Shown here: positions 1-64,000 of the stretch, one piece after another
Numbering within the stretch: the first letter of the stretch is position 1
How the letters are laid out: the number at the start of each line of letters is the position of its first letter
Source of the DNA: Eubacteriales bacterium
GTDB lineage: Bacteria > Bacillota > Clostridia > Oscillospirales > CAG-382
Length of the DNA: 64,000 nt
Assembly (NCBI GenBank): GCA_045540015.1
Contig: JAZQGP010000013.1
Location: 9,100 to 73,099, forward strand
Reading direction: 5' to 3'
Program-made: the position numbers and the translations under genes
Notes under the pieces: model-generated
Database searches by the model: none
Seen by the model: the letters and a program-made list of their open reading frames with translations, nothing else
Told to the model about the DNA's origin: nothing

Positions 1-660
1 TCATTTCGGACACACCTCGATAACGCCGTCCGACGGATGGGTTCACATTGAAAAGACTTTTACGGTGAAAAATATTGATGAATACACAAAACATGCAGTC
101 GGTATTTTTTGCGATCCGACAAGCTCGGGAAAATCAGCGGTATTTATGGTGGATAACATGCAGATTTGGAATGCCGATGATCCGCTTGGACTTGGTCCTG
201 CAAACGCAGAAACCGAAACCGAAGAAACGACAAAATTTGTTACGTCCGGTGCGGCTCTTTCCGTAGCAGAGGATTTAGGTCCGAATAACACGGATAAAAA
301 CCATGTTTACCTTGTAACAGGAAGCAGCGATTATAATTACGTGTTCTTCAGACATCCGGTTCTCTTCAGAAAGGGTGAAACCTACAAAATAGCTTTTGAC
401 ATAAAGCTTGTAAGTGACTGTGAGGGCAACACAGATGTGCAAACAAAGGTTGTATGCAATTTTGAGTATCTCGATTCGGTTTACGGAAGAACTGACAACG
501 GGCATCATTTCGGACACACCTCGATAACGCCGTCCGACGGATGGGTTCACATTGAAAAGACTTTTACGGTGAAAAATATTGATGAATACACAAAACATGC
601 AGTCGGTCTTTTCTGCGACCCGACAAGCTCGGGAAAATCCGCGGTGTTTATGGTGGATAA
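1..660 (+). repeat. Intragenic direct repeat, 1-156 vs 505-660 (period 504 bp)
   Basis: Bases 1-103 are identical to 505-607; 5 mismatches over 156 bp, mostly synonymous. Confidence 0.95.
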
Positions 661-685
661 TTATGCGGTAACGCAAGTGGAGTAA
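1..685 (+). CDS. 3' part of a protein with tandem ~168-aa galactose-binding-like (CBM4/9-like) beta-sandwich domains; 5'-truncated by the window edge
   Basis: Frame is open from base 2 (HFGHTSITPSDGWVHIEKTFTVKN...) to TAA at 683-685. Motifs GETYKIAFDIK, GWVHIEKTFTV and FMVDN are typical of CBM-like sandwiches. The segment recurs 504 bp later. Confidence 0.6.
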   Translation, partial: HFGHTSITPSDGWVHIEKTFTVKNIDEYTKHAVGIFCDPTSSGKSAVFMVDNMQIWNADDPLGLGPANAETETEETTKFVTSGAALSVAEDLGPNNTDKNHVYLVTGSSDYNYVFFRHPVLFRKGETYKIAFDIKLVSDCEGNTDVQTKVVCNFEYLDSVYGRTDNGHHFGHTSITPSDGWVHIEKTFTVKNIDEYTKHAVGLFCDPTSSGKSAVFMVDNYAVTQVE

Positions 686-721
686 TCTGTGTTGTACGGA
701 TACTAAAGTAAATAAAATGAG

Positions 722-750
722 CAAAGGGATGCTGATTTGGCATCCTTTTG
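722..750 (+). terminator. Probable intrinsic terminator
   Basis: CAAAGGGATGC..GCATCCTTTTG stem after the stop of the upstream gene. Confidence 0.65.
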
Positions 751-838
751 TTAAAAAACAGTATTTGTGTAGATTTTTTCGGAAAAGTATGATACAATAA
801 GAAAAATAAAAGTTTTCTCCTTGAAAGGATTGGTTCAT

Positions 839-1171
839 ATGAAAAGAATTTTTGTGACATTGAGTGTGCTTGTTTGCATTCTTCTTTGCTCCTGCTCGGG
901 CAATGACAAAGCATCAATTGTGGGCAAATGGGTGGATACTGCAACCGAGCAGACAATCGAATACACTTCCGACGGATACTACTATGAATACATAAACGAG
1001 AATTTTACAACCGACAAGACAAACTACAAAGCTGACGGAGAAAAAATTATATATTATATCGAGGGAGAACCCGAATCGGAATTTTCAGTGCAATATACAC
1101 TTGATGGCGACACGCTCATTATTGGCGAAAAAATTGAGTACAGACGCCTTGTAATATCAGAAAACAACTAA
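839..1171 (+). CDS. Small lipoprotein, lipocalin-like/DUF5640-type
   Basis: MKRIFVTLSVLVCILLCSC lipobox, SIVGKW motif, YTLDGDTLII; RBS AAAGGA upstream of ATG 839. Confidence 0.7.
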   Translation: MKRIFVTLSVLVCILLCSCSGNDKASIVGKWVDTATEQTIEYTSDGYYYEYINENFTTDKTNYKADGEKIIYYIEGEPESEFSVQYTLDGDTLIIGEKIEYRRLVISENN

Positions 1172-1195
1172 ATAATACGTGAAACAAGAGGTAAA

Positions 1196-1630
1196 ATGAA
1201 AGAAGTAACATTATATACAGACGGTGCCTGCAGCGGAAATCCCGGTCCCGGAGGCTGGGGTGCAATACTTGTCTATATGCAATATAAAAAGGAAATGAGC
1301 GGCGGCGAAAAAAACACCACAAATAACCGTATGGAGCTTATGGCGGCAATTGAGGGACTCTCTGCACTAAAGGAGCCGTGCAAAGTAAAGCTTGTATCGG
1401 ATTCAAAATATCTTATTGACGGACTGAGTCTCGGTTGGGCGCGTTCGTGGAAAAGCAAGGGCTGGAAAAAATCCGACGGGAAACAGGCACTTAATATTGA
1501 ATTGTGGGAAAAGTTACTTTCGCTTGAAGATTATCATACCATTGAATATGAGTGGGTAAAAGGGCATGCAGGGCATCCGTATAACGAAAGATGTGACCAA
1601 ATGGCGGTTGCGGAATATTCCAAGCTGTAA
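1196..1630 (+). CDS. rnhA: Ribonuclease HI
   Basis: [43 protein letters not shown] motifs. Confidence 0.98.
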
Positions 1631-1655
1631 GCAATTGAAAATATTATTTGTATAT

Positions 1656-1686
1656 AGGAGGAACGGTTGAGAGTTTCCTCCTTTTT
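1656..1686 (+). terminator. Intrinsic terminator after rnhA
   Basis: AGGAGGAAC...GTTTCCTCCT followed by a T-tract. Confidence 0.75.
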
Positions 1687-1761
1687 GTCTGCATAAAAGT
1701 TGATAATTAGACTACAATTTGTAAACAATCTGTTATATTGGGATTAAATTCCAAAAACCTC

Positions 1762-1790
1762 TTGACAAAACGGAGAAAAATCGCTATAGT
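1762..1790 (+). promoter_or_regulatory. SigA promoter of rpoBC
   Basis: TTGACA-17 nt-TATAGT. Confidence 0.75.
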
Positions 1791-1899
1791 AATATACTGC
1801 ATTATAATCGAGTAGTAGTCTGCTCTGACAGCAGCAGACGGTTGCTGCTCATACGTAAAAAACAAAACGACCGAGAAGTGAATGGAGTGATTGCATACC

Positions 1900-4800
1900 A
1901 TGGTGAAGCCTTGCAAACTCGGCAACAACATCAGGTACAGCTTTTCAAAAATTGATGAAAAGCTTGAAATGCCAAACCTCATAGAGGTTCAGAAGGAATC
2001 CTACGAATGGTTCCTCGGCGACGGTATGAAAGAGGTTCTTGAGGATGTATCTCCGCTTGTGGACTACACCGGAAACCTTTTCATCGAATTTGTGGATTAC
2101 AAAATCGACAAAACGCCGAAGTATTCCGTTGAGGAATGTAAGGAGAGAGACGTTAACTACGCAGCACATCTGCGCGTTACCGTAAGACTCACGAACAAGG
2201 AAACGGGCGAAGTAAAGGAATCTGAAGTTTTCATGGGCGATTTCCCGCTTATGACAGAACAGGGAACCTTTGTTATCAACGGTGCGGAACGAGTTGTCGT
2301 TTCGCAGATTGTGCGTTCTCCCGGTATATATTATGAAGCAACCGATGATAAGTCCGGCAAAAAGCTTCATGCTGCCACGGTTATTCCTTACAGAGGAGCG
2401 TGGCTTGAATACGAGACAGACGCAAACGACATATTCTATGTACGTATAGACAAGAACAGAAAGCTTCCCGTTACTGTTTTCCTCCGTGCACTCGGTCTTT
2501 CAACAGATAAAGATCTTCTTGCAGTCTTTGGTGATGACGAAAAGCTCAAGGCTACAATGACCAAAGACCTTATGGAGAGCGAAGCTGAAAAGAAGGGAAC
2601 AACTCCTCAGGACGAGTCCCTTAAGGAAATCTATAAGAAGCTCCGTCCCGGTGATCCTGCAATTGTTGAAAGTGCGCAGCTTCTTATAAACAATCTCTTT
2701 TTTGATGCAAAGCGTTATGACATCTCTGCTGTAGGAAGATACAAGTTCAACAAAAAGCTTGCTCTCGGCAGAAGAATTGCAGGCTTTAAGCTTGCAAGCC
2801 CTGCAGTTAACCCCTTCACGGGCGAAATTCTCTTTGACGAGGGAACTCTTCTCAGCCGCGAAATGGCGCAGCAAATCGAGGACGCCGGAATTTCCGAAGT
2901 GCTTCTCTATACTCAGGACGTTGAAACCCCCACTGTGTTCAAGGTATTCACTAATAAGATGGCATACATTGACAAGCTCGGTGTTGTTCCTGCAGGCTAT
3001 GATCTTTCCTCTCTTAATATAGAAGAAAGAGTTCATACCGAAGTTTTGAAGGAAATTTTCGAGTCCACTTCTAACGAAGAAGAATTTATTGCGGCTTTCA
3101 ATGAAAGAAGACTTGAGCTTATTCCTAAGCACATCACACGCGAAGATATTTATGCTTCCGTTAACTATATGCTCTGCTTGTCGCACAGTTGCGGCACCGT
3201 AGACGACATTGACCATCTCGGAAACAGAAGACTTCGCTCTGTAGGTGAGCTTCTTCAGAACCAGATGAGAATCGGCTTTACCCGTATGGAAAAAATCGTT
3301 AAAGAACGTATGACCATGCAGGATACCGAAAACCTCACTCCTCAGAGCATAATCAACATAAGACCAATTGTTTCGGCAATCAAGGAATTCTTCGGTTCAT
3401 CACCGCTGTCACAGTTCATGGACCAGTCAAATCCCCTTGCCGAGCTTACCCACAAGAGACGTTTGTCCGCTCTCGGTCCGGGCGGTCTGTCGCGTGACAG
3501 AGCTTCCTTTGAAGTTCGAGACGTTCACTATACCCATTACGGACGTATGTGTCCTATCGAAACGCCTGAAGGTCCTAACATCGGTCTTATTTCCTATCTT
3601 TCCACCTATGCAAAGATAAATAAGTACGGATTTATAGAAGCGCCTTACCGTAAGGTTGATAAGGAAACCGGCGTTGTAACTGACGAAGTTATCTATATGA
3701 CAGCCGATGTCGAGGATGAATACGTTGTAGCTCAGGCAAACGAACCTCTTAACGAGGATGGAACCTTTAAGAACAACAGAGTAACTGTTCGTATACGCGA
3801 GGAAATCACCGAGGTTGAAAAAGAACGTGTTGATTACATGGACGTTTCGCCTAAGATGGTGGTATCTGTTGCAACTGCAATGATTCCCTTCCTTGAAAAC
3901 GACGACAACTCCCGTGCACTCATGGGTTCAAACATGCAGAAGCAGGCAGTTCCGCTTATGATGACTGAAAGCCCGATTGTAGGTACAGGTATGGAATACA
4001 AGGCGGCGGTAGATTCAGGCGTTGTTGTCTGCGCTGAAAAGGACGGTATTGTTGAAAAGGCAAGCGGAGATACAATCACTATCCGCGAGGACGACGGCAA
4101 CCGTCATGAATACCATCTTATTAAGTTTAAGAGAAGTAACCAGGGAACCTGCGTAAACCAGAGACCTATCGTCTTCAAGGGCGACAGAGTTACAAAGGGA
4201 CAGGTTATTGCAGACGGTCCTGCAACAAACAACGGTGAAATTTCTCTCGGTAAGAACGCACTTATCGGATTTATGACCTGGGAAGGTTATAACTACGAGG
4301 ATGCTGTTCTCCTTAACGAAAGACTAGTAAGAAACGATGTTTACACATCTATCCATATTGAAGAATATTCCCACGAAGCAAGAGATACAAAGCTTGGTCC
4401 GGAGGAAATTACACGCGACATACCAAATGTCGGTGAGGATGCGCTCAAAAACCTCACAGCAGGCGGTATAGTATGTATCGGTGCCGAGGTTCACGCAGGC
4501 GACATTCTTGTAGGTAAGGTAACACCCAAGGGTGAAACTGAGCTTACCGCAGAAGAAAGACTTCTCCGTGCAATCTTCGGTGAAAAGGCAAGAGAAGTAA
4601 GAGATACATCCCTCAGACTGCCTCACGGTGAGAGCGGTATTGTAGTAGATGTACGCGAGTTTTCAAGGGATAACTCCGACGAGCTTCCTCCCGGAGTAAA
4701 CAGAGTTGTAAGAGTATATATCGCACAGAAGAGAAAGATTTCTGTCGGAGATAAAATGGCGGGTCGTCACGGTAACAAGGGTGTCGTTTCGCGCATTCTT

Positions 4801-5652
4801 CCTCCTGAGGATATGCCGTTCCTTGAAGACGGAACTCCTCTTGATATCGTTCTTAATCCTCTGGGCGTTCCTTCCCGAATGAATATCGGACAGGTGCTTG
4901 AAGTGCATCTCGGTATTGCGGCAAAGAAGCTCGGCTGGAAGATTATGACTCCCGTATTCGATGGTGCAAACGAGCAGGATATCGCAGAATGTCTTGAAAA
5001 GGCGGGTATGCGTCCCGACGGTAAGAGCATCCTTTACGACGGACGTACGGGTGAGCCTTTTGATAACCCCGTAACGGTAGGTATCATGTATTACCTCAAG
5101 CTCCATCACCTTGTCGATGATAAGATTCATGCACGTTCTACCGGTCCTTACTCCATGGTAACGCAGCAGCCTCTCGGTGGTAAAGCACAGTTCGGCGGAC
5201 AGCGTTTCGGAGAAATGGAAGTTTGGGCACTCGAGGCATACGGTGCTGCTTATACGCTTCAGGAAATCCTTACAGTTAAGTCAGACGATATCGTGGGACG
5301 TGTTAAGGCATATGAAGCAATCATAAAGGGACAAAACATCCCGACTCCCGGTGTACCTGAATCCTTCAAGGTGCTTATCCGTGAGCTTCAGTCACTCGCA
5401 CTTGACGTTCGCGTTCTTGATAAGGACGGAAACGAGATAGTTCTCAAGGACAGCAGTGCGGAAGAGCTTGAAAACATCAGAAACGTAGTTCCCGAGGATC
5501 TCGGTGCAAGCGTTTCCGAAGGAGAAAACTTTGACGGTTATACCTTCGAAGATGAAAACGGCGACCCGATTGAAGAAGATGAAGACGAGTTCGACGATTT
5601 CGACAGCGATGAAGATTTCTTCAAGGATCGCGAGCCTGACGGCGACTTTTAA
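1900..5652 (+). CDS. rpoB: RNA polymerase beta subunit (alternative TTG start at 1891)
   Basis: [60 protein letters not shown]. Confidence 0.99.
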
Positions 5653-5697
5653 AATTCAAGCTCAAAAATATACCGAAAAGGAGCAAACTGAAAGCTA

Positions 5698-8600
5698 ATG
5701 GGACAGAATGAACACAACGCATTTGACGCGATAAAAATCGGCCTTGCTTCTCCTGAGCTTATGCGCTCATGGTCTTACGGAGAAGTTAAAAAGCCCGAAA
5801 CCATAAACTACAGAACCCTGAAACCCGAACGCGACGGTCTTTACTGCGAAAAAATCTTCGGCCCGACAAAGGACTGGGAATGTCATTGCGGAAAGTATAA
5901 GAGAGTGCGCTATAAGGGCAAGGTCTGCGAAAAATGCCATGTTGAAATAACAACCAATAAGGTGCGTCGTGAGAGAATGGGACATATTGAACTTGCATGC
6001 CCCGTCTCCCACATATGGTACTTCCGTGCAATACCCTCCAGAATGGGACTGCTTCTCGACATCTCTCCGAGAATGCTTGAAAAGGTACTGTATTTTGCAA
6101 GCTACATCGTAATTGATCCCGGTGAAGGTACCGGACTTGAAAAGATGCAGCTTCTTACAGAGCAGGAGTATCAGAAGGCCTATGAATACTACGGAAACGA
6201 TTTCCGTGTAGGCATGGGTGCTGAAGCAATCAAGGAATTGCTTCGCGAAATTGACTGTGAAGCACTTGCAGAAGAGCTCAAAACAGAGCTTGAAAACGCA
6301 GTCGGTCAGAAGAGAGTAAGAATTATCAAGAGACTTGAAGTTGTTGAAGCTTTCAGAGTTTCCGGTAACAAGCCCGAATGGATGATTCTCGACGTTGTTC
6401 CCGTTATTCCTCCGGATATCCGTCCGATGGTTCAGCTCGACGGCGGACGCTTTGCAACAAGCGACCTTAACGACCTGTACCGCAGAGTTATTAACAGAAA
6501 CAACAGACTTAAAAAGATGATGGAGCTTCATGCCCCTGAAATCATTATAAGAAACGAAAAACGTATGCTTCAGGAAGCGGTTGATGCCCTTATCGACAAC
6601 GGCCGACGCGGAAGAGCTGTAACAGGTCCGAGCAACAGACCGTTAAAATCTCTTTCCGAAATGCTCCGCGGTAAGCAGGGACGTTTCCGTCAGAACCTTC
6701 TTGGTAAGCGTGTTGACTATTCAGGCCGTTCGGTTATCGTTGTCGGTCCTGACCTCAAGATTTACCAGTGCGGTCTTCCTAAGGAAATGGCACTTGAGCT
6801 GTTTAAGCCTTTCGTTATGAAGCGTCTTGTTGAAACAGGCAAGGCATCAAATATCAAGGATGCTAAGAAAAAGGTTGAAAGAGTAAGTGCTGAGGTTTGG
6901 GATGCACTTGAACATGTTATCAAGGACCATCCCGTTCTTCTCAACCGTGCTCCTACACTTCACAGACTTTCCATTCAGGCATTCGAGCCTGTACTCGTAG
7001 AAGGTCGTGCAATCAAGCTTCATCCTCTTGTATGTACAGCGTTTAACGCGGACTTCGACGGCGACCAGATGCCTGTTCACGTTCCGCTTTCTGCTGAAGC
7101 ACAGGCGGAAGCACGTTTCCTCATGCTCTCGGCAAATAACCTCTTAAAGCCCGTTAACGGACGTGCTGTTACCGTTCCTTCTCAGGATATGGTTCTCGGT
7201 TCTTACTATCTTACACTCTTGAAGCACGGTGAACCGGGGGATGTTCGAATTGACGAAAACGGAAACGAGATTTACAGAACCTTCCGTAACTTCGACGAGG
7301 CTATGATGGCATATTCCGTAGGCGAACTCGGACTTCATTCTCCGATTAAGGTTCGTGTTGAAAAGGAAATGCCCGACGGCACTGTTAAATCCGGACTTAT
7401 AAATGCAACTCTCGGTCGTCTTATCTTTAACCAGCCCATTCCTCAGGATCTTCACTTTATCGAGAGAAACGGCGAGAATGAGCTTGACCTTGAGATTAAC
7501 TTCGTTGTTACCAAAGATGAACTCGGTCAGATTGTTGACAGATGTATCAAGTATCATGGTATTTCCCGTACAGCAGAAGTGCTTGACGATATCAAGTCCA
7601 TGGGTTATAAGTATTCAACCCGCGGTTCTATTTCAATCTCAGTATACGATATGACCGTTCCTCCTCAGAAGAAGGTTATTATCGCAGAGGGCGAAAAGCA
7701 GGTTGAGGTTATTTCCAAGATGTATAAGCGCGGTCTTCTCTCCAACGAAGAAAGAAGAGAACGTGTTATCAAGGTTTGGGAAGACGCAACCAAGGACGTT
7801 ACAAATGCACTTCAGGCAAACCTCGACGAGTTCAACTCCATCAAGATGATGGCGGATTCCGGTGCTCGAGGCTCCATAAAGCAGATAAGACAGCTTGCAG
7901 GTATGCGCGGACTTATGGCATCTACCTCAGGTAAAACAATCGAACTTCCGATTAAGGCTAACTTCCGTGAAGGTCTTAACATTTTGGAATACTTCATCGC
8001 TGCACGTGGTGCACGTAAAGGTCTTGCGGATACAGCTCTTCGTACAGCTGACTCCGGTTACCTTACAAGACGTCTTGTTGATGTTTCTCAGGACGTTATT
8101 GTACGTGAAGAGAACTGCCACGACACAACAGGTCTTTGGGTTGAAACAATACGCGACAACAACGAAATTATCGAGCCTCTTGCAGACAGACTTCTCGGCA
8201 GATATGTTATCGGCGATATTACTCACCCCGAAACAGGCGAGATTATTGCTCATGACGATACAATGCTGAGCGAAGCACAGGTTGACCGCATAATTGCGGC
8301 AGGAATCGAAAAGGTTCATGTGCGTTCAGTTCTCAACTGTCATGCAAAGCACGGTACTTGTGTACACTGCTACGGTGCAGACCTTGCATCCGGAATGCCT
8401 GTTAACATTGGTGAATCCGTCGGTATTATCGCGGCTCAGTCTATCGGTGAACCCGGTACACAGCTTACAATGCGTACCTTCCATACAGGTGGTGTCGCAG
8501 GAAGCGATATTACTCAGGGTCTTCCCAGAGTTGAAGAGCTCTTTGAAGCAAGAAAGCCCAAGAAGACAAGTGTTGTTGCTGACTTTGACGGTGATATCAG

Positions 8601-9447
8601 CATAACCGAGGACAAGAAGGCAAGACACGTTAAGCTCACAAGTATTTCCGGCGAGGAAAAGGTTTACCTTATTCCCTTCGGAACAAGAATGGTTGTCCAG
8701 GACGGCGACAGCGTAACACGCGGTCAGAGTCTTACAGAAGGTAATATAAGCCCTGCGGATATTCTCCGTATTAACGGTCTTGATGCAGTTTACAGCTATA
8801 TCATCAAGGAAGTTCAGCGTGTGTACAGACTCCAGGGTGTTGATATCAACGACAAGCATATTGAAGTTATTGCGCGTCAGATGACAAGAAAGGTTAAGAT
8901 CGAGCATCCCGGTTCTACCGATATGCTTATCGGCTCTCTTGTTGATGTAACTGAATTTGACGAAAAGAACGCAGAAATCAGAAAGAGACTTGAAGCAGGC
9001 GAAGTCGGAATTGCAGAAGCGGTTTGCTCTCCTGTTCTCTTCGGTATTACAAAGGCATCGCTCTCAACCGAGTCCTTTATGTCAGCTGCCTCCTTCCAGG
9101 AAACCACAAAGGTTCTTACCGAGGCTGCTATCAGAGGTAAGGTTGACCACCTTATCGGTCTTAAGGAAAATGTTATCATCGGTAAGCTTATTCCGGCTGG
9201 TACGGGTATGCAGATGTACCGTGACATTGAAATTACCGACAAGCACGGAGAACCTCTTGAGGTTGAAGAGGAAGAGCCTGAAAGCAAGTATGCGGATTTC
9301 GCAAGTGAAATTGCTTCCATTGCCGCACAGGGTGACGACGAGGATGACGACTTTGATTCTCATGATGACCTTGCAGAGGCACTTCTTGAAAGCTTTGACA
9401 AGTCAATAGACGAGCTTGATGAAGAAGCAGAGTCCGACGGTGAATAA
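5698..9447 (+). CDS. rpoC: RNA polymerase beta' subunit
   Basis: Zinc-finger [24 protein letters not shown], catalytic [20 protein letters not shown]. Confidence 0.99.
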
Positions 9448-9464
9448 TTCATAGAACAAAAAAC

Positions 9465-9505
9465 GCACCTGCCGAAGAACAAAGCTTTGGCGGGTGCTTA
9501 CTTTT
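9465..9505 (+). terminator. Terminator after rpoC
   Basis: GCACCTGCCGAAG...CTTTGGCGGGTGC followed by TTACTTTT. Confidence 0.75.
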
Positions 9506-9528
9506 AAACAGGAAAGGAATTTTGAAAA

Positions 9529-10002
9529 ATGACAGCTACAATTACAATGCAAAACGGAAAAACAATGATTCTTGAGCTTTATCCCGAAATAGCTCCCATA
9601 ACGGTTGAAAATTTCGTAAAGCTTGCAAAGGAAGGCTTCTATGACGGACTTATATTCCACAGAGTAATAGAGGGCTTTATGATTCAGGGCGGAGACCCCG
9701 ACGGAACAGGTTGCGGCGGTCCCGGCTATTCAATCAAAGGTGAATTTGCCGCAAACGGTGTAAAGAACGACCTCAAACACACAAGAGGCGTTATTTCCAT
9801 GGCACGTGCAATGGACCCCAATTCCGCAGGAAGCCAGTTCTTTATCATGCACGAAGATGCTCCTCACCTTGACGGTCAGTACGCTGCATTCGGTAAGATG
9901 ACAGACGGCTTTGACACTCTTGACGAGATAGCCGAGACTGACACTGACAGAATGGACAGACCGAGAAACGAACAGAAAATACAGAGCATCACAATTGCGT
10001 AA
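9529..10002 (+). CDS. ppiB: Cyclophilin-type peptidyl-prolyl isomerase
   Basis: FHRVIEGFMIQGGDP, SMARAMDPNSAGSQFFI, HLDGQYAAFG. Confidence 0.95.
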   Translation: MTATITMQNGKTMILELYPEIAPITVENFVKLAKEGFYDGLIFHRVIEGFMIQGGDPDGTGCGGPGYSIKGEFAANGVKNDLKHTRGVISMARAMDPNSAGSQFFIMHEDAPHLDGQYAAFGKMTDGFDTLDEIAETDTDRMDRPRNEQKIQSITIA

Positions 10003-10924
10003 AATCGGTAAAAATACTTTTGTCGCATTCGGGCGGCGAGTAGTCCCAGCGTGAGATGCTGCTGCCTGTGTAAAAATATTCGGGTGCCTTGGGGGATATA
10101 CGACGCGAGGAAAGGTCTACTATAACGAGTTTTACTTTCATTTTTTCGGGAATTATGCTCTTTATGTAGACAGCTGCGCTTTGTCCTGCCAAGGCGTCTT
10201 CACACCATTCTGCAAGCCCTGCAAGATTTGGCGTGAGCTCGACAAAAATGCCGTACGGTTCGATGCTGCGAACAATTCCTGCGGCAGTCTGACCTGCGTT
10301 GAAAAGCGAGGCGTTTTCCTGCCAGGTGCCGAGAAGCTCTTTATGAGTGAGCATGATTCTGCCGGACACGCTGTCGCGGCTCTTTATTATACATTTTATG
10401 TACTGACCGTTGTAAAAGCGCTCCTTCGGATGGCTTATGCGTGAAACCGAAATACAGTCTACTGGTAGGAGTGAAACAATTCCGCAGCCTATGTCGCAGA
10501 AAACGCCGAAAGGCTCGGTGTGGGTTACCTTTGCGTCGGTTATATCTCCGGGACAAAGACGGGAAACATAATTCTCGTAGCACTCCTTCTGTGCAAGACG
10601 GCGGGATAGGATTACCCTGTACGGCACAGAAGTTTTGTCTATGGAAATAACCTTGAAGCAAACAGGCTTTCCGACTCTTGTTATTACTGCTATGTCGCGG
10701 ATTGGCTCGCCCGACGGCCTGTAAAGAGCTTCTTCTCGCGGAATTATACCTTTGTATTCTCCGAGCTCTACGGTGAGATTGTGGTATTCGTCGCAAAGCT
10801 CTGCACGAGATTCGAGAATTATACCTGCACTCATGGCATATTCAAGTCCTGAAAGACTTGAAATGTATTCGAAATTTTCCTGGGTGTCGAGAAGGCATCC
10901 TTCGGGACTGTAAAAATTTGACAT
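9989..10924 (-). CDS. S1 RNA-binding domain protein (three S1-like domains, Clostridial type)
   Basis: Repeated S1 motifs (AKVTHTEPFGVFCDIG, GIVRSIEPYGIFVELTPNLAGL). RBS GGAGG precedes ATG 10924. Confidence 0.85.
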   Translation of the reverse strand: MSNFYSPEGCLLDTQENFEYISSLSGLEYAMSAGIILESRAELCDEYHNLTVELGEYKGIIPREEALYRPSGEPIRDIAVITRVGKPVCFKVISIDKTSVPYRVILSRRLAQKECYENYVSRLCPGDITDAKVTHTEPFGVFCDIGCGIVSLLPVDCISVSRISHPKERFYNGQYIKCIIKSRDSVSGRIMLTHKELLGTWQENASLFNAGQTAAGIVRSIEPYGIFVELTPNLAGLAEWCEDALAGQSAAVYIKSIIPEKMKVKLVIVDLSSRRISPKAPEYFYTGSSISRWDYSPPECDKSIFTDFTQL

Positions 10925-10988
10925 TGATTTTACCTCCATTTGTTTTTTTACGCACAAATTTTCTTAAGAATCTGTCTCAAACTAATAC

Positions 10989-11018
10989 ATATGTATTTGG
11001 AAAACGCCGTTTTTATTC
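10989..11018 (-). promoter_or_regulatory. Putative sporulation sigma-E-like promoter of the S1 gene
   Basis: Minus strand gaATAAA-14 nt-AATAcatAT, the same architecture as upstream of spoIVA. Confidence 0.4.
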
Positions 11019-11169
11019 CCTTGCGGAGACAGAAATTGTTTTTTGTGGGGTAAAAAGCCGTACAGAGGCAGAACATGGTATCGGTCTTATTAACCGATTG
11101 TGCAATTTATCTAAAACAATACAAAAAAATTGTGCAAAACAGGAAAAGTTAAAATTCAAAAAATACCGA

Positions 11170-11198
11170 TTGATTATATTTGTTATTAGTGTTATAAT
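11170..11198 (+). promoter_or_regulatory. SigA promoter with extended -10 for the oppA-like gene
   Basis: TTGATT-17 nt-TATAAT with TGn. Confidence 0.65.
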
Positions 11199-11267
11199 AT
11201 GGTGTAACGGAATGCTGTGACGGCACAAAAATGTCGCAGCTTCAACATATTATGGGAGGAACCATTC

Positions 11268-13070
11268 ATGAAAAGACTTACAGCACTGCTCCTTGCCGCT
11301 TTGTTTCTTGTAATGCCGCTTGCGGGCTGCTCGTCTGACAAGCAAGACGAACAGACAGCGATCGAAGAAGAGGACAAGGGCGCAATTATCCAGACATATC
11401 TTACCTCGGCACCTGCCAGCATTGACCCGTCGGCAATGTACGGCTCTTCCGAGAATATTAAGCTTATGGGACTTCTTTATGAAGGTCTTACAACAATAAA
11501 TGAAAACGGCAAGCTCGAAAAGGCTCTTGCAAAAGAGTGGGAATATGAGATTGACGAAAGAGACGACTATATGAAGCTAGAGATTACTCTTAACAGCTCC
11601 AGATGGTCTGACGGTATCATAGTCGATGCAGAGGACTTCATTTATGCATGGACTCGTATTCTCAAGCCTGAAAACAAAAACGAAAACGCAGCACTTCTTT
11701 ATCCCGTTCTTAATGCAAAGAAGGCAAAAGAAGGTCTTGTATCAATAAACGATGTAGGACTTACAGCGGTTAAGGATAACGTAATAGAGATTGTTTTCGA
11801 GAAGGAATATTCAGACGATGATTTTGTTGAATACTTCCTTCGCCGTCTTGCATCTCCCGCACTTGTTCCGCTTCGTGAGGATATTGTAAGCTCTAAGGAA
11901 GGCTGGGATGTTGCCGGAAGAAGCTCATATGTTACAAACGGCCCGTTCAAGATTAAAATTTGGGACAGCTATGAGCTTTCACTTGAAAGAAGCGTATATT
12001 ACAGAGCTGTCAGCGATAACGACGGCAACAAGGACGATAAAATCGTAAAGCCTTACCGTATTGTTAACCTCTACAGAGAGGGCGGCAATTCAACCGAGCA
12101 GTTCCAGAGATACCGCGATGAGCAGGAACCTTCTAACAAGGTGTTCTATGTAAGTCTTGCAGGAGCTTCTCCGGAAATGGTAAAGAATGCCGGCGACTTA
12201 AAGAAGACCGATGTTGAAACGACAGAAATGCTTTCTACATACTGCCTGTTCTTTAACACAAATAACGAGCTTCTTGCAGATGCAAGAGTCAGAAAAGCTC
12301 TCTCTATTGTCATTGACCGCGAGGCGCTTGCTGAACTTGCAGTAGGATCAAAGCCTGCAACAGGCCTTATTCCTTACGGAATTGAAGACGTAAAGGCAAA
12401 GCAGGATTTCCGCGAAAAGGGCGGAGATATTATCTCAAGCAAGGCAAATGTTGAAGAAGCAAAGAAGCTGCTCAAGGAAGCCGGTGTTTCCGGCGGCAAG
12501 CTCAAGGCAGAGGCAAGCAACGCAAGAGACTACGAAAAGAGAGTTCTCAACCTTGTAGCATCCGCATGGAAGGAAATCGGAATTACTCTTGAAGTTTCCA
12601 CCAGAAGAAGCGACTATATCTACAATAAGGCAAACGCGCTTTCCGAATTTACGCTTAATGAGGTTGATGTTCTTGCATTCGACCTTCAGTCCATGACAAG
12701 CGATGCATACGGAATGCTCATGCAGTTCTCTTCGGAGTTTGGCGGACATCCGATTGACGTAACCACAGGTCCTTCCGAAGAGGATGTTGTATATACACCT
12801 TATTTTACAGGCTTTGCAGACGAAGAGTATGACAAGCTTTGCGAAAAGATAGTAGCCGCTGTTACCGCAAAGGAAAGAACGGCAGCAATGCATGAGGCAG
12901 AGCAATATCTGCTTGAAAACGCTTCTCCCGTTGCTCCTTTGTTCTTCAACTGCGACACATATCTTGTAAGCAACCAGCTTTCCGGAATCAAGCAGGATAA
13001 GTTTGGAAGACTCGACCTTATAAATCTTAAGCAGAAGAGCTATGATAAGTATCTGCCTGAGGAAAACTGA
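11268..13070 (+). CDS. oppA: Oligopeptide/family-5 ABC substrate-binding lipoprotein
   Basis: Lipobox LAGC, SIDP, LYEGL, WSDG, NGPFKI, DARVRKALSIVIDRE. RBS GGGAGG. Confidence 0.88.
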   Translation: MKRLTALLLAALFLVMPLAGCSSDKQDEQTAIEEEDKGAIIQTYLTSAPASIDPSAMYGSSENIKLMGLLYEGLTTINENGKLEKALAKEWEYEIDERDDYMKLEITLNSSRWSDGIIVDAEDFIYAWTRILKPENKNENAALLYPVLNAKKAKEGLVSINDVGLTAVKDNVIEIVFEKEYSDDDFVEYFLRRLASPALVPLREDIVSSKEGWDVAGRSSYVTNGPFKIKIWDSYELSLERSVYYRAVSDNDGNKDDKIVKPYRIVNLYREGGNSTEQFQRYRDEQEPSNKVFYVSLAGASPEMVKNAGDLKKTDVETTEMLSTYCLFFNTNNELLADARVRKALSIVIDREALAELAVGSKPATGLIPYGIEDVKAKQDFREKGGDIISSKANVEEAKKLLKEAGVSGGKLKAEASNARDYEKRVLNLVASAWKEIGITLEVSTRRSDYIYNKANALSEFTLNEVDVLAFDLQSMTSDAYGMLMQFSSEFGGHPIDVTTGPSEEDVVYTPYFTGFADEEYDKLCEKIVAAVTAKERTAAMHEAEQYLLENASPVAPLFFNCDTYLVSNQLSGIKQDKFGRLDLINLKQKSYDKYLPEEN

Positions 13071-13094
13071 TTTAGATTTTAAAGAATAAAAACC

Positions 13095-13138
13095 ACTTCA
13101 TGCCGAGGTAGTACAGCTTTTCGGCATGAAGTTTGTTT
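13095..13138 (+). terminator. Terminator/hairpin after oppA
   Basis: Perfect 12-bp stem ACTTCATGCCGA/TCGGCATGAAGT followed by TTGTTT. Confidence 0.75.
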
Positions 13139-13153
13139 ATATGGAGAATTAAA

Positions 13154-14050
13154 GTGTCAGACATACTTCGCAGTCATAATTTCAAATTTCAAAAAAAGTA
13201 CGGTCAAAACTTTTTGACGGATGTGAAAATCCCAAGACGTATATCCATGGAGTGTACCGATTTTGTCTTTGAGGACGAAAACGAGCCTGAAACAAAGGCG
13301 GAAGTTCTTGTCCTTGAAATAGGGCCCGGTGCAGGCATACTTACAAAAGAGCTTGCAAAGCGTTTTGAGAGGGTTGTTGCGGTAGAAATAGACGAAAGCC
13401 TTCGCGGCGTGCTTGAAGAATCTCTTTCGGGCTATGATAACGCAGAGGTTGTTTTCGGAGATATAATGGATAAAAATCTGCATGAGCTTCTTGACGAAAG
13501 AAGAATGAAGAATGGCGTTAAAATGCCTGTTTCTGTCTGTGCAAACCTGCCGTACTATATAACAACCCCCATTATAATGAAGCTGCTCGAGGAATATGAG
13601 GATTTTTCCTTTATTACCGTAATGGTGCAGAAAGAGGTTGCCACTCGCCTGTGTGCCGGCGAAAAAGACTCCGAATACGGAGCGATTACTGCACAGATAA
13701 ATCTGTATGGCACAGTTAAACGCCTGTTTACAGTGCCGTCCGGATGCTTTTTTCCGCGTCCAAAGGTTGACAGCGCGGTTATACGCATAAAGCGGCATAA
13801 GCCGTCGCTTTACACGCAGGAGCAGATGAACGGAGCTTCAAAACTGATAAAGTCTGCGTTTCTCACAAGAAGAAAAACGCTTGCAAATTCGCTTTCACAA
13901 AGCGGTTTTGACTATACCCGCGAAATCTATGCAAAGGTTGCACTCGAGCTGTTTGGTGATGAAGCTATACGCGGAGAAAAACTGTCGTGCGACGATTTTG
14001 TGAAGCTGTATGATGCCCTGTGTTCTCTCGGAAAGGCAGAAAAAGCATGA
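13154..14050 (+). CDS. rsmA: 16S rRNA m6,2A1518/1519 dimethyltransferase (KsgA)
   Basis: KKYGQNFL, VLEIGPGAG, ANLPYYITTPI, MVQKEVA, FFPRPKVDS. GTG start after GGAG. Confidence 0.96.
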   Translation: MSDILRSHNFKFQKKYGQNFLTDVKIPRRISMECTDFVFEDENEPETKAEVLVLEIGPGAGILTKELAKRFERVVAVEIDESLRGVLEESLSGYDNAEVVFGDIMDKNLHELLDERRMKNGVKMPVSVCANLPYYITTPIIMKLLEEYEDFSFITVMVQKEVATRLCAGEKDSEYGAITAQINLYGTVKRLFTVPSGCFFPRPKVDSAVIRIKRHKPSLYTQEQMNGASKLIKSAFLTRRKTLANSLSQSGFDYTREIYAKVALELFGDEAIRGEKLSCDDFVKLYDALCSLGKAEKA

Positions 14051-14769
14051 TAGGTATAGGAACAATTGCAAATGTTGCGGCAATAATTGTCGGTGGAATT
14101 GCAGGGCTGTTTTTCCGCAAAGGACTTCGCGAAAATATCCGTGAAATGCTCATGACGGTTCTTGGAATCTGCGTTATGTTTCTGGGACTTTCGGGTGCAC
14201 TTTCGGGAATGCTTTCAGTGTCGGAAACCGGCAGACTTGAAGCAGGCGGAACCGGAGTTCTGATAGCATCAATGGTAATAGGTTCGCTGATAGGTGAGCT
14301 TTGCGGCATAGAAAAGGGTTTTGAACGCTTCGGAGAATATCTCAAGAAAACGTTTGACGGCAGTGGTACGAACACGAGGTTTGTTGAAGGCTTTGTAAAT
14401 GCAGTACTTATCGTGTGCGTCGGCGCAATGGCAGTTATAGGACCTGTGAATGATGCAGTCTTTCGTGATCCTTCAACGTTGTTTATAAAAGCGGTGCTTG
14501 ACGGATTTATCGTGCTTGTGCTTGCATCGGCTTACGGCAAGGGTGCTGTGTTTTCAGCCTTACCGTTGGGATTGTACCAAGGCGCTTTAACGGCGCTTGC
14601 AGGGCTTATCGCACCGTATCTCACGCAGAGTATGACGGATAATCTCGCATATGTCGGTTCGGTTCTTGTGTTCTGTGTGGGAACAAATATGTGCTTTGGC
14701 ACAAAATTCCGTGTTGCAAATATGCTGCCCGCAATGGTAGTCAGTGTTTTGCTGGGTGCATTTATGTAA
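14047..14769 (+). CDS. DUF554 family membrane protein
   Basis: GTIANVAAIIVGG, FVEGFV..CVGAMAVIG, FRVANMLPA; ATGA overlap with rsmA. Confidence 0.88.
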   Translation: MIGIGTIANVAAIIVGGIAGLFFRKGLRENIREMLMTVLGICVMFLGLSGALSGMLSVSETGRLEAGGTGVLIASMVIGSLIGELCGIEKGFERFGEYLKKTFDGSGTNTRFVEGFVNAVLIVCVGAMAVIGPVNDAVFRDPSTLFIKAVLDGFIVLVLASAYGKGAVFSALPLGLYQGALTALAGLIAPYLTQSMTDNLAYVGSVLVFCVGTNMCFGTKFRVANMLPAMVVSVLLGAFM

Positions 14770-14780
14770 AATAAAAATTC

Positions 14781-14805
14781 CCGCCTCTGCGAAAAGCAGA
14801 GGCGG
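14781..14805. terminator. Bidirectional terminator between convergent genes
   Basis: Perfect CCGCCTCTGC-GAAAA-GCAGAGGCGG. Confidence 0.8.
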
Positions 14806-14833
14806 TTTGCTGTTTGATTTGTAGATGTGCTTT

Positions 14834-17800
14834 TTATCCGAGGGTTACGTTCTTTCCTGATATATACTGTGCAAGCAGGATGAGGTCCATGATGTCAAGA
14901 TTTGAGGATAGATCTGTTTCGGAATCGGCGGCAGATACACGAACATTGGCTCTTGTAAAGTTGATGGTTGTTTGATTTCCTGCAAGAAACTCTGCAAGAA
15001 GTCGAATATCTTCGCTATTGATGTTACCGTCTATATTAATATCTCCGTATTTAATGCCCCAGACTGCATAGAGAGTTATATTTGTATTAGCTGTGAAAGT
15101 TGCACCATTGAGGTATTCGACCTCTCCGACAGGGGTTGTTGACCATCCGAGGAATTCAAAGCCTTTGTATTCGGGAATAACATTGCTGAGTGTAATATCA
15201 GTATCATGGTATTTTGTTTGATCGGAAGGGGTGTTTTCACCACCATTGCCATTATAGATTATGGTATACTCATCAGGTCTCCATACAGCGTACAGGGTAA
15301 CAATTTCTTGATCAATTGCGGTTAAGTTTTTCACACTTTCATTTTCTGCAAAATCCGGTTTTACAGCATTCGGATCAAGAGCCCATCCCAAGAATGTGTA
15401 GTTACTTTTTTCAAAGGTATTCGCAGAAAGTTCTTTAAATTGGTCATACACAAAAGTAGAGCTGGACATTTGTCCGATTCCGCCGTTTTTGTTATATTCA
15501 ACGGTGTACTCGTTTGCTTTCCACACAGCATAGAGAGTTATTGTCTCTCCGTCAACAGTGGTAAGATTGCTTACGCTCTGCATATCGGTGTAATCGTGAG
15601 TTTCAGCCGTGGCACTTGTTGCCCAACCGATGAACTTGTAGCCTGTTTTTTCAAAAGTATTCTCGGAAAGCTCATTGGTTTTATCGTATACAAACTCAGT
15701 ACCAAGCATTTCACCCGAACCGCCGTTGCTGTTGTACTGAACGGTGTATGTGTTTGCTTCCCATACCGCGTACAGCGTTATTGTCTCTCCGTCAACTGAG
15801 GTAAGGTTTGTTACACTTTGTTTGTTAGTATAATTGGTAACTGTAGCAGAAGAATCTGTCGCCCATCCAAGGAAATTGTAGCCTGTTTTTTCAAAAGTAT
15901 TTTCGGAAAGCTCAATGGTTTTATCGTATACAAACGTAGTATCTGACATTTCACCCGAACCGCCGTTGCCATTGTACTTAATGGAGTATTCAATTGCGTT
16001 CCATACCGCGTAGAGAGTGGTATTTACATTGTCGGTGTAATTTGCTCCGGAAGAGTATTCAACATTACCGTTTTGAATTGTTGACCATCCGAGGAAATTG
16101 TAGCCTGTTCTTGCAGGTGTATCACTGCTGATAGCGATATCAACATCGTGGGTTTTGATGAATTTGTCGGGAGCGTTTTCACCGCCGTTTGCGTTGTAAG
16201 TAATGGTATACTTTTTTATTTCCCACACTGCGTACAGCGTTATTATCTCTCCGTCAGCCGAGGTAAGGTTGCTTACACTTTGCTTGTCGGTATAATCGGG
16301 AACTGTAGCAGAAGAATCTGTCGCCCATCCAAGGAAATTGTAGCCTGTTTTTTCAAAAGTATTTTCGGACAGCTCATTGGTTTTATTGTATACAAACGTA
16401 GTATCTGACATTACGCCCGAACCGCCGTTGCTGTTGTACTGAACGGTGTATGTGTTTGCATTCCATACCGCGTACAGCGTTATTGTCTTTCCGTCAACCG
16501 ATGTGAGGTTGCTTACACTCTGCTTGTCGGTATAATCAGGAATTACAGCAGAAGAATTTGTCGCCCATCCAAGGAAATTGTAGCCTGTTTTTTCAAAAGT
16601 ATTTTCAGAAAGCTCGTTGGTTTGATCATATACAAACGTAGTATCTGACATTTCACCCAAACCACCGTTGCTGTTGTACTGAACGACATATTCGTTAGCT
16701 TCCCACACGGCGTACAGAAACAAATTTTCGGATGCGACATATTTATCACCCGGATTATATTCAACATTACCTGTTTTCGAAGTCGACCAACCTTTAAAGG
16801 TATAACCGGCTTTTGTCGGCATGGCGAGCCCCAGAGTTATTGTTGAATCTTTATATGCCGTTTGCTTAAACGGAGTATTATCACCACCGTTAGCATCGTA
16901 GATAACATTAATTCTTTCGATTGAGGAAAAAGTGAGGCAAGAAAGGCTGGGAAATGTATCTCCCGATTTGAGCGCCCAAGTATTTGTCATGTCAAACCCA
17001 AGTGTGTTTGAAAGGTAAGTGGATGAAAGTGTGGTTATTCTGGAAGGACTGCCTGTATATTTTGTGTAAGGCTGTCCTGCCGCAACGGCACTGATTGTCT
17101 GTGTTGCAACATACGCACAGTTTTTAATTTCTGCCTGGTCGTGAACCGCTCCGTGAATTCTGCCGATATTGGCATCGGATGTATCTGACGATGCAGTTAC
17201 ACTTCCGCTTACAAAACAGTTGGTTATGTTGTAATCAACTTCCTCATTTGCAAAAAGCACGCTGTCGCCATACCAGCTGGAAAAATTATTATTAGCTTTT
17301 ATAAGACCTGCGATGCCTCCTGCGTAAACGATATTTTTTGCCTCAGCACTGCAGGAGCCGTGGTAATAGGATTTTTCAATTTTCATTTCGTATGCACTTA
17401 TGGTGTCCTGAAGCGAACCGACAATACCGCCTCCATAAGCATTTCCGGTAGTGGAAACAACGGTTATATCTGCAAGGGAAATACAGTTTTTGATAATATA
17501 ATTACCTTTTTTTTCTGTTTTTATTTCACCGGCAATACCGCCGACATAAGCGGAACTTACTGTGCTTGCAATTGTTGAAGAATGCTCAACATCTATGCTT
17601 CCGCTTACGGAAATTTCCGAGAAGGTGCTTGTGGTGTTGTTGTCTTTTTCGCCTTTGTAAGCGCGGCCGAAAAGCAAACCGGCATATATTATTGATGTAG
17701 AGGTGGAATCAAAGCTGATGTTCATGTTTTCAATCGAAAGCTTGCAAATGTCCGCCTCTTTTACAACGCCGAAGAATCCGCTGTATTTATGCACTTTTGT

Positions 17801-18172
17801 GATTTTTAAATTACTTACAGTATAGCCGTTTCCGTTGAAGCCGCCGTTGAAGGGGGCGCTCGCGGTGCCTATCGGAGTCCACTCGGCACCCGCAAGGTCG
17901 ATATTGCATGCGAGTTCAAAGTAAAGTGCCTCGGAGGTGTTTTCAACAACGCTTGCTATGCTGAGAAGTTGCTCTGCGTTGGAGATGATGTACGGTGAAG
18001 CCTTTGTACCGTTGCCTTCTTCAAAATCAGCGTAAAAAGAAGCAGTACCGTATGTGTCGGCCGAAAGCACTTCGTCGGCTGTTTCTGTAATATGTATTTG
18101 CGTAGGAGCTGCCATAACTGTGCCGGAAAGAAGAGTCGCGGCACAGATAAAACCTGCCAGTATTTTTCTCAT
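14834..18172 (-). CDS. Large secreted protein: GLUG-type beta-helix, 8 Listeria-Bacteroides (InlB B-repeat) domains and a C-terminal dockerin-like module
   Basis: Signal peptide MRKILAG..VMA; GNGTKASPYIISNAEQL/WTPIG/FNGNGYTVSNL; eight YNxNGG..GYxFxGW..LYAVW repeats; YGDINIDGNINSED dockerin loop. Confidence 0.85.
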   Translation of the reverse strand: MRKILAGFICAATLLSGTVMAAPTQIHITETADEVLSADTYGTASFYADFEEGNGTKASPYIISNAEQLLSIASVVENTSEALYFELACNIDLAGAEWTPIGTASAPFNGGFNGNGYTVSNLKITKVHKYSGFFGVVKEADICKLSIENMNISFDSTSTSIIYAGLLFGRAYKGEKDNNTTSTFSEISVSGSIDVEHSSTIASTVSSAYVGGIAGEIKTEKKGNYIIKNCISLADITVVSTTGNAYGGGIVGSLQDTISAYEMKIEKSYYHGSCSAEAKNIVYAGGIAGLIKANNNFSSWYGDSVLFANEEVDYNITNCFVSGSVTASSDTSDANIGRIHGAVHDQAEIKNCAYVATQTISAVAAGQPYTKYTGSPSRITTLSSTYLSNTLGFDMTNTWALKSGDTFPSLSCLTFSSIERINVIYDANGGDNTPFKQTAYKDSTITLGLAMPTKAGYTFKGWSTSKTGNVEYNPGDKYVASENLFLYAVWEANEYVVQYNSNGGLGEMSDTTFVYDQTNELSENTFEKTGYNFLGWATNSSAVIPDYTDKQSVSNLTSVDGKTITLYAVWNANTYTVQYNSNGGSGVMSDTTFVYNKTNELSENTFEKTGYNFLGWATDSSATVPDYTDKQSVSNLTSADGEIITLYAVWEIKKYTITYNANGGENAPDKFIKTHDVDIAISSDTPARTGYNFLGWSTIQNGNVEYSSGANYTDNVNTTLYAVWNAIEYSIKYNGNGGSGEMSDTTFVYDKTIELSENTFEKTGYNFLGWATDSSATVTNYTNKQSVTNLTSVDGETITLYAVWEANTYTVQYNSNGGSGEMLGTEFVYDKTNELSENTFEKTGYKFIGWATSATAETHDYTDMQSVSNLTTVDGETITLYAVWKANEYTVEYNKNGGIGQMSSSTFVYDQFKELSANTFEKSNYTFLGWALDPNAVKPDFAENESVKNLTAIDQEIVTLYAVWRPDEYTIIYNGNGGENTPSDQTKYHDTDITLSNVIPEYKGFEFLGWSTTPVGEVEYLNGATFTANTNITLYAVWGIKYGDINIDGNINSEDIRLLAEFLAGNQTTINFTRANVRVSAADSETDLSSNLDIMDLILLAQYISGKNVTLG
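15055..16912 (-). repeat. Eight tandem domain repeats (~220-240 bp); the long-type units are near-identical in DNA
   Basis: For example TCGCCCATCCAAGGAAATTGTAGCCTGTTTTTTCAAAAGTATTTTC at 15859, 16321 and 16561. Confidence 0.9.
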
Positions 18173-18312
18173 ATTCTTTACCATCCTTTTTGACAATAAT
18201 CTTACATTGTATATATTAACACATATAAGGAGCTTTGTAAAGAGCTATTTGTGTTTTTTGGATGGTTATATTGCATGAAATATGTGGCAAATGTTTGGTA
18301 AAAACGACTGCT

Positions 18313-19794
18313 TCAGAGCAATATGCAAATAAGTCCGTTTGATCCTTCATTTATGATTCTGCGAAGTGTATCGGCAAGCTTTGTGCGTGCATCGACAGGC
18401 ATGTGTGCAAGCTTTGCATTAAGACCTTCACCGACCAGCTCATGAAGAGTTTTTCCGAACATGTTGGATTCCCAGATTTTTGACGGGTCCTCTTCAAACT
18501 CCTTGAGCAGGAATTTTACCATGTCCTCGGATTGCTTTTCACTTCCGACAATGGGGCTCACCTCGGCATTTATGTCTGCACGTATCATATGTATTGACGG
18601 CGCCCAGGCGCGAAGCTTTACGCCGTAGCTTCCTGCCTGCTTTACTATTTCGGGTTCTTCCAGCGTCAAATCCTCTATTGCGGGCGTTACAATGCCGTAT
18701 CCTGTCTGTTCAACCTGATTAAGTGCATCTGCGAGCTTGTCGTATTTTCTTTTTGCATCGGACAGCTCTTTTATTATACTTATGAGCTCATCTTCACCTT
18801 TGATTTCAAAGCCTGCCTCATCTCCGAGTATTTTGTAGAACAATTTCCCGGGAACGCTTACTTTCAGATGCGCTTTTCCTGCGCCGAGGTCTATTGAGGA
18901 AACTGTAATAGCCGTCCCGAACTGATCTTCACCTGCTCCTTCAAAAAGCTCGTTTATCTGACCGATTCGCGATATGCCTTCGGCGATTTCGCAAATACCC
19001 TCGGTTATGCGAGAACGAAGAGGATGATTGAAGGTAAGACTTGACACCCACGAGGGAACCTCGGCACGGATTTCCTTTACCGGAAATTCCAAAAGCACGA
19101 GCGAAAGGATCTGACGAATATCGGTTTCATCAAGCTCAAGGCAGCTGACAAGCGCTACCGGAACGCCGTAATCTTCTTCCATTTGCATGGCAAGTGACTG
19201 TGCTTCTTCGCTTTGCGGATTTGAGGAGTTGAGCACAATGACAAACGGCTTGTTCTGCGCCGAAAGCTCGGATGCAACACGGTTTTCCGCTTCAATATAT
19301 GCCTCTCTCGGGATTTCTCCGAAACTGCCGTCCGTGGTTACGAGAACTCCGATTGTTGAATGCTCGTTTATTACTTTTCGTGTTCCGATTTCAGCGGCTT
19401 CTTCAAAGGGCATAGGTTCTTCCTGCCAGGGAGTTGAAACCATTCGCGGATTTCCGTCCTCAGACAGACCTGCGGCTCCAGGGACTATGTAGCCTACACA
19501 GTCAATAAGACGAACGCCGAGATGCACGTTGTCGTCGAGAGTTATGTGAGCGGCGTTTTCGGGAACAAATTTCGGCTCGGTTGTCATGACGGTTCTTCCT
19601 GCGGCACTTTGCGGAAGTGTGTCAACTGCGCGTTCACGCCCTGCGTCGCTTTCAATGTTTGGAAGCACGAGCGTGTCCATGAACTTCTTTATAAAGGTGG
19701 ATTTTCCTGTTCTTACGGGACCGACTACCCCTATGTATATTTCGCCTCCCGTTCTTGCGGCGATGTCGCTGTAGAGTTTACTTGATACAGACAT
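18313..19794 (-). CDS. spoIVA: Stage IV sporulation protein A (spore coat morphogenetic ATPase)
   Basis: RTGGEIYIGVVGPVRTGKSTFIK, LPQSAAGRTVMTTEPKFVP, C-terminal GLICILL. Confidence 0.98.
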   Translation of the reverse strand: MSVSSKLYSDIAARTGGEIYIGVVGPVRTGKSTFIKKFMDTLVLPNIESDAGRERAVDTLPQSAAGRTVMTTEPKFVPENAAHITLDDNVHLGVRLIDCVGYIVPGAAGLSEDGNPRMVSTPWQEEPMPFEEAAEIGTRKVINEHSTIGVLVTTDGSFGEIPREAYIEAENRVASELSAQNKPFVIVLNSSNPQSEEAQSLAMQMEEDYGVPVALVSCLELDETDIRQILSLVLLEFPVKEIRAEVPSWVSSLTFNHPLRSRITEGICEIAEGISRIGQINELFEGAGEDQFGTAITVSSIDLGAGKAHLKVSVPGKLFYKILGDEAGFEIKGEDELISIIKELSDAKRKYDKLADALNQVEQTGYGIVTPAIEDLTLEEPEIVKQAGSYGVKLRAWAPSIHMIRADINAEVSPIVGSEKQSEDMVKFLLKEFEEDPSKIWESNMFGKTLHELVGEGLNAKLAHMPVDARTKLADTLRRIINEGSNGLICILL

Positions 19795-19832
19795 ATTTTT
19801 TCCTCCGTATGCAGATTTCTTTCTTTTGTAAT

Positions 19833-19862
19833 ATTGTTATTCGACAGGCGCGTAATTTATGA
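19833..19862 (-). promoter_or_regulatory. Putative sigma-E promoter of spoIVA
   Basis: Minus strand TCATAAA-14 nt-AATAACAAT. spoIVA is sigma-E controlled in studied spore formers. Confidence 0.5.
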
Positions 19863-19933
19863 CTCCAAGGTGCAAAACAAAGTTAAAAAATGCGTGTAAT
19901 ATGTAAATAATGAAGGAAAAAATCAAAATATAC

Positions 19934-19962
19934 TTTACTTTTGGTTTGGTTTGTGGTATTAT
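19934..19962 (+). promoter_or_regulatory. SigA-like promoter of the tagA-recF-remB-gyrB unit
   Basis: TTTACT-17 nt-TATTAT with extended TG. Confidence 0.5.
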
Positions 19963-20026
19963 ACTTATGTATAGTTATGCCATTTTCGATATGCGTTTTT
20001 CGCATTACAAAGAGAGGTAGTCTTTA

Positions 20027-20788
20027 ATGTCAGAAAAAATAAACATCAGAGGCGTGCATTTTGACAATGTAGATGCCGTGGAGACAATAGAGAAAATAAA
20101 GTCGTTTCTTGACGGTGACGGACTTTCCGTTATGTATACGCCAAACTCGGAAATTGTTCAGTACTGTATTGACGACAATTCTCTTTATGACGTTATCAAT
20201 TCGGCACAGCTTATAATTCCTGACGGAATAGGTGTAATATACGCATCAAGAATACTTAAAACTCCGCTGAAGGCAAGAGTCGCAGGTGTTGACACCGCAC
20301 AAAAGGTTGTCGAGTACGCAAGCAAGAGCGGACACAGCATTTACATTTTCGGCGGTGCGAAAAAGACAGAGGATACGGATGCTGTTTCGGCAATTGCGGC
20401 AAGGAAGCTTTGCGAAAAGTATCCGGGACTTAAAATTGCAGGAACTCGTGACGGTTTCTTTACGTCCGAAGAAAGCGACGGAATTGTAGAAGAAATAAAT
20501 AATTCGGGTGCAGATATTCTGTTTGTGTGCCTTGGTGCTCCGAAGCAGGAAAAATGGATTTACGATAACAGAGATAAGCTTAAAGTGAAGTTTGCGGCAG
20601 GTCTTGGAGGTACGGTAAACATATTTGCAGGTACGGCTACAAGAGCACCGGAGTTTTATATAAAGCATAATCTTGAGTGGCTTCACAGACTGCTCAAGGA
20701 GCCGGCAAGATTTGTACGAATGCTGAGTCTTCCGAAATTCCTTTTCGGAACAATTCTTCACAAGAACAAGGGCTGTGAAGACAAATGA
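20027..20788 (+). CDS. tagA: WecB/TagA/CpsF family glycosyltransferase
   Basis: TPNSE, PDGIGV, RVAGVD, LFVCLGAPKQEKWI, LEWLHRL. Confidence 0.9.
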   Translation: MSEKINIRGVHFDNVDAVETIEKIKSFLDGDGLSVMYTPNSEIVQYCIDDNSLYDVINSAQLIIPDGIGVIYASRILKTPLKARVAGVDTAQKVVEYASKSGHSIYIFGGAKKTEDTDAVSAIAARKLCEKYPGLKIAGTRDGFFTSEESDGIVEEINNSGADILFVCLGAPKQEKWIYDNRDKLKVKFAAGLGGTVNIFAGTATRAPEFYIKHNLEWLHRLLKEPARFVRMLSLPKFLFGTILHKNKGCEDK

Positions 20789-21972
20789 CGCTTCGATGGC
20801 TTGAAACAAGAGGCTACAGAAACCTTGAAAGCTCAAAGCTGGGTCTTTGCGAAGGAATAAACCTTCTTTACGGTCATAATGCCGCCGGTAAGACGAATAC
20901 GCTTGAAGCGCTTTATTTGTTTGCCGCAGGAAGAAGTTTTCGGACAAGGAACGAAAGAGAGCTTGTAAGAATAGGCGGTACATCCGCATCCGTAACGATA
21001 GGCTTTGATAAAAACGGTGTTGACAGGCAAATGTCTGTAAATTATCTGCTGTCGGGAAATGCGGGCTGTACAAGGCGCATGAAGGTTGACGGAGCAGCGG
21101 TAGACAGAATTTCGGAATTTCTTGGAGTTTTCAGAGCGGTACTTTTCACTCCCGACCATCTTGAGCTTGTAAAAGGCGCGCCCGACGGAAGACGTCATTT
21201 TATGGATGCAGCTCTCTGCCAGATAAAACCGGGATACGTTAAAAGTCTTAACAGGTACGAAAAAACGCTTGCAGAGCGAAACGCATACCTCAGGCGGGTA
21301 AAATACGGCGATGCAAAGCTTGATATGGCATATCTTGATGTAATGTCGGCAATGCTTGCACAGAATGCGGCGGTGCTTATAAAACAGCGCTCAAGCTATG
21401 CATCTCTCTTATCGGAGTATGCATCCGGAATGTACGAATTCCTGACAGGCGAAAAAGAAACACTGTTTACTGAATATTCAGGCTTTTCAAAGAACGTAAA
21501 ATACGACGATGAAAAGGCATGTGTGGGGGCACTTGAAGAGCATTACAAAAGGGCAACCGAAAGGGATTTGTCGCTCGGACGGACTTTTTCCGGTCCTCAC
21601 AGAGATGACCTTCTGGTATATATAGCAAAAAACAGACTTGATTTTGACCAAACCGAGGAAACAGACGAGGAAGAACAGACGGCAGGCAAGCTTGCCGCAA
21701 GAACGTTTGGTTCTCAGGGACAGCAAAGAAGTGCGGTGCTTGCACTGAAGCTTGCCGAGGGCGAGATGGTAAAGCGGCTTACGGGAGAGTATCCCGTGTT
21801 TCTGCTTGATGATTTGTTTTCCGAGCTTGATTCAGACAGAAGAAAAAAGCTCACCTCTCTGTTTTGTGAAAGACAGGCGGTTATAACAAGCTGCGATGAG
21901 CTTTCGCTTGGTCTTGCGGATAAGTTGTGTGCAGTTAACGTGGAAAGCGGAAAATGGAAAATCAAAAGTTGA
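20785..21972 (+). CDS. recF: DNA replication/repair protein RecF
   Basis: YRNL, GHNAAGKTNTLEA, GPHRDDL, GSQGQQRS, LLDDLFSELD. Confidence 0.96.
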   Translation: MTLRWLETRGYRNLESSKLGLCEGINLLYGHNAAGKTNTLEALYLFAAGRSFRTRNERELVRIGGTSASVTIGFDKNGVDRQMSVNYLLSGNAGCTRRMKVDGAAVDRISEFLGVFRAVLFTPDHLELVKGAPDGRRHFMDAALCQIKPGYVKSLNRYEKTLAERNAYLRRVKYGDAKLDMAYLDVMSAMLAQNAAVLIKQRSSYASLLSEYASGMYEFLTGEKETLFTEYSGFSKNVKYDDEKACVGALEEHYKRATERDLSLGRTFSGPHRDDLLVYIAKNRLDFDQTEETDEEEQTAGKLAARTFGSQGQQRSAVLALKLAEGEMVKRLTGEYPVFLLDDLFSELDSDRRKKLTSLFCERQAVITSCDELSLGLADKLCAVNVESGKWKIKS

Positions 21973-21990
21973 GAGGGCACAGTACAGAGT

Positions 21991-22266
21991 ATGAAGCATA
22001 ATCCACTTATTAATATAGGCGGTGTTTATATTCTTCCAAAAGAGGAAATACTCGGGGTTTTTGACCTTGACACCGCAAGCACAAAAACCGACACAAAGCG
22101 TTTCCTTTCAGCACACGAAAAAGCGGGGAGAATGGTGACTGTCGGATATGATATTCCCAAATCCTTTGTGGTAACGGCAAAGGGCAGACGGGAAAAGGTT
22201 TATATAACAACGCTTTCAAGCTCAAGCATAGAAAGCCGTTGGAAGCGGCAGTCAAAGCATTTATAG
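21991..22266 (+). CDS. remB: DUF370/RemB family protein
   Basis: I.GVFDLD and PKSFVV motifs; conserved position between recF and gyrB. Confidence 0.85.
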   Translation: MKHNPLINIGGVYILPKEEILGVFDLDTASTKTDTKRFLSAHEKAGRMVTVGYDIPKSFVVTAKGRREKVYITTLSSSSIESRWKRQSKHL

Positions 22267-24465
<2,199 letters not shown>

Positions 24466-24510
24466 TTTTGTCGATTTTATAAAAAATTAACAAAGCACAC
24501 GAAAAATGTG

Positions 24511-24539
24511 TTGACAAAGCTGAAAACAGAGTATATAAT
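24511..24539 (+). promoter_or_regulatory. Consensus SigA promoter of yceD
   Basis: TTGACA-17 nt-TATAAT. Confidence 0.8.
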
Positions 24540-24580
24540 ATATTTTGCGACTGTCAAGTCGGGATAATGAGGATATAAGC

Positions 24581-25138
24581 GTGAGTTCGGAATTTAATGA
24601 AAAAACGGTCGGTTTTACTGCCGACATATCCAAAATTTACAACGGCGAAAAAAATGAAATCCCCTTTGATTTTACTCTTGCTAATGAAGATTGCGAAGGC
24701 GAGGACATTGTGTTTGATACGCCCGTAAGAGTTACGGGAAGAGTCTATGAAAAGGCCGCCGCGAAGAACGATGCCGAGTGCTACATCAGAATAGAAATGA
24801 GGCTGTTCGGCGAGTACAGAACGCACTGTGCAAGGTGCGCTAAGGATTTGTCAAAGACTTTTGATATAAATGCAGAATACGGAGTTGCAAAGAAAGTAAA
24901 CGAAGAAAGCACGGACTATGTTGAAGCGCCGAACGGCGTGCTTGACGTAGGCGAGCTTGCAAGAACGGTTTTCCTTCTTTCGCTTCCTTCGAGAGTTCTG
25001 TGCAAAGAGGACTGCCGCGGACTTTGTCCGATGTGCGGATGCGATCTTAATGAGGGTACATGCTCCTGTAATCCCGATGCGTTTGCAAGAAAAGGCTTGT
25101 CTGCTTTGAAAAAACTTCTTGACAACAGCGAAGAATAG
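24581..25138 (+). CDS. yceD: DUF177/YceD family metal-binding protein
   Basis: CARC and LCKEDCRGLCPMCGCDLN..CSC motifs; upstream of rpmF. GTG start inferred. Confidence 0.9.
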   Translation: MSSEFNEKTVGFTADISKIYNGEKNEIPFDFTLANEDCEGEDIVFDTPVRVTGRVYEKAAAKNDAECYIRIEMRLFGEYRTHCARCAKDLSKTFDINAEYGVAKKVNEESTDYVEAPNGVLDVGELARTVFLLSLPSRVLCKEDCRGLCPMCGCDLNEGTCSCNPDAFARKGLSALKKLLDNSEE

Positions 25139-25147
25139 TAGTATAAT
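25119..25147 (+). promoter_or_regulatory. Consensus SigA promoter for rpmF overlapping the yceD 3' end
   Basis: TTGACA (25119)-17 nt-TATAAT (25142). Confidence 0.8.
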
Positions 25148-25192
25148 AGTCTTTGTATTTGATTAGTTTATTAAAATTAGGAGGTGCCGAAG

Positions 25193-25390
25193 ATGGCAGT
25201 ACCGAAGAGAAAGGTCTCCAAAGCGAGACGCGATAAGAGACGCAGCAATGTTTGGAAGCTCGGATTACCCGGCATGACAAAGTGTCCTAAGTGCGGAGCA
25301 TTCATTCTTTCGCACAGAGTTTGCAAGAACTGCGGAACATATGCCGGCAAGGAATACATTTCCACAGAGAGCAAGGCTAACGAGGCGTAA
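25193..25390 (+). CDS. rpmF: 50S ribosomal protein L32 (zinc-ribbon form)
   Basis: [29 protein letters not shown]. Confidence 0.97.
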
Positions 25391-25420
25391 AGCACTTATA
25401 TAAGCCAAAAACAGCGAAAT

Positions 25421-25459
25421 AAGGGAAGGTTTGCCGAAACGAGCAAGTCTTCCTTTTTT
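25421..25459 (+). terminator. Probable terminator after rpmF
   Basis: AAGGGAAG...CTTCCTTTTTT. Confidence 0.55.
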
Positions 25460-25485
25460 CCGTTTTTTACAGGGAGAAGTTACAA

Positions 25486-26799
25486 ATGGTCACAGTATCG
25501 GGCGTTGAAGAAAAATCAATCGCCGCAAAAGCAGGAATTATTGCGGGAGACAAACTCGTTTCCATAAACGGAAACGACATAAATGATGTGCTTGACTACC
25601 GCTTCTATATCACAGAGCAAAAGCTCGAGTTGAAACTGGAGCGTGACTGCAAGGAATTTCTCTGCACTCTCAAGAAACCGCAGTATGATGATATAGGGCT
25701 TGAGTTTCAGACATATCTCATGGATGAAAAGCATTCCTGCACAAATAAGTGCGTGTTCTGCTTTATCGACCAGAACCCAAAAGGTATGCGTGAGCAGGTG
25801 TATTTCAAGGACGACGACTCAAGAATGTCGTTTTTGTACGGAAACTACGTAACGCTCACAAATATGAAAAGGTGCGAGGTAGACCGCCTTGTAAAAATGC
25901 GTATTTCTCCCATAAACATTTCGGTGCATACAACAAACCCCGATCTCAGATGTAAAATGCTGAATAACCGCTTTGCAGGTGAGGTTTTAAAATACCTCGA
26001 TGTATTCAGAGACGGAGAAATCATGATGAATTTCCAGATTGTTCTATGCCGCGGTCTTAATGACGGCAAGGAGCTTGAAAGGACACTTCGTGATTTGGCA
26101 AAATATTCTCCGTTTGTCGAAAGCATTGCGGTTGTGCCGGCAGGACTTACAAAGCACAGAGAGGGCTTGTATCAGCTTTCGGAGTTTGACAGAGACAGTG
26201 CAAGAGAAGTAATATCGCTTGTTGACGCTTTACGTTGTGAGTTTGCCGAAAAGTACGCAAATGAACTTGTACAGTGCTCGGACGAATGGTATCTCAAGGC
26301 AGAACTTTGTGTGCCGGATGAAGATTATTACAATGGTTACCCTCAGCTTGATAACGGCGTCGGCGTTATAAGAAGCCAGAAAACAGAAACCGAGGAACGT
26401 GTCCGCGAGCTTGTTGACGAGGGCTTTGAGCTTTGTGAGAAGAGAAGAATTTCCTCGGTTACAGGAAAAGCGGCGTTTGACTTTATGTCTGATATGGCAA
26501 AGCTTTTGAACGACAGCTTTGAAAACCTTGATTACACGGTTTACTGCGCCGAGAATAAGTTTTTCGGTGAGAGTGTTACGGTTGCAGGACTTTTAACGGG
26601 AAGCGATTTGTACGAGGCGCTGAAGGACAAGCCTCTTGGCGATGAATTGTTTATCCCGGATGTTATGCTAAGGTACGAGCAGGATATGTTTCTTGATAAC
26701 ATGACGCTTGAAGAGCTATCTGAAAAGCTGAAGATTAAAATAACTCCCGTCAAGTGTGACGGTTACGATTTTACCGATAAGATACTCGGTATTGAGTAA
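25486..26799 (+). CDS. PDZ + radical-SAM-like DUF512 Fe-S protein
   Basis: N-terminal PDZ, CTNKCVFCFIDQ (CxxxCxxC), KDDDSR, VTVAGLLTG; conserved position upstream of der. Confidence 0.9.
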   Translation: MVTVSGVEEKSIAAKAGIIAGDKLVSINGNDINDVLDYRFYITEQKLELKLERDCKEFLCTLKKPQYDDIGLEFQTYLMDEKHSCTNKCVFCFIDQNPKGMREQVYFKDDDSRMSFLYGNYVTLTNMKRCEVDRLVKMRISPINISVHTTNPDLRCKMLNNRFAGEVLKYLDVFRDGEIMMNFQIVLCRGLNDGKELERTLRDLAKYSPFVESIAVVPAGLTKHREGLYQLSEFDRDSAREVISLVDALRCEFAEKYANELVQCSDEWYLKAELCVPDEDYYNGYPQLDNGVGVIRSQKTETEERVRELVDEGFELCEKRRISSVTGKAAFDFMSDMAKLLNDSFENLDYTVYCAENKFFGESVTVAGLLTGSDLYEALKDKPLGDELFIPDVMLRYEQDMFLDNMTLEELSEKLKIKITPVKCDGYDFTDKILGIE

Positions 26800-26831
26800 A
26801 TAACGGGTATATAGGAAGGAAGGGTGAAAGC

Positions 26832-28160
26832 ATGTCAAAGCCCATAGTTGCAATAGTAGGAAGACCGAACGTTGGTAAAAGTACGTTTTTCAACAAGGTA
26901 GTGGGAAAGCGTATTGCCATAGTAGAGGATACTCCCGGAGTTACCCGCGACAGACTTTACTTTGAAGTAGAGTGGTGCGGAAGAAAAATGATGATGATTG
27001 ATACAGGCGGTATTGAGCCTGATACAAATGACCTTATCATGTCGCATATAAAGGCACAGGCACAGATTGCAATTGACAGTGCGGATGTTATTTTGTTTAT
27101 GACGGATATCCGTGCAGGTCTTACTGCGGATGACAGAGAGATAGCAACAATGCTCAGAAAATGCTCAAAGCCTGTTGTACTTTGTGTAAATAAGGTTGAC
27201 TCTATCGGCTCGCTTCCGGCGGAGTTTTACGAATTTTATGAGCTTGGACTTGGAGACCCGTACGCGGTGTCGTCTGTTCACGGAACAGGCTCGGGAGATA
27301 TACTTGAAAGAGTGTGTGAGCTTTTGCCGAATGAAGAAGATGAGGAAGAAGACGAGGATACAATCAAGGTTGCCGTTATAGGCAGACCCAATGCAGGAAA
27401 AAGCTCGCTTGTTAACCACATTCTCGGCGCAAACCGCATGATAGTTTCGGATATTGCAGGAACGACAAGAGATGCAATTGACTCGAATGTGGAAAATGAC
27501 CACGGAAAATATGTGTTTATAGATACCGCCGGAATACGTAAGACAGGAAAGCTTACGGATAATATCGAGCGCTACAGCGTACTTCGTGCTGAAATGGCGG
27601 TTGAGCGTGCGGACGTTTGCCTTATTGTAATAGATGCTACAGAGGGTGTGACCGCCCAGGACGAAAGAGTTGCAGGTATTGCACATGAAAGCGGTAAGGC
27701 TTGCGTTATTATAATCAATAAGTGGGACCTTGTGGAAAAGGATACAAAGACCATGGATAACTTCCGCAAAGATGTATATGCTGCGCTTTCATATATGACT
27801 TATGCTCCTGTGCTGTTTATTTCTGCAAAAACAGGGCAGAGAGTAGAGCGCATATTTGAGCTTGTAAACTACGTTAATGACCAGGCTTCAATGCGTATTT
27901 CAACAGGTATGCTCAATGACGTGTTAAATGACGCAACAACGCGTGTACAGCCTCCGACGGATAAAGGTAAGCGCCTTAAGATTTACTATATGACCCAGAC
28001 GGGAGTTAAAGCTCCGACGTTTGTTCTGTTCGTAAATAACGCAGAACTGTTCCATTTCTCTTATCAGAGATATATCGAGAATAAGCTTCGCGAGGTGTTC
28101 GGATTTGAAGGAACACCTATAAAGCTTGTCATAAGAGAAAAGGACGAGGACAAGAATTAA
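26832..28160 (+). CDS. der: Ribosome biogenesis GTPase Der (EngA)
   Basis: Two G domains (GRPNVGKST, GRPNAGKSS) and a KH-like C-terminus. Confidence 0.98.
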   Translation: MSKPIVAIVGRPNVGKSTFFNKVVGKRIAIVEDTPGVTRDRLYFEVEWCGRKMMMIDTGGIEPDTNDLIMSHIKAQAQIAIDSADVILFMTDIRAGLTADDREIATMLRKCSKPVVLCVNKVDSIGSLPAEFYEFYELGLGDPYAVSSVHGTGSGDILERVCELLPNEEDEEEDEDTIKVAVIGRPNAGKSSLVNHILGANRMIVSDIAGTTRDAIDSNVENDHGKYVFIDTAGIRKTGKLTDNIERYSVLRAEMAVERADVCLIVIDATEGVTAQDERVAGIAHESGKACVIIINKWDLVEKDTKTMDNFRKDVYAALSYMTYAPVLFISAKTGQRVERIFELVNYVNDQASMRISTGMLNDVLNDATTRVQPPTDKGKRLKIYYMTQTGVKAPTFVLFVNNAELFHFSYQRYIENKLREVFGFEGTPIKLVIREKDEDKN

Positions 28161-28170
28161 GACAGAGGAA

Positions 28171-28210
28171 AAGAGTGAAGAGCGTAGAAAAGGTGCGCAT
28201 TTCACTCTTT
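28171..28210 (+). terminator. Hairpin/terminator between der and addA
   Basis: AAGAGTGAA...TTCACTCTT followed by TACTTT. Confidence 0.5.
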
Positions 28211-28238
28211 ACTTTACATGAGGAAAGGAAGAAAAATT

Positions 28239-31200
28239 ATGCCTTTCACAGAAGCTCAAAATCTGGCAATTGATTTGAGAGACAGCTCGCTGCTGGTATC
28301 GGCAGGTGCAGGAAGCGGAAAAACCTCCGTGCTTACCGAAAGAATAATAAACAGGCTGTGCGATGAAACGGACGGCTGTAACATTACGGACTTTATTGTT
28401 GTTACCTTTACAAAAGCGGCGGCAAAGGAAATGTCTGACAGAATAAGGAAAAAGCTCTCGGAAAGAGCTTCTCTTGATATTTCCAATAAAAAAATACTCA
28501 GAAATCTTTCCCTTTTGCCTCTTGCCAAAATCTGCACAATTGACTCGTTTTGTTATGACCTTGTCAAGAATAATTTCCAGAAGCTCGGGCTCTCGGCATC
28601 ACTTCGCATGATAGACGAAGCGGAAGCGGCGGTTGTGAGAAACCGTATTGCAAACGAAGTGATTGATGACGCTTTTTCCGAGAACAATGGCGAGAGCAGT
28701 GAGGATTTTATTCTCGCATATGAGATTTTTTCGGGTGCCAAGAGCGATGACAGCTTTGTGCAAACATTGCTTGAGCTTGAAAACAAGATAAGCTCGTGTG
28801 CAAGTCCTGCGGATTTTATGAAAGCTACGCTTGAAAAATACAAGGAAGTAATTGAAAAGGATAATTTTTTTGACACTTTTTACGGCAGACAGCTTTGCGA
28901 ATATCTTGAAAAAACGCTCGAATCGGGCATAAACCGTCTTGAGGATATATATACACTTACGCTTGATTCGGGTGCTCTTGAAAAAAGCTATGCTCCTTCC
29001 GTCAAGGCGGACATAATGAGTTTTGAGGAAATAAAGAGAAAGCTTTCCGGTTTATATGATGATGTGAGAGAAGCTTTGCGTGGATTTTCAAAAGCAAGGC
29101 TCGGGACTTTGAAAAACTATGAAAATCCTGCTCTTCAGGAAAGAATAAAAAAGACAAAAAACGAAGTAGGCGACAGTCTGACAAAAAAGCTGTCTGTGTT
29201 GCTGAGAGCCGACGGACAAACAGTAAAACTCTGTGCCGAGGATTCATACAGAGTAATAAATGAGCTTTTCCGACTCGTTTTGGATTTTCGTGCAAGATAT
29301 ACGGCATATAAAACATCTCTCGGTATACTTGATTTTTCAGACTGTGCTCATTATGCCCTTGAGCTTTTGACGGAGAGCGTAAATCCTCTTGTTCCGTCAG
29401 AGCTTGCCTTTAGCATGAGACGACAGTATAAGGAAGTGTACATAGACGAATATCAGGACGTAAACGAGCTTCAGGACATGATATTTTTGTCGATATCAAG
29501 AACCGATGAAAATGGAAATGAAAACTCACGCTTTATGGTTGGTGACGTAAAGCAGAGTATATACGGCTTTCGCGGTGCAAGGCCGGATATTTTCAACAGC
29601 TACCGAAACACTTTTGATGATGCACAAGGCACATCGTCAAGAAAAAGAATTTTCATGTCGAATAACTTCAGATGCTCTCAAAGCGTTATCGACTTTACAA
29701 ACGGTCTGTTTTCGCGCCTTATGGGAAAAAATTATGCCGAGGGTGATGAGCTTATTTATTCACGCCAAGAGGCGTGCAAGGTAACTGACAAGGTTCATAT
29801 GATGATTTTTGATGCTACGGATGTTACGGACGAACAAGGGCCCGACAAATCCGAGATTGAGGCAAGAGAGATTGCAAAGAAGATACTTACTGTTGTCAAC
29901 AATCCCGAGCATGTTGGCAGTAACGGTCAGAAGTATACTTTTTCGGATGTTGCCGTGCTTACAAAAACAAAAAATGTGCATGAAACGTATGAAAGGGTAT
30001 TTACTCAGATGGGAATACCCGTGTTTGCGGATGCAGGAGAAAAATTCTATTCGAGAAAAGAAATAAAGCTTTCGCTTTGTATTTTGAACAGTATTGATAA
30101 TCCCGAGAGGGACATATACGTTGCAGGATTTCTCCGTTCGTGTATTGCAGGATTTACAGACGATGAGCTTTGCATAATAAAGCGCGGCAGAGAAAAAATG
30201 CGCCTGTACAGGGCACTTGAAAAATACGCAGAGGAAAATAAAAACTCAAATGATGAGCTTTCTAAAAAGTGCGAGAGCTTTGTGCAAAGGCTGACGCACT
30301 ACAGAGCGCTTTCAAGAAGCGCAGATGCTGCCGAGCTTGTCTGGGAGATTTACACAGACACAGACCTTTTGAACGTGTGTGCCTCGGTGCGTTTTGGAGT
30401 AAAAAGTGCCGAGGAAGGCGAGAATGCCCGCAAAAATCTCATGAAGCTGTATAATCTTGCGGTTAACTACACTAAAACCTCGTTCCGAGGAATAGGGGAT
30501 TTCCTTGAATACATAGACGGATGCAAGAGTAAGGACGACACAAAAGCGGATAGAATTCTTGCCGAACACAGCGTACAGCTTATGACGGTGCATCGCTCAA
30601 AGGGACTTGAATTTCCCGTGTGTTTTCTTGCGGACACCTCACATAAATTTTTCCACAAGGACGAGGATGCTTCGCTTCTGTTTTCGTTCTCGGACGGTGT
30701 TGCGGTAAGGCTTCGTGATACCGAGAGCATCAAGTGCCAGACAAGTGCAACGGGTAATATTAAAATAGAGACTCCATTCAGAGCACTTTTAAGGCTGCGT
30801 GAAAGACAGTCGGGCTTTGAGGAGGAAATCAGAACACTTTATGTGGCACTTACCCGTGCAAAAGACCTGCTATTTATAACCTCAAGCGTTGACAAAGATA
30901 AGCTTGCAGCTATTGTTGAAAAGGCATATGAAAATTCATTGAGAGGTGAATATTCTGCATCGGACAGCTATCTTGAGGCAATACTCTGCTGCATATCGCA
31001 TAGCAAAGTAATGAAAAACATATCTGGATGTGCCGAGCTTGATTTGCCTTATGATGACGACGTGTTTTCAAAATGCCTTGAGCTTGAAGCTGTGCGGCTT
31101 AAAAATGAGGATTTGCAGGTAGACGTGCCGTATGTAAATGTTCAGGCTCAGCCGGAATTGCCTTCTTTTGAAACTGATAAAGAGCTGCTTGAAAAGCTTA

Positions 31201-31886
31201 AATCAAACGACTTGTTTAAGTACAGAAGCGAAATTATGACAAAAATCCCGTCAAAGCTTACCGTGTCAATGCTTAAAACAGGACTTCTGGATGACGAGCA
31301 GACGGATTCCGATGATGTGAGAGATCTTCGTACTGCGCCTTTGTTTCTGTCAGATGAAACAGCACCGACAGGCTCGGAAAAGGGAACGGCTATGCATATG
31401 TTTATGCAGTTTGCTCGTTATGAAGAGTGTGAGAGCGGATGTGAAAAAGAAGCGGATAGGCTCCTTGATCAGGGGTTTATTGACAGCCGACAGAGGAAAA
31501 TACTCGATATTGCAGTTCTTGATGAATTTTTCCGTTCGGATTTCTATAAACTCATAAAGCAAAGCAAGAATGTTTTCAGAGAGCGCAGATTTAATCTGCT
31601 TACGGACGCGTCCGAATACACAGATAAAGTCCCGAAAGGACATGAAAACGTTCTGGTTCAGGGAGTAATTGACCTTTATTTTGAAAATGATGACGGTTCA
31701 TTTACCGTGGTTGACTTTAAAACCGACAGAGTAGGGGGGAAAGACGGAGAAAAAGTGCTTTGTGAAAGACATGCAAAACAGCTTGAATATTATTGCAGGG
31801 CTGTCAGAGAAATAACGGGAAAGCCCGTAAGAGATGCGTATTTGTATTCGTTTGCCATGATGAAGGCGATTCCCGTTGAAATATGA
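28239..31886 (+). CDS. addA: ATP-dependent helicase/nuclease subunit A
   Basis: SAGAGSGKT, TFTKAAA, DEYQD, VGDVKQSIYGFR, TVHRSKGLEF, LYVALTRA; C-terminal QGVID..DFKTD nuclease. Confidence 0.92.
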   Translation: MPFTEAQNLAIDLRDSSLLVSAGAGSGKTSVLTERIINRLCDETDGCNITDFIVVTFTKAAAKEMSDRIRKKLSERASLDISNKKILRNLSLLPLAKICTIDSFCYDLVKNNFQKLGLSASLRMIDEAEAAVVRNRIANEVIDDAFSENNGESSEDFILAYEIFSGAKSDDSFVQTLLELENKISSCASPADFMKATLEKYKEVIEKDNFFDTFYGRQLCEYLEKTLESGINRLEDIYTLTLDSGALEKSYAPSVKADIMSFEEIKRKLSGLYDDVREALRGFSKARLGTLKNYENPALQERIKKTKNEVGDSLTKKLSVLLRADGQTVKLCAEDSYRVINELFRLVLDFRARYTAYKTSLGILDFSDCAHYALELLTESVNPLVPSELAFSMRRQYKEVYIDEYQDVNELQDMIFLSISRTDENGNENSRFMVGDVKQSIYGFRGARPDIFNSYRNTFDDAQGTSSRKRIFMSNNFRCSQSVIDFTNGLFSRLMGKNYAEGDELIYSRQEACKVTDKVHMMIFDATDVTDEQGPDKSEIEAREIAKKILTVVNNPEHVGSNGQKYTFSDVAVLTKTKNVHETYERVFTQMGIPVFADAGEKFYSRKEIKLSLCILNSIDNPERDIYVAGFLRSCIAGFTDDELCIIKRGREKMRLYRALEKYAEENKNSNDELSKKCESFVQRLTHYRALSRSADAAELVWEIYTDTDLLNVCASVRFGVKSAEEGENARKNLMKLYNLAVNYTKTSFRGIGDFLEYIDGCKSKDDTKADRILAEHSVQLMTVHRSKGLEFPVCFLADTSHKFFHKDEDASLLFSFSDGVAVRLRDTESIKCQTSATGNIKIETPFRALLRLRERQSGFEEEIRTLYVALTRAKDLLFITSSVDKDKLAAIVEKAYENSLRGEYSASDSYLEAILCCISHSKVMKNISGCAELDLPYDDDVFSKCLELEAVRLKNEDLQVDVPYVNVQAQPELPSFETDKELLEKLKSNDLFKYRSEIMTKIPSKLTVSMLKTGLLDDEQTDSDDVRDLRTAPLFLSDETAPTGSEKGTAMHMFMQFARYEECESGCEKEADRLLDQGFIDSRQRKILDIAVLDEFFRSDFYKLIKQSKNVFRERRFNLLTDASEYTDKVPKGHENVLVQGVIDLYFENDDGSFTVVDFKTDRVGGKDGEKVLCERHAKQLEYYCRAVREITGKPVRDAYLYSFAMMKAIPVEI

Positions 31887-31892
31887 TGTATT

Positions 31893-31919
31893 AAGAGGGA
31901 TAAACGTGTCCCTCTTTTT
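31893..31919 (+). terminator. Terminator after addA
   Basis: AAGAGGGA..TCCCTCTT followed by a T-tract. Confidence 0.75.
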
Positions 31920-31929
31920 CAATTTTTTC

Positions 31930-31958
31930 TTGACATAACTTAATGAATATGATATACT
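31930..31958 (+). promoter_or_regulatory. SigA promoter of the metal ABC operon
   Basis: TTGACA-17 nt-TATACT. Confidence 0.8.
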
Positions 31959-31970
31959 GTAAAACGAATT

Positions 31971-31985
31971 TGAAAATGATTATCA
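31971..31985. promoter_or_regulatory. Fur-family (Fur/Zur/PerR-type) operator
   Basis: TGAAAATGATTATCA, one mismatch from the 7-1-7 TGATAATnATTATCA box, just downstream of the -10. Confidence 0.75.
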
Positions 31986-32015
31986 ATTTTGATTTGTCAG
32001 ATTTTGGAGATAAAA

Positions 32016-32978
32016 ATGAAATTTTTCAAGAGAGTTTTGTTTGCGGTAATTGCACTGTGTATGCTTTTGATGTCGGTTTCGTGTAAAGACCAAAGCAGTG
32101 ACGGCACGAGAGGGAAAATAAAAATTGTTGCTTCTGCTTTTCCGCAATATGATCTTATAAAGCAGATTGTCGGCGATAAAGCAGAACTTGTCATGCTTCT
32201 TCCCGCAGGCGGAGAGGTTCACACCTTTGACCCGTCGGTAAAGGATATAATGAATGTTGCAGATTGCGACGTTTTCGTATATAACGGCGGAGAATCCGAC
32301 GCATGGGTAGAAAATGTTATAGAATCAAGCGAAAACAGTGATATGATAAAGTTTTCATTCATGGAAAACTGTACCCTTGTTAAAGAGGAAATTGTCGAAG
32401 GCATGCAGCATCAGCATGACGGAGAAGAACACGAACATAAGACAATATCATATGATGAGCATGTGTGGACGTCTCCCGTAAAGCTCTCACAGATAGCAGA
32501 GGCTTTTACACAAACGCTTTGCATTTCCGATCCGGATAACAGCACATTTTATATTCAAAACGGTCAAGAGTACGCCAAAAAGCTACGGACTCTCGATGCA
32601 CGTTTCAGAGAAGTACGAGACAGAGCAGTTCGTTCAACGCTCATATTCGGCGACAGATTCCCGTTTGCGTATTTTGCAGAGGAATATGACCTTGACTACT
32701 ACGCCGCTTTTTCGGGATGTGCTTCAAATACCGAAGCAAGCGCCGCAACTCTAGCGTTTCTTACGGATAAGGTTAAGGAAGAAAATATTCCTGTAGTGTT
32801 TACCATTGAGTTTTCCGATGGCAAAATAGCAGATGCCATATGTGCTGCAAGCGGTGCAAAAAAGAGCATGCTTCATTCCTGTCATAATGTAACAAAGGAG
32901 CAGCTTGATGAGGGCGTAACATACCTTTCTCTTATGGAGGAAAATCTTGGCGTTCTTGAGGAGGCGATTTGCAAGTGA
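32016..32978 (+). CDS. Zn/Mn-type metal ABC substrate-binding lipoprotein (ZnuA/AdcA family)
   Basis: Lipobox SVSC, EVHTFDP, His-rich loop QHQHDGEEHEH, DEHVWTSP. Confidence 0.92.
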   Translation: MKFFKRVLFAVIALCMLLMSVSCKDQSSDGTRGKIKIVASAFPQYDLIKQIVGDKAELVMLLPAGGEVHTFDPSVKDIMNVADCDVFVYNGGESDAWVENVIESSENSDMIKFSFMENCTLVKEEIVEGMQHQHDGEEHEHKTISYDEHVWTSPVKLSQIAEAFTQTLCISDPDNSTFYIQNGQEYAKKLRTLDARFREVRDRAVRSTLIFGDRFPFAYFAEEYDLDYYAAFSGCASNTEASAATLAFLTDKVKEENIPVVFTIEFSDGKIADAICAASGAKKSMLHSCHNVTKEQLDEGVTYLSLMEENLGVLEEAICK

Positions 32979-33676
32979 CGGTAATCAAAGCACAAAAACT
33001 GAGTCTTTCGTATGACGGGCACAGGGTTGTCAGCGACCTTGATTTTGAAATTGAAAAAGGCGACTACCTTTGCATTGTCGGCGAAAACGGCTCGGGCAAA
33101 TCAACGCTTGTAAAAGCACTTCTGGGACTCAAAAAGCCCTCCGGCGGAGAGCTTAAAACAGATAAAAATTTAATGCCGCCGTATGTCGGATACCTTCCGC
33201 AGCAAACCGATACGCAAAAAGACTTTCCTGCAAGCGTGTATGAGGTGGTTTTGTCTGGATGTCTTGGAAGTAAAAAGCTGCTGAGCTTTTACACTAAAAA
33301 GGACAGGGCAAAGGCTGAGGAAAACATGAGAATAACAGGCGTTTATGAGCTTGCGGACAAATGCTACCGTAATCTTTCGGGCGGTCAACAGCAGAGAGTT
33401 TTGCTTGCAAGGGCACTGTGTGCTGCAAAAAGCATGCTCCTTCTTGATGAGCCTGTTACGGGCCTTGACCCTGTTTCAAGCGAAGAAATGTACGAAACAG
33501 TAAAACGTCTTAACAGAGAAAACGGTATGACTGTTGTTATGGTGTCGCACGATATAAACGCGGCAATGAAATACTCTTCTCACATTCTTCACCTTGATAG
33601 TACATCACTGTTTTTTGGCAGAACAGAAGATTATGACGTTAAAAGAAACTTTTCTTTAGGAGAAAACAATGCTTGA
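32969..33676 (+). CDS. Metal ABC transporter ATPase (ZnuC family; start may be GTG 32975)
   Basis: GENGSGKST, LSGGQQQR, LLDEP, SHD. Confidence 0.92.
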   Translation: MQVTVIKAQKLSLSYDGHRVVSDLDFEIEKGDYLCIVGENGSGKSTLVKALLGLKKPSGGELKTDKNLMPPYVGYLPQQTDTQKDFPASVYEVVLSGCLGSKKLLSFYTKKDRAKAEENMRITGVYELADKCYRNLSGGQQQRVLLARALCAAKSMLLLDEPVTGLDPVSSEEMYETVKRLNRENGMTVVMVSHDINAAMKYSSHILHLDSTSLFFGRTEDYDVKRNFSLGENNA

Positions 33677-34490
33677 AGCTTTAGTCGGGATGTTTTCATA
33701 TCCCTTTATTATAAGGGCGCTTATAGGAGGCGCAGTGCTTTCTCTGTGTGCATCGCTTCTCGGTGTCAGCCTTGTGCTTAAACGATATTCCATGATAGGT
33801 GACGGACTTTCACATGTCGGCTTTGGTGCGGTTGCCGTGGCATCGGCTCTCGGACTTTCACCCATGGGCGTTGCAATTCCTGTTGTAATAATTGCAGCAT
33901 TTCTGCTGCTTCGCCTGAATGAAAGCAGTAAGATAAAGGGCGATGCTGCTGTTGCAATGGTGTCAAGCGGCGCACTTGCGGCAGGCGTTATAGCGGTGTC
34001 TGTCACAACGGGAATAAATACTGATTTTTACAGCTATATGTTCGGAAGCATTCTCGGGATGAGCAAGAGGGATGTTGTGCTTAGTCTTTGCGTGTGCATT
34101 CCTGTGCTTATTCTGTTTGTTCTGTTTTATAACCGAATATTTTCGGTGACCTTTGACGAGAGCTTTGCAAGGGCGGCAGGAGTAAAAGCAGGACTGTATA
34201 ATGCAATTGTCGCGGTTCTCACTGCACTTACGGTTGTCCTCGGAATGCGGCTCATGGGTGCGCTTTTGATATCAAGCCTTGTCATTTTCCCGTGCCTTAC
34301 GGCAATGCGTGTGTGCAGAAGCTTTAAGGCGGTGACTGTGTGTGCTGCAATTTTGTCAATCTCGTGCTTCTTTGTCGGAATGTATTTATCTGTGCTGTTT
34401 TCGCTTCCGACGGGTGCGAGCATTGTGGGAATGAATGTGCTGTGCTTTGCGTTATTTTCGATGGTTGGTAAAGCAATAAAGAAAAATTAA
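33669..34490 (+). CDS. Metal ABC transporter permease (ZnuB family)
   Basis: SMIGDGLSH, YMFGSIL, TFDESFA, GALLISSL. Confidence 0.92.
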   Translation: MLEALVGMFSYPFIIRALIGGAVLSLCASLLGVSLVLKRYSMIGDGLSHVGFGAVAVASALGLSPMGVAIPVVIIAAFLLLRLNESSKIKGDAAVAMVSSGALAAGVIAVSVTTGINTDFYSYMFGSILGMSKRDVVLSLCVCIPVLILFVLFYNRIFSVTFDESFARAAGVKAGLYNAIVAVLTALTVVLGMRLMGALLISSLVIFPCLTAMRVCRSFKAVTVCAAILSISCFFVGMYLSVLFSLPTGASIVGMNVLCFALFSMVGKAIKKN

Positions 34491-34503
34491 ATAAAAAAAC
34501 AAG

Positions 34504-34564
34504 ACGGGAGTTTTTTAATAACTCCCGTTTCTGTATGACAAAGAGACCGCAAATGCGGTCTCTT
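34504..34564. terminator. Two adjacent terminator hairpins between convergent znuB-like and fba genes
   Basis: ACGGGAGTT/AACTCCCGT (34504-34528) and AAGAGACCGCA/TGCGGTCTCTT (34541-34564). Confidence 0.8.
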
Positions 34565-34584
34565 AAACTATGCTGTTTTAAATT

Positions 34585-35448
34585 TTACGCCTTGCCTACA
34601 GAACCGAAGAGTTCCATCTTTTCCTTAACGGTAGCCTTAATAGCTTCAAAGCCGGGAGCAAGGAGCTTTCTGGGGTCAAAGCCCTTGCCTGTAAGGTCCT
34701 TGCCCTCTTCGATGTACTTTCTTGTAGCTTCAGCAAAAGAAAGCTGGCATTCGGTGTTTACGTTTATCTTGGATACGCCAAGGCTTATAGCCTTCTGAAT
34801 CATGTCAGCAGGAATGCCTGTACCGCCGTGGAGAACAAGAGGCATCTTTCCTACTTCCTTGGAAACTGCATCGAGTGTTTCAAAGGAAAGTCCCTGCCAG
34901 TTTTCGGGATACTTTCCGTGTATATTACCGATACCCGCTGCGAGCATTGTAACGCCGAGGTCTGCAATCATCTTACATTCCTTGGGATCTGCACATTCGC
35001 CCATACCTACAACGCCGTCTTCTTCGCCGCCGATAGAACCAACCTCAGCTTCAAGAGAGATTCCCTTTTCGCCAGTGATTCTTACGAGTTCTTTTGTCTT
35101 TTCAATGTTTTCTTCAATCGGATAGTGAGAACCGTCGAACATTACAGACGAGAATCCTGCTTCAATGCACTTGAGTGCACCTTCGTAAGAGCCGTGGTCA
35201 AGATGGAGAGCTACGGGAACTGTAATCTTAAGCTCCTCAAGCATTCCGTTTACCATGCCTACTACTGTCTTGTAGCCGCACATGTACTTACCTGCACCCT
35301 CGGATACGCCGAGAATAACGGGGCTCTTAAGCTCTTCTGCCGTGAGAAGAATTGCCTTTGTCCATTCAAGATTGTTGATGTTGAACTGACCTACTGCGTA
35401 GTGTCCTTCTCTTGCCTTGGCAAGCATTTCCTTTGCTGATACTAACAT
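34585..35448 (-). CDS. fba: Class II fructose-1,6-bisphosphate aldolase
   Basis: AVGQFNINNLE, LHLDHG, GNIHGKY, LVLHGGTG, KINVNTE. Confidence 0.97.
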   Translation of the reverse strand: MLVSAKEMLAKAREGHYAVGQFNINNLEWTKAILLTAEELKSPVILGVSEGAGKYMCGYKTVVGMVNGMLEELKITVPVALHLDHGSYEGALKCIEAGFSSVMFDGSHYPIEENIEKTKELVRITGEKGISLEAEVGSIGGEEDGVVGMGECADPKECKMIADLGVTMLAAGIGNIHGKYPENWQGLSFETLDAVSKEVGKMPLVLHGGTGIPADMIQKAISLGVSKINVNTECQLSFAEATRKYIEEGKDLTGKGFDPRKLLAPGFEAIKATVKEKMELFGSVGKA

Positions 35449-35574
35449 TTTTTATTCCTCCGTGAAATTATATTTCCGATATTATAATACCCAATATGCG
35501 TGATTAGTTCAATATGAATTTGTTAAAAAAATTGCAATAAAGCAAACATTTGACATTTTGTGTCACTTTTTGCA

Positions 35575-36573
35575 TCAAAGCAGGATGCAACCATTTTCCG
35601 CAAGAGCTTTTTCCTGTTCTTCGGGCCAGACGGATGCCTGAACCTCGCCAATGTGGATTTTGCGAAGATAATACATGCAAAGTCTCGACTGACCGATACC
35701 GCCGCCTATTGTAAAGGGAAGCTTGTCTTCAAGGATTGCCTTGTGGAACGAAAGGCTTCTTCTGTCATTACAGCCGCTTATTGTAAGCTGTTTGTCAAGC
35801 GAAGCACTGTCAACGCGAACGCCCATACTGCTTATTTCAAGGGCAATGTCAAGAACGGGGTAGTAAAGAAGAATATCGCAGTTCATTTCCCAGTCGTCGT
35901 AATCGGGACTTCTGCCGTCGTGCTTTTTGCCGGAAGCAAGCACACCTCCTATTTTCATAAGACACACTGCTTTGTGAAGACGGGTAAATTCATTTTCCCT
36001 TTCTTTTGGTGTAAGTGAAGGATACAGGTCTTCAAGTTCCTGAGTGGTGATAAAGGTTATTTCCTCAGGAAGCGGACAGTCCTCGTACGCTTGTCTTAGC
36101 TCAGGATAGCTGTAGGACATGTGCTGTTCTGTGCTCTTGAGAACGCGGTAAATTCTCTTTACCGTCTTCATGAGCGTTTCGAGCGTGCGTTCCTCATGGG
36201 TTATAACTTTTTCCCAGTCCCACTGGTCAACGTAAAGTGAGTGAAGCGCATCGGTCGTTTCGTCGCGGCGGATTGCGTTCATGTCCGTGTAAAGACCCTC
36301 ACCCGGCTCAAAGCCGTATTTTCCGAGAGCATATCGCTTCCATTTTGCAAGCGACTGAACAATCTGTACGTCTTTTCCTGTTTCAAGTATGTCAAACTGC
36401 ACAGGACGTTCTGTGCCGTTGAGAGCATCGTTGAGACCCGATTCGGGAGTTACGAAAAGGGGAGCCGAAACACGCGTGAGATTGAGCGAATTTGCAAGCT
36501 CTCTTTCAAAATAGTCCTTGCAGCTTTTGATTGCGGTCTGTGTACGGCGTATGCCGAGAATTGACTTGTACAT
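35575..36573 (-). CDS. asnA: Aspartate-ammonia ligase
   Basis: [40 protein letters not shown]. Confidence 0.97.
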
Positions 36574-36711
36574 AAGGATTCCTCCGAACCTTAAATTAAT
36601 TACATTATAGTGTACCATATTTTTACGCTATTGTCTATACAGTATTTTGTAAAAGAATAAGCAATTTTTTGTACTTTTGTTGTTATATATGCGTAAAAGT
36701 TTATATTTGTA

Positions 36712-36740
36712 TTGACACACGGGCAAAAAAAAGCTAAAAT
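36712..36740 (+). promoter_or_regulatory. SigA promoter of birA
   Basis: TTGACA-17 nt-TAAAAT. Confidence 0.7.
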
Positions 36741-36797
36741 ATATAATGATACAGAAGGCTTTTGACTGTGTCCAAAAAAGAACAGGGAGGCGTAAAA

Positions 36798-37583
36798 GTG
36801 GAACACCGCGGACTTTTCTCAAATCTTGAAACAAAGGTGTACGGCAGAAGTGCTGCCTTTCTTTCCGGAATTGATTCGACAAATAATTATATAAAGCGGC
36901 TTGAGCAATATTTGCCCGACGGTTTTCTCGCTGTTGCCGAAAAACAGGAAAACGGCAGAGGCAGAAGCGGTAAGAGCTTTTATTCACCTGTCGGTCACGG
37001 TCTTTATATGAGTATGCTTTTAAAGGATGAAAAAGCTGTTTCTGACAACCTTGCAACGGTGAAAGCATGTCTTGCAGTCTGCAGGGCGATTGACCGTATA
37101 ACGGGAACGGATAAGCAAAACGGCGTTGGTATAAAATGGGTAAATGACATATATTACGGCGGCAAAAAGCTTTGCGGAATACTGTGCGAAAGAGCGCAGG
37201 GTTATGACGGCAAAGCGTATGTTGTTATCGGAATAGGAGTCAACCTGTTTTTTGACAGAGGAGAAGCCCCGAAGGATATCCGCGATATCGCAGGCTCTGT
37301 TTTTGACATTTCGGGCGTTGAATATGATGCGCTTACTCTTTGTGCCGAAATAACAAATGAGCTTGAAAAGCTTTTTGTGCAGGATGTAGAAACAACGAAT
37401 ATTCTTTCTGAATACAAGGGCAGAAGCATTATTCTCGGACATGAAATTTCCGTAATGCAGGGTGATGAAGTAAAACGTGCTGCGGCGCTTGATATCTGCG
37501 AGGACGGCTCGCTTCTCGTGCGTTACGAGGACGGCTTTACGGCAAAGCTGTGCGGCGGAGAAGTGAGTATCAGACAACGATGA
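36798..37583 (+). CDS. birA: Biotin-protein ligase, monofunctional (no N-terminal HTH)
   Basis: DSTN, QENGRGRSG, IKWVNDI, KKLCGIL, IGIGVN; GTG after GGGAGG. Confidence 0.92.
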   Translation: MEHRGLFSNLETKVYGRSAAFLSGIDSTNNYIKRLEQYLPDGFLAVAEKQENGRGRSGKSFYSPVGHGLYMSMLLKDEKAVSDNLATVKACLAVCRAIDRITGTDKQNGVGIKWVNDIYYGGKKLCGILCERAQGYDGKAYVVIGIGVNLFFDRGEAPKDIRDIAGSVFDISGVEYDALTLCAEITNELEKLFVQDVETTNILSEYKGRSIILGHEISVMQGDEVKRAAALDICEDGSLLVRYEDGFTAKLCGGEVSIRQR

Positions 37584-37607
37584 GCTTGATGTATAATTAA
37601 GAGGGAT

Positions 37608-37725
37608 GTTAAATCAAGTTGCTTAGATTTATACTATCTCGGTTAGAGATGTGTTGTGAAATTGAAGTCGTTTAGACTTCAATTTCACCTATTAAAACTT
37701 TTTGCCAAGCTTTTTCAAAAAGCGG
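37608..37725 (+). repeat. Palindromic repeat element, left copy: degenerate unit + 33-bp palindrome + TTTGCC-hairpin tail
   Basis: GTGAAATTGAAGTC-GTTTA-GACTTCAATTTCAC (37656-37688, perfect 14-bp stem), then AAAACTTTTTGCCAAGCTTTTTCAAAAAGCGG. Confidence 0.75.
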
Positions 37726-37771
37726 ATTTGTAAATTTTTTGAAATGCAAGAGTTTTTTCTCATATTATCTA

Positions 37772-37800
37772 TTGCTTTGGTGAAGAGTATGTGATATAAT
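37772..37800 (+). promoter_or_regulatory. SigA promoter of pgk-tpiA
   Basis: TTGCTT-17 nt-TATAAT with extended TG. Confidence 0.75.
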
Positions 37801-37851
37801 CACTCAGTAAAGTCTTTGTTAAAAATTTGATTATATAAGAGGTGCAAGAAA

Positions 37852-39150
37852 ATGTTAAACAAAAAGACAGTAGAAGACATCGAAGTCAAAGGCAAGAGAG
37901 TTCTTGTCCGTTGCGACTTCAACGTGCCGCTAAAGGACGGCGTTATCACAAGTGACAAGAGAATTGTAAGTGCAATTCCCACAATCAAGTATCTTCTTGA
38001 AAACGGTGCAAAGGTAATTCTTACCTCTCACATGGGTAAGCCCCACGCAATTTTCACAGAAGGCTTCGGTCTTGACAAGAAGGAAAAGAAGAAGGTTGAG
38101 GCTCTTCCCGAAGCAGAGCAGGCAGCAGCAAAGGCTGAGCTTCTTGAAGCTGCAAAGAAGAACGACCCTGTAAAGTTCACTCTTAAGCCTGTTGCAGACA
38201 GACTCAACGAGCTTCTCGGCGGTAAGGTTACTTTCGCAAAGGATATCGTTGGTGAAGACGCAAAGGCAAAGATTGCGGCTCTCAAGGAAGGCGAAGCTGT
38301 TCTTCTTGAAAACGTTCGTTTTGATGCAAGAGAAACAAAGAATGAAGAGTCCTTCTCCAAGGAACTCGCTTCTCTCTGCGATTGCTATGTAAACGACGCA
38401 TTCGGTTCTGCTCACAGAGCACACTGCTCCACAGCAGGCGTTACTGCATTTGTTAAGGATGCTGCATGCGGCTACCTTATCCAGAAGGAACTTGAGGTTA
38501 TGGGCGGAGCTCTTGCAAATCCCGTACGTCCTTTCGTTGCAATCCTCGGTGGTGCTAAGGTTTCCGACAAAATCGGCGTTATTGAAAACCTTATTGACAA
38601 GGTTGATACACTTATCATCGGCGGCGGTATGGCATATACCTTTATGCGTGCTCTCGGCAACACAATTGGTACTTCTCTTTGCGAAGAAGATAAGCTTGAG
38701 CTTGCTATCGAGCTTATGGAAAAGGCAAGAGCAAAGGGTGTAAACTTCCTTCTCCCTGTTGACAATATGATAGGAAGAGAATACAAGGAAGACACAGAGT
38801 GCATGAGAATTTATTCCGACGCTATTCCGGATGGCTGGATGGGCCTTGACATTGGACCTACAACAATTGAGCTGTTCTCCAAGACTCTCAAGGGTGCAGG
38901 CACTGTTGTATGGAACGGACCTATGGGCGTTTCCGAATGGAAGAACTTTGCAAACGGTACTGAAAATGTTGCAAAGGCAGTTGCTGAAAGCGGTGCAATT
39001 TCCATCATCGGTGGCGGTGACTCTGCAGCAGCAGTTGAAAAGCTCGGCTATGCGGACAAGATGACACACATCTCCACAGGCGGCGGTGCATCCCTTGAAT
39101 TCCTTGAAGGCAAGGAGCTTCCCGGTATCGCAGCTCTTAACGATAAGTAA
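37852..39150 (+). CDS. pgk: Phosphoglycerate kinase
   Basis: [46 protein letters not shown]. Confidence 0.99.
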
Positions 39151-39174
39151 TTATCGGATTTAACCAATAAAACA

Positions 39175-39198
39175 CGGGCAAAGTTTTCGCTTTGCCCG
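39175..39198 (+). other. Intercistronic hairpin between pgk and tpiA
   Basis: Perfect 9-bp stem CGGGCAAAG/CTTTGCCCG without a clear U-tract. Confidence 0.6.
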
Positions 39199-39228
39199 AA
39201 ATTACTTTAATAAAACGAGGTATTTAAA

Positions 39229-39984
39229 ATGAGAAGAATAGTTATCGCAGGTAACTGGAAAATGAACAAGACCCCTTCAGAAACAAAGGCTTTTCTTGAA
39301 AGCTTAAAGCCTGTAGTTGCAGGAAAAGACAACTGTGACATCGTTTGCTGTGTTCCCGCAACAAACCTTTGCACAGCGGTTGAGGCTGCAAAGGGTTCAA
39401 ACATCAAAATCGGTGCTCAGAACGTACATTTTGCAAAGAGCGGTGCATACACAGGAGAAATCAGTGCTGATATGCTCTGCGACCTTGGCGTAGAATACGT
39501 TATCATCGGTCACTCCGAAAGAAGACAGTATTTTGCTGAAACAGACGAAACCGTTAATGCAAGAGTTAAGGCTGCTCTTGAGGCAGGACTTAAGGTTATT
39601 CTTTGTGTTGGCGAGCTTGAAAAGGAAAGAGAGCAGGGAATTACAAACGAAATTCTCGGCAAGCAGACAAAGGTTGACCTTCTCGATGTTACTGCCGAGC
39701 AGATGAAGAATGTTATCATTGCATACGAGCCTGTATGGGCAATCGGCACAGGCAAGACTGCTACAAACGAACAGGCAGACGAAGCTTGCGGCGTTGTAAG
39801 AAGTGTTGTTGCCGAGCTTTACGGCAAAAACGTTGCTGACGAAACTATCGTTCAGTACGGCGGAAGCATGAACGCAAAGAACTGTGCAGACCTTCTCAAG
39901 TGTGAGAACGTTGACGGCGGTCTTATCGGCGGTGCTTCTCTCAAGACCGAAGACTTCGGCATCATTGTAGACGCAGCCCAGTAA
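39229..39984 (+). CDS. tpiA: Triosephosphate isomerase
   Basis: AGNWKMN, IIGHSERR, AYEPVWAIGTG, YGGS, DGGLIGGASL. Confidence 0.99.
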   Translation: MRRIVIAGNWKMNKTPSETKAFLESLKPVVAGKDNCDIVCCVPATNLCTAVEAAKGSNIKIGAQNVHFAKSGAYTGEISADMLCDLGVEYVIIGHSERRQYFAETDETVNARVKAALEAGLKVILCVGELEKEREQGITNEILGKQTKVDLLDVTAEQMKNVIIAYEPVWAIGTGKTATNEQADEACGVVRSVVAELYGKNVADETIVQYGGSMNAKNCADLLKCENVDGGLIGGASLKTEDFGIIVDAAQ

Positions 39985-40186
39985 CCTACTTTCTTGAAAG
40001 AAAGTAGGCAAAGAACTTTTCCTTGGTCAAATCGAAATTCAAGGAACTTCGATTTGACAATTCGCCACATTGGTATTTAAATATAAAAGGAAAGTAAACA
40101 TAAGTCTATTAAATCGAGGTTTAAACAACCTCGATTTTACGTTTCGTCTTATTAGCGTATAGGCTTATAAACAACTTCGGTTTTAC
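39985..40186 (-). repeat. Palindromic repeat array, right copy: half unit + two 33-bp palindromes + TTTGCC-hairpin tail, inverted relative to the left copy
   Basis: Minus strand GTAAAACCGAAGTT-GTTTA (40186-40168); GTAAAATCGAGGTT-GTTTA-AACCTCGATTTAAT (40140-40108); GTCAAATCGAAGTTC-CTT-GAATTTCGATTTGAC (40058-40026); tail AAAAGTTCTTTGCCTACTTTCTTTCAAGAAAGTAGG. Confidence 0.75.
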
Positions 40187-40207
40187 GAAAACACATATTA
40201 TATAAAT

Positions 40208-40234
40208 GTAGGGGCGACCCTATGTGGTCGCCCG
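40208..40234 (+). repeat. GTAG-type REP element
   Basis: GTAG tetranucleotide followed by the GC-rich palindrome GGGCGACC-CTATGT-GGTCGCCC. Confidence 0.75.
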
Positions 40235-40248
40235 CAAAACTGTTAAAG

Positions 40249-40283
40249 AAAAGGAACCTTGAAAAAATTCAGGGTTCTTTTTT
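40249..40283. terminator. Bidirectional terminator
   Basis: AAAAGGAACCTTGAA..TTCAGGGTTCTTTTTT. Confidence 0.7.
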
Positions 40284-40300
40284 GTATGTCTATGTATTTG

Positions 40301-40828
40301 TTATTGATTGATATATTCCACAAGCTTATTTATTGACTCTCTGTCGGAAAAATCACCGTCAGCATCGCAAAGTTCGACGAGAAGCTTTTCCATGTCGGAG
40401 GGATTTTCCTTTGCGGACATGATTTTCTTGAGCGCCTTGAGTGCGGTTCTGTGCGGCAAGGTAAGCTCGTCAAGTACCATTTTTCCGAGGAAATTAAAGA
40501 TTTTAACGTTTTCGGGAACACCGTTTTTGAAATTTTTCTCCAGTACTTCACCGTCATAGTAGGCTCTGACGTCTATGGGCGTAATGCCTGTGGTGAATAC
40601 AACTATTTTTTTGTCAGCAAGCTTATGTATGTTCTTTGTAATAAGAGAAACGCCGTTTATAATTTCAGCGTACAGTCCGCCGCCGTAGACAATTGTGTCA
40701 TATTGCATAAGCGTGTCGGGTTTTATGTTTTTTGCTTCAACGGCACTGCAGCCGAGTTCTTCGGCTATCCACTTTGCATACTGCCTTGTAGAGCCGTATT
40801 TTGATTTGTAGATTACTATTGTGTTCAT
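40301..40828 (-). CDS. Flavodoxin-domain protein (HemG/Flavodoxin_5-like)
   Basis: IVIYKSKYGSTRQYAKWIAEEL, YDTIVYGGGLYA. Confidence 0.88.
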   Translation of the reverse strand: MNTIVIYKSKYGSTRQYAKWIAEELGCSAVEAKNIKPDTLMQYDTIVYGGGLYAEIINGVSLITKNIHKLADKKIVVFTTGITPIDVRAYYDGEVLEKNFKNGVPENVKIFNFLGKMVLDELTLPHRTALKALKKIMSAKENPSDMEKLLVELCDADGDFSDRESINKLVEYINQ

Positions 40829-40942
40829 ATGTATACCTCTGCTGTTATTATTTGAAAATGGTTTGTCGGATGTTTTCAATCCAATCGATTATATGCACAC
40901 AGCGATAGAAAAAACACTTTTCACTGTTTATATGCCGGAATT

Positions 40943-41614
40943 TCACCATATGAAAGGTATTAGACGATACTTTACTTTTTGTTTATACTCACGGTAACCT
41001 GAGAGCTCTTTTTCAAGAAGAGCCTCTTCGTTTTTTATTCGTTTGCAGATTATAAAGGGATACAGAAGAAAGATTAGAAAAGCATAAACTGATCCAAGAA
41101 CAAGAGGCATCGACAAAAACAGCAGCAATGTGGCACTATACATAGGGTGTCTTACAATTCCGTACAGCTTTGTGTCGATAACTTTTTGGTTTTCCTGAAC
41201 CTCGACGGTTCGGCTTAGATATGTATTCTCTCTCAGCACCTCAGCATAAAGAATATATGCTATAATAAACACCGCTACAGCAGCAATTACAACAAATCTC
41301 GGCAAAATGTACCATTGAAAACGAAATCCAAGCCCTGCAACGATGAATCCGAGAGAAAACATAAGACCGCTCAATGTTACAACAAGACGCTGTTCTTTTT
41401 GGCTTTCTTTAGCGCTGAGACGTTTTTTTAATAATTCGGGGTTTTTAAACATCATAACAATGCCCGCTATAAACATTGGAATGAATAATATTCCCATAAG
41501 CAACTTGCCGTAAGAAAACGAAAAAGTACCTGCTGGGAAAAATATCAAAATTCCGGTCAAAAGAACGCCTGATAAAAATTTGGTAATTGCTTGAATGAGT
41601 AATTTTGCAGTCAT
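40943..41614 (-). CDS. Isoprenylcysteine carboxyl methyltransferase (ICMT/PEMT) family membrane protein
   Basis: ENTYLSRTVEV, LYGIVRHPMY, RIKNEEALL, YRLIPFIW. Confidence 0.9.
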   Translation of the reverse strand: MTAKLLIQAITKFLSGVLLTGILIFFPAGTFSFSYGKLLMGILFIPMFIAGIVMMFKNPELLKKRLSAKESQKEQRLVVTLSGLMFSLGFIVAGLGFRFQWYILPRFVVIAAVAVFIIAYILYAEVLRENTYLSRTVEVQENQKVIDTKLYGIVRHPMYSATLLLFLSMPLVLGSVYAFLIFLLYPFIICKRIKNEEALLEKELSGYREYKQKVKYRLIPFIW

Positions 41615-41772
41615 GGCAATTCTCCTGAAAATTGTGTTTTTTGGCAAGATTTATCATGGCTATTGGTTGAGAACAACCTCTTATGTTATCACGAATCTCA
41701 GCTATTTCAAGTGTGAGTTCGTAGTGACGCAGACATATCGCACATCACCGGCGTATACAACATTAAATTCCG

Positions 41773-43152
41773 TCAAGGATTAGTATATCTGCAAAGCTTC
41801 ACGACAACTTCGCAATGCCCCGTTCTTGCAAACATATCAACTCCGCATGCTTTTGCTGCCTTATATCCGCACTGTTCAAACCTTGCAAGATCACGTGCAA
41901 GCGTTGCAGGGTCACAGGAAATATAGACAATACGCTTTGCACCGAAAGATGCAATTTTTTCGACAGTACCGTCGCAGCCTTTTCTCGGCGGGTCAACGGT
42001 TATAACATCAGGCTTGAGGATTTTTACGCGTTCATCGTCAAGGGCGTTTTGTGCATCGGCACAGATAAACTCTGCATCAATGTTGTTGATTCCTGCGTTG
42101 TACGCCGCATCCTTTACGGCTTCCGGTGTTATTTCAACGCCAAACAGCTTGTTGTCTGTGTTTGCAATGCAAATGCCGACACTGCCTGTTCCGCAGTATA
42201 AGTCGAGCAGTATTTCTCCGCTTTCAAGGGCAGCATATTCCTTCGCTTTACTGTAAAGCTCGCATGCACCCGGTCTGTTTACTTGCCAGAATGATGCCGG
42301 TGCTATACGGAACCGCTTTTCGCAGAGCGTATCGTAAATGTATCCGTCGCCGAAAATTGTCCTCCACTCTTTGCCGAGAACGGCATTTGATGCTTTCGTA
42401 TTTGTGTTAATGAGAATTGTGGCAACTTCGGGATGTTTTTCGTTTATGAAGGAAACAAATTCGCTCTCAAGCTTTTCGGATACAAGAGCTTTGCCGTTGA
42501 GAATAAGAGTGAGGGCTGTTTGATCGAATTCCTCGCCTGTTCTGAGATAAATGCTTCTGACGAGTCCCTTTTCTGTTTGTTCATCATATGCAGAAACATT
42601 ATTTTTCTGCAGAAATCCTATTATGCTGTCGCGTATCGGAATAAATTTCGGATTTCCGATAAGGCAAGTGTCGTGTTCTACAATGCGGTGAGACATTCTT
42701 GCATAGAATCCGGTTATAATATTTCCCTTGCCGTCAGCTCCGACAGGATAGATAGCCTTATTGCGGTAATGCTTTTCATTTGGAGACGGTATAAATTCGG
42801 AAAGCACAAGGTCTAGTTTGCCCAAGTGTAAAAACGCTTCGTTGATTGCGTTTTGCTTATATGTGCACTCGCTTTCGTAGGTGATGTGCTGAAACACGCA
42901 GCCTCCGCATTTATGGGAAAAAGGACAGCCGTCCTCGTATCTGTCGACAGACGGCTGCAATATCTCCAATGTTTTGGCTACGGCATAGTTTTTTGTAACT
43001 TTAATTATGAGTGCCGAAACAGTTTCATTCGCCGCAGCGCCTACAACGAAAACTACAAATCCGTCGTCCGTTTTTGACAACGCGTTTCCGTTTTGTAAAA
43101 GCTCTGTGGTGCGAAGCGTTACGACATCATTCTTTTTCAAAGCCGTATTCAT
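41773..43152 (-). CDS. rlmD: 23S rRNA m5U1939 methyltransferase (TRAM + 4Fe-4S)
   Basis: CPFSHKCGGC, YRNKA, SFWQVN, LDLYCGTG, VDPPRKG, YISCDPATLARD. Confidence 0.95.
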   Translation of the reverse strand: MNTALKKNDVVTLRTTELLQNGNALSKTDDGFVVFVVGAAANETVSALIIKVTKNYAVAKTLEILQPSVDRYEDGCPFSHKCGGCVFQHITYESECTYKQNAINEAFLHLGKLDLVLSEFIPSPNEKHYRNKAIYPVGADGKGNIITGFYARMSHRIVEHDTCLIGNPKFIPIRDSIIGFLQKNNVSAYDEQTEKGLVRSIYLRTGEEFDQTALTLILNGKALVSEKLESEFVSFINEKHPEVATILINTNTKASNAVLGKEWRTIFGDGYIYDTLCEKRFRIAPASFWQVNRPGACELYSKAKEYAALESGEILLDLYCGTGSVGICIANTDNKLFGVEITPEAVKDAAYNAGINNIDAEFICADAQNALDDERVKILKPDVITVDPPRKGCDGTVEKIASFGAKRIVYISCDPATLARDLARFEQCGYKAAKACGVDMFARTGHCEVVVKLCRYTNP

Positions 43153-43175
43153 ATTTATCCTTTTTGATGCGGATT

Positions 43176-44372
43176 TTATTCAGCTGCTTCTGCTTCGGTC
43201 TGAGCCTGCTGAGCTGCTTCATAATCAGCCTGAGCCTGAGCCTGTGCTTGCATCTCTGCTTCATATTCAGCTATAAACTCATCAACTCTTGCCTCGTAGT
43301 TTTCTGCATATTCAACTGTGTAGTCGGAAGAATATTCAACAAGCTCTTCACGAAGAGCAGCATATGCGCTGTTAAGGTAGGGTTCGGAAGTGTAAACTGA
43401 CTTGTTATTAACGTCGAGTTTCAAAATGATGTGGTAACCGTAGGTGGTTTCAACAAGATCGGAGGTTTCACCGATTTCAAGAGCGTATGCAGCTTCTTCA
43501 AATTCAGGAACCATCGCACCCTTTGTAAATAAATATCCTTCAGGCTGTGCTTCCATTCCGGGATCTTCTCCGTATTCTGCAATAAGTGCATCAAAGTCTT
43601 CGCCTGCTTTTACCTTTTCAAGAACTTCATTTGCTTTTGCAAGTGTTTCTGCTTTAGCTGCTTCGGTTACGTTTCCTTCTTCGTCTTTTTCAGCATCCTC
43701 GGGGAAAGCAATGAGAATGTGCTTTGCCTGAATATAATCGTTTTCTTTCAACTGCACAAGTGATTCATCGAAGATTTGCTGCTTGTCTTCAGAAACGCCG
43801 TTTTCTCCGTAGTAATAGTCGAGGAGCTTTTCAAACCCCATGTTAAGGAGTATGTTCTCAGCGTAGAAATAAGGAGACTGAAGAGTATAGGTGTATACAA
43901 TTGTCTCATACTGTTCGCCATACATGCTTCTGAGAGTGCTTATCTGAGAAGTGAGATTCTGTTCAAAATCCGCTTCGGGAATTCTGAGGTTGAACTCTCT
44001 TGCGAGAAGAACAATAGCGGAATTGAGACGGTAGAACTCATCAATTTCTTTAAGAATGGTTTCTTCATCTCCGCTTCCGTATTGACGGCTTGCGAGATTT
44101 GCATATCTCGTTGCAGCTGCGCTCATCGGAACACCTTCAACTGTGAGGAGTGTCTCGTTGTCAAGCTCACCCTTTGTTTCGATAGTTGCGAGCTTTTCAA
44201 GAGCTTCGTCAAAAGACATAGTAGCTGTTTCGTCTACATTTACGCCGATGTCTGTGTTTTCATTTAAGTTGTCATTTCCCGTGATTTCATCTTTTCCTTT
44301 TTCTGTGCATGCTGTAAAGCATACTGCGCATGCGGCAAGCACCGCTGCAAGAATAATGGCTGTTTTTTTCAT
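43176..44372 (-). CDS. PrsA-like parvulin peptidyl-prolyl isomerase lipoprotein
   Basis: Lipobox FTAC, AKHILI, GEDPG, MVPEFEEAA, ETTYGYHII. Confidence 0.88.
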   Translation of the reverse strand: MKKTAIILAAVLAACAVCFTACTEKGKDEITGNDNLNENTDIGVNVDETATMSFDEALEKLATIETKGELDNETLLTVEGVPMSAAATRYANLASRQYGSGDEETILKEIDEFYRLNSAIVLLAREFNLRIPEADFEQNLTSQISTLRSMYGEQYETIVYTYTLQSPYFYAENILLNMGFEKLLDYYYGENGVSEDKQQIFDESLVQLKENDYIQAKHILIAFPEDAEKDEEGNVTEAAKAETLAKANEVLEKVKAGEDFDALIAEYGEDPGMEAQPEGYLFTKGAMVPEFEEAAYALEIGETSDLVETTYGYHIILKLDVNNKSVYTSEPYLNSAYAALREELVEYSSDYTVEYAENYEARVDEFIAEYEAEMQAQAQAQADYEAAQQAQTEAEAAE

Positions 44373-44571
44373 TTTAAAATTCCTTTCATGGCAGTGCGTA
44401 CACTGCTTTATAATATCATGCTTTCATAGGATACAACTTTAATGTGAAAGCTTTGTGAAATAATTGCAACTTTTTACAATTTATACAAAATTGAAATCCA
44501 TGTTGTATGGTAAAATATACTATGAAATAAAATGGGTAAGAATACGTACACGGAAAGGAAGGTGCGAAAGC

Positions 44572-46677
44572 ATGGGAAATCTTAATTCACCCTTAACAGT
44601 ACTGCGAGGCATAAGTTCGGCACGAGAAAAGCTGTTTTCGCGCCTTGGCTTGCACACGCTGTGTGACCTTGTTTATCACTATCCCGTATCGCACGAAAAC
44701 CGCGGAAATGTTGTAAGAACAGATGAAGCGCAGCACGGAGAATACGCATCGCTGGTGCTTGAAGTAATAACGCCTGTGACAAGTGCGAGAATACGCGGCG
44801 GAAATTCACGTGCCATGACCGTTCAGAAATTTATTGCCGGTGATGAAGGCGGCGGAGTGAAGATTACATTCTTTAACGCGGAATATCTGAAAGACGTATT
44901 CACGGTTGGCAGAAAATTCCGCTTTTACGGAATAGTTATGGGAATTGCGGGCAACTGTACAATGACAAGCCCTGCGTATGAGGTGTATAACGAAGATGTT
45001 CCTCTTTTGCCGTATGTGCCGAAATACCCTCTGACAAGCGGACTGACATCGAAAATCGTATCCGAAAGCGTAAAGCAGGCGCTGTTTCTGTGCCGCGATG
45101 AGATAGAGGAAAAATTTACACAAGAACAGAGAGAAGAATACGGACTTTGTACGGAGTTTGAGGCACTGTACTCGGTTCATTTCCCTCAAAGCAACGAGGC
45201 TCTTGAGCAGGCAAAAAAACGTCTTGCGTTTGATGAGCTTTATGAGTTCCAGTTCAAAATTCTGCTTCTCGGCGAAAACGGAAGAAACGGAAACGCATAC
45301 AGAGTTAAATACCCGGATATGAAAAAATATGTTTCGTCGCTTCCGTTTGAGCTTACACGTGCACAAAAACGTGCAATACAAGATATTCTGACAGATATCT
45401 CCTCCTGTAATAATCCTAACGATGAGGCAAACTATAACGGAGAAAACCTTATTTCTCCTGCAAGACGGCTTGTGCAGGGAGATGTCGGCAGCGGAAAAAC
45501 GGCAGTTGCAGCGGCTTGTGTATACGCCACGGCGATGTCAGGATACCAGTCGGCTCTCATGGTGCCTACAAGTATACTCGCAAAACAGCATTATGACAGT
45601 CTTTCTAAAGAGCTCTCACAGTTCGGTGTGAAAACTGCACTTCTTACGGGTGACACTAAGGCTGCGGAAAAGAAGCGAATACTTGCAGGGCTTCTTGACG
45701 GCAAAATCGACCTTCTTGTCGGCACTCATGCACTTATTGAAAAGGACGTTATGTTCTCACAGCTTGCACTTGTTATAACGGATGAGCAGCATAGGTTCGG
45801 TGTTGAACAGAGAAAAACGCTAGAGGGAAAATCAAAGGACGGAATAAAGCCACATACTGTTGTAATGTCAGCAACTCCTATACCGCGAACACTTGCGATG
45901 ATACTTTACTGCGACCTTGACATAAGCATAATTGATGAAATGCCCAAAGGCAGACAAAAGGTTGAAACGTATGCTGTGGGCGAAAACATGAGGCAGAGAG
46001 TTTATAAGTTTATACGCGACAGAGTTTTAGAGGGCAGACAGTGCTACATTGTGTGTCCGCTTGCTGAGGAAAAGAATGCAGACGGCGAATATATACAGAC
46101 CGCAAATTACGAAATGAAATCGGCAAAGAAGCTGTGTGAGCAGTTAAAAGACGGACTTCTTTCGGGTATTCGCGTTGACTATCTTCACGGAAAGATGAAA
46201 CAGAGCGAGAAGGACGCGGTGATGAGTTCTTTTGCAGACGGAAAAATTGACGTGCTTGTATCGACAACGGTCATTGAGGTTGGAGTGAATGTGCCGAATT
46301 CGGTTGTAATGCTGGTTGAAAATGCAGAACGCTTCGGTCTTTCACAGCTTCATCAGCTGAGAGGACGCGTCGGCAGAGGAGCTCACAAATCCTACTGCAT
46401 ACTCATGTCCCCTAAGATGAATAAAAACAAGGACAGCGACTTTGCAAAGCGTATCGGGATAATGTGCGAAAGTTCGGACGGCTTTAAAATTGCCGAAAAG
46501 GATTTGGAAATACGCGGTCCGGGTGAGTTTTTCGGAAGACGCCAGCACGGAGAGCTGTGCTTTAAAATGGCGGACGTTATGCGTGACATGAAATTGCTTG
46601 AGGGAGCAAAGAAGCTTGCACAGCAGAATATAAACGATAAGAATAAGGAAATGGAGTTAGGACAAATTGGCATCTAA
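44572..46677 (+). CDS. recG: ATP-dependent DNA helicase RecG
   Basis: [61 protein letters not shown]. Confidence 0.97.
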
Positions 46678-49495
46678 AAGCTTGAAAATAACGGGAGCGA
46701 GAGTTCACAACTTAAAAAACATTGATGTTGAGATTCCGAGAGACAAGCTTGTTGTTTTCACGGGACTTTCGGGTTCAGGAAAAAGCTCGCTTGCCTTTGA
46801 CACAATATATGCCGAGGGACACAGAAAGTTTGTTGAGTCATTGTCCTCCTATGCACGTCAGTTTCTCGGTCAGCTTGATAAGCCCGATCTTGACAACATA
46901 GAGGGACTTTCGCCTGCAATTTCAATAGACCAGAAAACTACATCACGCAATCCGCGTTCTACAGTTGGAACGGTAACCGAAATATATGACTACCTGCGTC
47001 TTTTGTACGCCCGTGTGGGAACACCTCATTGTCCTGTGTGCGGACGTGTTATAGAGAAGCAGTCCATAGACCAGATTGTTGATAAAATCTGCAACCTTCC
47101 CGAAGGAACAAAGTTTTATGTGCTTGCACCTGTTGTAAGAGGCAAGAAGGGTACACACGAAAAGCTGATTTCCGACACTCTTAAAAACGGTTACGTAAGG
47201 GCGAGAATCAACAGCGAGATTATAAGCCTTGAGGACAACATCGAGCTTGATAAGAATAAACGTCACAATATCGAAGTGGTTGTTGACAGACTCAGCATGA
47301 AGCCCGACATAAAATCGCGCCTTTCGGATTCGGTTGAAACGGCATTCAAGCTGTCAGACGGACTTTGCATAATTGCGCTTCACGAGGGCGAATACGAGGG
47401 TAAAAGCGAAATGCAGTTTTCGCAGAATTTTGCCTGCGTTGAGCACGGAATAAGCCTTGGCGAGCTTGAGCCGAGAATGTTTTCGTTTAACAGCCCGTTT
47501 GGCGCGTGTCCCGACTGTGACGGTCTCGGAGAAAGATTTGTCTTGTCCGAAGAAAAGCTGTTTCCCGACACGACGCTTTCTCTTGCAAAGGGAGCGTGCG
47601 TGTGCAACGGTTTTAAAAGCCTGAAGGACGATTCGTGGGGCAGTATAGGAATAAATACGGCTCTTGACGAATTCGGATATACAATTCATACTCCTTTGTG
47701 TGATATGTCGGAAAAGGCAAAAAAAGTGCTTTTCTACGGCAAAGGAGACGAAAGGATAAGATACGGATACCGAGGATACAATCTCAATTTCATCGGTATT
47801 ATCAAGGAAATACAGAGAAGATACGACCAGAACTACATGAATCCCGAAATGAGGGCGTATTACGAGCAGTTTATGCAGAATGTGCCGTGTTCCTCGTGTG
47901 AGGGTAAAAGACTCAAAAACGACTCTCTTGCCGTAACTGTCGGAGGACTTAACATTTATGAGGTCTGCTCACTTCCGATAGAAAAAGCACTTGAATTTTT
48001 CCAAAACTTAAAACTCGGAAAAACCGAAAGCGTGATTGCAAAGGAAATACTCAAAGAAATTCTTGCACGTCTCGGATTTCTTAAAAACGTAGGTCTTGGT
48101 TACCTTTCGCTTTCAAGAAAATCAGGGACACTTTCGGGCGGTGAGAGCCAGAGAATACGTCTTGCAACGCAGATTGGTTCTTCACTTATGGGTGTGCTTT
48201 ATATACTCGATGAGCCGAGTATAGGTCTGCATCAGCGTGATAACGCAAAGCTTATAACAACGCTTAAAAGCCTTCGCGACCTTGGCAACACAGTAATTGT
48301 TGTTGAGCATGACGAGGAAACAATGCGTGAAGCAGATTATATTGTTGATATAGGTCCGGGAGCGGGAGTACACGGCGGTAATGTCGTTGCAGCAGGAACG
48401 CCAAAGCAGATAGCTGCAAACAAAAACTCTGTTACGGGCGATTTCCTCTCAGGCAGAAGAAAAATTGCAATTCCGGAAAACAGACGCGTGGGCAACGGCA
48501 ATTTTGTGACTGTAAGAGGAGCACAGGAGCACAATCTTAAAAATATAGACGTTTCATTCCCGCTTGGAACTTTTACTTGTGTTACAGGTGTTTCGGGCTC
48601 AGGAAAAAGCTCGCTTGTAAATTCAATTCTTCTTACAAGCCTTGCAAAAACGCTCAACCGTGCATCAACGATTTCGGGAAAGCATGACTGCATAGAGGGT
48701 GCAGAGAATTTGGATAAGGTTATAGCCATCGACCAATCTCCGATCGGACGTATGCCAAGCTCAAATCCCGCAACGTATACAGGACTGTTTACGGAAATAC
48801 GCGCTTTATTTGCATCGACTCAGGGAGCAAAAATCAGAGGATATAAGCAGGATAGATTTTCCTTTAATCTTAAGGGCGGAAGATGCGAAGCGTGTAAAGG
48901 CGACGGAACACTGCTTATTGAAATGCATTTTCTTCCCGATGTGTATGTAACGTGTGATGTTTGTAAGGGCAAGAGATATAATCGCGAAACGCTTGAAGTA
49001 AAGTATAAGGGAAAGAGCATATCGGATGTTCTTGAAATGACGGTGTCGGAGGGATGCGAATTTTTCGAAAATATTCCGTCGATTTACAGAAAGCTCAAAA
49101 CGCTGCAGGACGTAGGACTTGGTTATATAAAGATAGGACAGCCATCGCCCACGCTTTCGGGCGGTGAAGCCCAGCGTGTAAAGCTCGCAACCGAGCTTTC
49201 AAAGCGTTCGACGGGAAAAACTCTGTACATTCTTGATGAGCCGACAACCGGTCTTCACACAGCGGATGTGGAAAAGCTCATTGAGGTTTTGCAGAAGCTT
49301 TGCGACGGCGGAAATACCGTTGTTGTCATTGAACACAATCTTGATATGATAAAGACCGCAGACTATATTATCGACCTTGGTCCTGAGGGCGGAGATATGG
49401 GTGGAACGGTAGTTGCAAAGGGAACGCCCGAACAGGTTGCAAAATGCGAAAAATCTTATACCGGTATGTACCTTAAAGAAATTTTGGAGAGATAA
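46667..49495 (+). CDS. uvrA: Excinuclease ABC subunit A
   Basis: [20 protein letters not shown], two ABC modules (LSGGE), zinc fingers. TTG start overlapping recG. Confidence 0.98.
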
Positions 49496-49533
49496 TCGCA
49501 AAACATTTTGAATATAGATAAGGATAGAATGAA

Positions 49534-51444
49534 TTGATTATTTTAAGTGCGTCGGACGTATCGCTTTCATTTGGTACGGACGTAATACTGACAAACATGA
49601 ACCTCGGCGTTAATGAGGGAGATAAAATAGGCATAGTTGGTGTCAACGGTGCCGGAAAATCGCTGTTCATGAAAATACTGTGCGGAGTACATGAGCCGAG
49701 TGATGGGCAGGTGTTTACGGCTAAAGATACGAGAGTGGGGTTCTTAGAGCAGAACACAGGTCTTGACTCCGATGGACGTATTTTTGATGAAATGTGCCTT
49801 GCGTTTCCTCATCTCGTTTCTGCTGAAAAGAGACTTTCAGAGCTTACCGAGCTTATGCAGTGTGAGCATGAACAGGAAAAGCACATGAGCCTTGCAAAAG
49901 AATACACCTCTCTTGAGGAACGCTTCAAAGAGGGCGGCGGATATGAGTTCAGAAGCAGAATTTCAAGTATGCTTTTGGGACTCGGCTTCGATAAATCAAC
50001 GCATGATATGTACATTCATGAGCTTTCTGGAGGACAGAAAACCCGTCTTGCCATTGCAAGACTTTTACTCAGTGAGCCTGATGTACTCATGCTCGACGAG
50101 CCGACAAACCATCTTGATATGGAAACCGTGACGTGGCTTGAAAACTATCTTGCCGGCTATAAAAAATCATTGATAGTTATATCCCATGACAGATATTTTC
50201 TTGATAAGGTTACGCAAAAAACGTATGAAATTGAAAACGGAGAGGGTAAACTTTATCCCTGCTCCTATACCGAATATGTAAAACGTAAAGAAGCCGACCG
50301 AAAGGCAGACGAAAAGCACTACAATCTGCAGCAGAAGGAAATAGCAAGACTTGAAGCGTTTATCGAAAATCAGAGACGCTGGAACAGAGAGAGAAACATA
50401 ATTGCCGCGGAAAGCCGCATGAAGGCAATTGACCGCATGGAAAAGCTTGACAAGCCAAAGAGCCTTCCGCAGAATATACGCTTTCGTTTTGAAATGGGTG
50501 AATACGGAAAATGCCCCGACAAGATGCTTGAGGTAACAGGGCTTTCGAAGGCGTTTCCCGGAAAGCCACTGTTTAATGACGTGTCTTTTCTGCTTCATGG
50601 CAGGGATAAAATGTTTATTCTCGGTCAGAACGGTGTGGGAAAATCCACAATGCTTAAGATTCTGTGCGGAAAACTCGGGCAGGATTTTGGCACGTTCGAG
50701 TATGCACGCGGTCTTGCCATAGGATATTATGACCAGGAGCATCAGGGACTTGATGCAAGCAATACGGTTATAGACGAGCTTTGGAACTGTTTTCCTGACA
50801 AGACACAGACAGAAATAAGAAGTGTGCTTGCAGGCTTTCAGTTTACAAGTGAAGATGTATTTAAAAGCATAGACGTTCTTTCAGGCGGAGAAAAGGCAAG
50901 ACTTACCTTTGCAAAGCTCATGCTTGAAAAGAGCGATTTACTTATACTTGATGAACCTACAAACCATCTTGATGCACCTTCGCGTGAAGTTTTGGAAAAC
51001 GCACTGTGCGAATACGACGGAACTGTTCTTTGTGTGTCACACGACAGATACTTTGTAAATAAGCTGGCAACACGCATTTTTGAAATGAGAACTGACGGAT
51101 GCTTTGATTTTGCGGGAAGCTATGAAGCGTTTCTTGAATACAAAAACAAAGCATCGGCAAAAAGCACCGTCGAAAGCAATGCTGCGTCAAATGCGAAGGC
51201 CGACTCGTCGGGAGATTACGAAAAGAACAAGGAAGAACGTAACCGCAGACGCAACACCGAAAGAAAACTTGCGGAAACCGAAAAGAAGATAGCTCAGCTC
51301 GAAGAAATGCTGTCCGAAAACGCACGTTTACAGCAGGAACTTTCGGGCGACTACGAAAAGGCGGCAAAGCTCTACGAAGAGGGAACTGCATTGGAAAACG
51401 AACTTTCGAAACTGTACGAGTTGTGGGAGGAATTGCAGAGTTGA
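49534..51444 (+). CDS. ABC-F family ATPase with C-terminal coiled coil (YdiF/Uup-like)
   Basis: Two NBDs with LSGG and LDEPTNHLD, linker, no transmembrane segments. Confidence 0.93.
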   Translation: MIILSASDVSLSFGTDVILTNMNLGVNEGDKIGIVGVNGAGKSLFMKILCGVHEPSDGQVFTAKDTRVGFLEQNTGLDSDGRIFDEMCLAFPHLVSAEKRLSELTELMQCEHEQEKHMSLAKEYTSLEERFKEGGGYEFRSRISSMLLGLGFDKSTHDMYIHELSGGQKTRLAIARLLLSEPDVLMLDEPTNHLDMETVTWLENYLAGYKKSLIVISHDRYFLDKVTQKTYEIENGEGKLYPCSYTEYVKRKEADRKADEKHYNLQQKEIARLEAFIENQRRWNRERNIIAAESRMKAIDRMEKLDKPKSLPQNIRFRFEMGEYGKCPDKMLEVTGLSKAFPGKPLFNDVSFLLHGRDKMFILGQNGVGKSTMLKILCGKLGQDFGTFEYARGLAIGYYDQEHQGLDASNTVIDELWNCFPDKTQTEIRSVLAGFQFTSEDVFKSIDVLSGGEKARLTFAKLMLEKSDLLILDEPTNHLDAPSREVLENALCEYDGTVLCVSHDRYFVNKLATRIFEMRTDGCFDFAGSYEAFLEYKNKASAKSTVESNAASNAKADSSGDYEKNKEERNRRRNTERKLAETEKKIAQLEEMLSENARLQQELSGDYEKAAKLYEEGTALENELSKLYELWEELQS

Positions 51445-51869
51445 TGTAAAAACATTACAACATCCCATAAAAGAACTAAAAAACGTTCAAAATATTGAAA
51501 ATGTCAAAATGTCCAACGCGTAGAAAATTTTTTCATCTAATTGTGAAACATGCACAAAAAAACAACCTATTTAGAGACGTTGCGGCAACAAATATTTAAC
51601 ATATTTTGTGCATCAACCGATACAAATAAATTGTTCCTTGCTTTGACATGAAATTTATAATTTACAAATTCGATAAATTTAAATCATGAAAATGCCTGAA
51701 AACGAAGGAACATCGTTAAAAACACGTGTAATCAATAAACTTAATCTTGTTATTTTGGCTAAAATCCCCTATGATTGTAATTTACTGACAAATTGTCAAA
51801 CACATTTTCGACACCGCTTTTAAACTTCGTAAGGTTGTGCCGGAAAGGCGGAGTGAGTGAAATCTTCTA

Positions 51870-51898
51870 TTGACAAACTTTGCTTGAGTTGGTATACT
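51870..51898 (+). promoter_or_regulatory. SigA promoter of the glycan-uptake operon
   Basis: TTGACA-17 nt-TATACT with extended TG. Confidence 0.75.
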
Positions 51899-52036
51899 AT
51901 AATCATATAAATGGGGGATTTATGCCCTTTTTTAGGGGATTGGTATGTCGTTTTGGCATAATAATTCTTTGAGAGAGGTAACAAAAATGACCTCATATTT
52001 ATGGCAATTCTCAATCAGGTAGGAGGAAATCAGCAG

Positions 52037-55000
52037 ATGAAGATTGCAAAAAAACAGAGCAGGCTTGTAGTTTCTTTCATTATTATAAGTATGCTCCTGC
52101 AGGCATTCGTAAGTGTATCTGTTTTTGCTCAGCCCGAAACTGAGGCTGATACTGTTCTTATTGAAGAAACTGTATCTGTCGAAGACGACGGTGTAACAAG
52201 AACGCTCAACTCGCTTAACGAAATGGCAGACCTTATGGTCTCCACCACCTACGCCGAATATCTCGGGCTTTACGGAGATACTCCCAAGGCCACCCAGGAG
52301 ATAGTTATCAAGGCGGTTGACTATGATGCGGAAAAAACAACTGCACAGGTCAAAGTAGTAGAAGACAGCGAAAAGGGCGAAACCCTTTGGGCTCCCGATA
52401 CAGGAAAAACTGTCTATACGGTAGAGATTCCCGAAACGGGAATGTACGCAATGACGGTTGACTATTATCCTTGTGAGGGTAACGGTTCCAATATTGAGCG
52501 TGTTCTTCTCATTGACGGAAAGGTTCCGTTTGCTGAAGCGCGTTATATCAACTTTACACGCGTATGGGGCGATAAAGAGGATGAGAACTACAGCAAAATC
52601 GAGCGTACCTTCAAGAAGGACTTTAACGGAAACGAAATGCGTCCCGTAAAGTATGAAACTCCTGAATGGAGAAGTGAGGAGATTTATGACTCTGAAACCT
52701 TCTTCTCGACTCCTCTTGAGTTTTATCTTGAAAAGGGAACTCATACAATTGCGTTTGACGCAGCGTGCGAGCCTCTCCAGACAAGTGAAATTCGTTTGCA
52801 TCCCGCAACTACGTATATTTCTTATGAAGAATATGCTGCACAGCATGCCGACAAATCGGCTCCCAAGGATGCTGAAACCATCTACATAAACGCTGAAACT
52901 CCGGTTGCTACGAGTGAACAGGTTCTCTATGCGATGAATGACCGTACAAGCGGTATCACCGAGCCTCAGAGCACCTCGGCAACGCTTCTTAATACCATCG
53001 GCGGTAACGGCGGTGACAAGTGGAAGATTTCCGGTCAGTGGATAAAGTACGACTTTGACGTTGAAAAGGCGGGCATGTATGATATCGTGCTTCGCTTTAA
53101 GCAGACCGTAAACCAGGGTCTTTTCTCGTCACGTGCAATTAAGATTGACGGTGACTATCCCTTTGAAGAAGCAAAGCAGCTCCAGTTCCAGTATAATGCC
53201 GACTGGCAGGTTGACTCGCTTAACGACGGTACAACGCACTTCAGCTTCTACCTTGATGAGGGACACCATACAATCGAATTTAAGACTGTTCTCGGTGATA
53301 TGGCAAACGTACTCAATACCATCAACGACAGCCAGACAAGACTTAATGAGTATTACAGAAAGATACTTATGATTACAGGCTCCGATCCTGATGAGTATAC
53401 CGACTACGAGTTTGCAAAGCTTATTCCCGAGGTTCTCAGAGGTATGAGAGACGAAGCAAAGCTTCTTTATGATGTTTCTGCAGAGCTTGAAGCAAAGATT
53501 GGTTCAAAGGGTCAGAACACAGTTATTCTTGACCGTGTTGCGTTCCTTCTCGAAACAATGGGTAACGACCAGGATAAAATTGCAACCAACCTTTCAAACT
53601 ATAAGAGTAACATAGGTTCACTCGGTACATGGCTGCTCACCACAAAGGGACAGCCCCTCCAGCTTGATTACATAAAGGTTCAGCCTAAAGGCAGTGCTCT
53701 TCCTAAGGCTAATACCAATTTCTTTGAAGCAATGGCTCACGAAATCGGCTCTTTCTTCATGTCGTTCTTCACCGACTATAACTCACTCGGTGCAAGCAAG
53801 AAGATTGAAGAGGACGACCCCGATGTTGTTGAGGTTTGGGTTACAACCGGTCGTGACCAGGCACAGATCATGCGCCAGATGGTTGACGACAGCTTTACGG
53901 CTGAAACGGGAATCGCAGTTAACTTAAAGCTTATAGCGGCAGGTACACTTCTTCCCGCAACGCTTGCAGGTGTTGGTCCTGACGTTTCAATGGACGGCGA
54001 CCCTGTTGGCTTTGGTATAAGAAATGCGGTTATTCCCGTTAACTACTTCTCTGATTTTGAAACAGAAGTAAAACCGCTCTTCAATGATGAGCAGTTCGTT
54101 CCGCTGACAGTGCTTGACCCTGACAGAATCGAATATGCCGACGGAACAACCGGTGACCAGTTTGACGAACAGAAGGAATATAAGGTAGTAGACGGAATTG
54201 AAAGAAACGGTGTTGTAACGTACGGTATTCCTTCCACACTCGACCTTCCTATGCTGTTCTATCGTAAGGATATCTTCGTTGACCTCGGTCTTGAAGTCCC
54301 TGAAACATGGGACGACGTTGAAGCCATTATTCGTGCTTTGTCCGAGAACCAGATGGAAATGGGCTTCTCCCAGGCCATGACCCAGATTTATATGTATCAG
54401 AACGATATAGAATGGTTTAAGTCAAGCTACGATTACGAAGGTGTAACCGGCGACAGAACCGACAGAGAATATATGCGTACAGTAGGTATTCAGACAAACC
54501 TTGACTGTAATGAAGCTCTCGATGCATTCCAGAGAATGACCGAATGGTTCACTCTTTACGGCGAGCCTATTACCTACGACTTTGCAAACCGCTTCAGAAC
54601 GGGTGAAATGCCTATCGCGATTGCAAACTATACTACATATAACCAGCTTAAAGTATTTGCTCCCGAAATTGCAGGTCTGTGGGAATTTGTTCAGCTTCCC
54701 GGTGTTAAACGTGAAGACGGAAGCATAAACCACACTTCTCCCATCACTCCTCATGCCATGATGATGATGAGGGATGCCGCAAACGACATTTCCGACAAAC
54801 AGGACGTTACCGAGTCTCCCAAGGCTAAGAAGGCATGGGAATACCTCAAGTGGTGGGTAAGCACTCCGACACAGGAGCGTTTCGGTAAGGAACAGGTTGC
54901 TATCATGGGTACGGCTGCAAAGTATAACACAGCTAACATTGCAGCACTTACCGGTCAGTCCTGGACGGCTCAGGAAAAGAGAAACCTTGAACAGCAGTTT

Positions 55001-55234
55001 AAATCACTCAAGGGTACGCCGATGTCTCCCGGTAACTACATCGTTGCAAGATATACAAACTTTGCGTTCTACGCAGTTGTCGATGACGATGAGGTTGCTT
55101 CCGAGGCAATGCTCGGCTATGTTGACGATATAAACCACGAGCTCTCAAGAAAAAGAGACGAGTATGGCTTCCTTACTATGGAAGAATATACCGAAGAGCT
55201 TGCTGCTAAGGGCATAGAGGTTAAAGCGTCATAA
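52037..55234 (+). CDS. Giant (~1065 aa) extracellular solute-binding protein with N-terminal CBM-like domains
   Basis: Sec-type signal (..VSVFA); two beta-sandwich-like units (ETGMYAMTVDY..FYLEKGTHTI; KAGMYDIVLRF..FYLDEGHHTI); family-1 SBP motifs (GRDQAQI, GPDV, MLFYRKDIF, PETWDD, FRTGEMPIAI). Confidence 0.88.
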   Translation: MKIAKKQSRLVVSFIIISMLLQAFVSVSVFAQPETEADTVLIEETVSVEDDGVTRTLNSLNEMADLMVSTTYAEYLGLYGDTPKATQEIVIKAVDYDAEKTTAQVKVVEDSEKGETLWAPDTGKTVYTVEIPETGMYAMTVDYYPCEGNGSNIERVLLIDGKVPFAEARYINFTRVWGDKEDENYSKIERTFKKDFNGNEMRPVKYETPEWRSEEIYDSETFFSTPLEFYLEKGTHTIAFDAACEPLQTSEIRLHPATTYISYEEYAAQHADKSAPKDAETIYINAETPVATSEQVLYAMNDRTSGITEPQSTSATLLNTIGGNGGDKWKISGQWIKYDFDVEKAGMYDIVLRFKQTVNQGLFSSRAIKIDGDYPFEEAKQLQFQYNADWQVDSLNDGTTHFSFYLDEGHHTIEFKTVLGDMANVLNTINDSQTRLNEYYRKILMITGSDPDEYTDYEFAKLIPEVLRGMRDEAKLLYDVSAELEAKIGSKGQNTVILDRVAFLLETMGNDQDKIATNLSNYKSNIGSLGTWLLTTKGQPLQLDYIKVQPKGSALPKANTNFFEAMAHEIGSFFMSFFTDYNSLGASKKIEEDDPDVVEVWVTTGRDQAQIMRQMVDDSFTAETGIAVNLKLIAAGTLLPATLAGVGPDVSMDGDPVGFGIRNAVIPVNYFSDFETEVKPLFNDEQFVPLTVLDPDRIEYADGTTGDQFDEQKEYKVVDGIERNGVVTYGIPSTLDLPMLFYRKDIFVDLGLEVPETWDDVEAIIRALSENQMEMGFSQAMTQIYMYQNDIEWFKSSYDYEGVTGDRTDREYMRTVGIQTNLDCNEALDAFQRMTEWFTLYGEPITYDFANRFRTGEMPIAIANYTTYNQLKVFAPEIAGLWEFVQLPGVKREDGSINHTSPITPHAMMMMRDAANDISDKQDVTESPKAKKAWEYLKWWVSTPTQERFGKEQVAIMGTAAKYNTANIAALTGQSWTAQEKRNLEQQFKSLKGTPMSPGNYIVARYTNFAFYAVVDDDEVASEAMLGYVDDINHELSRKRDEYGFLTMEEYTEELAAKGIEVKAS

Positions 55235-55271
55235 ACATTACATTATTACATATAATCAAGGAGTGAAATAA

Positions 55272-56228
55272 ATGTCAGAAAAAGCTGTTCAGAAGCCGCA
55301 AGCGGCTCCAAAGCTCAGAAAAGATATGACAAAGTGGCAGTGGACACTCCGTGAAATGAAGGTCAATAAGGTCGGTTACGTAATGGTAGCTCCTTACTAT
55401 CTTATATTCTTCACCTTCACGGTTATCCCGGTATTTGTATCCCTGCTTCTCAGCCTTACACAGTTCAATATGCTTGAAATGCCTGTTTTTGTAGGCGCAA
55501 GCAACTACATAAGACTTCTTCTGGATGATGATATCTTCCTTACTGCATGTAAGAATACATTGATATTTTCAACTATGACAGGTCCTGTATCGTACCTGCT
55601 CTGTCTTATGTTCGCATGGTTCATCAATGAACTGACTCCCAAAATTCGTGCGGTTGTTACACTTATCTTCTATGCACCGAGTATCTCCGGTCAGGTATAC
55701 CTCATCTGGCAGACTCTGTTCTCCAGTGACCAGTACGGCTGGGTAAACGGTACCCTTATGAAGCTTGGTATAATCAACGCACCAATTCTCTGGTTCCAGG
55801 ACACAGACTACATCATGACACTTGTTATCGTAGTTGCTCTTTGGACGAGTCTCGGTACTTCGTTCCTGTCCTTCATTGCGGGCTTCCAGGTTGTTGATAA
55901 GTCCCTCTATGAAGCGGCAAGCGTTGACGGCGTCAGAAACCGTTGGCAGGAGCTTTGGTATGTAACACTTCCTGTTATGAAAAACCAGATGATGTTCGCA
56001 GCTATCATGTCAATCACCGGCGCTTTCGGATTCGGTGCTGTCGTTACGGCACTTTGCGGATTCCCGTCTGTTGACTACTGCGCACATACAATCATGCACC
56101 ATCTTGACGACTACGGCGGACAGCGCTGGGAGGTCGGATATGCATCCGCGATTGCTACAATTCTGTTTGCAATCATGATAGGTGCAAACCTTGCTATTAA
56201 TAAATTACTGTCGAAGGTAGGTAAATGA
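55272..56228 (+). CDS. Carbohydrate ABC permease (MalF/UgpA-like)
   Basis: FVGASNY, EAA loop LYEAASVDG, GYASAIA. Confidence 0.93.
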   Translation: MSEKAVQKPQAAPKLRKDMTKWQWTLREMKVNKVGYVMVAPYYLIFFTFTVIPVFVSLLLSLTQFNMLEMPVFVGASNYIRLLLDDDIFLTACKNTLIFSTMTGPVSYLLCLMFAWFINELTPKIRAVVTLIFYAPSISGQVYLIWQTLFSSDQYGWVNGTLMKLGIINAPILWFQDTDYIMTLVIVVALWTSLGTSFLSFIAGFQVVDKSLYEAASVDGVRNRWQELWYVTLPVMKNQMMFAAIMSITGAFGFGAVVTALCGFPSVDYCAHTIMHHLDDYGGQRWEVGYASAIATILFAIMIGANLAINKLLSKVGK

Positions 56229-57097
56229 CGATGAAACTTCCAAAAATCAAACGACGTTCATTTAACCGATCCGTCGGCGGTGACGTTGGTATCAATGTCC
56301 TTCTTATTATCTTCGGCGCATTCATGTTCCTTCCGATGGTATACGCGGTTTCTCAGTCGCTAAAGCCTCTTGATGAACTCTGGATGTTCCCGCCGAGATT
56401 CTTCGTGCGTAACCCCACTCTTCTGAACTTCTCAGACCTTTTCAGACTCATGGGTGAGTCCTGGATTCCGTTCTCAAGATACATATTCAATACCGCACTC
56501 GTTTCAGTCGGCGGCACTTTCGGTCACCTGTTCCTTGCTTCAATGGCGGCTTATGCCATGACCAAGATTAATTTCCCCGGTCGCAAGGCAATGTTCCAGA
56601 CTGTATACTACTCGCTGATGTTCCATTCCACAGTATCCTCCATCTCAAACTTCATTATCATGTCAGCTCTCGGATGGATTGATACATACTGGTCTCTTAT
56701 CGTTCCCGCATTCGGCTATACTCTCGGTTTCTACCTCATGAGGCAGTTCATGGAATCGACAGTTCCGGATTCGGTTCTCGAGTCTGCAAGACTTGACGGT
56801 GCTAAAGAGCTTACGATTTACTGGAAGATAGTAATGCCTATGGTAAAACCAGCGTGGCTGACACTTATCGTTTACTCCTTCCAAGGTCTGTGGAACAGCG
56901 GTACTTCAATCTATATCTACAGTGAACAGCTTAAAACCTTTAACTACGATATTCAGCAGATTCTTGCCGGCGGTATCGTACGAAGCGGTGCGGCAGCGGC
57001 TTCAACCGTTATCATGATGCTCGTTCCTGTTTCGGTATTCGTTGTTACTCAGAGTAACATCATCGAAACAATGGCAAGCTCGGGTATGAAGGACTAA
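56225..57097 (+). CDS. Carbohydrate ABC permease (MalG/UgpE-like)
   Basis: SLKPLDEL, AAYA, LESARLDGA, IVMPMVKPA. Confidence 0.93.
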   Translation: MTMKLPKIKRRSFNRSVGGDVGINVLLIIFGAFMFLPMVYAVSQSLKPLDELWMFPPRFFVRNPTLLNFSDLFRLMGESWIPFSRYIFNTALVSVGGTFGHLFLASMAAYAMTKINFPGRKAMFQTVYYSLMFHSTVSSISNFIIMSALGWIDTYWSLIVPAFGYTLGFYLMRQFMESTVPDSVLESARLDGAKELTIYWKIVMPMVKPAWLTLIVYSFQGLWNSGTSIYIYSEQLKTFNYDIQQILAGGIVRSGAAAASTVIMMLVPVSVFVVTQSNIIETMASSGMKD

Positions 57098-57115
57098 GTA
57101 AGGAGGAGAATCAGA

Positions 57116-59356
57116 ATGAAAAATATAAAAAGAATACTTCTCCTTGTTATGTGCCTTGTAATGCTCGTTGGCACAATACCTACAGGAGCAATTATCCCGT
57201 ATTCAACATATACATATGATATTGACGGAAACTATGTTGAGTCTCCTCATGCATATGTTCCGTATGAAGTAATCACTTCAAAGACACTCGGTCTTGAGGT
57301 TGAAATTGCAAGTCCCTATGACATGTGTACAGGTCGTTCCTATTACATGAATGACGCTGTGAAGACTTTCTACTGGGACAGAATGGTTTATATCTCCGAC
57401 GGAGATAATCAGAGAGTTATCGCTCTTGAATACAGCGACGAAACAAATACGTTTGAGTATAAGTATGAAATGACGGAATTCATCAATAACTGGGGTGTTC
57501 CGGATGCGATTGCTTCTCCTCGCGGTCTTTATGCAACCGACGAAGAACTGTATGTGTGCGATACCGACGCAAACAGAATTCTCGTTTTTGCTACACATAA
57601 CCACCCTGAGTATGAAGAAGGCGAGTTTATAAGAATTATCGCTGAGCCTCAGAGTGAAGTTTTTCCCGATGACCATATTTATAAGCCGATAGCTGTTGCA
57701 GTAAGCTCTTCGGGATATACATATGTTGTATCCTCAACAACTTATCAGGGTATTATTTCCCTTAACAGCGACGGTGAATTTGCAGGATTTATCGGAACTC
57801 AGTCCCAGTCTCTTTCTCTTATGGATATGATCTGGAGACGTTTCCAGACTGCAGAACAGAAGAGCAAATCCGTAAAGAACGTATCTGTTGAGTTCAACAA
57901 CCTCAACATCAACGAAAAGGGCTTCGTTTACGCAACAACGGCATCCATAAATGAGGATGACCTTATGGGCGCCATTCAGTCAAAGAGTACCGCAAGTGAC
58001 TACGCTCCAGTTAAGATGCTTAACCCAAGCGGTACAGACGTTATGAAGCGTTCGGGCTTCTATCCGCCTGCAGGCGAAATAAACGTAAACCTTCAGCAGA
58101 CTCCAGATTATAACATCACCGGTCCTTCGACTATCAACGACGTTGCTCTCGGCCCGGAAGGAACCTGGTCTGTAACAGACGCAAAGCGTCAGAAGATATT
58201 CACCTATGATGAAGACGGAAACCTCCTCTTTGCATTCGGTGATAAGGGTAGTCAGCTCGGTAATATTACAGGTATTCAGGCTATAGACTATGCTTATGAT
58301 AACCGCGATCCCGAAAACGCAATCAACTATATGCTCGTTCTTGATAAGGAAAACGATGCAATAACCATTTATAAGAGAACCGCATACGGCGATATCCTTG
58401 TTAAGGCACTTAAGAATCAAAGAGACAGAAACTTTGACCTTGCGGCCGATGACTGGAAGGAAATTCTCCGTAGTAACTCAAACTTCGACATGTCCTATAT
58501 CGGTATCGGTAAGAGCCTTTACCGTCAGGGCGAATATGAAGAAGCTATGGATATGTACAAATATGCATACGACACAACAAACTATTCCGAAGCCTGGCAG
58601 CAGGTAAGAAAAGAATGGGTTGAAAAGTATGCAATTGTAGTTCCGATAGTTGTTGTTATATTCTTTATCATTCTCGGAAAAATCTTCAAGTACGCAAAGA
58701 AGGTTAACGACGCAGGACTTGCGCTCAAGCTTAAGCGTTCGCTTAAGGAAGAGGTTATGTACGGCTTCCATTCCATGATGCATCCGTTCGACGGATACTG
58801 GGATATCAAGCACGAGCACAGAGCCTCCGTAAAGGGTGCAACATTTATTCTTGCACTTGTTATTTTGACATTCATTTACAGCTCAATAGGTAAAGCATAT
58901 ATTCTCGATCCGCATCCCACAGAAGTTAACATCATTGTTATGATACTTTCGATATTGCTTCCTGTTATGCTTTGGGTTATAGCAAACTGGTGTCTGACAA
59001 CGTTGTTTGACGGTGAAGGAAGCATTCGCGATATATATATTGCAACCTGTTACTCGCTGTTCCCGCTTCCCGCGTTCTTTGTTATAACAACTCTTCTTTC
59101 TAACATTGTAACAGTGGACGAAGCATCTCTCCTTACCCTTGCAATGGGCGTTGCCTTCTTCTGGGTGGGCTTCCTGCTCTTCTTCGGAATGATGGTAATT
59201 CACGACTACACGCTGTTTAAGAACATGCTTACCGTTATTGCCTCTATTGTAGGTATGGCGTTCATCATGTTTATAGCAGTGCTGTTCTCAAGCCTGCTCG
59301 GTAAAATTGTATCGTTTATCGGCAGTATCATAACCGAGCTTTCGTACCGAATGTAA
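57116..59356 (+). CDS. Secreted NHL-repeat beta-propeller + TPR + Yip1-type multi-pass membrane domain fusion
   Basis: Signal peptide; YISDGDNQRV and LYVCDTDANRILVF (NHL); YIGIGKSLYRQGEYEEAM (TPR); HPFDGYWDIK and NWCLTTLFDGEG plus ~5 hydrophobic helices (Yip1-like). Confidence 0.82.
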   Translation: MKNIKRILLLVMCLVMLVGTIPTGAIIPYSTYTYDIDGNYVESPHAYVPYEVITSKTLGLEVEIASPYDMCTGRSYYMNDAVKTFYWDRMVYISDGDNQRVIALEYSDETNTFEYKYEMTEFINNWGVPDAIASPRGLYATDEELYVCDTDANRILVFATHNHPEYEEGEFIRIIAEPQSEVFPDDHIYKPIAVAVSSSGYTYVVSSTTYQGIISLNSDGEFAGFIGTQSQSLSLMDMIWRRFQTAEQKSKSVKNVSVEFNNLNINEKGFVYATTASINEDDLMGAIQSKSTASDYAPVKMLNPSGTDVMKRSGFYPPAGEINVNLQQTPDYNITGPSTINDVALGPEGTWSVTDAKRQKIFTYDEDGNLLFAFGDKGSQLGNITGIQAIDYAYDNRDPENAINYMLVLDKENDAITIYKRTAYGDILVKALKNQRDRNFDLAADDWKEILRSNSNFDMSYIGIGKSLYRQGEYEEAMDMYKYAYDTTNYSEAWQQVRKEWVEKYAIVVPIVVVIFFIILGKIFKYAKKVNDAGLALKLKRSLKEEVMYGFHSMMHPFDGYWDIKHEHRASVKGATFILALVILTFIYSSIGKAYILDPHPTEVNIIVMILSILLPVMLWVIANWCLTTLFDGEGSIRDIYIATCYSLFPLPAFFVITTLLSNIVTVDEASLLTLAMGVAFFWVGFLLFFGMMVIHDYTLFKNMLTVIASIVGMAFIMFIAVLFSSLLGKIVSFIGSIITELSYRM

Positions 59357-59376
59357 GAATGAAAGGAGTAATGAAA

Positions 59377-62300
59377 ATGAAATTCAGAAATACAATATGT
59401 TACATTCTTTCGTTCCTGCTTATCTTCTCGGTTTTATCGCCTTGCATGATTGCAGGTGCTGATGAAACCGAAGAAAAAACCGAGGCAGCCGAAACTACCG
59501 AAAATGCCGAAACCGCTGAAACCGCCGAAGAGGCCGAAGGTGAAGAAAAAGCCGAAGGTGAAGAAGGCGAAGGTGAAGAAGGCGAAGAGGAAGAAGAAGG
59601 CTACCAGCTTACGAGAGATTATATCAAGGAAGCCTATGTAAACGAAGAGCATAAGCTTTCCACAATGACAATGTACTTTGAGGATGATAAGTACGAAATC
59701 TGGGGTCTTGAAGAGACAGGTGAAGTTGCATTCCGCGTTAAGGAAACAGGACAGATACTTCTCACCAACCCCTATGATGTCCCCACCTCAAAATCCTCAG
59801 ATGCAGTAAAGTCAGACCTTCTTTCTCAGATTATGATGACCTATAAGGATAGCGGCGGAGCAATTGTAAACTTCAACAGCTATACCGATGCTGCTTCCAA
59901 CGGCCAGATTAAAATGACAAAGACAAGACAGGGCCTAAGAGTTGACTACACCCTCGGTAAGGAACAGTCAAAATACCTCGTTCCTAAGCAAATCGAGAGA
60001 AGCAGCTTTGAAGAGAATATTCTTTCTTATTTTGAAGATACAACATCCCGTGAGTATAAGCAGCTTACAGCTTATTTCTCACTCCAGGACCCGTTTGATC
60101 CTACAATTCCCGACAGTATTCTCACATCGATGAAGGTTAAGTGGCCTATCACCGAGAAGTATGCAATCTATGTTCTTGACAGCGGTATCTCAAACCGTGA
60201 GCTTGAAGTGCTTGAAGGTTACATCAAGGGTAACACCGAGTACACAGAAGACATGATGACTGCGGACTACGAGCTTATAGATTATGTGGATACTTCCGCA
60301 GCACCTGCTCTTTTCCGTTTTGCTATCGAATACAGCCTTGATGACAACGGCATCAAGATAAGAATGCCCGCAACAAGCATCAAGTATGACTCTTCAAACT
60401 ACTCGCTCCAGAATGTTCGTTTGCTTCCTTACTTCGGTGCCGGCAGCAACGAAAACATTGGATTTACAATGGTTCCCGACGGATCGGGCACAATCACAAG
60501 ATTTGAAGAAATCGGAGCAAAGGCATTCAACCTTACAGGTAAGCTCTACGGACGTGACTATTCCTTCCATACTATTGCAGGATATACTCAGGAAACAATG
60601 CGTATTCCCGCATACGGTGTAATTGAAAGTGCACCACATGAAGAATGGATACCCGAGCCTGAGGAACCGGAAGAAACTTCGAAAGATGTAACAGAAGAAG
60701 CTGCAGCAGAAGGTGAAGAAGCTGCTGAGACAGCAGAAACTGAGATAGCTCCGGCGGATAGTACAGAAGCTGCTGAGTCTGAACAGGATGCTCAGACAGA
60801 GGCGGATGCTGAAGTTGAAGTTGAAGCTGACGCCGAGGAAGACAATGAAACAGTGCAGGCTGATACTGAAGAAGCAACTGAAGAAACAGTAGAAGAAACA
60901 GTAGAAGAAACTGTTGAGGAAACTGCAGAAACAGAGGACGAAGCGAGCACTGAACCCGTAGTAATAAGAAAGGGTTATGTTGCATACCTCGAAGAGGGCG
61001 ATGCAATGGCAGAAGTAACTGCAAGCCACGGCGGTAACGCTCACAAGTACAGCTCAGTTTACTCCACCTTCTATCCAAAGCCTACAGATACATATTATCT
61101 TACCGGTATTTCTTCAACGGGTAGTGCTTCCTGGTCGGTAACCAGCGAAAGAAAGTACACAGGTAACTATACAATCCGTGTGTTCCCGCTTTACGGTGAC
61201 GATATTGATTATACGGATATGGCTGTTGAGATAAGAAATTATCTTGAAAAGAACGGCGTTCTTTCCAGAATCAAGTCTGATGAAGAAGCAACAGACGATG
61301 TTCCGCTTTATGTTGAAAACTTCGGTACAATCGAAACTCAGCAGAAGATAGCAGGCTTCCCCGTTGATGTTCAGACTCCTCTTACCACTTTTGAACAGAC
61401 ACAGAACATGATTACAAAGCTCAAGGAACAGGGCGTAGGAAACCTTAATGTGAAGCTTACTGGCTGGTATAACGGCGGTATGATTCATACAGCACCTTCA
61501 AAGCTCAAGGTTGAGTCTGCGCTTGGAGGAAAGAAAGGACTTCGTGAGCTTACGGAATTTGCCAATGAAAACAAGGTTGGCATTTACCCCGACATAGACT
61601 TTACGTATGTTGATACCTTTGGCTCGCTTGACGGCTTCAACTATAAGGATCATTCGGTAAAGACAATTGACGGAAGAAGTGCTTCTCACAGAATTTACAA
61701 CGCCTTGTATCAGGGCTTTGAGGATGACGAAAGTCTTATAATAGCGCCTCCTGCAATGGCAGAGTTCTATGAAAAGATTGAAAAGAAGTATACTGAGCTT
61801 GGCGCAACCGGTATTTCGGTCGGAACACTGGGATATGACCTCAACTCTGACCATAACGAGGATTACACACTCACACGTGAGGATGCTAAGGATTATATCT
61901 CAGGCTTCCTCGGCGATCTTGATGAGTCAGCGGGAAGTGTTATGATTGACGGCGGTAATGCATACGCACTTCAGTATGCAGACCATATTCTCGGAGTACC
62001 GCTTGACAGCAGTCTTAATATCAACACAAGCGTTTCCATTCCCTTTATGGGCATGGTTCTCCACGGATATACACAGTTTACGGGAACTGCACTCAACCTT
62101 GACGGTGACTATGAGTACAGCATGCTCAAAGCTATGGAAAACGGTGCAAGCCTGTACTTCATGCTTTCCATGGAAAACACATCAGAGCTTAAGGCGTTCC
62201 CGCAGTTCAGTAAGTATTATGCTATCCAGTATGATATCTGGGAGCCTAAGCTTATTGAAACCTATAACACTTTCAACGACGCAATGAAGCGCGTTAAGTA

Positions 62301-62451
62301 TTCGCTTATAACCGAGCATGAGTATCTCGGAACAAGAATTGTTCGAGTTGCATACGATAACGGCACAGAGTTTGTTCTTAACTACAATACCCATGACGTT
62401 ACGCTTGACGACGGAACAACTGTCGAAGCTATGAGCTTCGCGGTAAGATAA
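59377..62451 (+). CDS. Large secreted DUF5696-type protein with acidic low-complexity inserts (ORF track start 59359)
   Basis: Signal peptide; LLPYFGA, VPDGSG, TPLTTFEQ, TGWYNGG, LGGKKGL, GGNAYAL, IPFMGMVLHG motifs. Confidence 0.78.
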   Translation: MKFRNTICYILSFLLIFSVLSPCMIAGADETEEKTEAAETTENAETAETAEEAEGEEKAEGEEGEGEEGEEEEEGYQLTRDYIKEAYVNEEHKLSTMTMYFEDDKYEIWGLEETGEVAFRVKETGQILLTNPYDVPTSKSSDAVKSDLLSQIMMTYKDSGGAIVNFNSYTDAASNGQIKMTKTRQGLRVDYTLGKEQSKYLVPKQIERSSFEENILSYFEDTTSREYKQLTAYFSLQDPFDPTIPDSILTSMKVKWPITEKYAIYVLDSGISNRELEVLEGYIKGNTEYTEDMMTADYELIDYVDTSAAPALFRFAIEYSLDDNGIKIRMPATSIKYDSSNYSLQNVRLLPYFGAGSNENIGFTMVPDGSGTITRFEEIGAKAFNLTGKLYGRDYSFHTIAGYTQETMRIPAYGVIESAPHEEWIPEPEEPEETSKDVTEEAAAEGEEAAETAETEIAPADSTEAAESEQDAQTEADAEVEVEADAEEDNETVQADTEEATEETVEETVEETVEETAETEDEASTEPVVIRKGYVAYLEEGDAMAEVTASHGGNAHKYSSVYSTFYPKPTDTYYLTGISSTGSASWSVTSERKYTGNYTIRVFPLYGDDIDYTDMAVEIRNYLEKNGVLSRIKSDEEATDDVPLYVENFGTIETQQKIAGFPVDVQTPLTTFEQTQNMITKLKEQGVGNLNVKLTGWYNGGMIHTAPSKLKVESALGGKKGLRELTEFANENKVGIYPDIDFTYVDTFGSLDGFNYKDHSVKTIDGRSASHRIYNALYQGFEDDESLIIAPPAMAEFYEKIEKKYTELGATGISVGTLGYDLNSDHNEDYTLTREDAKDYISGFLGDLDESAGSVMIDGGNAYALQYADHILGVPLDSSLNINTSVSIPFMGMVLHGYTQFTGTALNLDGDYEYSMLKAMENGASLYFMLSMENTSELKAFPQFSKYYAIQYDIWEPKLIETYNTFNDAMKRVKYSLITEHEYLGTRIVRVAYDNGTEFVLNYNTHDVTLDDGTTVEAMSFAVR
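60868..60927 (+). repeat. Five 12-bp tandem repeats encoding EEAT/EETV/EETV/EETV/EETA
   Basis: gaagaagcaact gaagaaacagta gaagaaacagta gaagaaactgtt gaggaaactgca. Confidence 0.85.
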
Positions 62452-62469
62452 GGAAGGGGTGCAGCTAAA

Positions 62470-63423
62470 ATGAATAAATCAGTAACAAAGGCAAAAAAGC
62501 CCGCATCTCTTGACAAAAAGAAGGCCAGAGGCGGATGGTGGTTCGTTCTTCCGTTCGTAATAGGTTTTGTAGTGCTTTATCTGCCTATGCTTTATAAATC
62601 TATAGAATTTTCCTTTAGTGAAATAACCATTATCCCCAAAGGCGGATACACTCTTGAATTTATAGGCTTTGAAAACTATCAGGAGGCCCTTTTCTCGGAC
62701 GCAGCGTACCTGAGAATACTCACCTCCAGCATAAAGCAGCTCGTTCTTGACGTTCCTGCAATTGTTATCTTCTCACTGTTCATGGCTATCGTTCTTAATC
62801 AGAAGATGTTCGGTAGAGCAGTGTTCAGAGCAATATTCTTTATTCCCGTTATTCTTACAACCGGTCTTATCGACTCCATTGACCAGAGCAATGCTGCAAT
62901 GGACTACATGAGCTCAGGCGGTATTGATACGGGCGCAGGATCCGGAAACGGAGCAAATGATATTATTAATGCCATGGATGTTACGGCACTGCTCGGAAAC
63001 ATGGTGGTAGGTACAGAGCTTGTTGAATACGTTGTAGGAGTTGTTAATAACATCTTCAACATAGTAAACCGTTCAGGTGTACAGATGCTTATATTCCTTG
63101 CAGGTCTTCAGTCTATCTCGCCCTCTATTTATGAGTCGTGTAAGATGGACGGTGCTTCCGGCTGGGAAACCTTCTGGAAGATAACCTTCCCGATGATAAG
63201 CCCGATGATTCTTGTTAATACGGTTTATACTGTTATAGACTCGTTCACCTCCGAATCGAACTCGGTTATGAGATATATCAATGCGGTGTATGAAGGAACA
63301 ACCAAAAACTCCCGAGAGCTCAGCTCTGCGATGTCATGGCTGTACTTCCTGATTGTACTTGCACTCATTGGCGGTGTTGCCGCACTCATTTCAGCGTTCG
63401 TATTCTACCAGAGACGAGATTAA
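62470..63423 (+). CDS. Second carbohydrate ABC permease (MalF-like)
   Basis: FIGFENY, FRAIFFIPVI, IFLAGLQSI, IYESCKMDGA, ITFPMISP. Confidence 0.93.
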   Translation: MNKSVTKAKKPASLDKKKARGGWWFVLPFVIGFVVLYLPMLYKSIEFSFSEITIIPKGGYTLEFIGFENYQEALFSDAAYLRILTSSIKQLVLDVPAIVIFSLFMAIVLNQKMFGRAVFRAIFFIPVILTTGLIDSIDQSNAAMDYMSSGGIDTGAGSGNGANDIINAMDVTALLGNMVVGTELVEYVVGVVNNIFNIVNRSGVQMLIFLAGLQSISPSIYESCKMDGASGWETFWKITFPMISPMILVNTVYTVIDSFTSESNSVMRYINAVYEGTTKNSRELSSAMSWLYFLIVLALIGGVAALISAFVFYQRRD

Positions 63424-63437
63424 GGAGGGATAACGTA

Positions 63438-64000
63438 ATGAATAAAACAGGAACCAAGCAACTTTCCAGAAAAGATATGAAAATCGAATTCGAGGGAAAA
63501 GTGGGCTTCTGGACAAGACTTAAGCTTAAGCTCTTCTCAGCAGCATTCCTCGGAAAACTGGTTTACGTTATTTTCCGCTTTGTACTTCTCGTTGGTATTT
63601 CCTACATCATACTTTACCCGTTCTTCACAAAGATTATGGCGTCCTTTATGAGCACGTCCGACTTCGTTGACGTAACGGTAAAGCTGATTCCCAGAAATCC
63701 CACTCTTGACCAGTGGAAATTCATCATACTTGAAAACAAGTATTTCACAGCACTTTTCAATACCGCCCGTGTATCGGTACTTTGCGGATTTTTCCAGACA
63801 CTTATTTGTGCGATTGTCGGATACGGTTTTGCGAAGTTTAAGTTTAAGGGAAGAAATATTCTGTTCTTTGCGGTAATTATCACACTTCTTATTCCGCATG
63901 ACACACTTCTTCTTGCTATGTTCATGCAGTTCAGATATTTTGATATTTTCGGGATTTTCGGACTGTTTACAGCCGGACAGGGCATCAACCTTATAAACAC
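63438..64000 (+). CDS. Second MalG-like carbohydrate ABC permease, 3'-truncated (not in the ORF track)
   Basis: RBS AAGGAGG, ATG 63438. Translates MNKTG..ISYIILYPFF..LIPRNPTL..VGYGFAKFKFKGRNILF; open to the window end. Confidence 0.88.
   Translation, partial: MNKTGTKQLSRKDMKIEFEGKVGFWTRLKLKLFSAAFLGKLVYVIFRFVLLVGISYIILYPFFTKIMASFMSTSDFVDVTVKLIPRNPTLDQWKFIILENKYFTALFNTARVSVLCGFFQTLICAIVGYGFAKFKFKGRNILFFAVIITLLIPHDTLLLAMFMQFRYFDIFGIFGLFTAGQGINLIN

Follow-up and report, generated by a model that had tools for sequence, protein, structure and literature searches.

Two putative sugar ABC importers and two large accessory proteins encoded in one seven-gene cassette of an Eubacteriales genome

Gram-positive bacteria of the gut and rumen take up glycan fragments mainly through ABC sugar importers, each of which is thought to need only a solute-binding protein (SBP), two permeases and an ATPase. 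The cassette at the end of the window (the 64,000-nucleotide stretch of DNA that was analysed) adds two large, conserved and unstudied proteins to such a channel and carries two pairs of permeases with a single SBP gene. Our literature searches, including those for DUF5696 and PF18952, gave no description of this cassette or its mechanism, in agreement with the initial annotation, which knew of none.

Layout and conservation of the cassette

Seven tightly packed, co-oriented genes extend from 52037 to about 64454, the last one ending 454 bases beyond the window. All seven ORFs were found on the + strand in the order first proposed: giant SBP, F1 (MalF), G1 (MalG), NHL-TPR-Yip1, DUF5696, F2 (MalF) and G2 (MalG). 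The spacing between successive genes was 37, -4, 18, 2, 18 and 14 nt, and a single promoter-like site and a single terminator were seen for the whole cassette:

51870..51898, + strand: promoter-like site, TTGACA, 17 nt spacer and TG-extended TATACT (11 of 12 consensus matches)
51905..52036, + strand: leader with a long hairpin (-35.5 kcal/mol, z -2.9, 0 of 200 shuffles equally stable)
52037..55234, + strand: giant SBP, 1065 aa (MalE-type model match; 84 orthologs)
55272..56228, + strand: F1, MalF/UgpA-like permease with EAA loop (Pfam, NCBIfam, ortholog alignment)
56225..57097, + strand: G1, MalG/UgpE-like permease with EAA loop (Pfam, NCBIfam, ortholog alignment)
57116..59356, + strand: NHL/TPR/Yip1 protein, 746 aa (Pfam and family profile)
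59359..62451, + strand: DUF5696 protein, 1030 aa (Pfam and fold match)
62470..63423, + strand: F2, divergent MalF-like permease with EAA-like loop (Pfam, NCBIfam, ortholog alignment)
63438..64000, + strand: G2, MalG-like permease with EAA loop, cut by the window end (full end 64454, L001:2554)
64488-64517 in window numbering, 3' of G2: terminator hairpin

The promoter-like site was recognised by consensus match, and such sites numbered 3 against 2.8 expected in shuffles; the leader hairpin matched no family in an Rfam search. The giant SBP has 1065 aa from the start at 52037 chosen in the initial annotation, while an upstream ATG at 52001 would give 1077 aa; it is conserved in 84 orthologs, and orthologs align from residue 13 of the longer version. 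Ortholog alignment also indicated 63438 as the likely start of G2. UvrA and an ABC-F protein are the upstream neighbours. When the sequence was read past 64000, the operon was seen to stop at G2 with the hairpin terminator and LexA next to it, and thus no ATPase, regulator or annotated glycoside hydrolase (GH) follows downstream; the absence of an ATPase and a regulator in cis noticed within the window therefore holds beyond its end.

Neighbourhood comparison confirmed that the gene order recurs in other genomes: it was identical in 66 of the 80 related loci, the remaining 14 being broken by contig ends, a conservation far beyond chance. A more distant sample (20 loci from 16 phylum-sampled genomes) showed the standard order in 13 loci, a swapped order (YIP-DUF-F2-G2, then SBP-F1-G1) in four, and only the second half in three. 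We call giant SBP-F1-G1 module A and Yip1 protein-DUF5696-F2-G2 module B. One genome with module-B-only loci (G054) had its F1 orthologs on other contigs and module A at other loci. The cassette is composed of two separable importers.

The surroundings differ with the distance from the window's clade. Within this clade the cassette sits in a housekeeping context in all 22 loci examined, where none of the 73 flanking ORFs was a GH, PL, CBM or LacI/AraC regulator. In distant genomes the cassette lay in loci that clearly serve glycan catabolism and have a LacI or AraC regulator, and ten distant loci had GH38, GH26, GH10, GH43, GH130 or GH35 together with a glycoamylase-like protein nearby. The arrangement is common: of 401 genomes sampled across the phylum, 35 passed the DUF5696 cut-off, and relatives are encoded in 388 stretches of species-representative genomes.

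Permeases, ATPase and binding proteins

All four permeases scored above the Pfam cut-off for BPD_transp_1 and keep EAA-type coupling loops (87-100 sequences), so that each channel has the two subunits expected of a CUT1 importer (TC 3.A.1.1). Their closest NCBIfam relatives were UgpA/E and MalF/G, all under the equivalog cut-offs. F1 and F2, as well as G1 and G2, always fell into distinct ortholog groups.

The giant SBP begins with a hydrophobic helix devoid of a lipobox Cys, followed (in the 1077-aa numbering) by beta-sandwiches at about 100-270 and 290-430, a helical bundle at 434-549 and a MalE-type SBP domain at 555-1077. Protein-level scans gave no Pfam or NCBIfam match. Its predicted model (pLDDT 85.4) matched MalE-type and other sugar SBPs at TMt 0.70-0.76 with E 2.6e-15, which supplies the MalE-fold extracytoplasmic SBP of a CUT1 system; sequence matches to the PDB were weak (E 1.7e-5), and a six-frame genome search placed SBP_bac_1 at this position with E 7.4e-11. 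The initial annotation had proposed an extension by carbohydrate-binding modules; for the two N-terminal beta-sandwiches the CBM label is plausible, the sole matches being a weak GH115_C (Pfam E 0.069) and an atlas score of 0.85.

The genome contains one OB_MalK-bearing ATPase of 371 aa, located on another contig (C11) and flanked by housekeeping genes, with NCBIfam matches to UgpC (E 5e-149) and MalK (6e-128). This MalK/MsmX-type ATPase, which has the C-terminal OB/TOBE domain, is thus present in a single copy and absent from the operon; at one other locus (L087) a MalK-type ATPase directly adjoins the cassette. Most likely the orphan MalK/UgpC-type (MsmX-like) ATPase drives both channels. 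ATPase sharing has been described for MsmX of Bacillus subtilis (PMC5730181, PMC7658222). CUT1-family importers of Firmicutes with a shared orphan ATPase (MalEFGK2 type; MsmX) resemble the cassette in having two BPD_transp_1 permeases per channel, EAA loops and a MalE-fold SBP, with no ATPase in the operon and a single MalK/UgpC-type ATPase elsewhere. Unlike them, the cassette has two permease pairs per operon, a 1065-aa SBP with extra domains and two fixed large accessory proteins.

A search of this 57-contig, 94%-complete draft genome gave eight BPD_transp_1 matches. Four belonged to the cassette, two were PotB/PotC with PotD, and two were in non-sugar systems, one made up of a permease, an ATPase and a family-3 (amino-acid-type) SBP, the other of a lone permease and an ATPase; phmmer searches with the cassette proteins found nothing further in this genome. 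The cassette therefore holds the sole carbohydrate-type ABC permeases found here and in two near-complete members of the genus (98% and 95% complete), which showed the same eight-match pattern with SBP_bac_1 on contigs that had no permease match. Two other members had more permease matches (10 and 14), so this state is not universal in the genus.

Six paralogous SBPs, each about 475 aa long and carrying a lipobox, are encoded elsewhere in the genome with no adjacent permease; their mutual identity is 59-82%. Three of them form an array that ends 434 nt from the edge of contig C28, and permeases could follow it; one of the six adjoins a GH38 alpha-mannosidase gene on the same strand. At 14 of the 20 distant loci the cassette is joined by an SBP of a second, ordinary class, and in a module-B-only locus (L100) the small SBP gene comes immediately after G2. 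When five distant genomes were searched with one of the trans SBPs, the best match was the small SBP beside the cassette in 5/5 and the only match in two, at modest similarity (E 1e-14 to 1e-18, 23-32% identity). Since the six trans SBPs belong to this cassette-flanking family, the extra permease pair probably works with separate binding proteins encoded in trans, as judged from gene content. G054 also has small SBPs of the same family close to genes of module A, which makes their assignment to F2-G2 rather than to F1-G1 uncertain. There is no need for one SBP to serve both channels.

This sharing of binding proteins in trans, by six paralogs away from the channels, is a further difference from the CUT1/MsmX systems. 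Multiple binding proteins are known to work on one ABC translocator, for example HisJ and LAO with HisQMP, and AmiA/AliA/AliB with AmiCDEF. The likeness is that several paralogous SBPs encoded apart seem to serve a single set of permeases; HisQMP and AmiCDEF carry amino acids or peptides, whereas for the cassette the sharing is suggested by gene inventories alone.

The two large accessory proteins

The NHL-TPR-Yip1 protein has a signal peptide, an extracellular NHL beta-propeller, TPR repeats and a C-terminal Yip1 membrane domain. The last one belongs to PF04893 (E 1.2e-13, 51.8 bits against a cut-off of 28.6, residues 552-721); the Pfam matches to NHL (21.3 against 20 bits, barely above the cut-off) and TPR were weaker. 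Compared with the PDB, the family profile strongly matched NHL propellers and TPR repeats, including designed NHL 'Pizza' propellers (E 4e-40), the PknD sensor domain (E 5.5e-20) and TRIM71 (E 1.7e-20), which assigns the protein to the NHL-repeat beta-propellers. In six of the 20 distant loci it is encoded by two separate genes.

When the Yip1 domain was co-folded on F2+G2, an ipSAE of 0.60 was obtained (runs of 0.60, 0.58 and 0.61) against 0.01 for the best control, with at least 83% contact agreement between runs and a partner pLDDT of at least 69. Of 157 solved complexes, 116 reached the ipSAE mark, as did 2 of 215 mismatched pairs, yet a score of 0.60 or less was seen in just 18 of the passing solved complexes and in both passing mismatches, and the fold used its own alignments and so lies outside the calibration of the score. 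The predicted pairing gives weak support to a physical complex, and it is for the Yip1 domain with F2-G2 alone that the complex imagined in the initial annotation found any.

A Yip1-family membrane protein also accompanies an ABC transporter in YknWXYZ of Bacillus, where YknW has been reported as an accessory subunit modulating transporter assembly (PMC4887032). The Bacillus partner, YknYZ, is an exporter of the MacB type that has a membrane-fusion protein, while the partner in the cassette is a type I importer, and unlike YknW the Yip1 domain here bears an extracellular NHL propeller and TPR of about 500 aa.

The second accessory protein is a clear member of DUF5696 (PF18952, E 1.5e-151, 506 bits against a gathering cut-off of 25.6). 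It has an N-terminal membrane helix, acidic disordered linkers at 25-80 and 436-530, and a fold consisting of a GH129-like N-domain, a TIM barrel and a C-terminal beta domain. The best fold matches of its model were DagB, a GH129-like 3,6-anhydro-D-galactosidase (PDB 5OPQ; VIA Z 29.4, rmsd 4.4, 579 aligned; Foldseek E 1.4e-28), and NagBb, a GH129 alpha-N-acetylgalactosaminidase (PDB 5WZN; Z 27.5, in the range of 569-579 residues; E 1.6e-21), the next tier having Z of 19.6 or less. The three-domain architecture of GH129 (beta-sandwich, TIM barrel and C-terminal beta-domain) spans model residues 104-1030, so the statement that the cassette lacks a hydrolase had to be withdrawn at the level of architecture; the catalytic residues are not clearly kept. 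Sequence links to NagBb and DagB are weak (identity 15-17%), and PF11308 (Glyco_hydro_129) gave no match even to E 10. Unlike both enzymes, the DUF5696 protein has a membrane anchor and acidic linkers, its acid/base-equivalent position is not conserved, and its gene is always within the transporter cassette.

The case for enzymatic activity is tempered by a residue mapping drawn from motifs and a profile alignment. Using the full length, hhalign aligned only the C-terminal domain with GH129 (probability 2%), while the barrel alone reached a probability of 63% (E 6.9e-5), a point in favour of activity as is the complete three-domain layout. In the hhalign alignment the beta-4 Asp of GH129 (Asp435 of NagBb) pairs with position 822, occupied by A, S or G; the acid/base Glu (Glu478 of NagBb) pairs with position 864, where D/E occurs in just 51 of 100 sequences and flips to N or S among orthologs at least 60% identical; both observations speak against a working enzyme. 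On the other side, D831, nine residues downstream of 822, is kept in 95 of 100 sequences and lies 33 residues ahead of the GGN motif (similar to the 31 from Asp486 to Glu517 in DagB), the copy in the window carries an Asp at position 831 as well as at 864, and D374 (97%) and D400 (96%) of the N-domain are conserved. DagB and NagBb are described as having a single catalytic Asp in common, with a further essential Asp supplied by the other monomer's N-domain (PMC5698469), a precedent for moved catalytic residues.

Taken as an active retaining enzyme of the cell surface, either an alpha-glycosidase or a transglycosylase, whose catalytic pair is non-canonical, DUF5696 would trim or debranch oligosaccharide at F2-G2, and module B would be an enzyme-coupled importer. 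We regard this as a tentative reading with the odds against it, weakened further by the finding of the family at loci with enzymes for xylan, mannan, alpha-mannoside, pectin and beta-glucan, which have no obvious alpha-linked sugar in common. A polar pocket (D831, with N867 in 97/100, N913 in 99/100 and E927 in 99/100) is conserved even though the loci are for glycans of unrelated chemistry, a pattern that suits neither an enzyme with a specific substrate nor a simple lectin.

Proposed organisation and its alternatives

The explanation that we favour, and hold to be rather probable as a whole, is that two separate CUT1-type sugar importers have been joined in one operon. Module A would be a membrane-tethered giant SBP with F1-G1. 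Module B would consist of F2-G2 and two fixed, membrane-anchored accessories, the NHL-propeller/TPR/Yip1 protein and the GH129-like-shaped DUF5696 protein. Both channels keep their ATPase-coupling loops and would most likely be powered by the single orphan ATPase. Set among housekeeping genes, the cassette probably acts as a common gateway, with substrate choice coming from the giant SBP and the six lipoprotein SBPs, some of them beside glycan enzymes such as GH38. For the accessories the proposed roles are these: in the membrane, the Yip1 domain is probably docked to F2-G2, with the propeller held over the channel, and DUF5696 most likely binds, and possibly trims, oligosaccharide near it. 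Because the cassette is apparently the only sugar ABC gateway in the genus, most carbohydrate uptake may depend on its accessory proteins. Should the gateway model be true, substrate range would be determined by the exchange of small SBP genes and not of entire transporters, the reading of uptake capacity from genomes would change, and the cassette would offer a single point for genetic tests of carbohydrate uptake.

A bolder and doubtful extension would make module B a new class of ABC importer, with the Yip1-anchored propeller and the glycosidase-derived, membrane-anchored protein as obligatory extracytoplasmic subunits of F2-G2; these would receive either lipoprotein SBPs loaded with oligosaccharide or the glycan chain as such, and pass the substrate to the channel. 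Many interchangeable SBPs could then be served by one channel, which in small-genome gut Clostridia would be the single gateway for oligosaccharides.

The initial annotation had envisaged instead one surface complex of all seven products, which would capture polysaccharide through the CBM-bearing giant SBP and both large ectoproteins and feed it to the two channels, as a possible Gram-positive counterpart of SusC/SusD of Bacteroidota. The rigid order in the window's clade, the one SBP in cis, the predicted extracellular, membrane-tethered state of the three large proteins and the weakly supported Yip1 pairing with F2-G2 are in its favour. We nevertheless consider it unlikely, as one machine with one SBP feeding two channels is hard to reconcile with modules that are swapped, occur as B without A, or lie at other loci as module A does in G054, and with a second SBP class present at most distant loci and six times in this genome. 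What stands of the SusC/SusD analogy is the task, surface glycan capture coupled to import; there is no outer membrane or TonB-dependent barrel and the energy comes from an ABC ATPase, and Pfam scans of the seven proteins, which gave no families other than those named above, showed neither a TonB-dependent outer-membrane barrel nor a SusD-like lipoprotein. Less probable still is that the cassette serves the cell envelope in the window's clade and not nutrient import, one example being the recycling or remodelling of glycans that belong to the cell's own wall or capsule. Such a role would account for the housekeeping setting, with UvrA/ABC-F and LexA as neighbours and no GH or sugar regulator at any of the 22 clade loci, and agrees with one near-consensus promoter-like site. 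It is opposed by the catabolic loci with LacI/AraC in distant genomes, by the trans SBP gene beside the GH38 alpha-mannosidase gene in this genome, and by the finding that these are the sole sugar ABC channels detected in a gut fermenter.

Borders and transport proteins of the operon

The ORF list of window positions 48000-64000 agreed exactly with the seven co-oriented, tightly packed genes of the initial annotation, which run in the order giant SBP, F1, G1, Yip1 protein, DUF5696 protein, F2 and G2 (F and G being MalF-like and MalG-like permeases) and are separated by gaps of 37, -4, 18, 2, 18 and 14 nt. When contig C13, on which the window occupies 9100-73099, was read onward (stretch L001), the stop of the seventh gene, G2, was found at window position 64454, beyond the window end; past 64000 there were only the end of G2, a terminator-like hairpin, the LexA gene and then housekeeping genes, with no annotated GH and no ATPase. 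UvrA and an ABC-F protein were recognised by Pfam upstream of the cassette. The elements bordering the genes were the following (window positions):

51870-51898, promoter-like site, TG-extended, 11/12 consensus positions
51905-52040, leader of the SBP gene, downstream of the promoter-like site, folding into a long hairpin (-35.5 kcal/mol, z -2.9, 0/200 shuffles equally stable)
64488-64517, terminator-like 12-bp hairpin with a T-rich tail, 3' of G2

The gene list, the promoter-like site, the hairpin and the LexA gene together indicated that the operon consists of exactly seven genes. It contains no ATPase or regulator, as had been claimed, and neither of these nor an annotated GH was found flanking it on either side. 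The upstream ABC-F protein was ruled out as the transporter ATPase by its domain set (ABC_tran_Xtn and ABC_tran_CTD). No Rfam family was found in 51300-64000, leader hairpin included, and a regular-expression search of 51445-52100 gave no cre-like catabolite site.

The neighbouring genes occupied window 46667-51444 on the UvrA/ABC-F side and L001:2698-3390 on the LexA side. In 22 related MAG loci, ABC-F lay upstream in 10 and LexA downstream in four, indicating that the place of the cassette among DNA-repair genes is old in the clade.

All four permeases matched BPD_transp_1 in Pfam and retained their EAA loops. The 1065-aa giant SBP had no match in Pfam or NCBIfam, and no NCBIfam family gave a name to this protein, the DUF5696 protein or the six small SBPs described below. 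Its AlphaFold model (39 sequences in, pLDDT 85.4, pTM 0.81) began with a helix, continued through two beta-sandwiches and a helical bundle and ended in an SBP-like C-terminal half, the latter resembling MalE-type sugar SBPs in structure comparison (E 2.6e-15, TMt 0.70-0.76). Of the earlier description as a CBM-extended giant SBP, the extension was borne out by the two modelled beta-sandwiches, while the CBM label depends on a weak GH115_C signal: in the ESM Atlas the region fell among unnamed clusters and one GH115_C cluster at 0.85, which we regard as a lead only. The giant SBP lacked a lipobox cysteine, and in the DUF5696 protein an N-terminal hydrophobic helix led into a long acidic linker; both proteins are probably signal-anchored.

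Conservation of the cassette and its two modules

A pattern scan of species-representative genomes gave 388 stretches encoding a DUF5696 relative, and the best 80 of these all came from gut or rumen Clostridia MAGs. The gene-neighbourhood survey proposed earlier was carried out on these best 80 of 388 by phmmer with the seven window proteins, and found the identical order in 66 loci, the other 14 being subsets cut by contig ends. In the wider phylum, 35 of 401 sampled genomes passed the DUF5696 cut-off, and 20 distant loci were fetched from 16 of the phylum-sampled genomes; cultivable carriers of the cassette include soil or thermophilic Firmicutes. Thirteen of these loci had the standard order, four had the two halves swapped (Yip1 protein-DUF5696-F2-G2, then SBP-F1-G1) and three consisted of Yip1 protein-DUF5696-F2-G2 alone. 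In G054, one of the genomes with module-B-only loci, F1 orthologs of 56-57% identity were located on different contigs. The swapped loci, the loci with a single half and the F1 genes of G054 located elsewhere show that the operon is composed of two units that can be separated: the giant SBP with F1-G1 (module A) and the Yip1 protein and DUF5696 with F2-G2 (module B). In six of the 20 distant loci the Yip1 protein was split into two genes, one for the propeller/TPR part and one for Yip1. Over 82 complete loci, median identity to the window was 68% for both F1 and G1, 65% for F2, 58.5% for G2, 51% for the Yip1 protein, 43% for the giant SBP and 42% for DUF5696.

In the clade of the window (22 loci), none of 73 flanking ORFs was a GH, PL, CBM or LacI/AraC regulator. 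Ten distant loci had as neighbours GH38, GH26+CBM35, GH35 with a glycoamylase-like protein, GH10, GH130 or GH43+CBM6, and LacI or AraC regulators accompanied the cassette among them; further distant loci had pectate lyase+GH106, GH31 with an apiosidase-like protein, GH3+GH10, PL14, GH2/GH3, GH26+CBM27 or GH16. A MalK-type ATPase adjoined the cassette in one locus (L087). An ordinary SBP of 435-594 aa was the cassette's neighbour at most distant loci (14/20), and in a module-B-only locus (L100) such an SBP directly followed G2.

Three loci had particular features. In the complete genome G132 (L093:3862-6721), G1 was found in two pieces about 1.6 kb apart, with a 167-aa ORF of no Pfam family in the interval, and an insertion may have broken module A there. 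A divergent, module-B-only locus of G350 had HlyD-type and MacB-type genes inserted between DUF5696 and F2 (L097:11460-14675), together with GH16 and a LuxR-type regulator. Two genes downstream of the complete cassette of G341 lay an Omp85/POTRA gene (L096:15274-17088), implying that the cassette is also present in an outer-membrane bacterium.

Sugar permeases, binding proteins and ATPase of the genome

Of the only eight BPD_transp_1 matches in the source genome, four were those of the cassette, two were PotB/PotC alongside PotD and two belonged to non-sugar systems. The PotB/PotC pair, on contig C30, had been considered as a third sugar channel and was rejected on this identification. There was a single OB_MalK-type ATPase, its gene flanked on contig C11 by metK and a phosphoglycerate mutase gene, and phmmer found no further relatives of the cassette proteins. 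Six lipoproteins of the SBP_bac_1 family, about 475 aa long, each with a lipobox and sharing 59-82% mutual identity, were encoded at these places:

L111:435-5296 (contig C28), three tandem SBP genes
L112:7171-10174 (contig C34), two tandem SBP genes
L114:7545-8963 (contig C13, 225.5k), a single SBP gene

None of the six was adjoined by a permease gene, the genome being a draft in which 434 nt separate the array on C28 from the contig edge. The single-copy gene on C13 lay just downstream, on the same strand, of genes for a GH38 alpha-mannosidase and a 1007-aa protein without known family. Searches of five distant genomes with one of the six proteins had the small cassette-adjacent SBP as top match in all five, and as sole match in two; the similarity was modest. 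A paralogous relation of the giant SBP to the small ones was rejected, the BLASTP matches being short and with E values of 0.02 or worse. Two genus mates, G405 (98% complete) and G408 (95% complete), likewise had eight permease matches each, half of these within the cassette, and SBP_bac_1 matches on contigs without a permease match. Permease matches were more numerous in two other members of the genus (10 in G410 and 14 in G402).

The best-supported reading is that the cassette unites in a single operon two CUT1 importers, both of which would be driven by the common orphan ATPase, and that in this genus it would serve as the common sugar gateway for the giant SBP in cis and the small lipoprotein SBP family in trans. 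Under this gateway reading, expression of the cassette would be constitutive and that of the SBP genes inducible. Literature searches, covering the articles themselves, found no paper naming 'DUF5696' or 'PF18952' and nothing on the cassette. The present analysis adds four points: that the two modules can occur separately, a gene inventory pointing to a sole gateway served by trans SBPs from the family of the cassette, the folding of the Yip1 domain, and greater caution over the DUF5696 catalytic residues.

On contig C33 (L113:3023-6080), the gene for a further SBP (SBP_bac_8, 454 aa) preceded one for a 557-aa protein that carries a LuxR/GerE DNA-binding domain; these may be a sugar-sensing pair rather than include a transport SBP.

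The Yip1 and DUF5696 proteins

Pfam gave a Yip1 match and weak NHL and TPR matches in the 746-aa protein, and a profile of 29 orthologs matched NHL propellers (designed 'Pizza', E 4e-40; PknD sensor domain, E 5.5e-20) as well as TPR proteins. Of the multimers suggested earlier, that of the Yip1 domain (residues 495-746) on F2-G2 was modelled, using a separate alignment per chain. The runs reached ipSAE 0.60, 0.58 and 0.61 against 0.01 for the best control, with contact agreement of at least 83% and partner pLDDT of at least 69, which the tool classed as 'weak support'. The ipSAE mark was attained by 116 of 157 solved complexes and two of 215 mismatched pairs; only 18 of the 157 solved complexes passed at 0.60 or under, but so did both passing mismatches. 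We lean towards the Yip1 domain docking on the F2-G2 channel, of which the Yip1 and DUF5696 proteins would be fixed accessories. A precedent is found in the ABC transporter YknWXYZ, whose accessory subunit YknW belongs to the Yip1 family (PMC4887032).

The 1030-aa protein matched the DUF5696 family in Pfam (E 1.5e-151). Its model (36 sequences in, pLDDT 75.3) was disordered in both acidic linkers, at which the ortholog length, about 720 to 1290 aa, largely varied:

59431-59598, E/T/A-rich acidic low-complexity linker, predicted disordered (residues 25-80)
60664-60948, the same type of linker (residues 436-530)

The model matched DagB, a GH129-like 3,6-anhydro-D-galactosidase (Foldseek E 1.4e-28; VIA Z 29.4, rmsd 4.4, 579 aligned), and the GH129 enzyme NagBb (E 1.6e-21, Z 27.5), each time spanning the three domains; the matches ranking next (GH36-like, GH101, GH13) had Z of 19.6 or lower. 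In sequence, PDB searches gave borderline NagBb matches (E 0.014 and 0.036), the C-terminal part of PF18952 matched true GH129 genes in other genomes, and hhalign against GH129 gave E 6.9e-5 and probability 63% with the barrel only, and 2% at full length, where the C-terminal domain alone aligned. Because of these fold matches and weak sequence links, the statement that no hydrolase lies inside the window needs correcting: as modelled, DUF5696 is glycosidase-shaped, with the three-domain form of GH129, and its sequence links to that family are weak but present.

Among 100 family members, D831 (95), R840 (99), N867 (97), H902 (95), N913 (99) and E927 (99) were kept, down to about 21% identity. 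Position 864, opposite the glutamate of the GH129 'SEGGN' motif, was most often D (36) or S (32) and less often E (15) or N (8), varying even between orthologs at least 60% identical, and in the hhalign alignment the counterpart of the GH129 beta-4 Asp was position 822, occupied by A, S or G. In the protein of the window, residues 831 and 864 are both Asp. As stated in PMC5698469, DagB and NagBb have one catalytic Asp in common only, and DagB requires an Asp supplied by the N-domain of its partner, which weakens any firm call of a dead enzyme. We lean towards DUF5696 binding oligosaccharide, cleavage being less likely.

A divergent true GH129-family gene is present in the same genome outside the window:

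C13:285187-286137 (L110:1396-3090), minus strand, 564-aa ORF, PF11308 E 5.6e-21

Its C-terminus weakly matched the DUF5696 model (E 1.9e-4).
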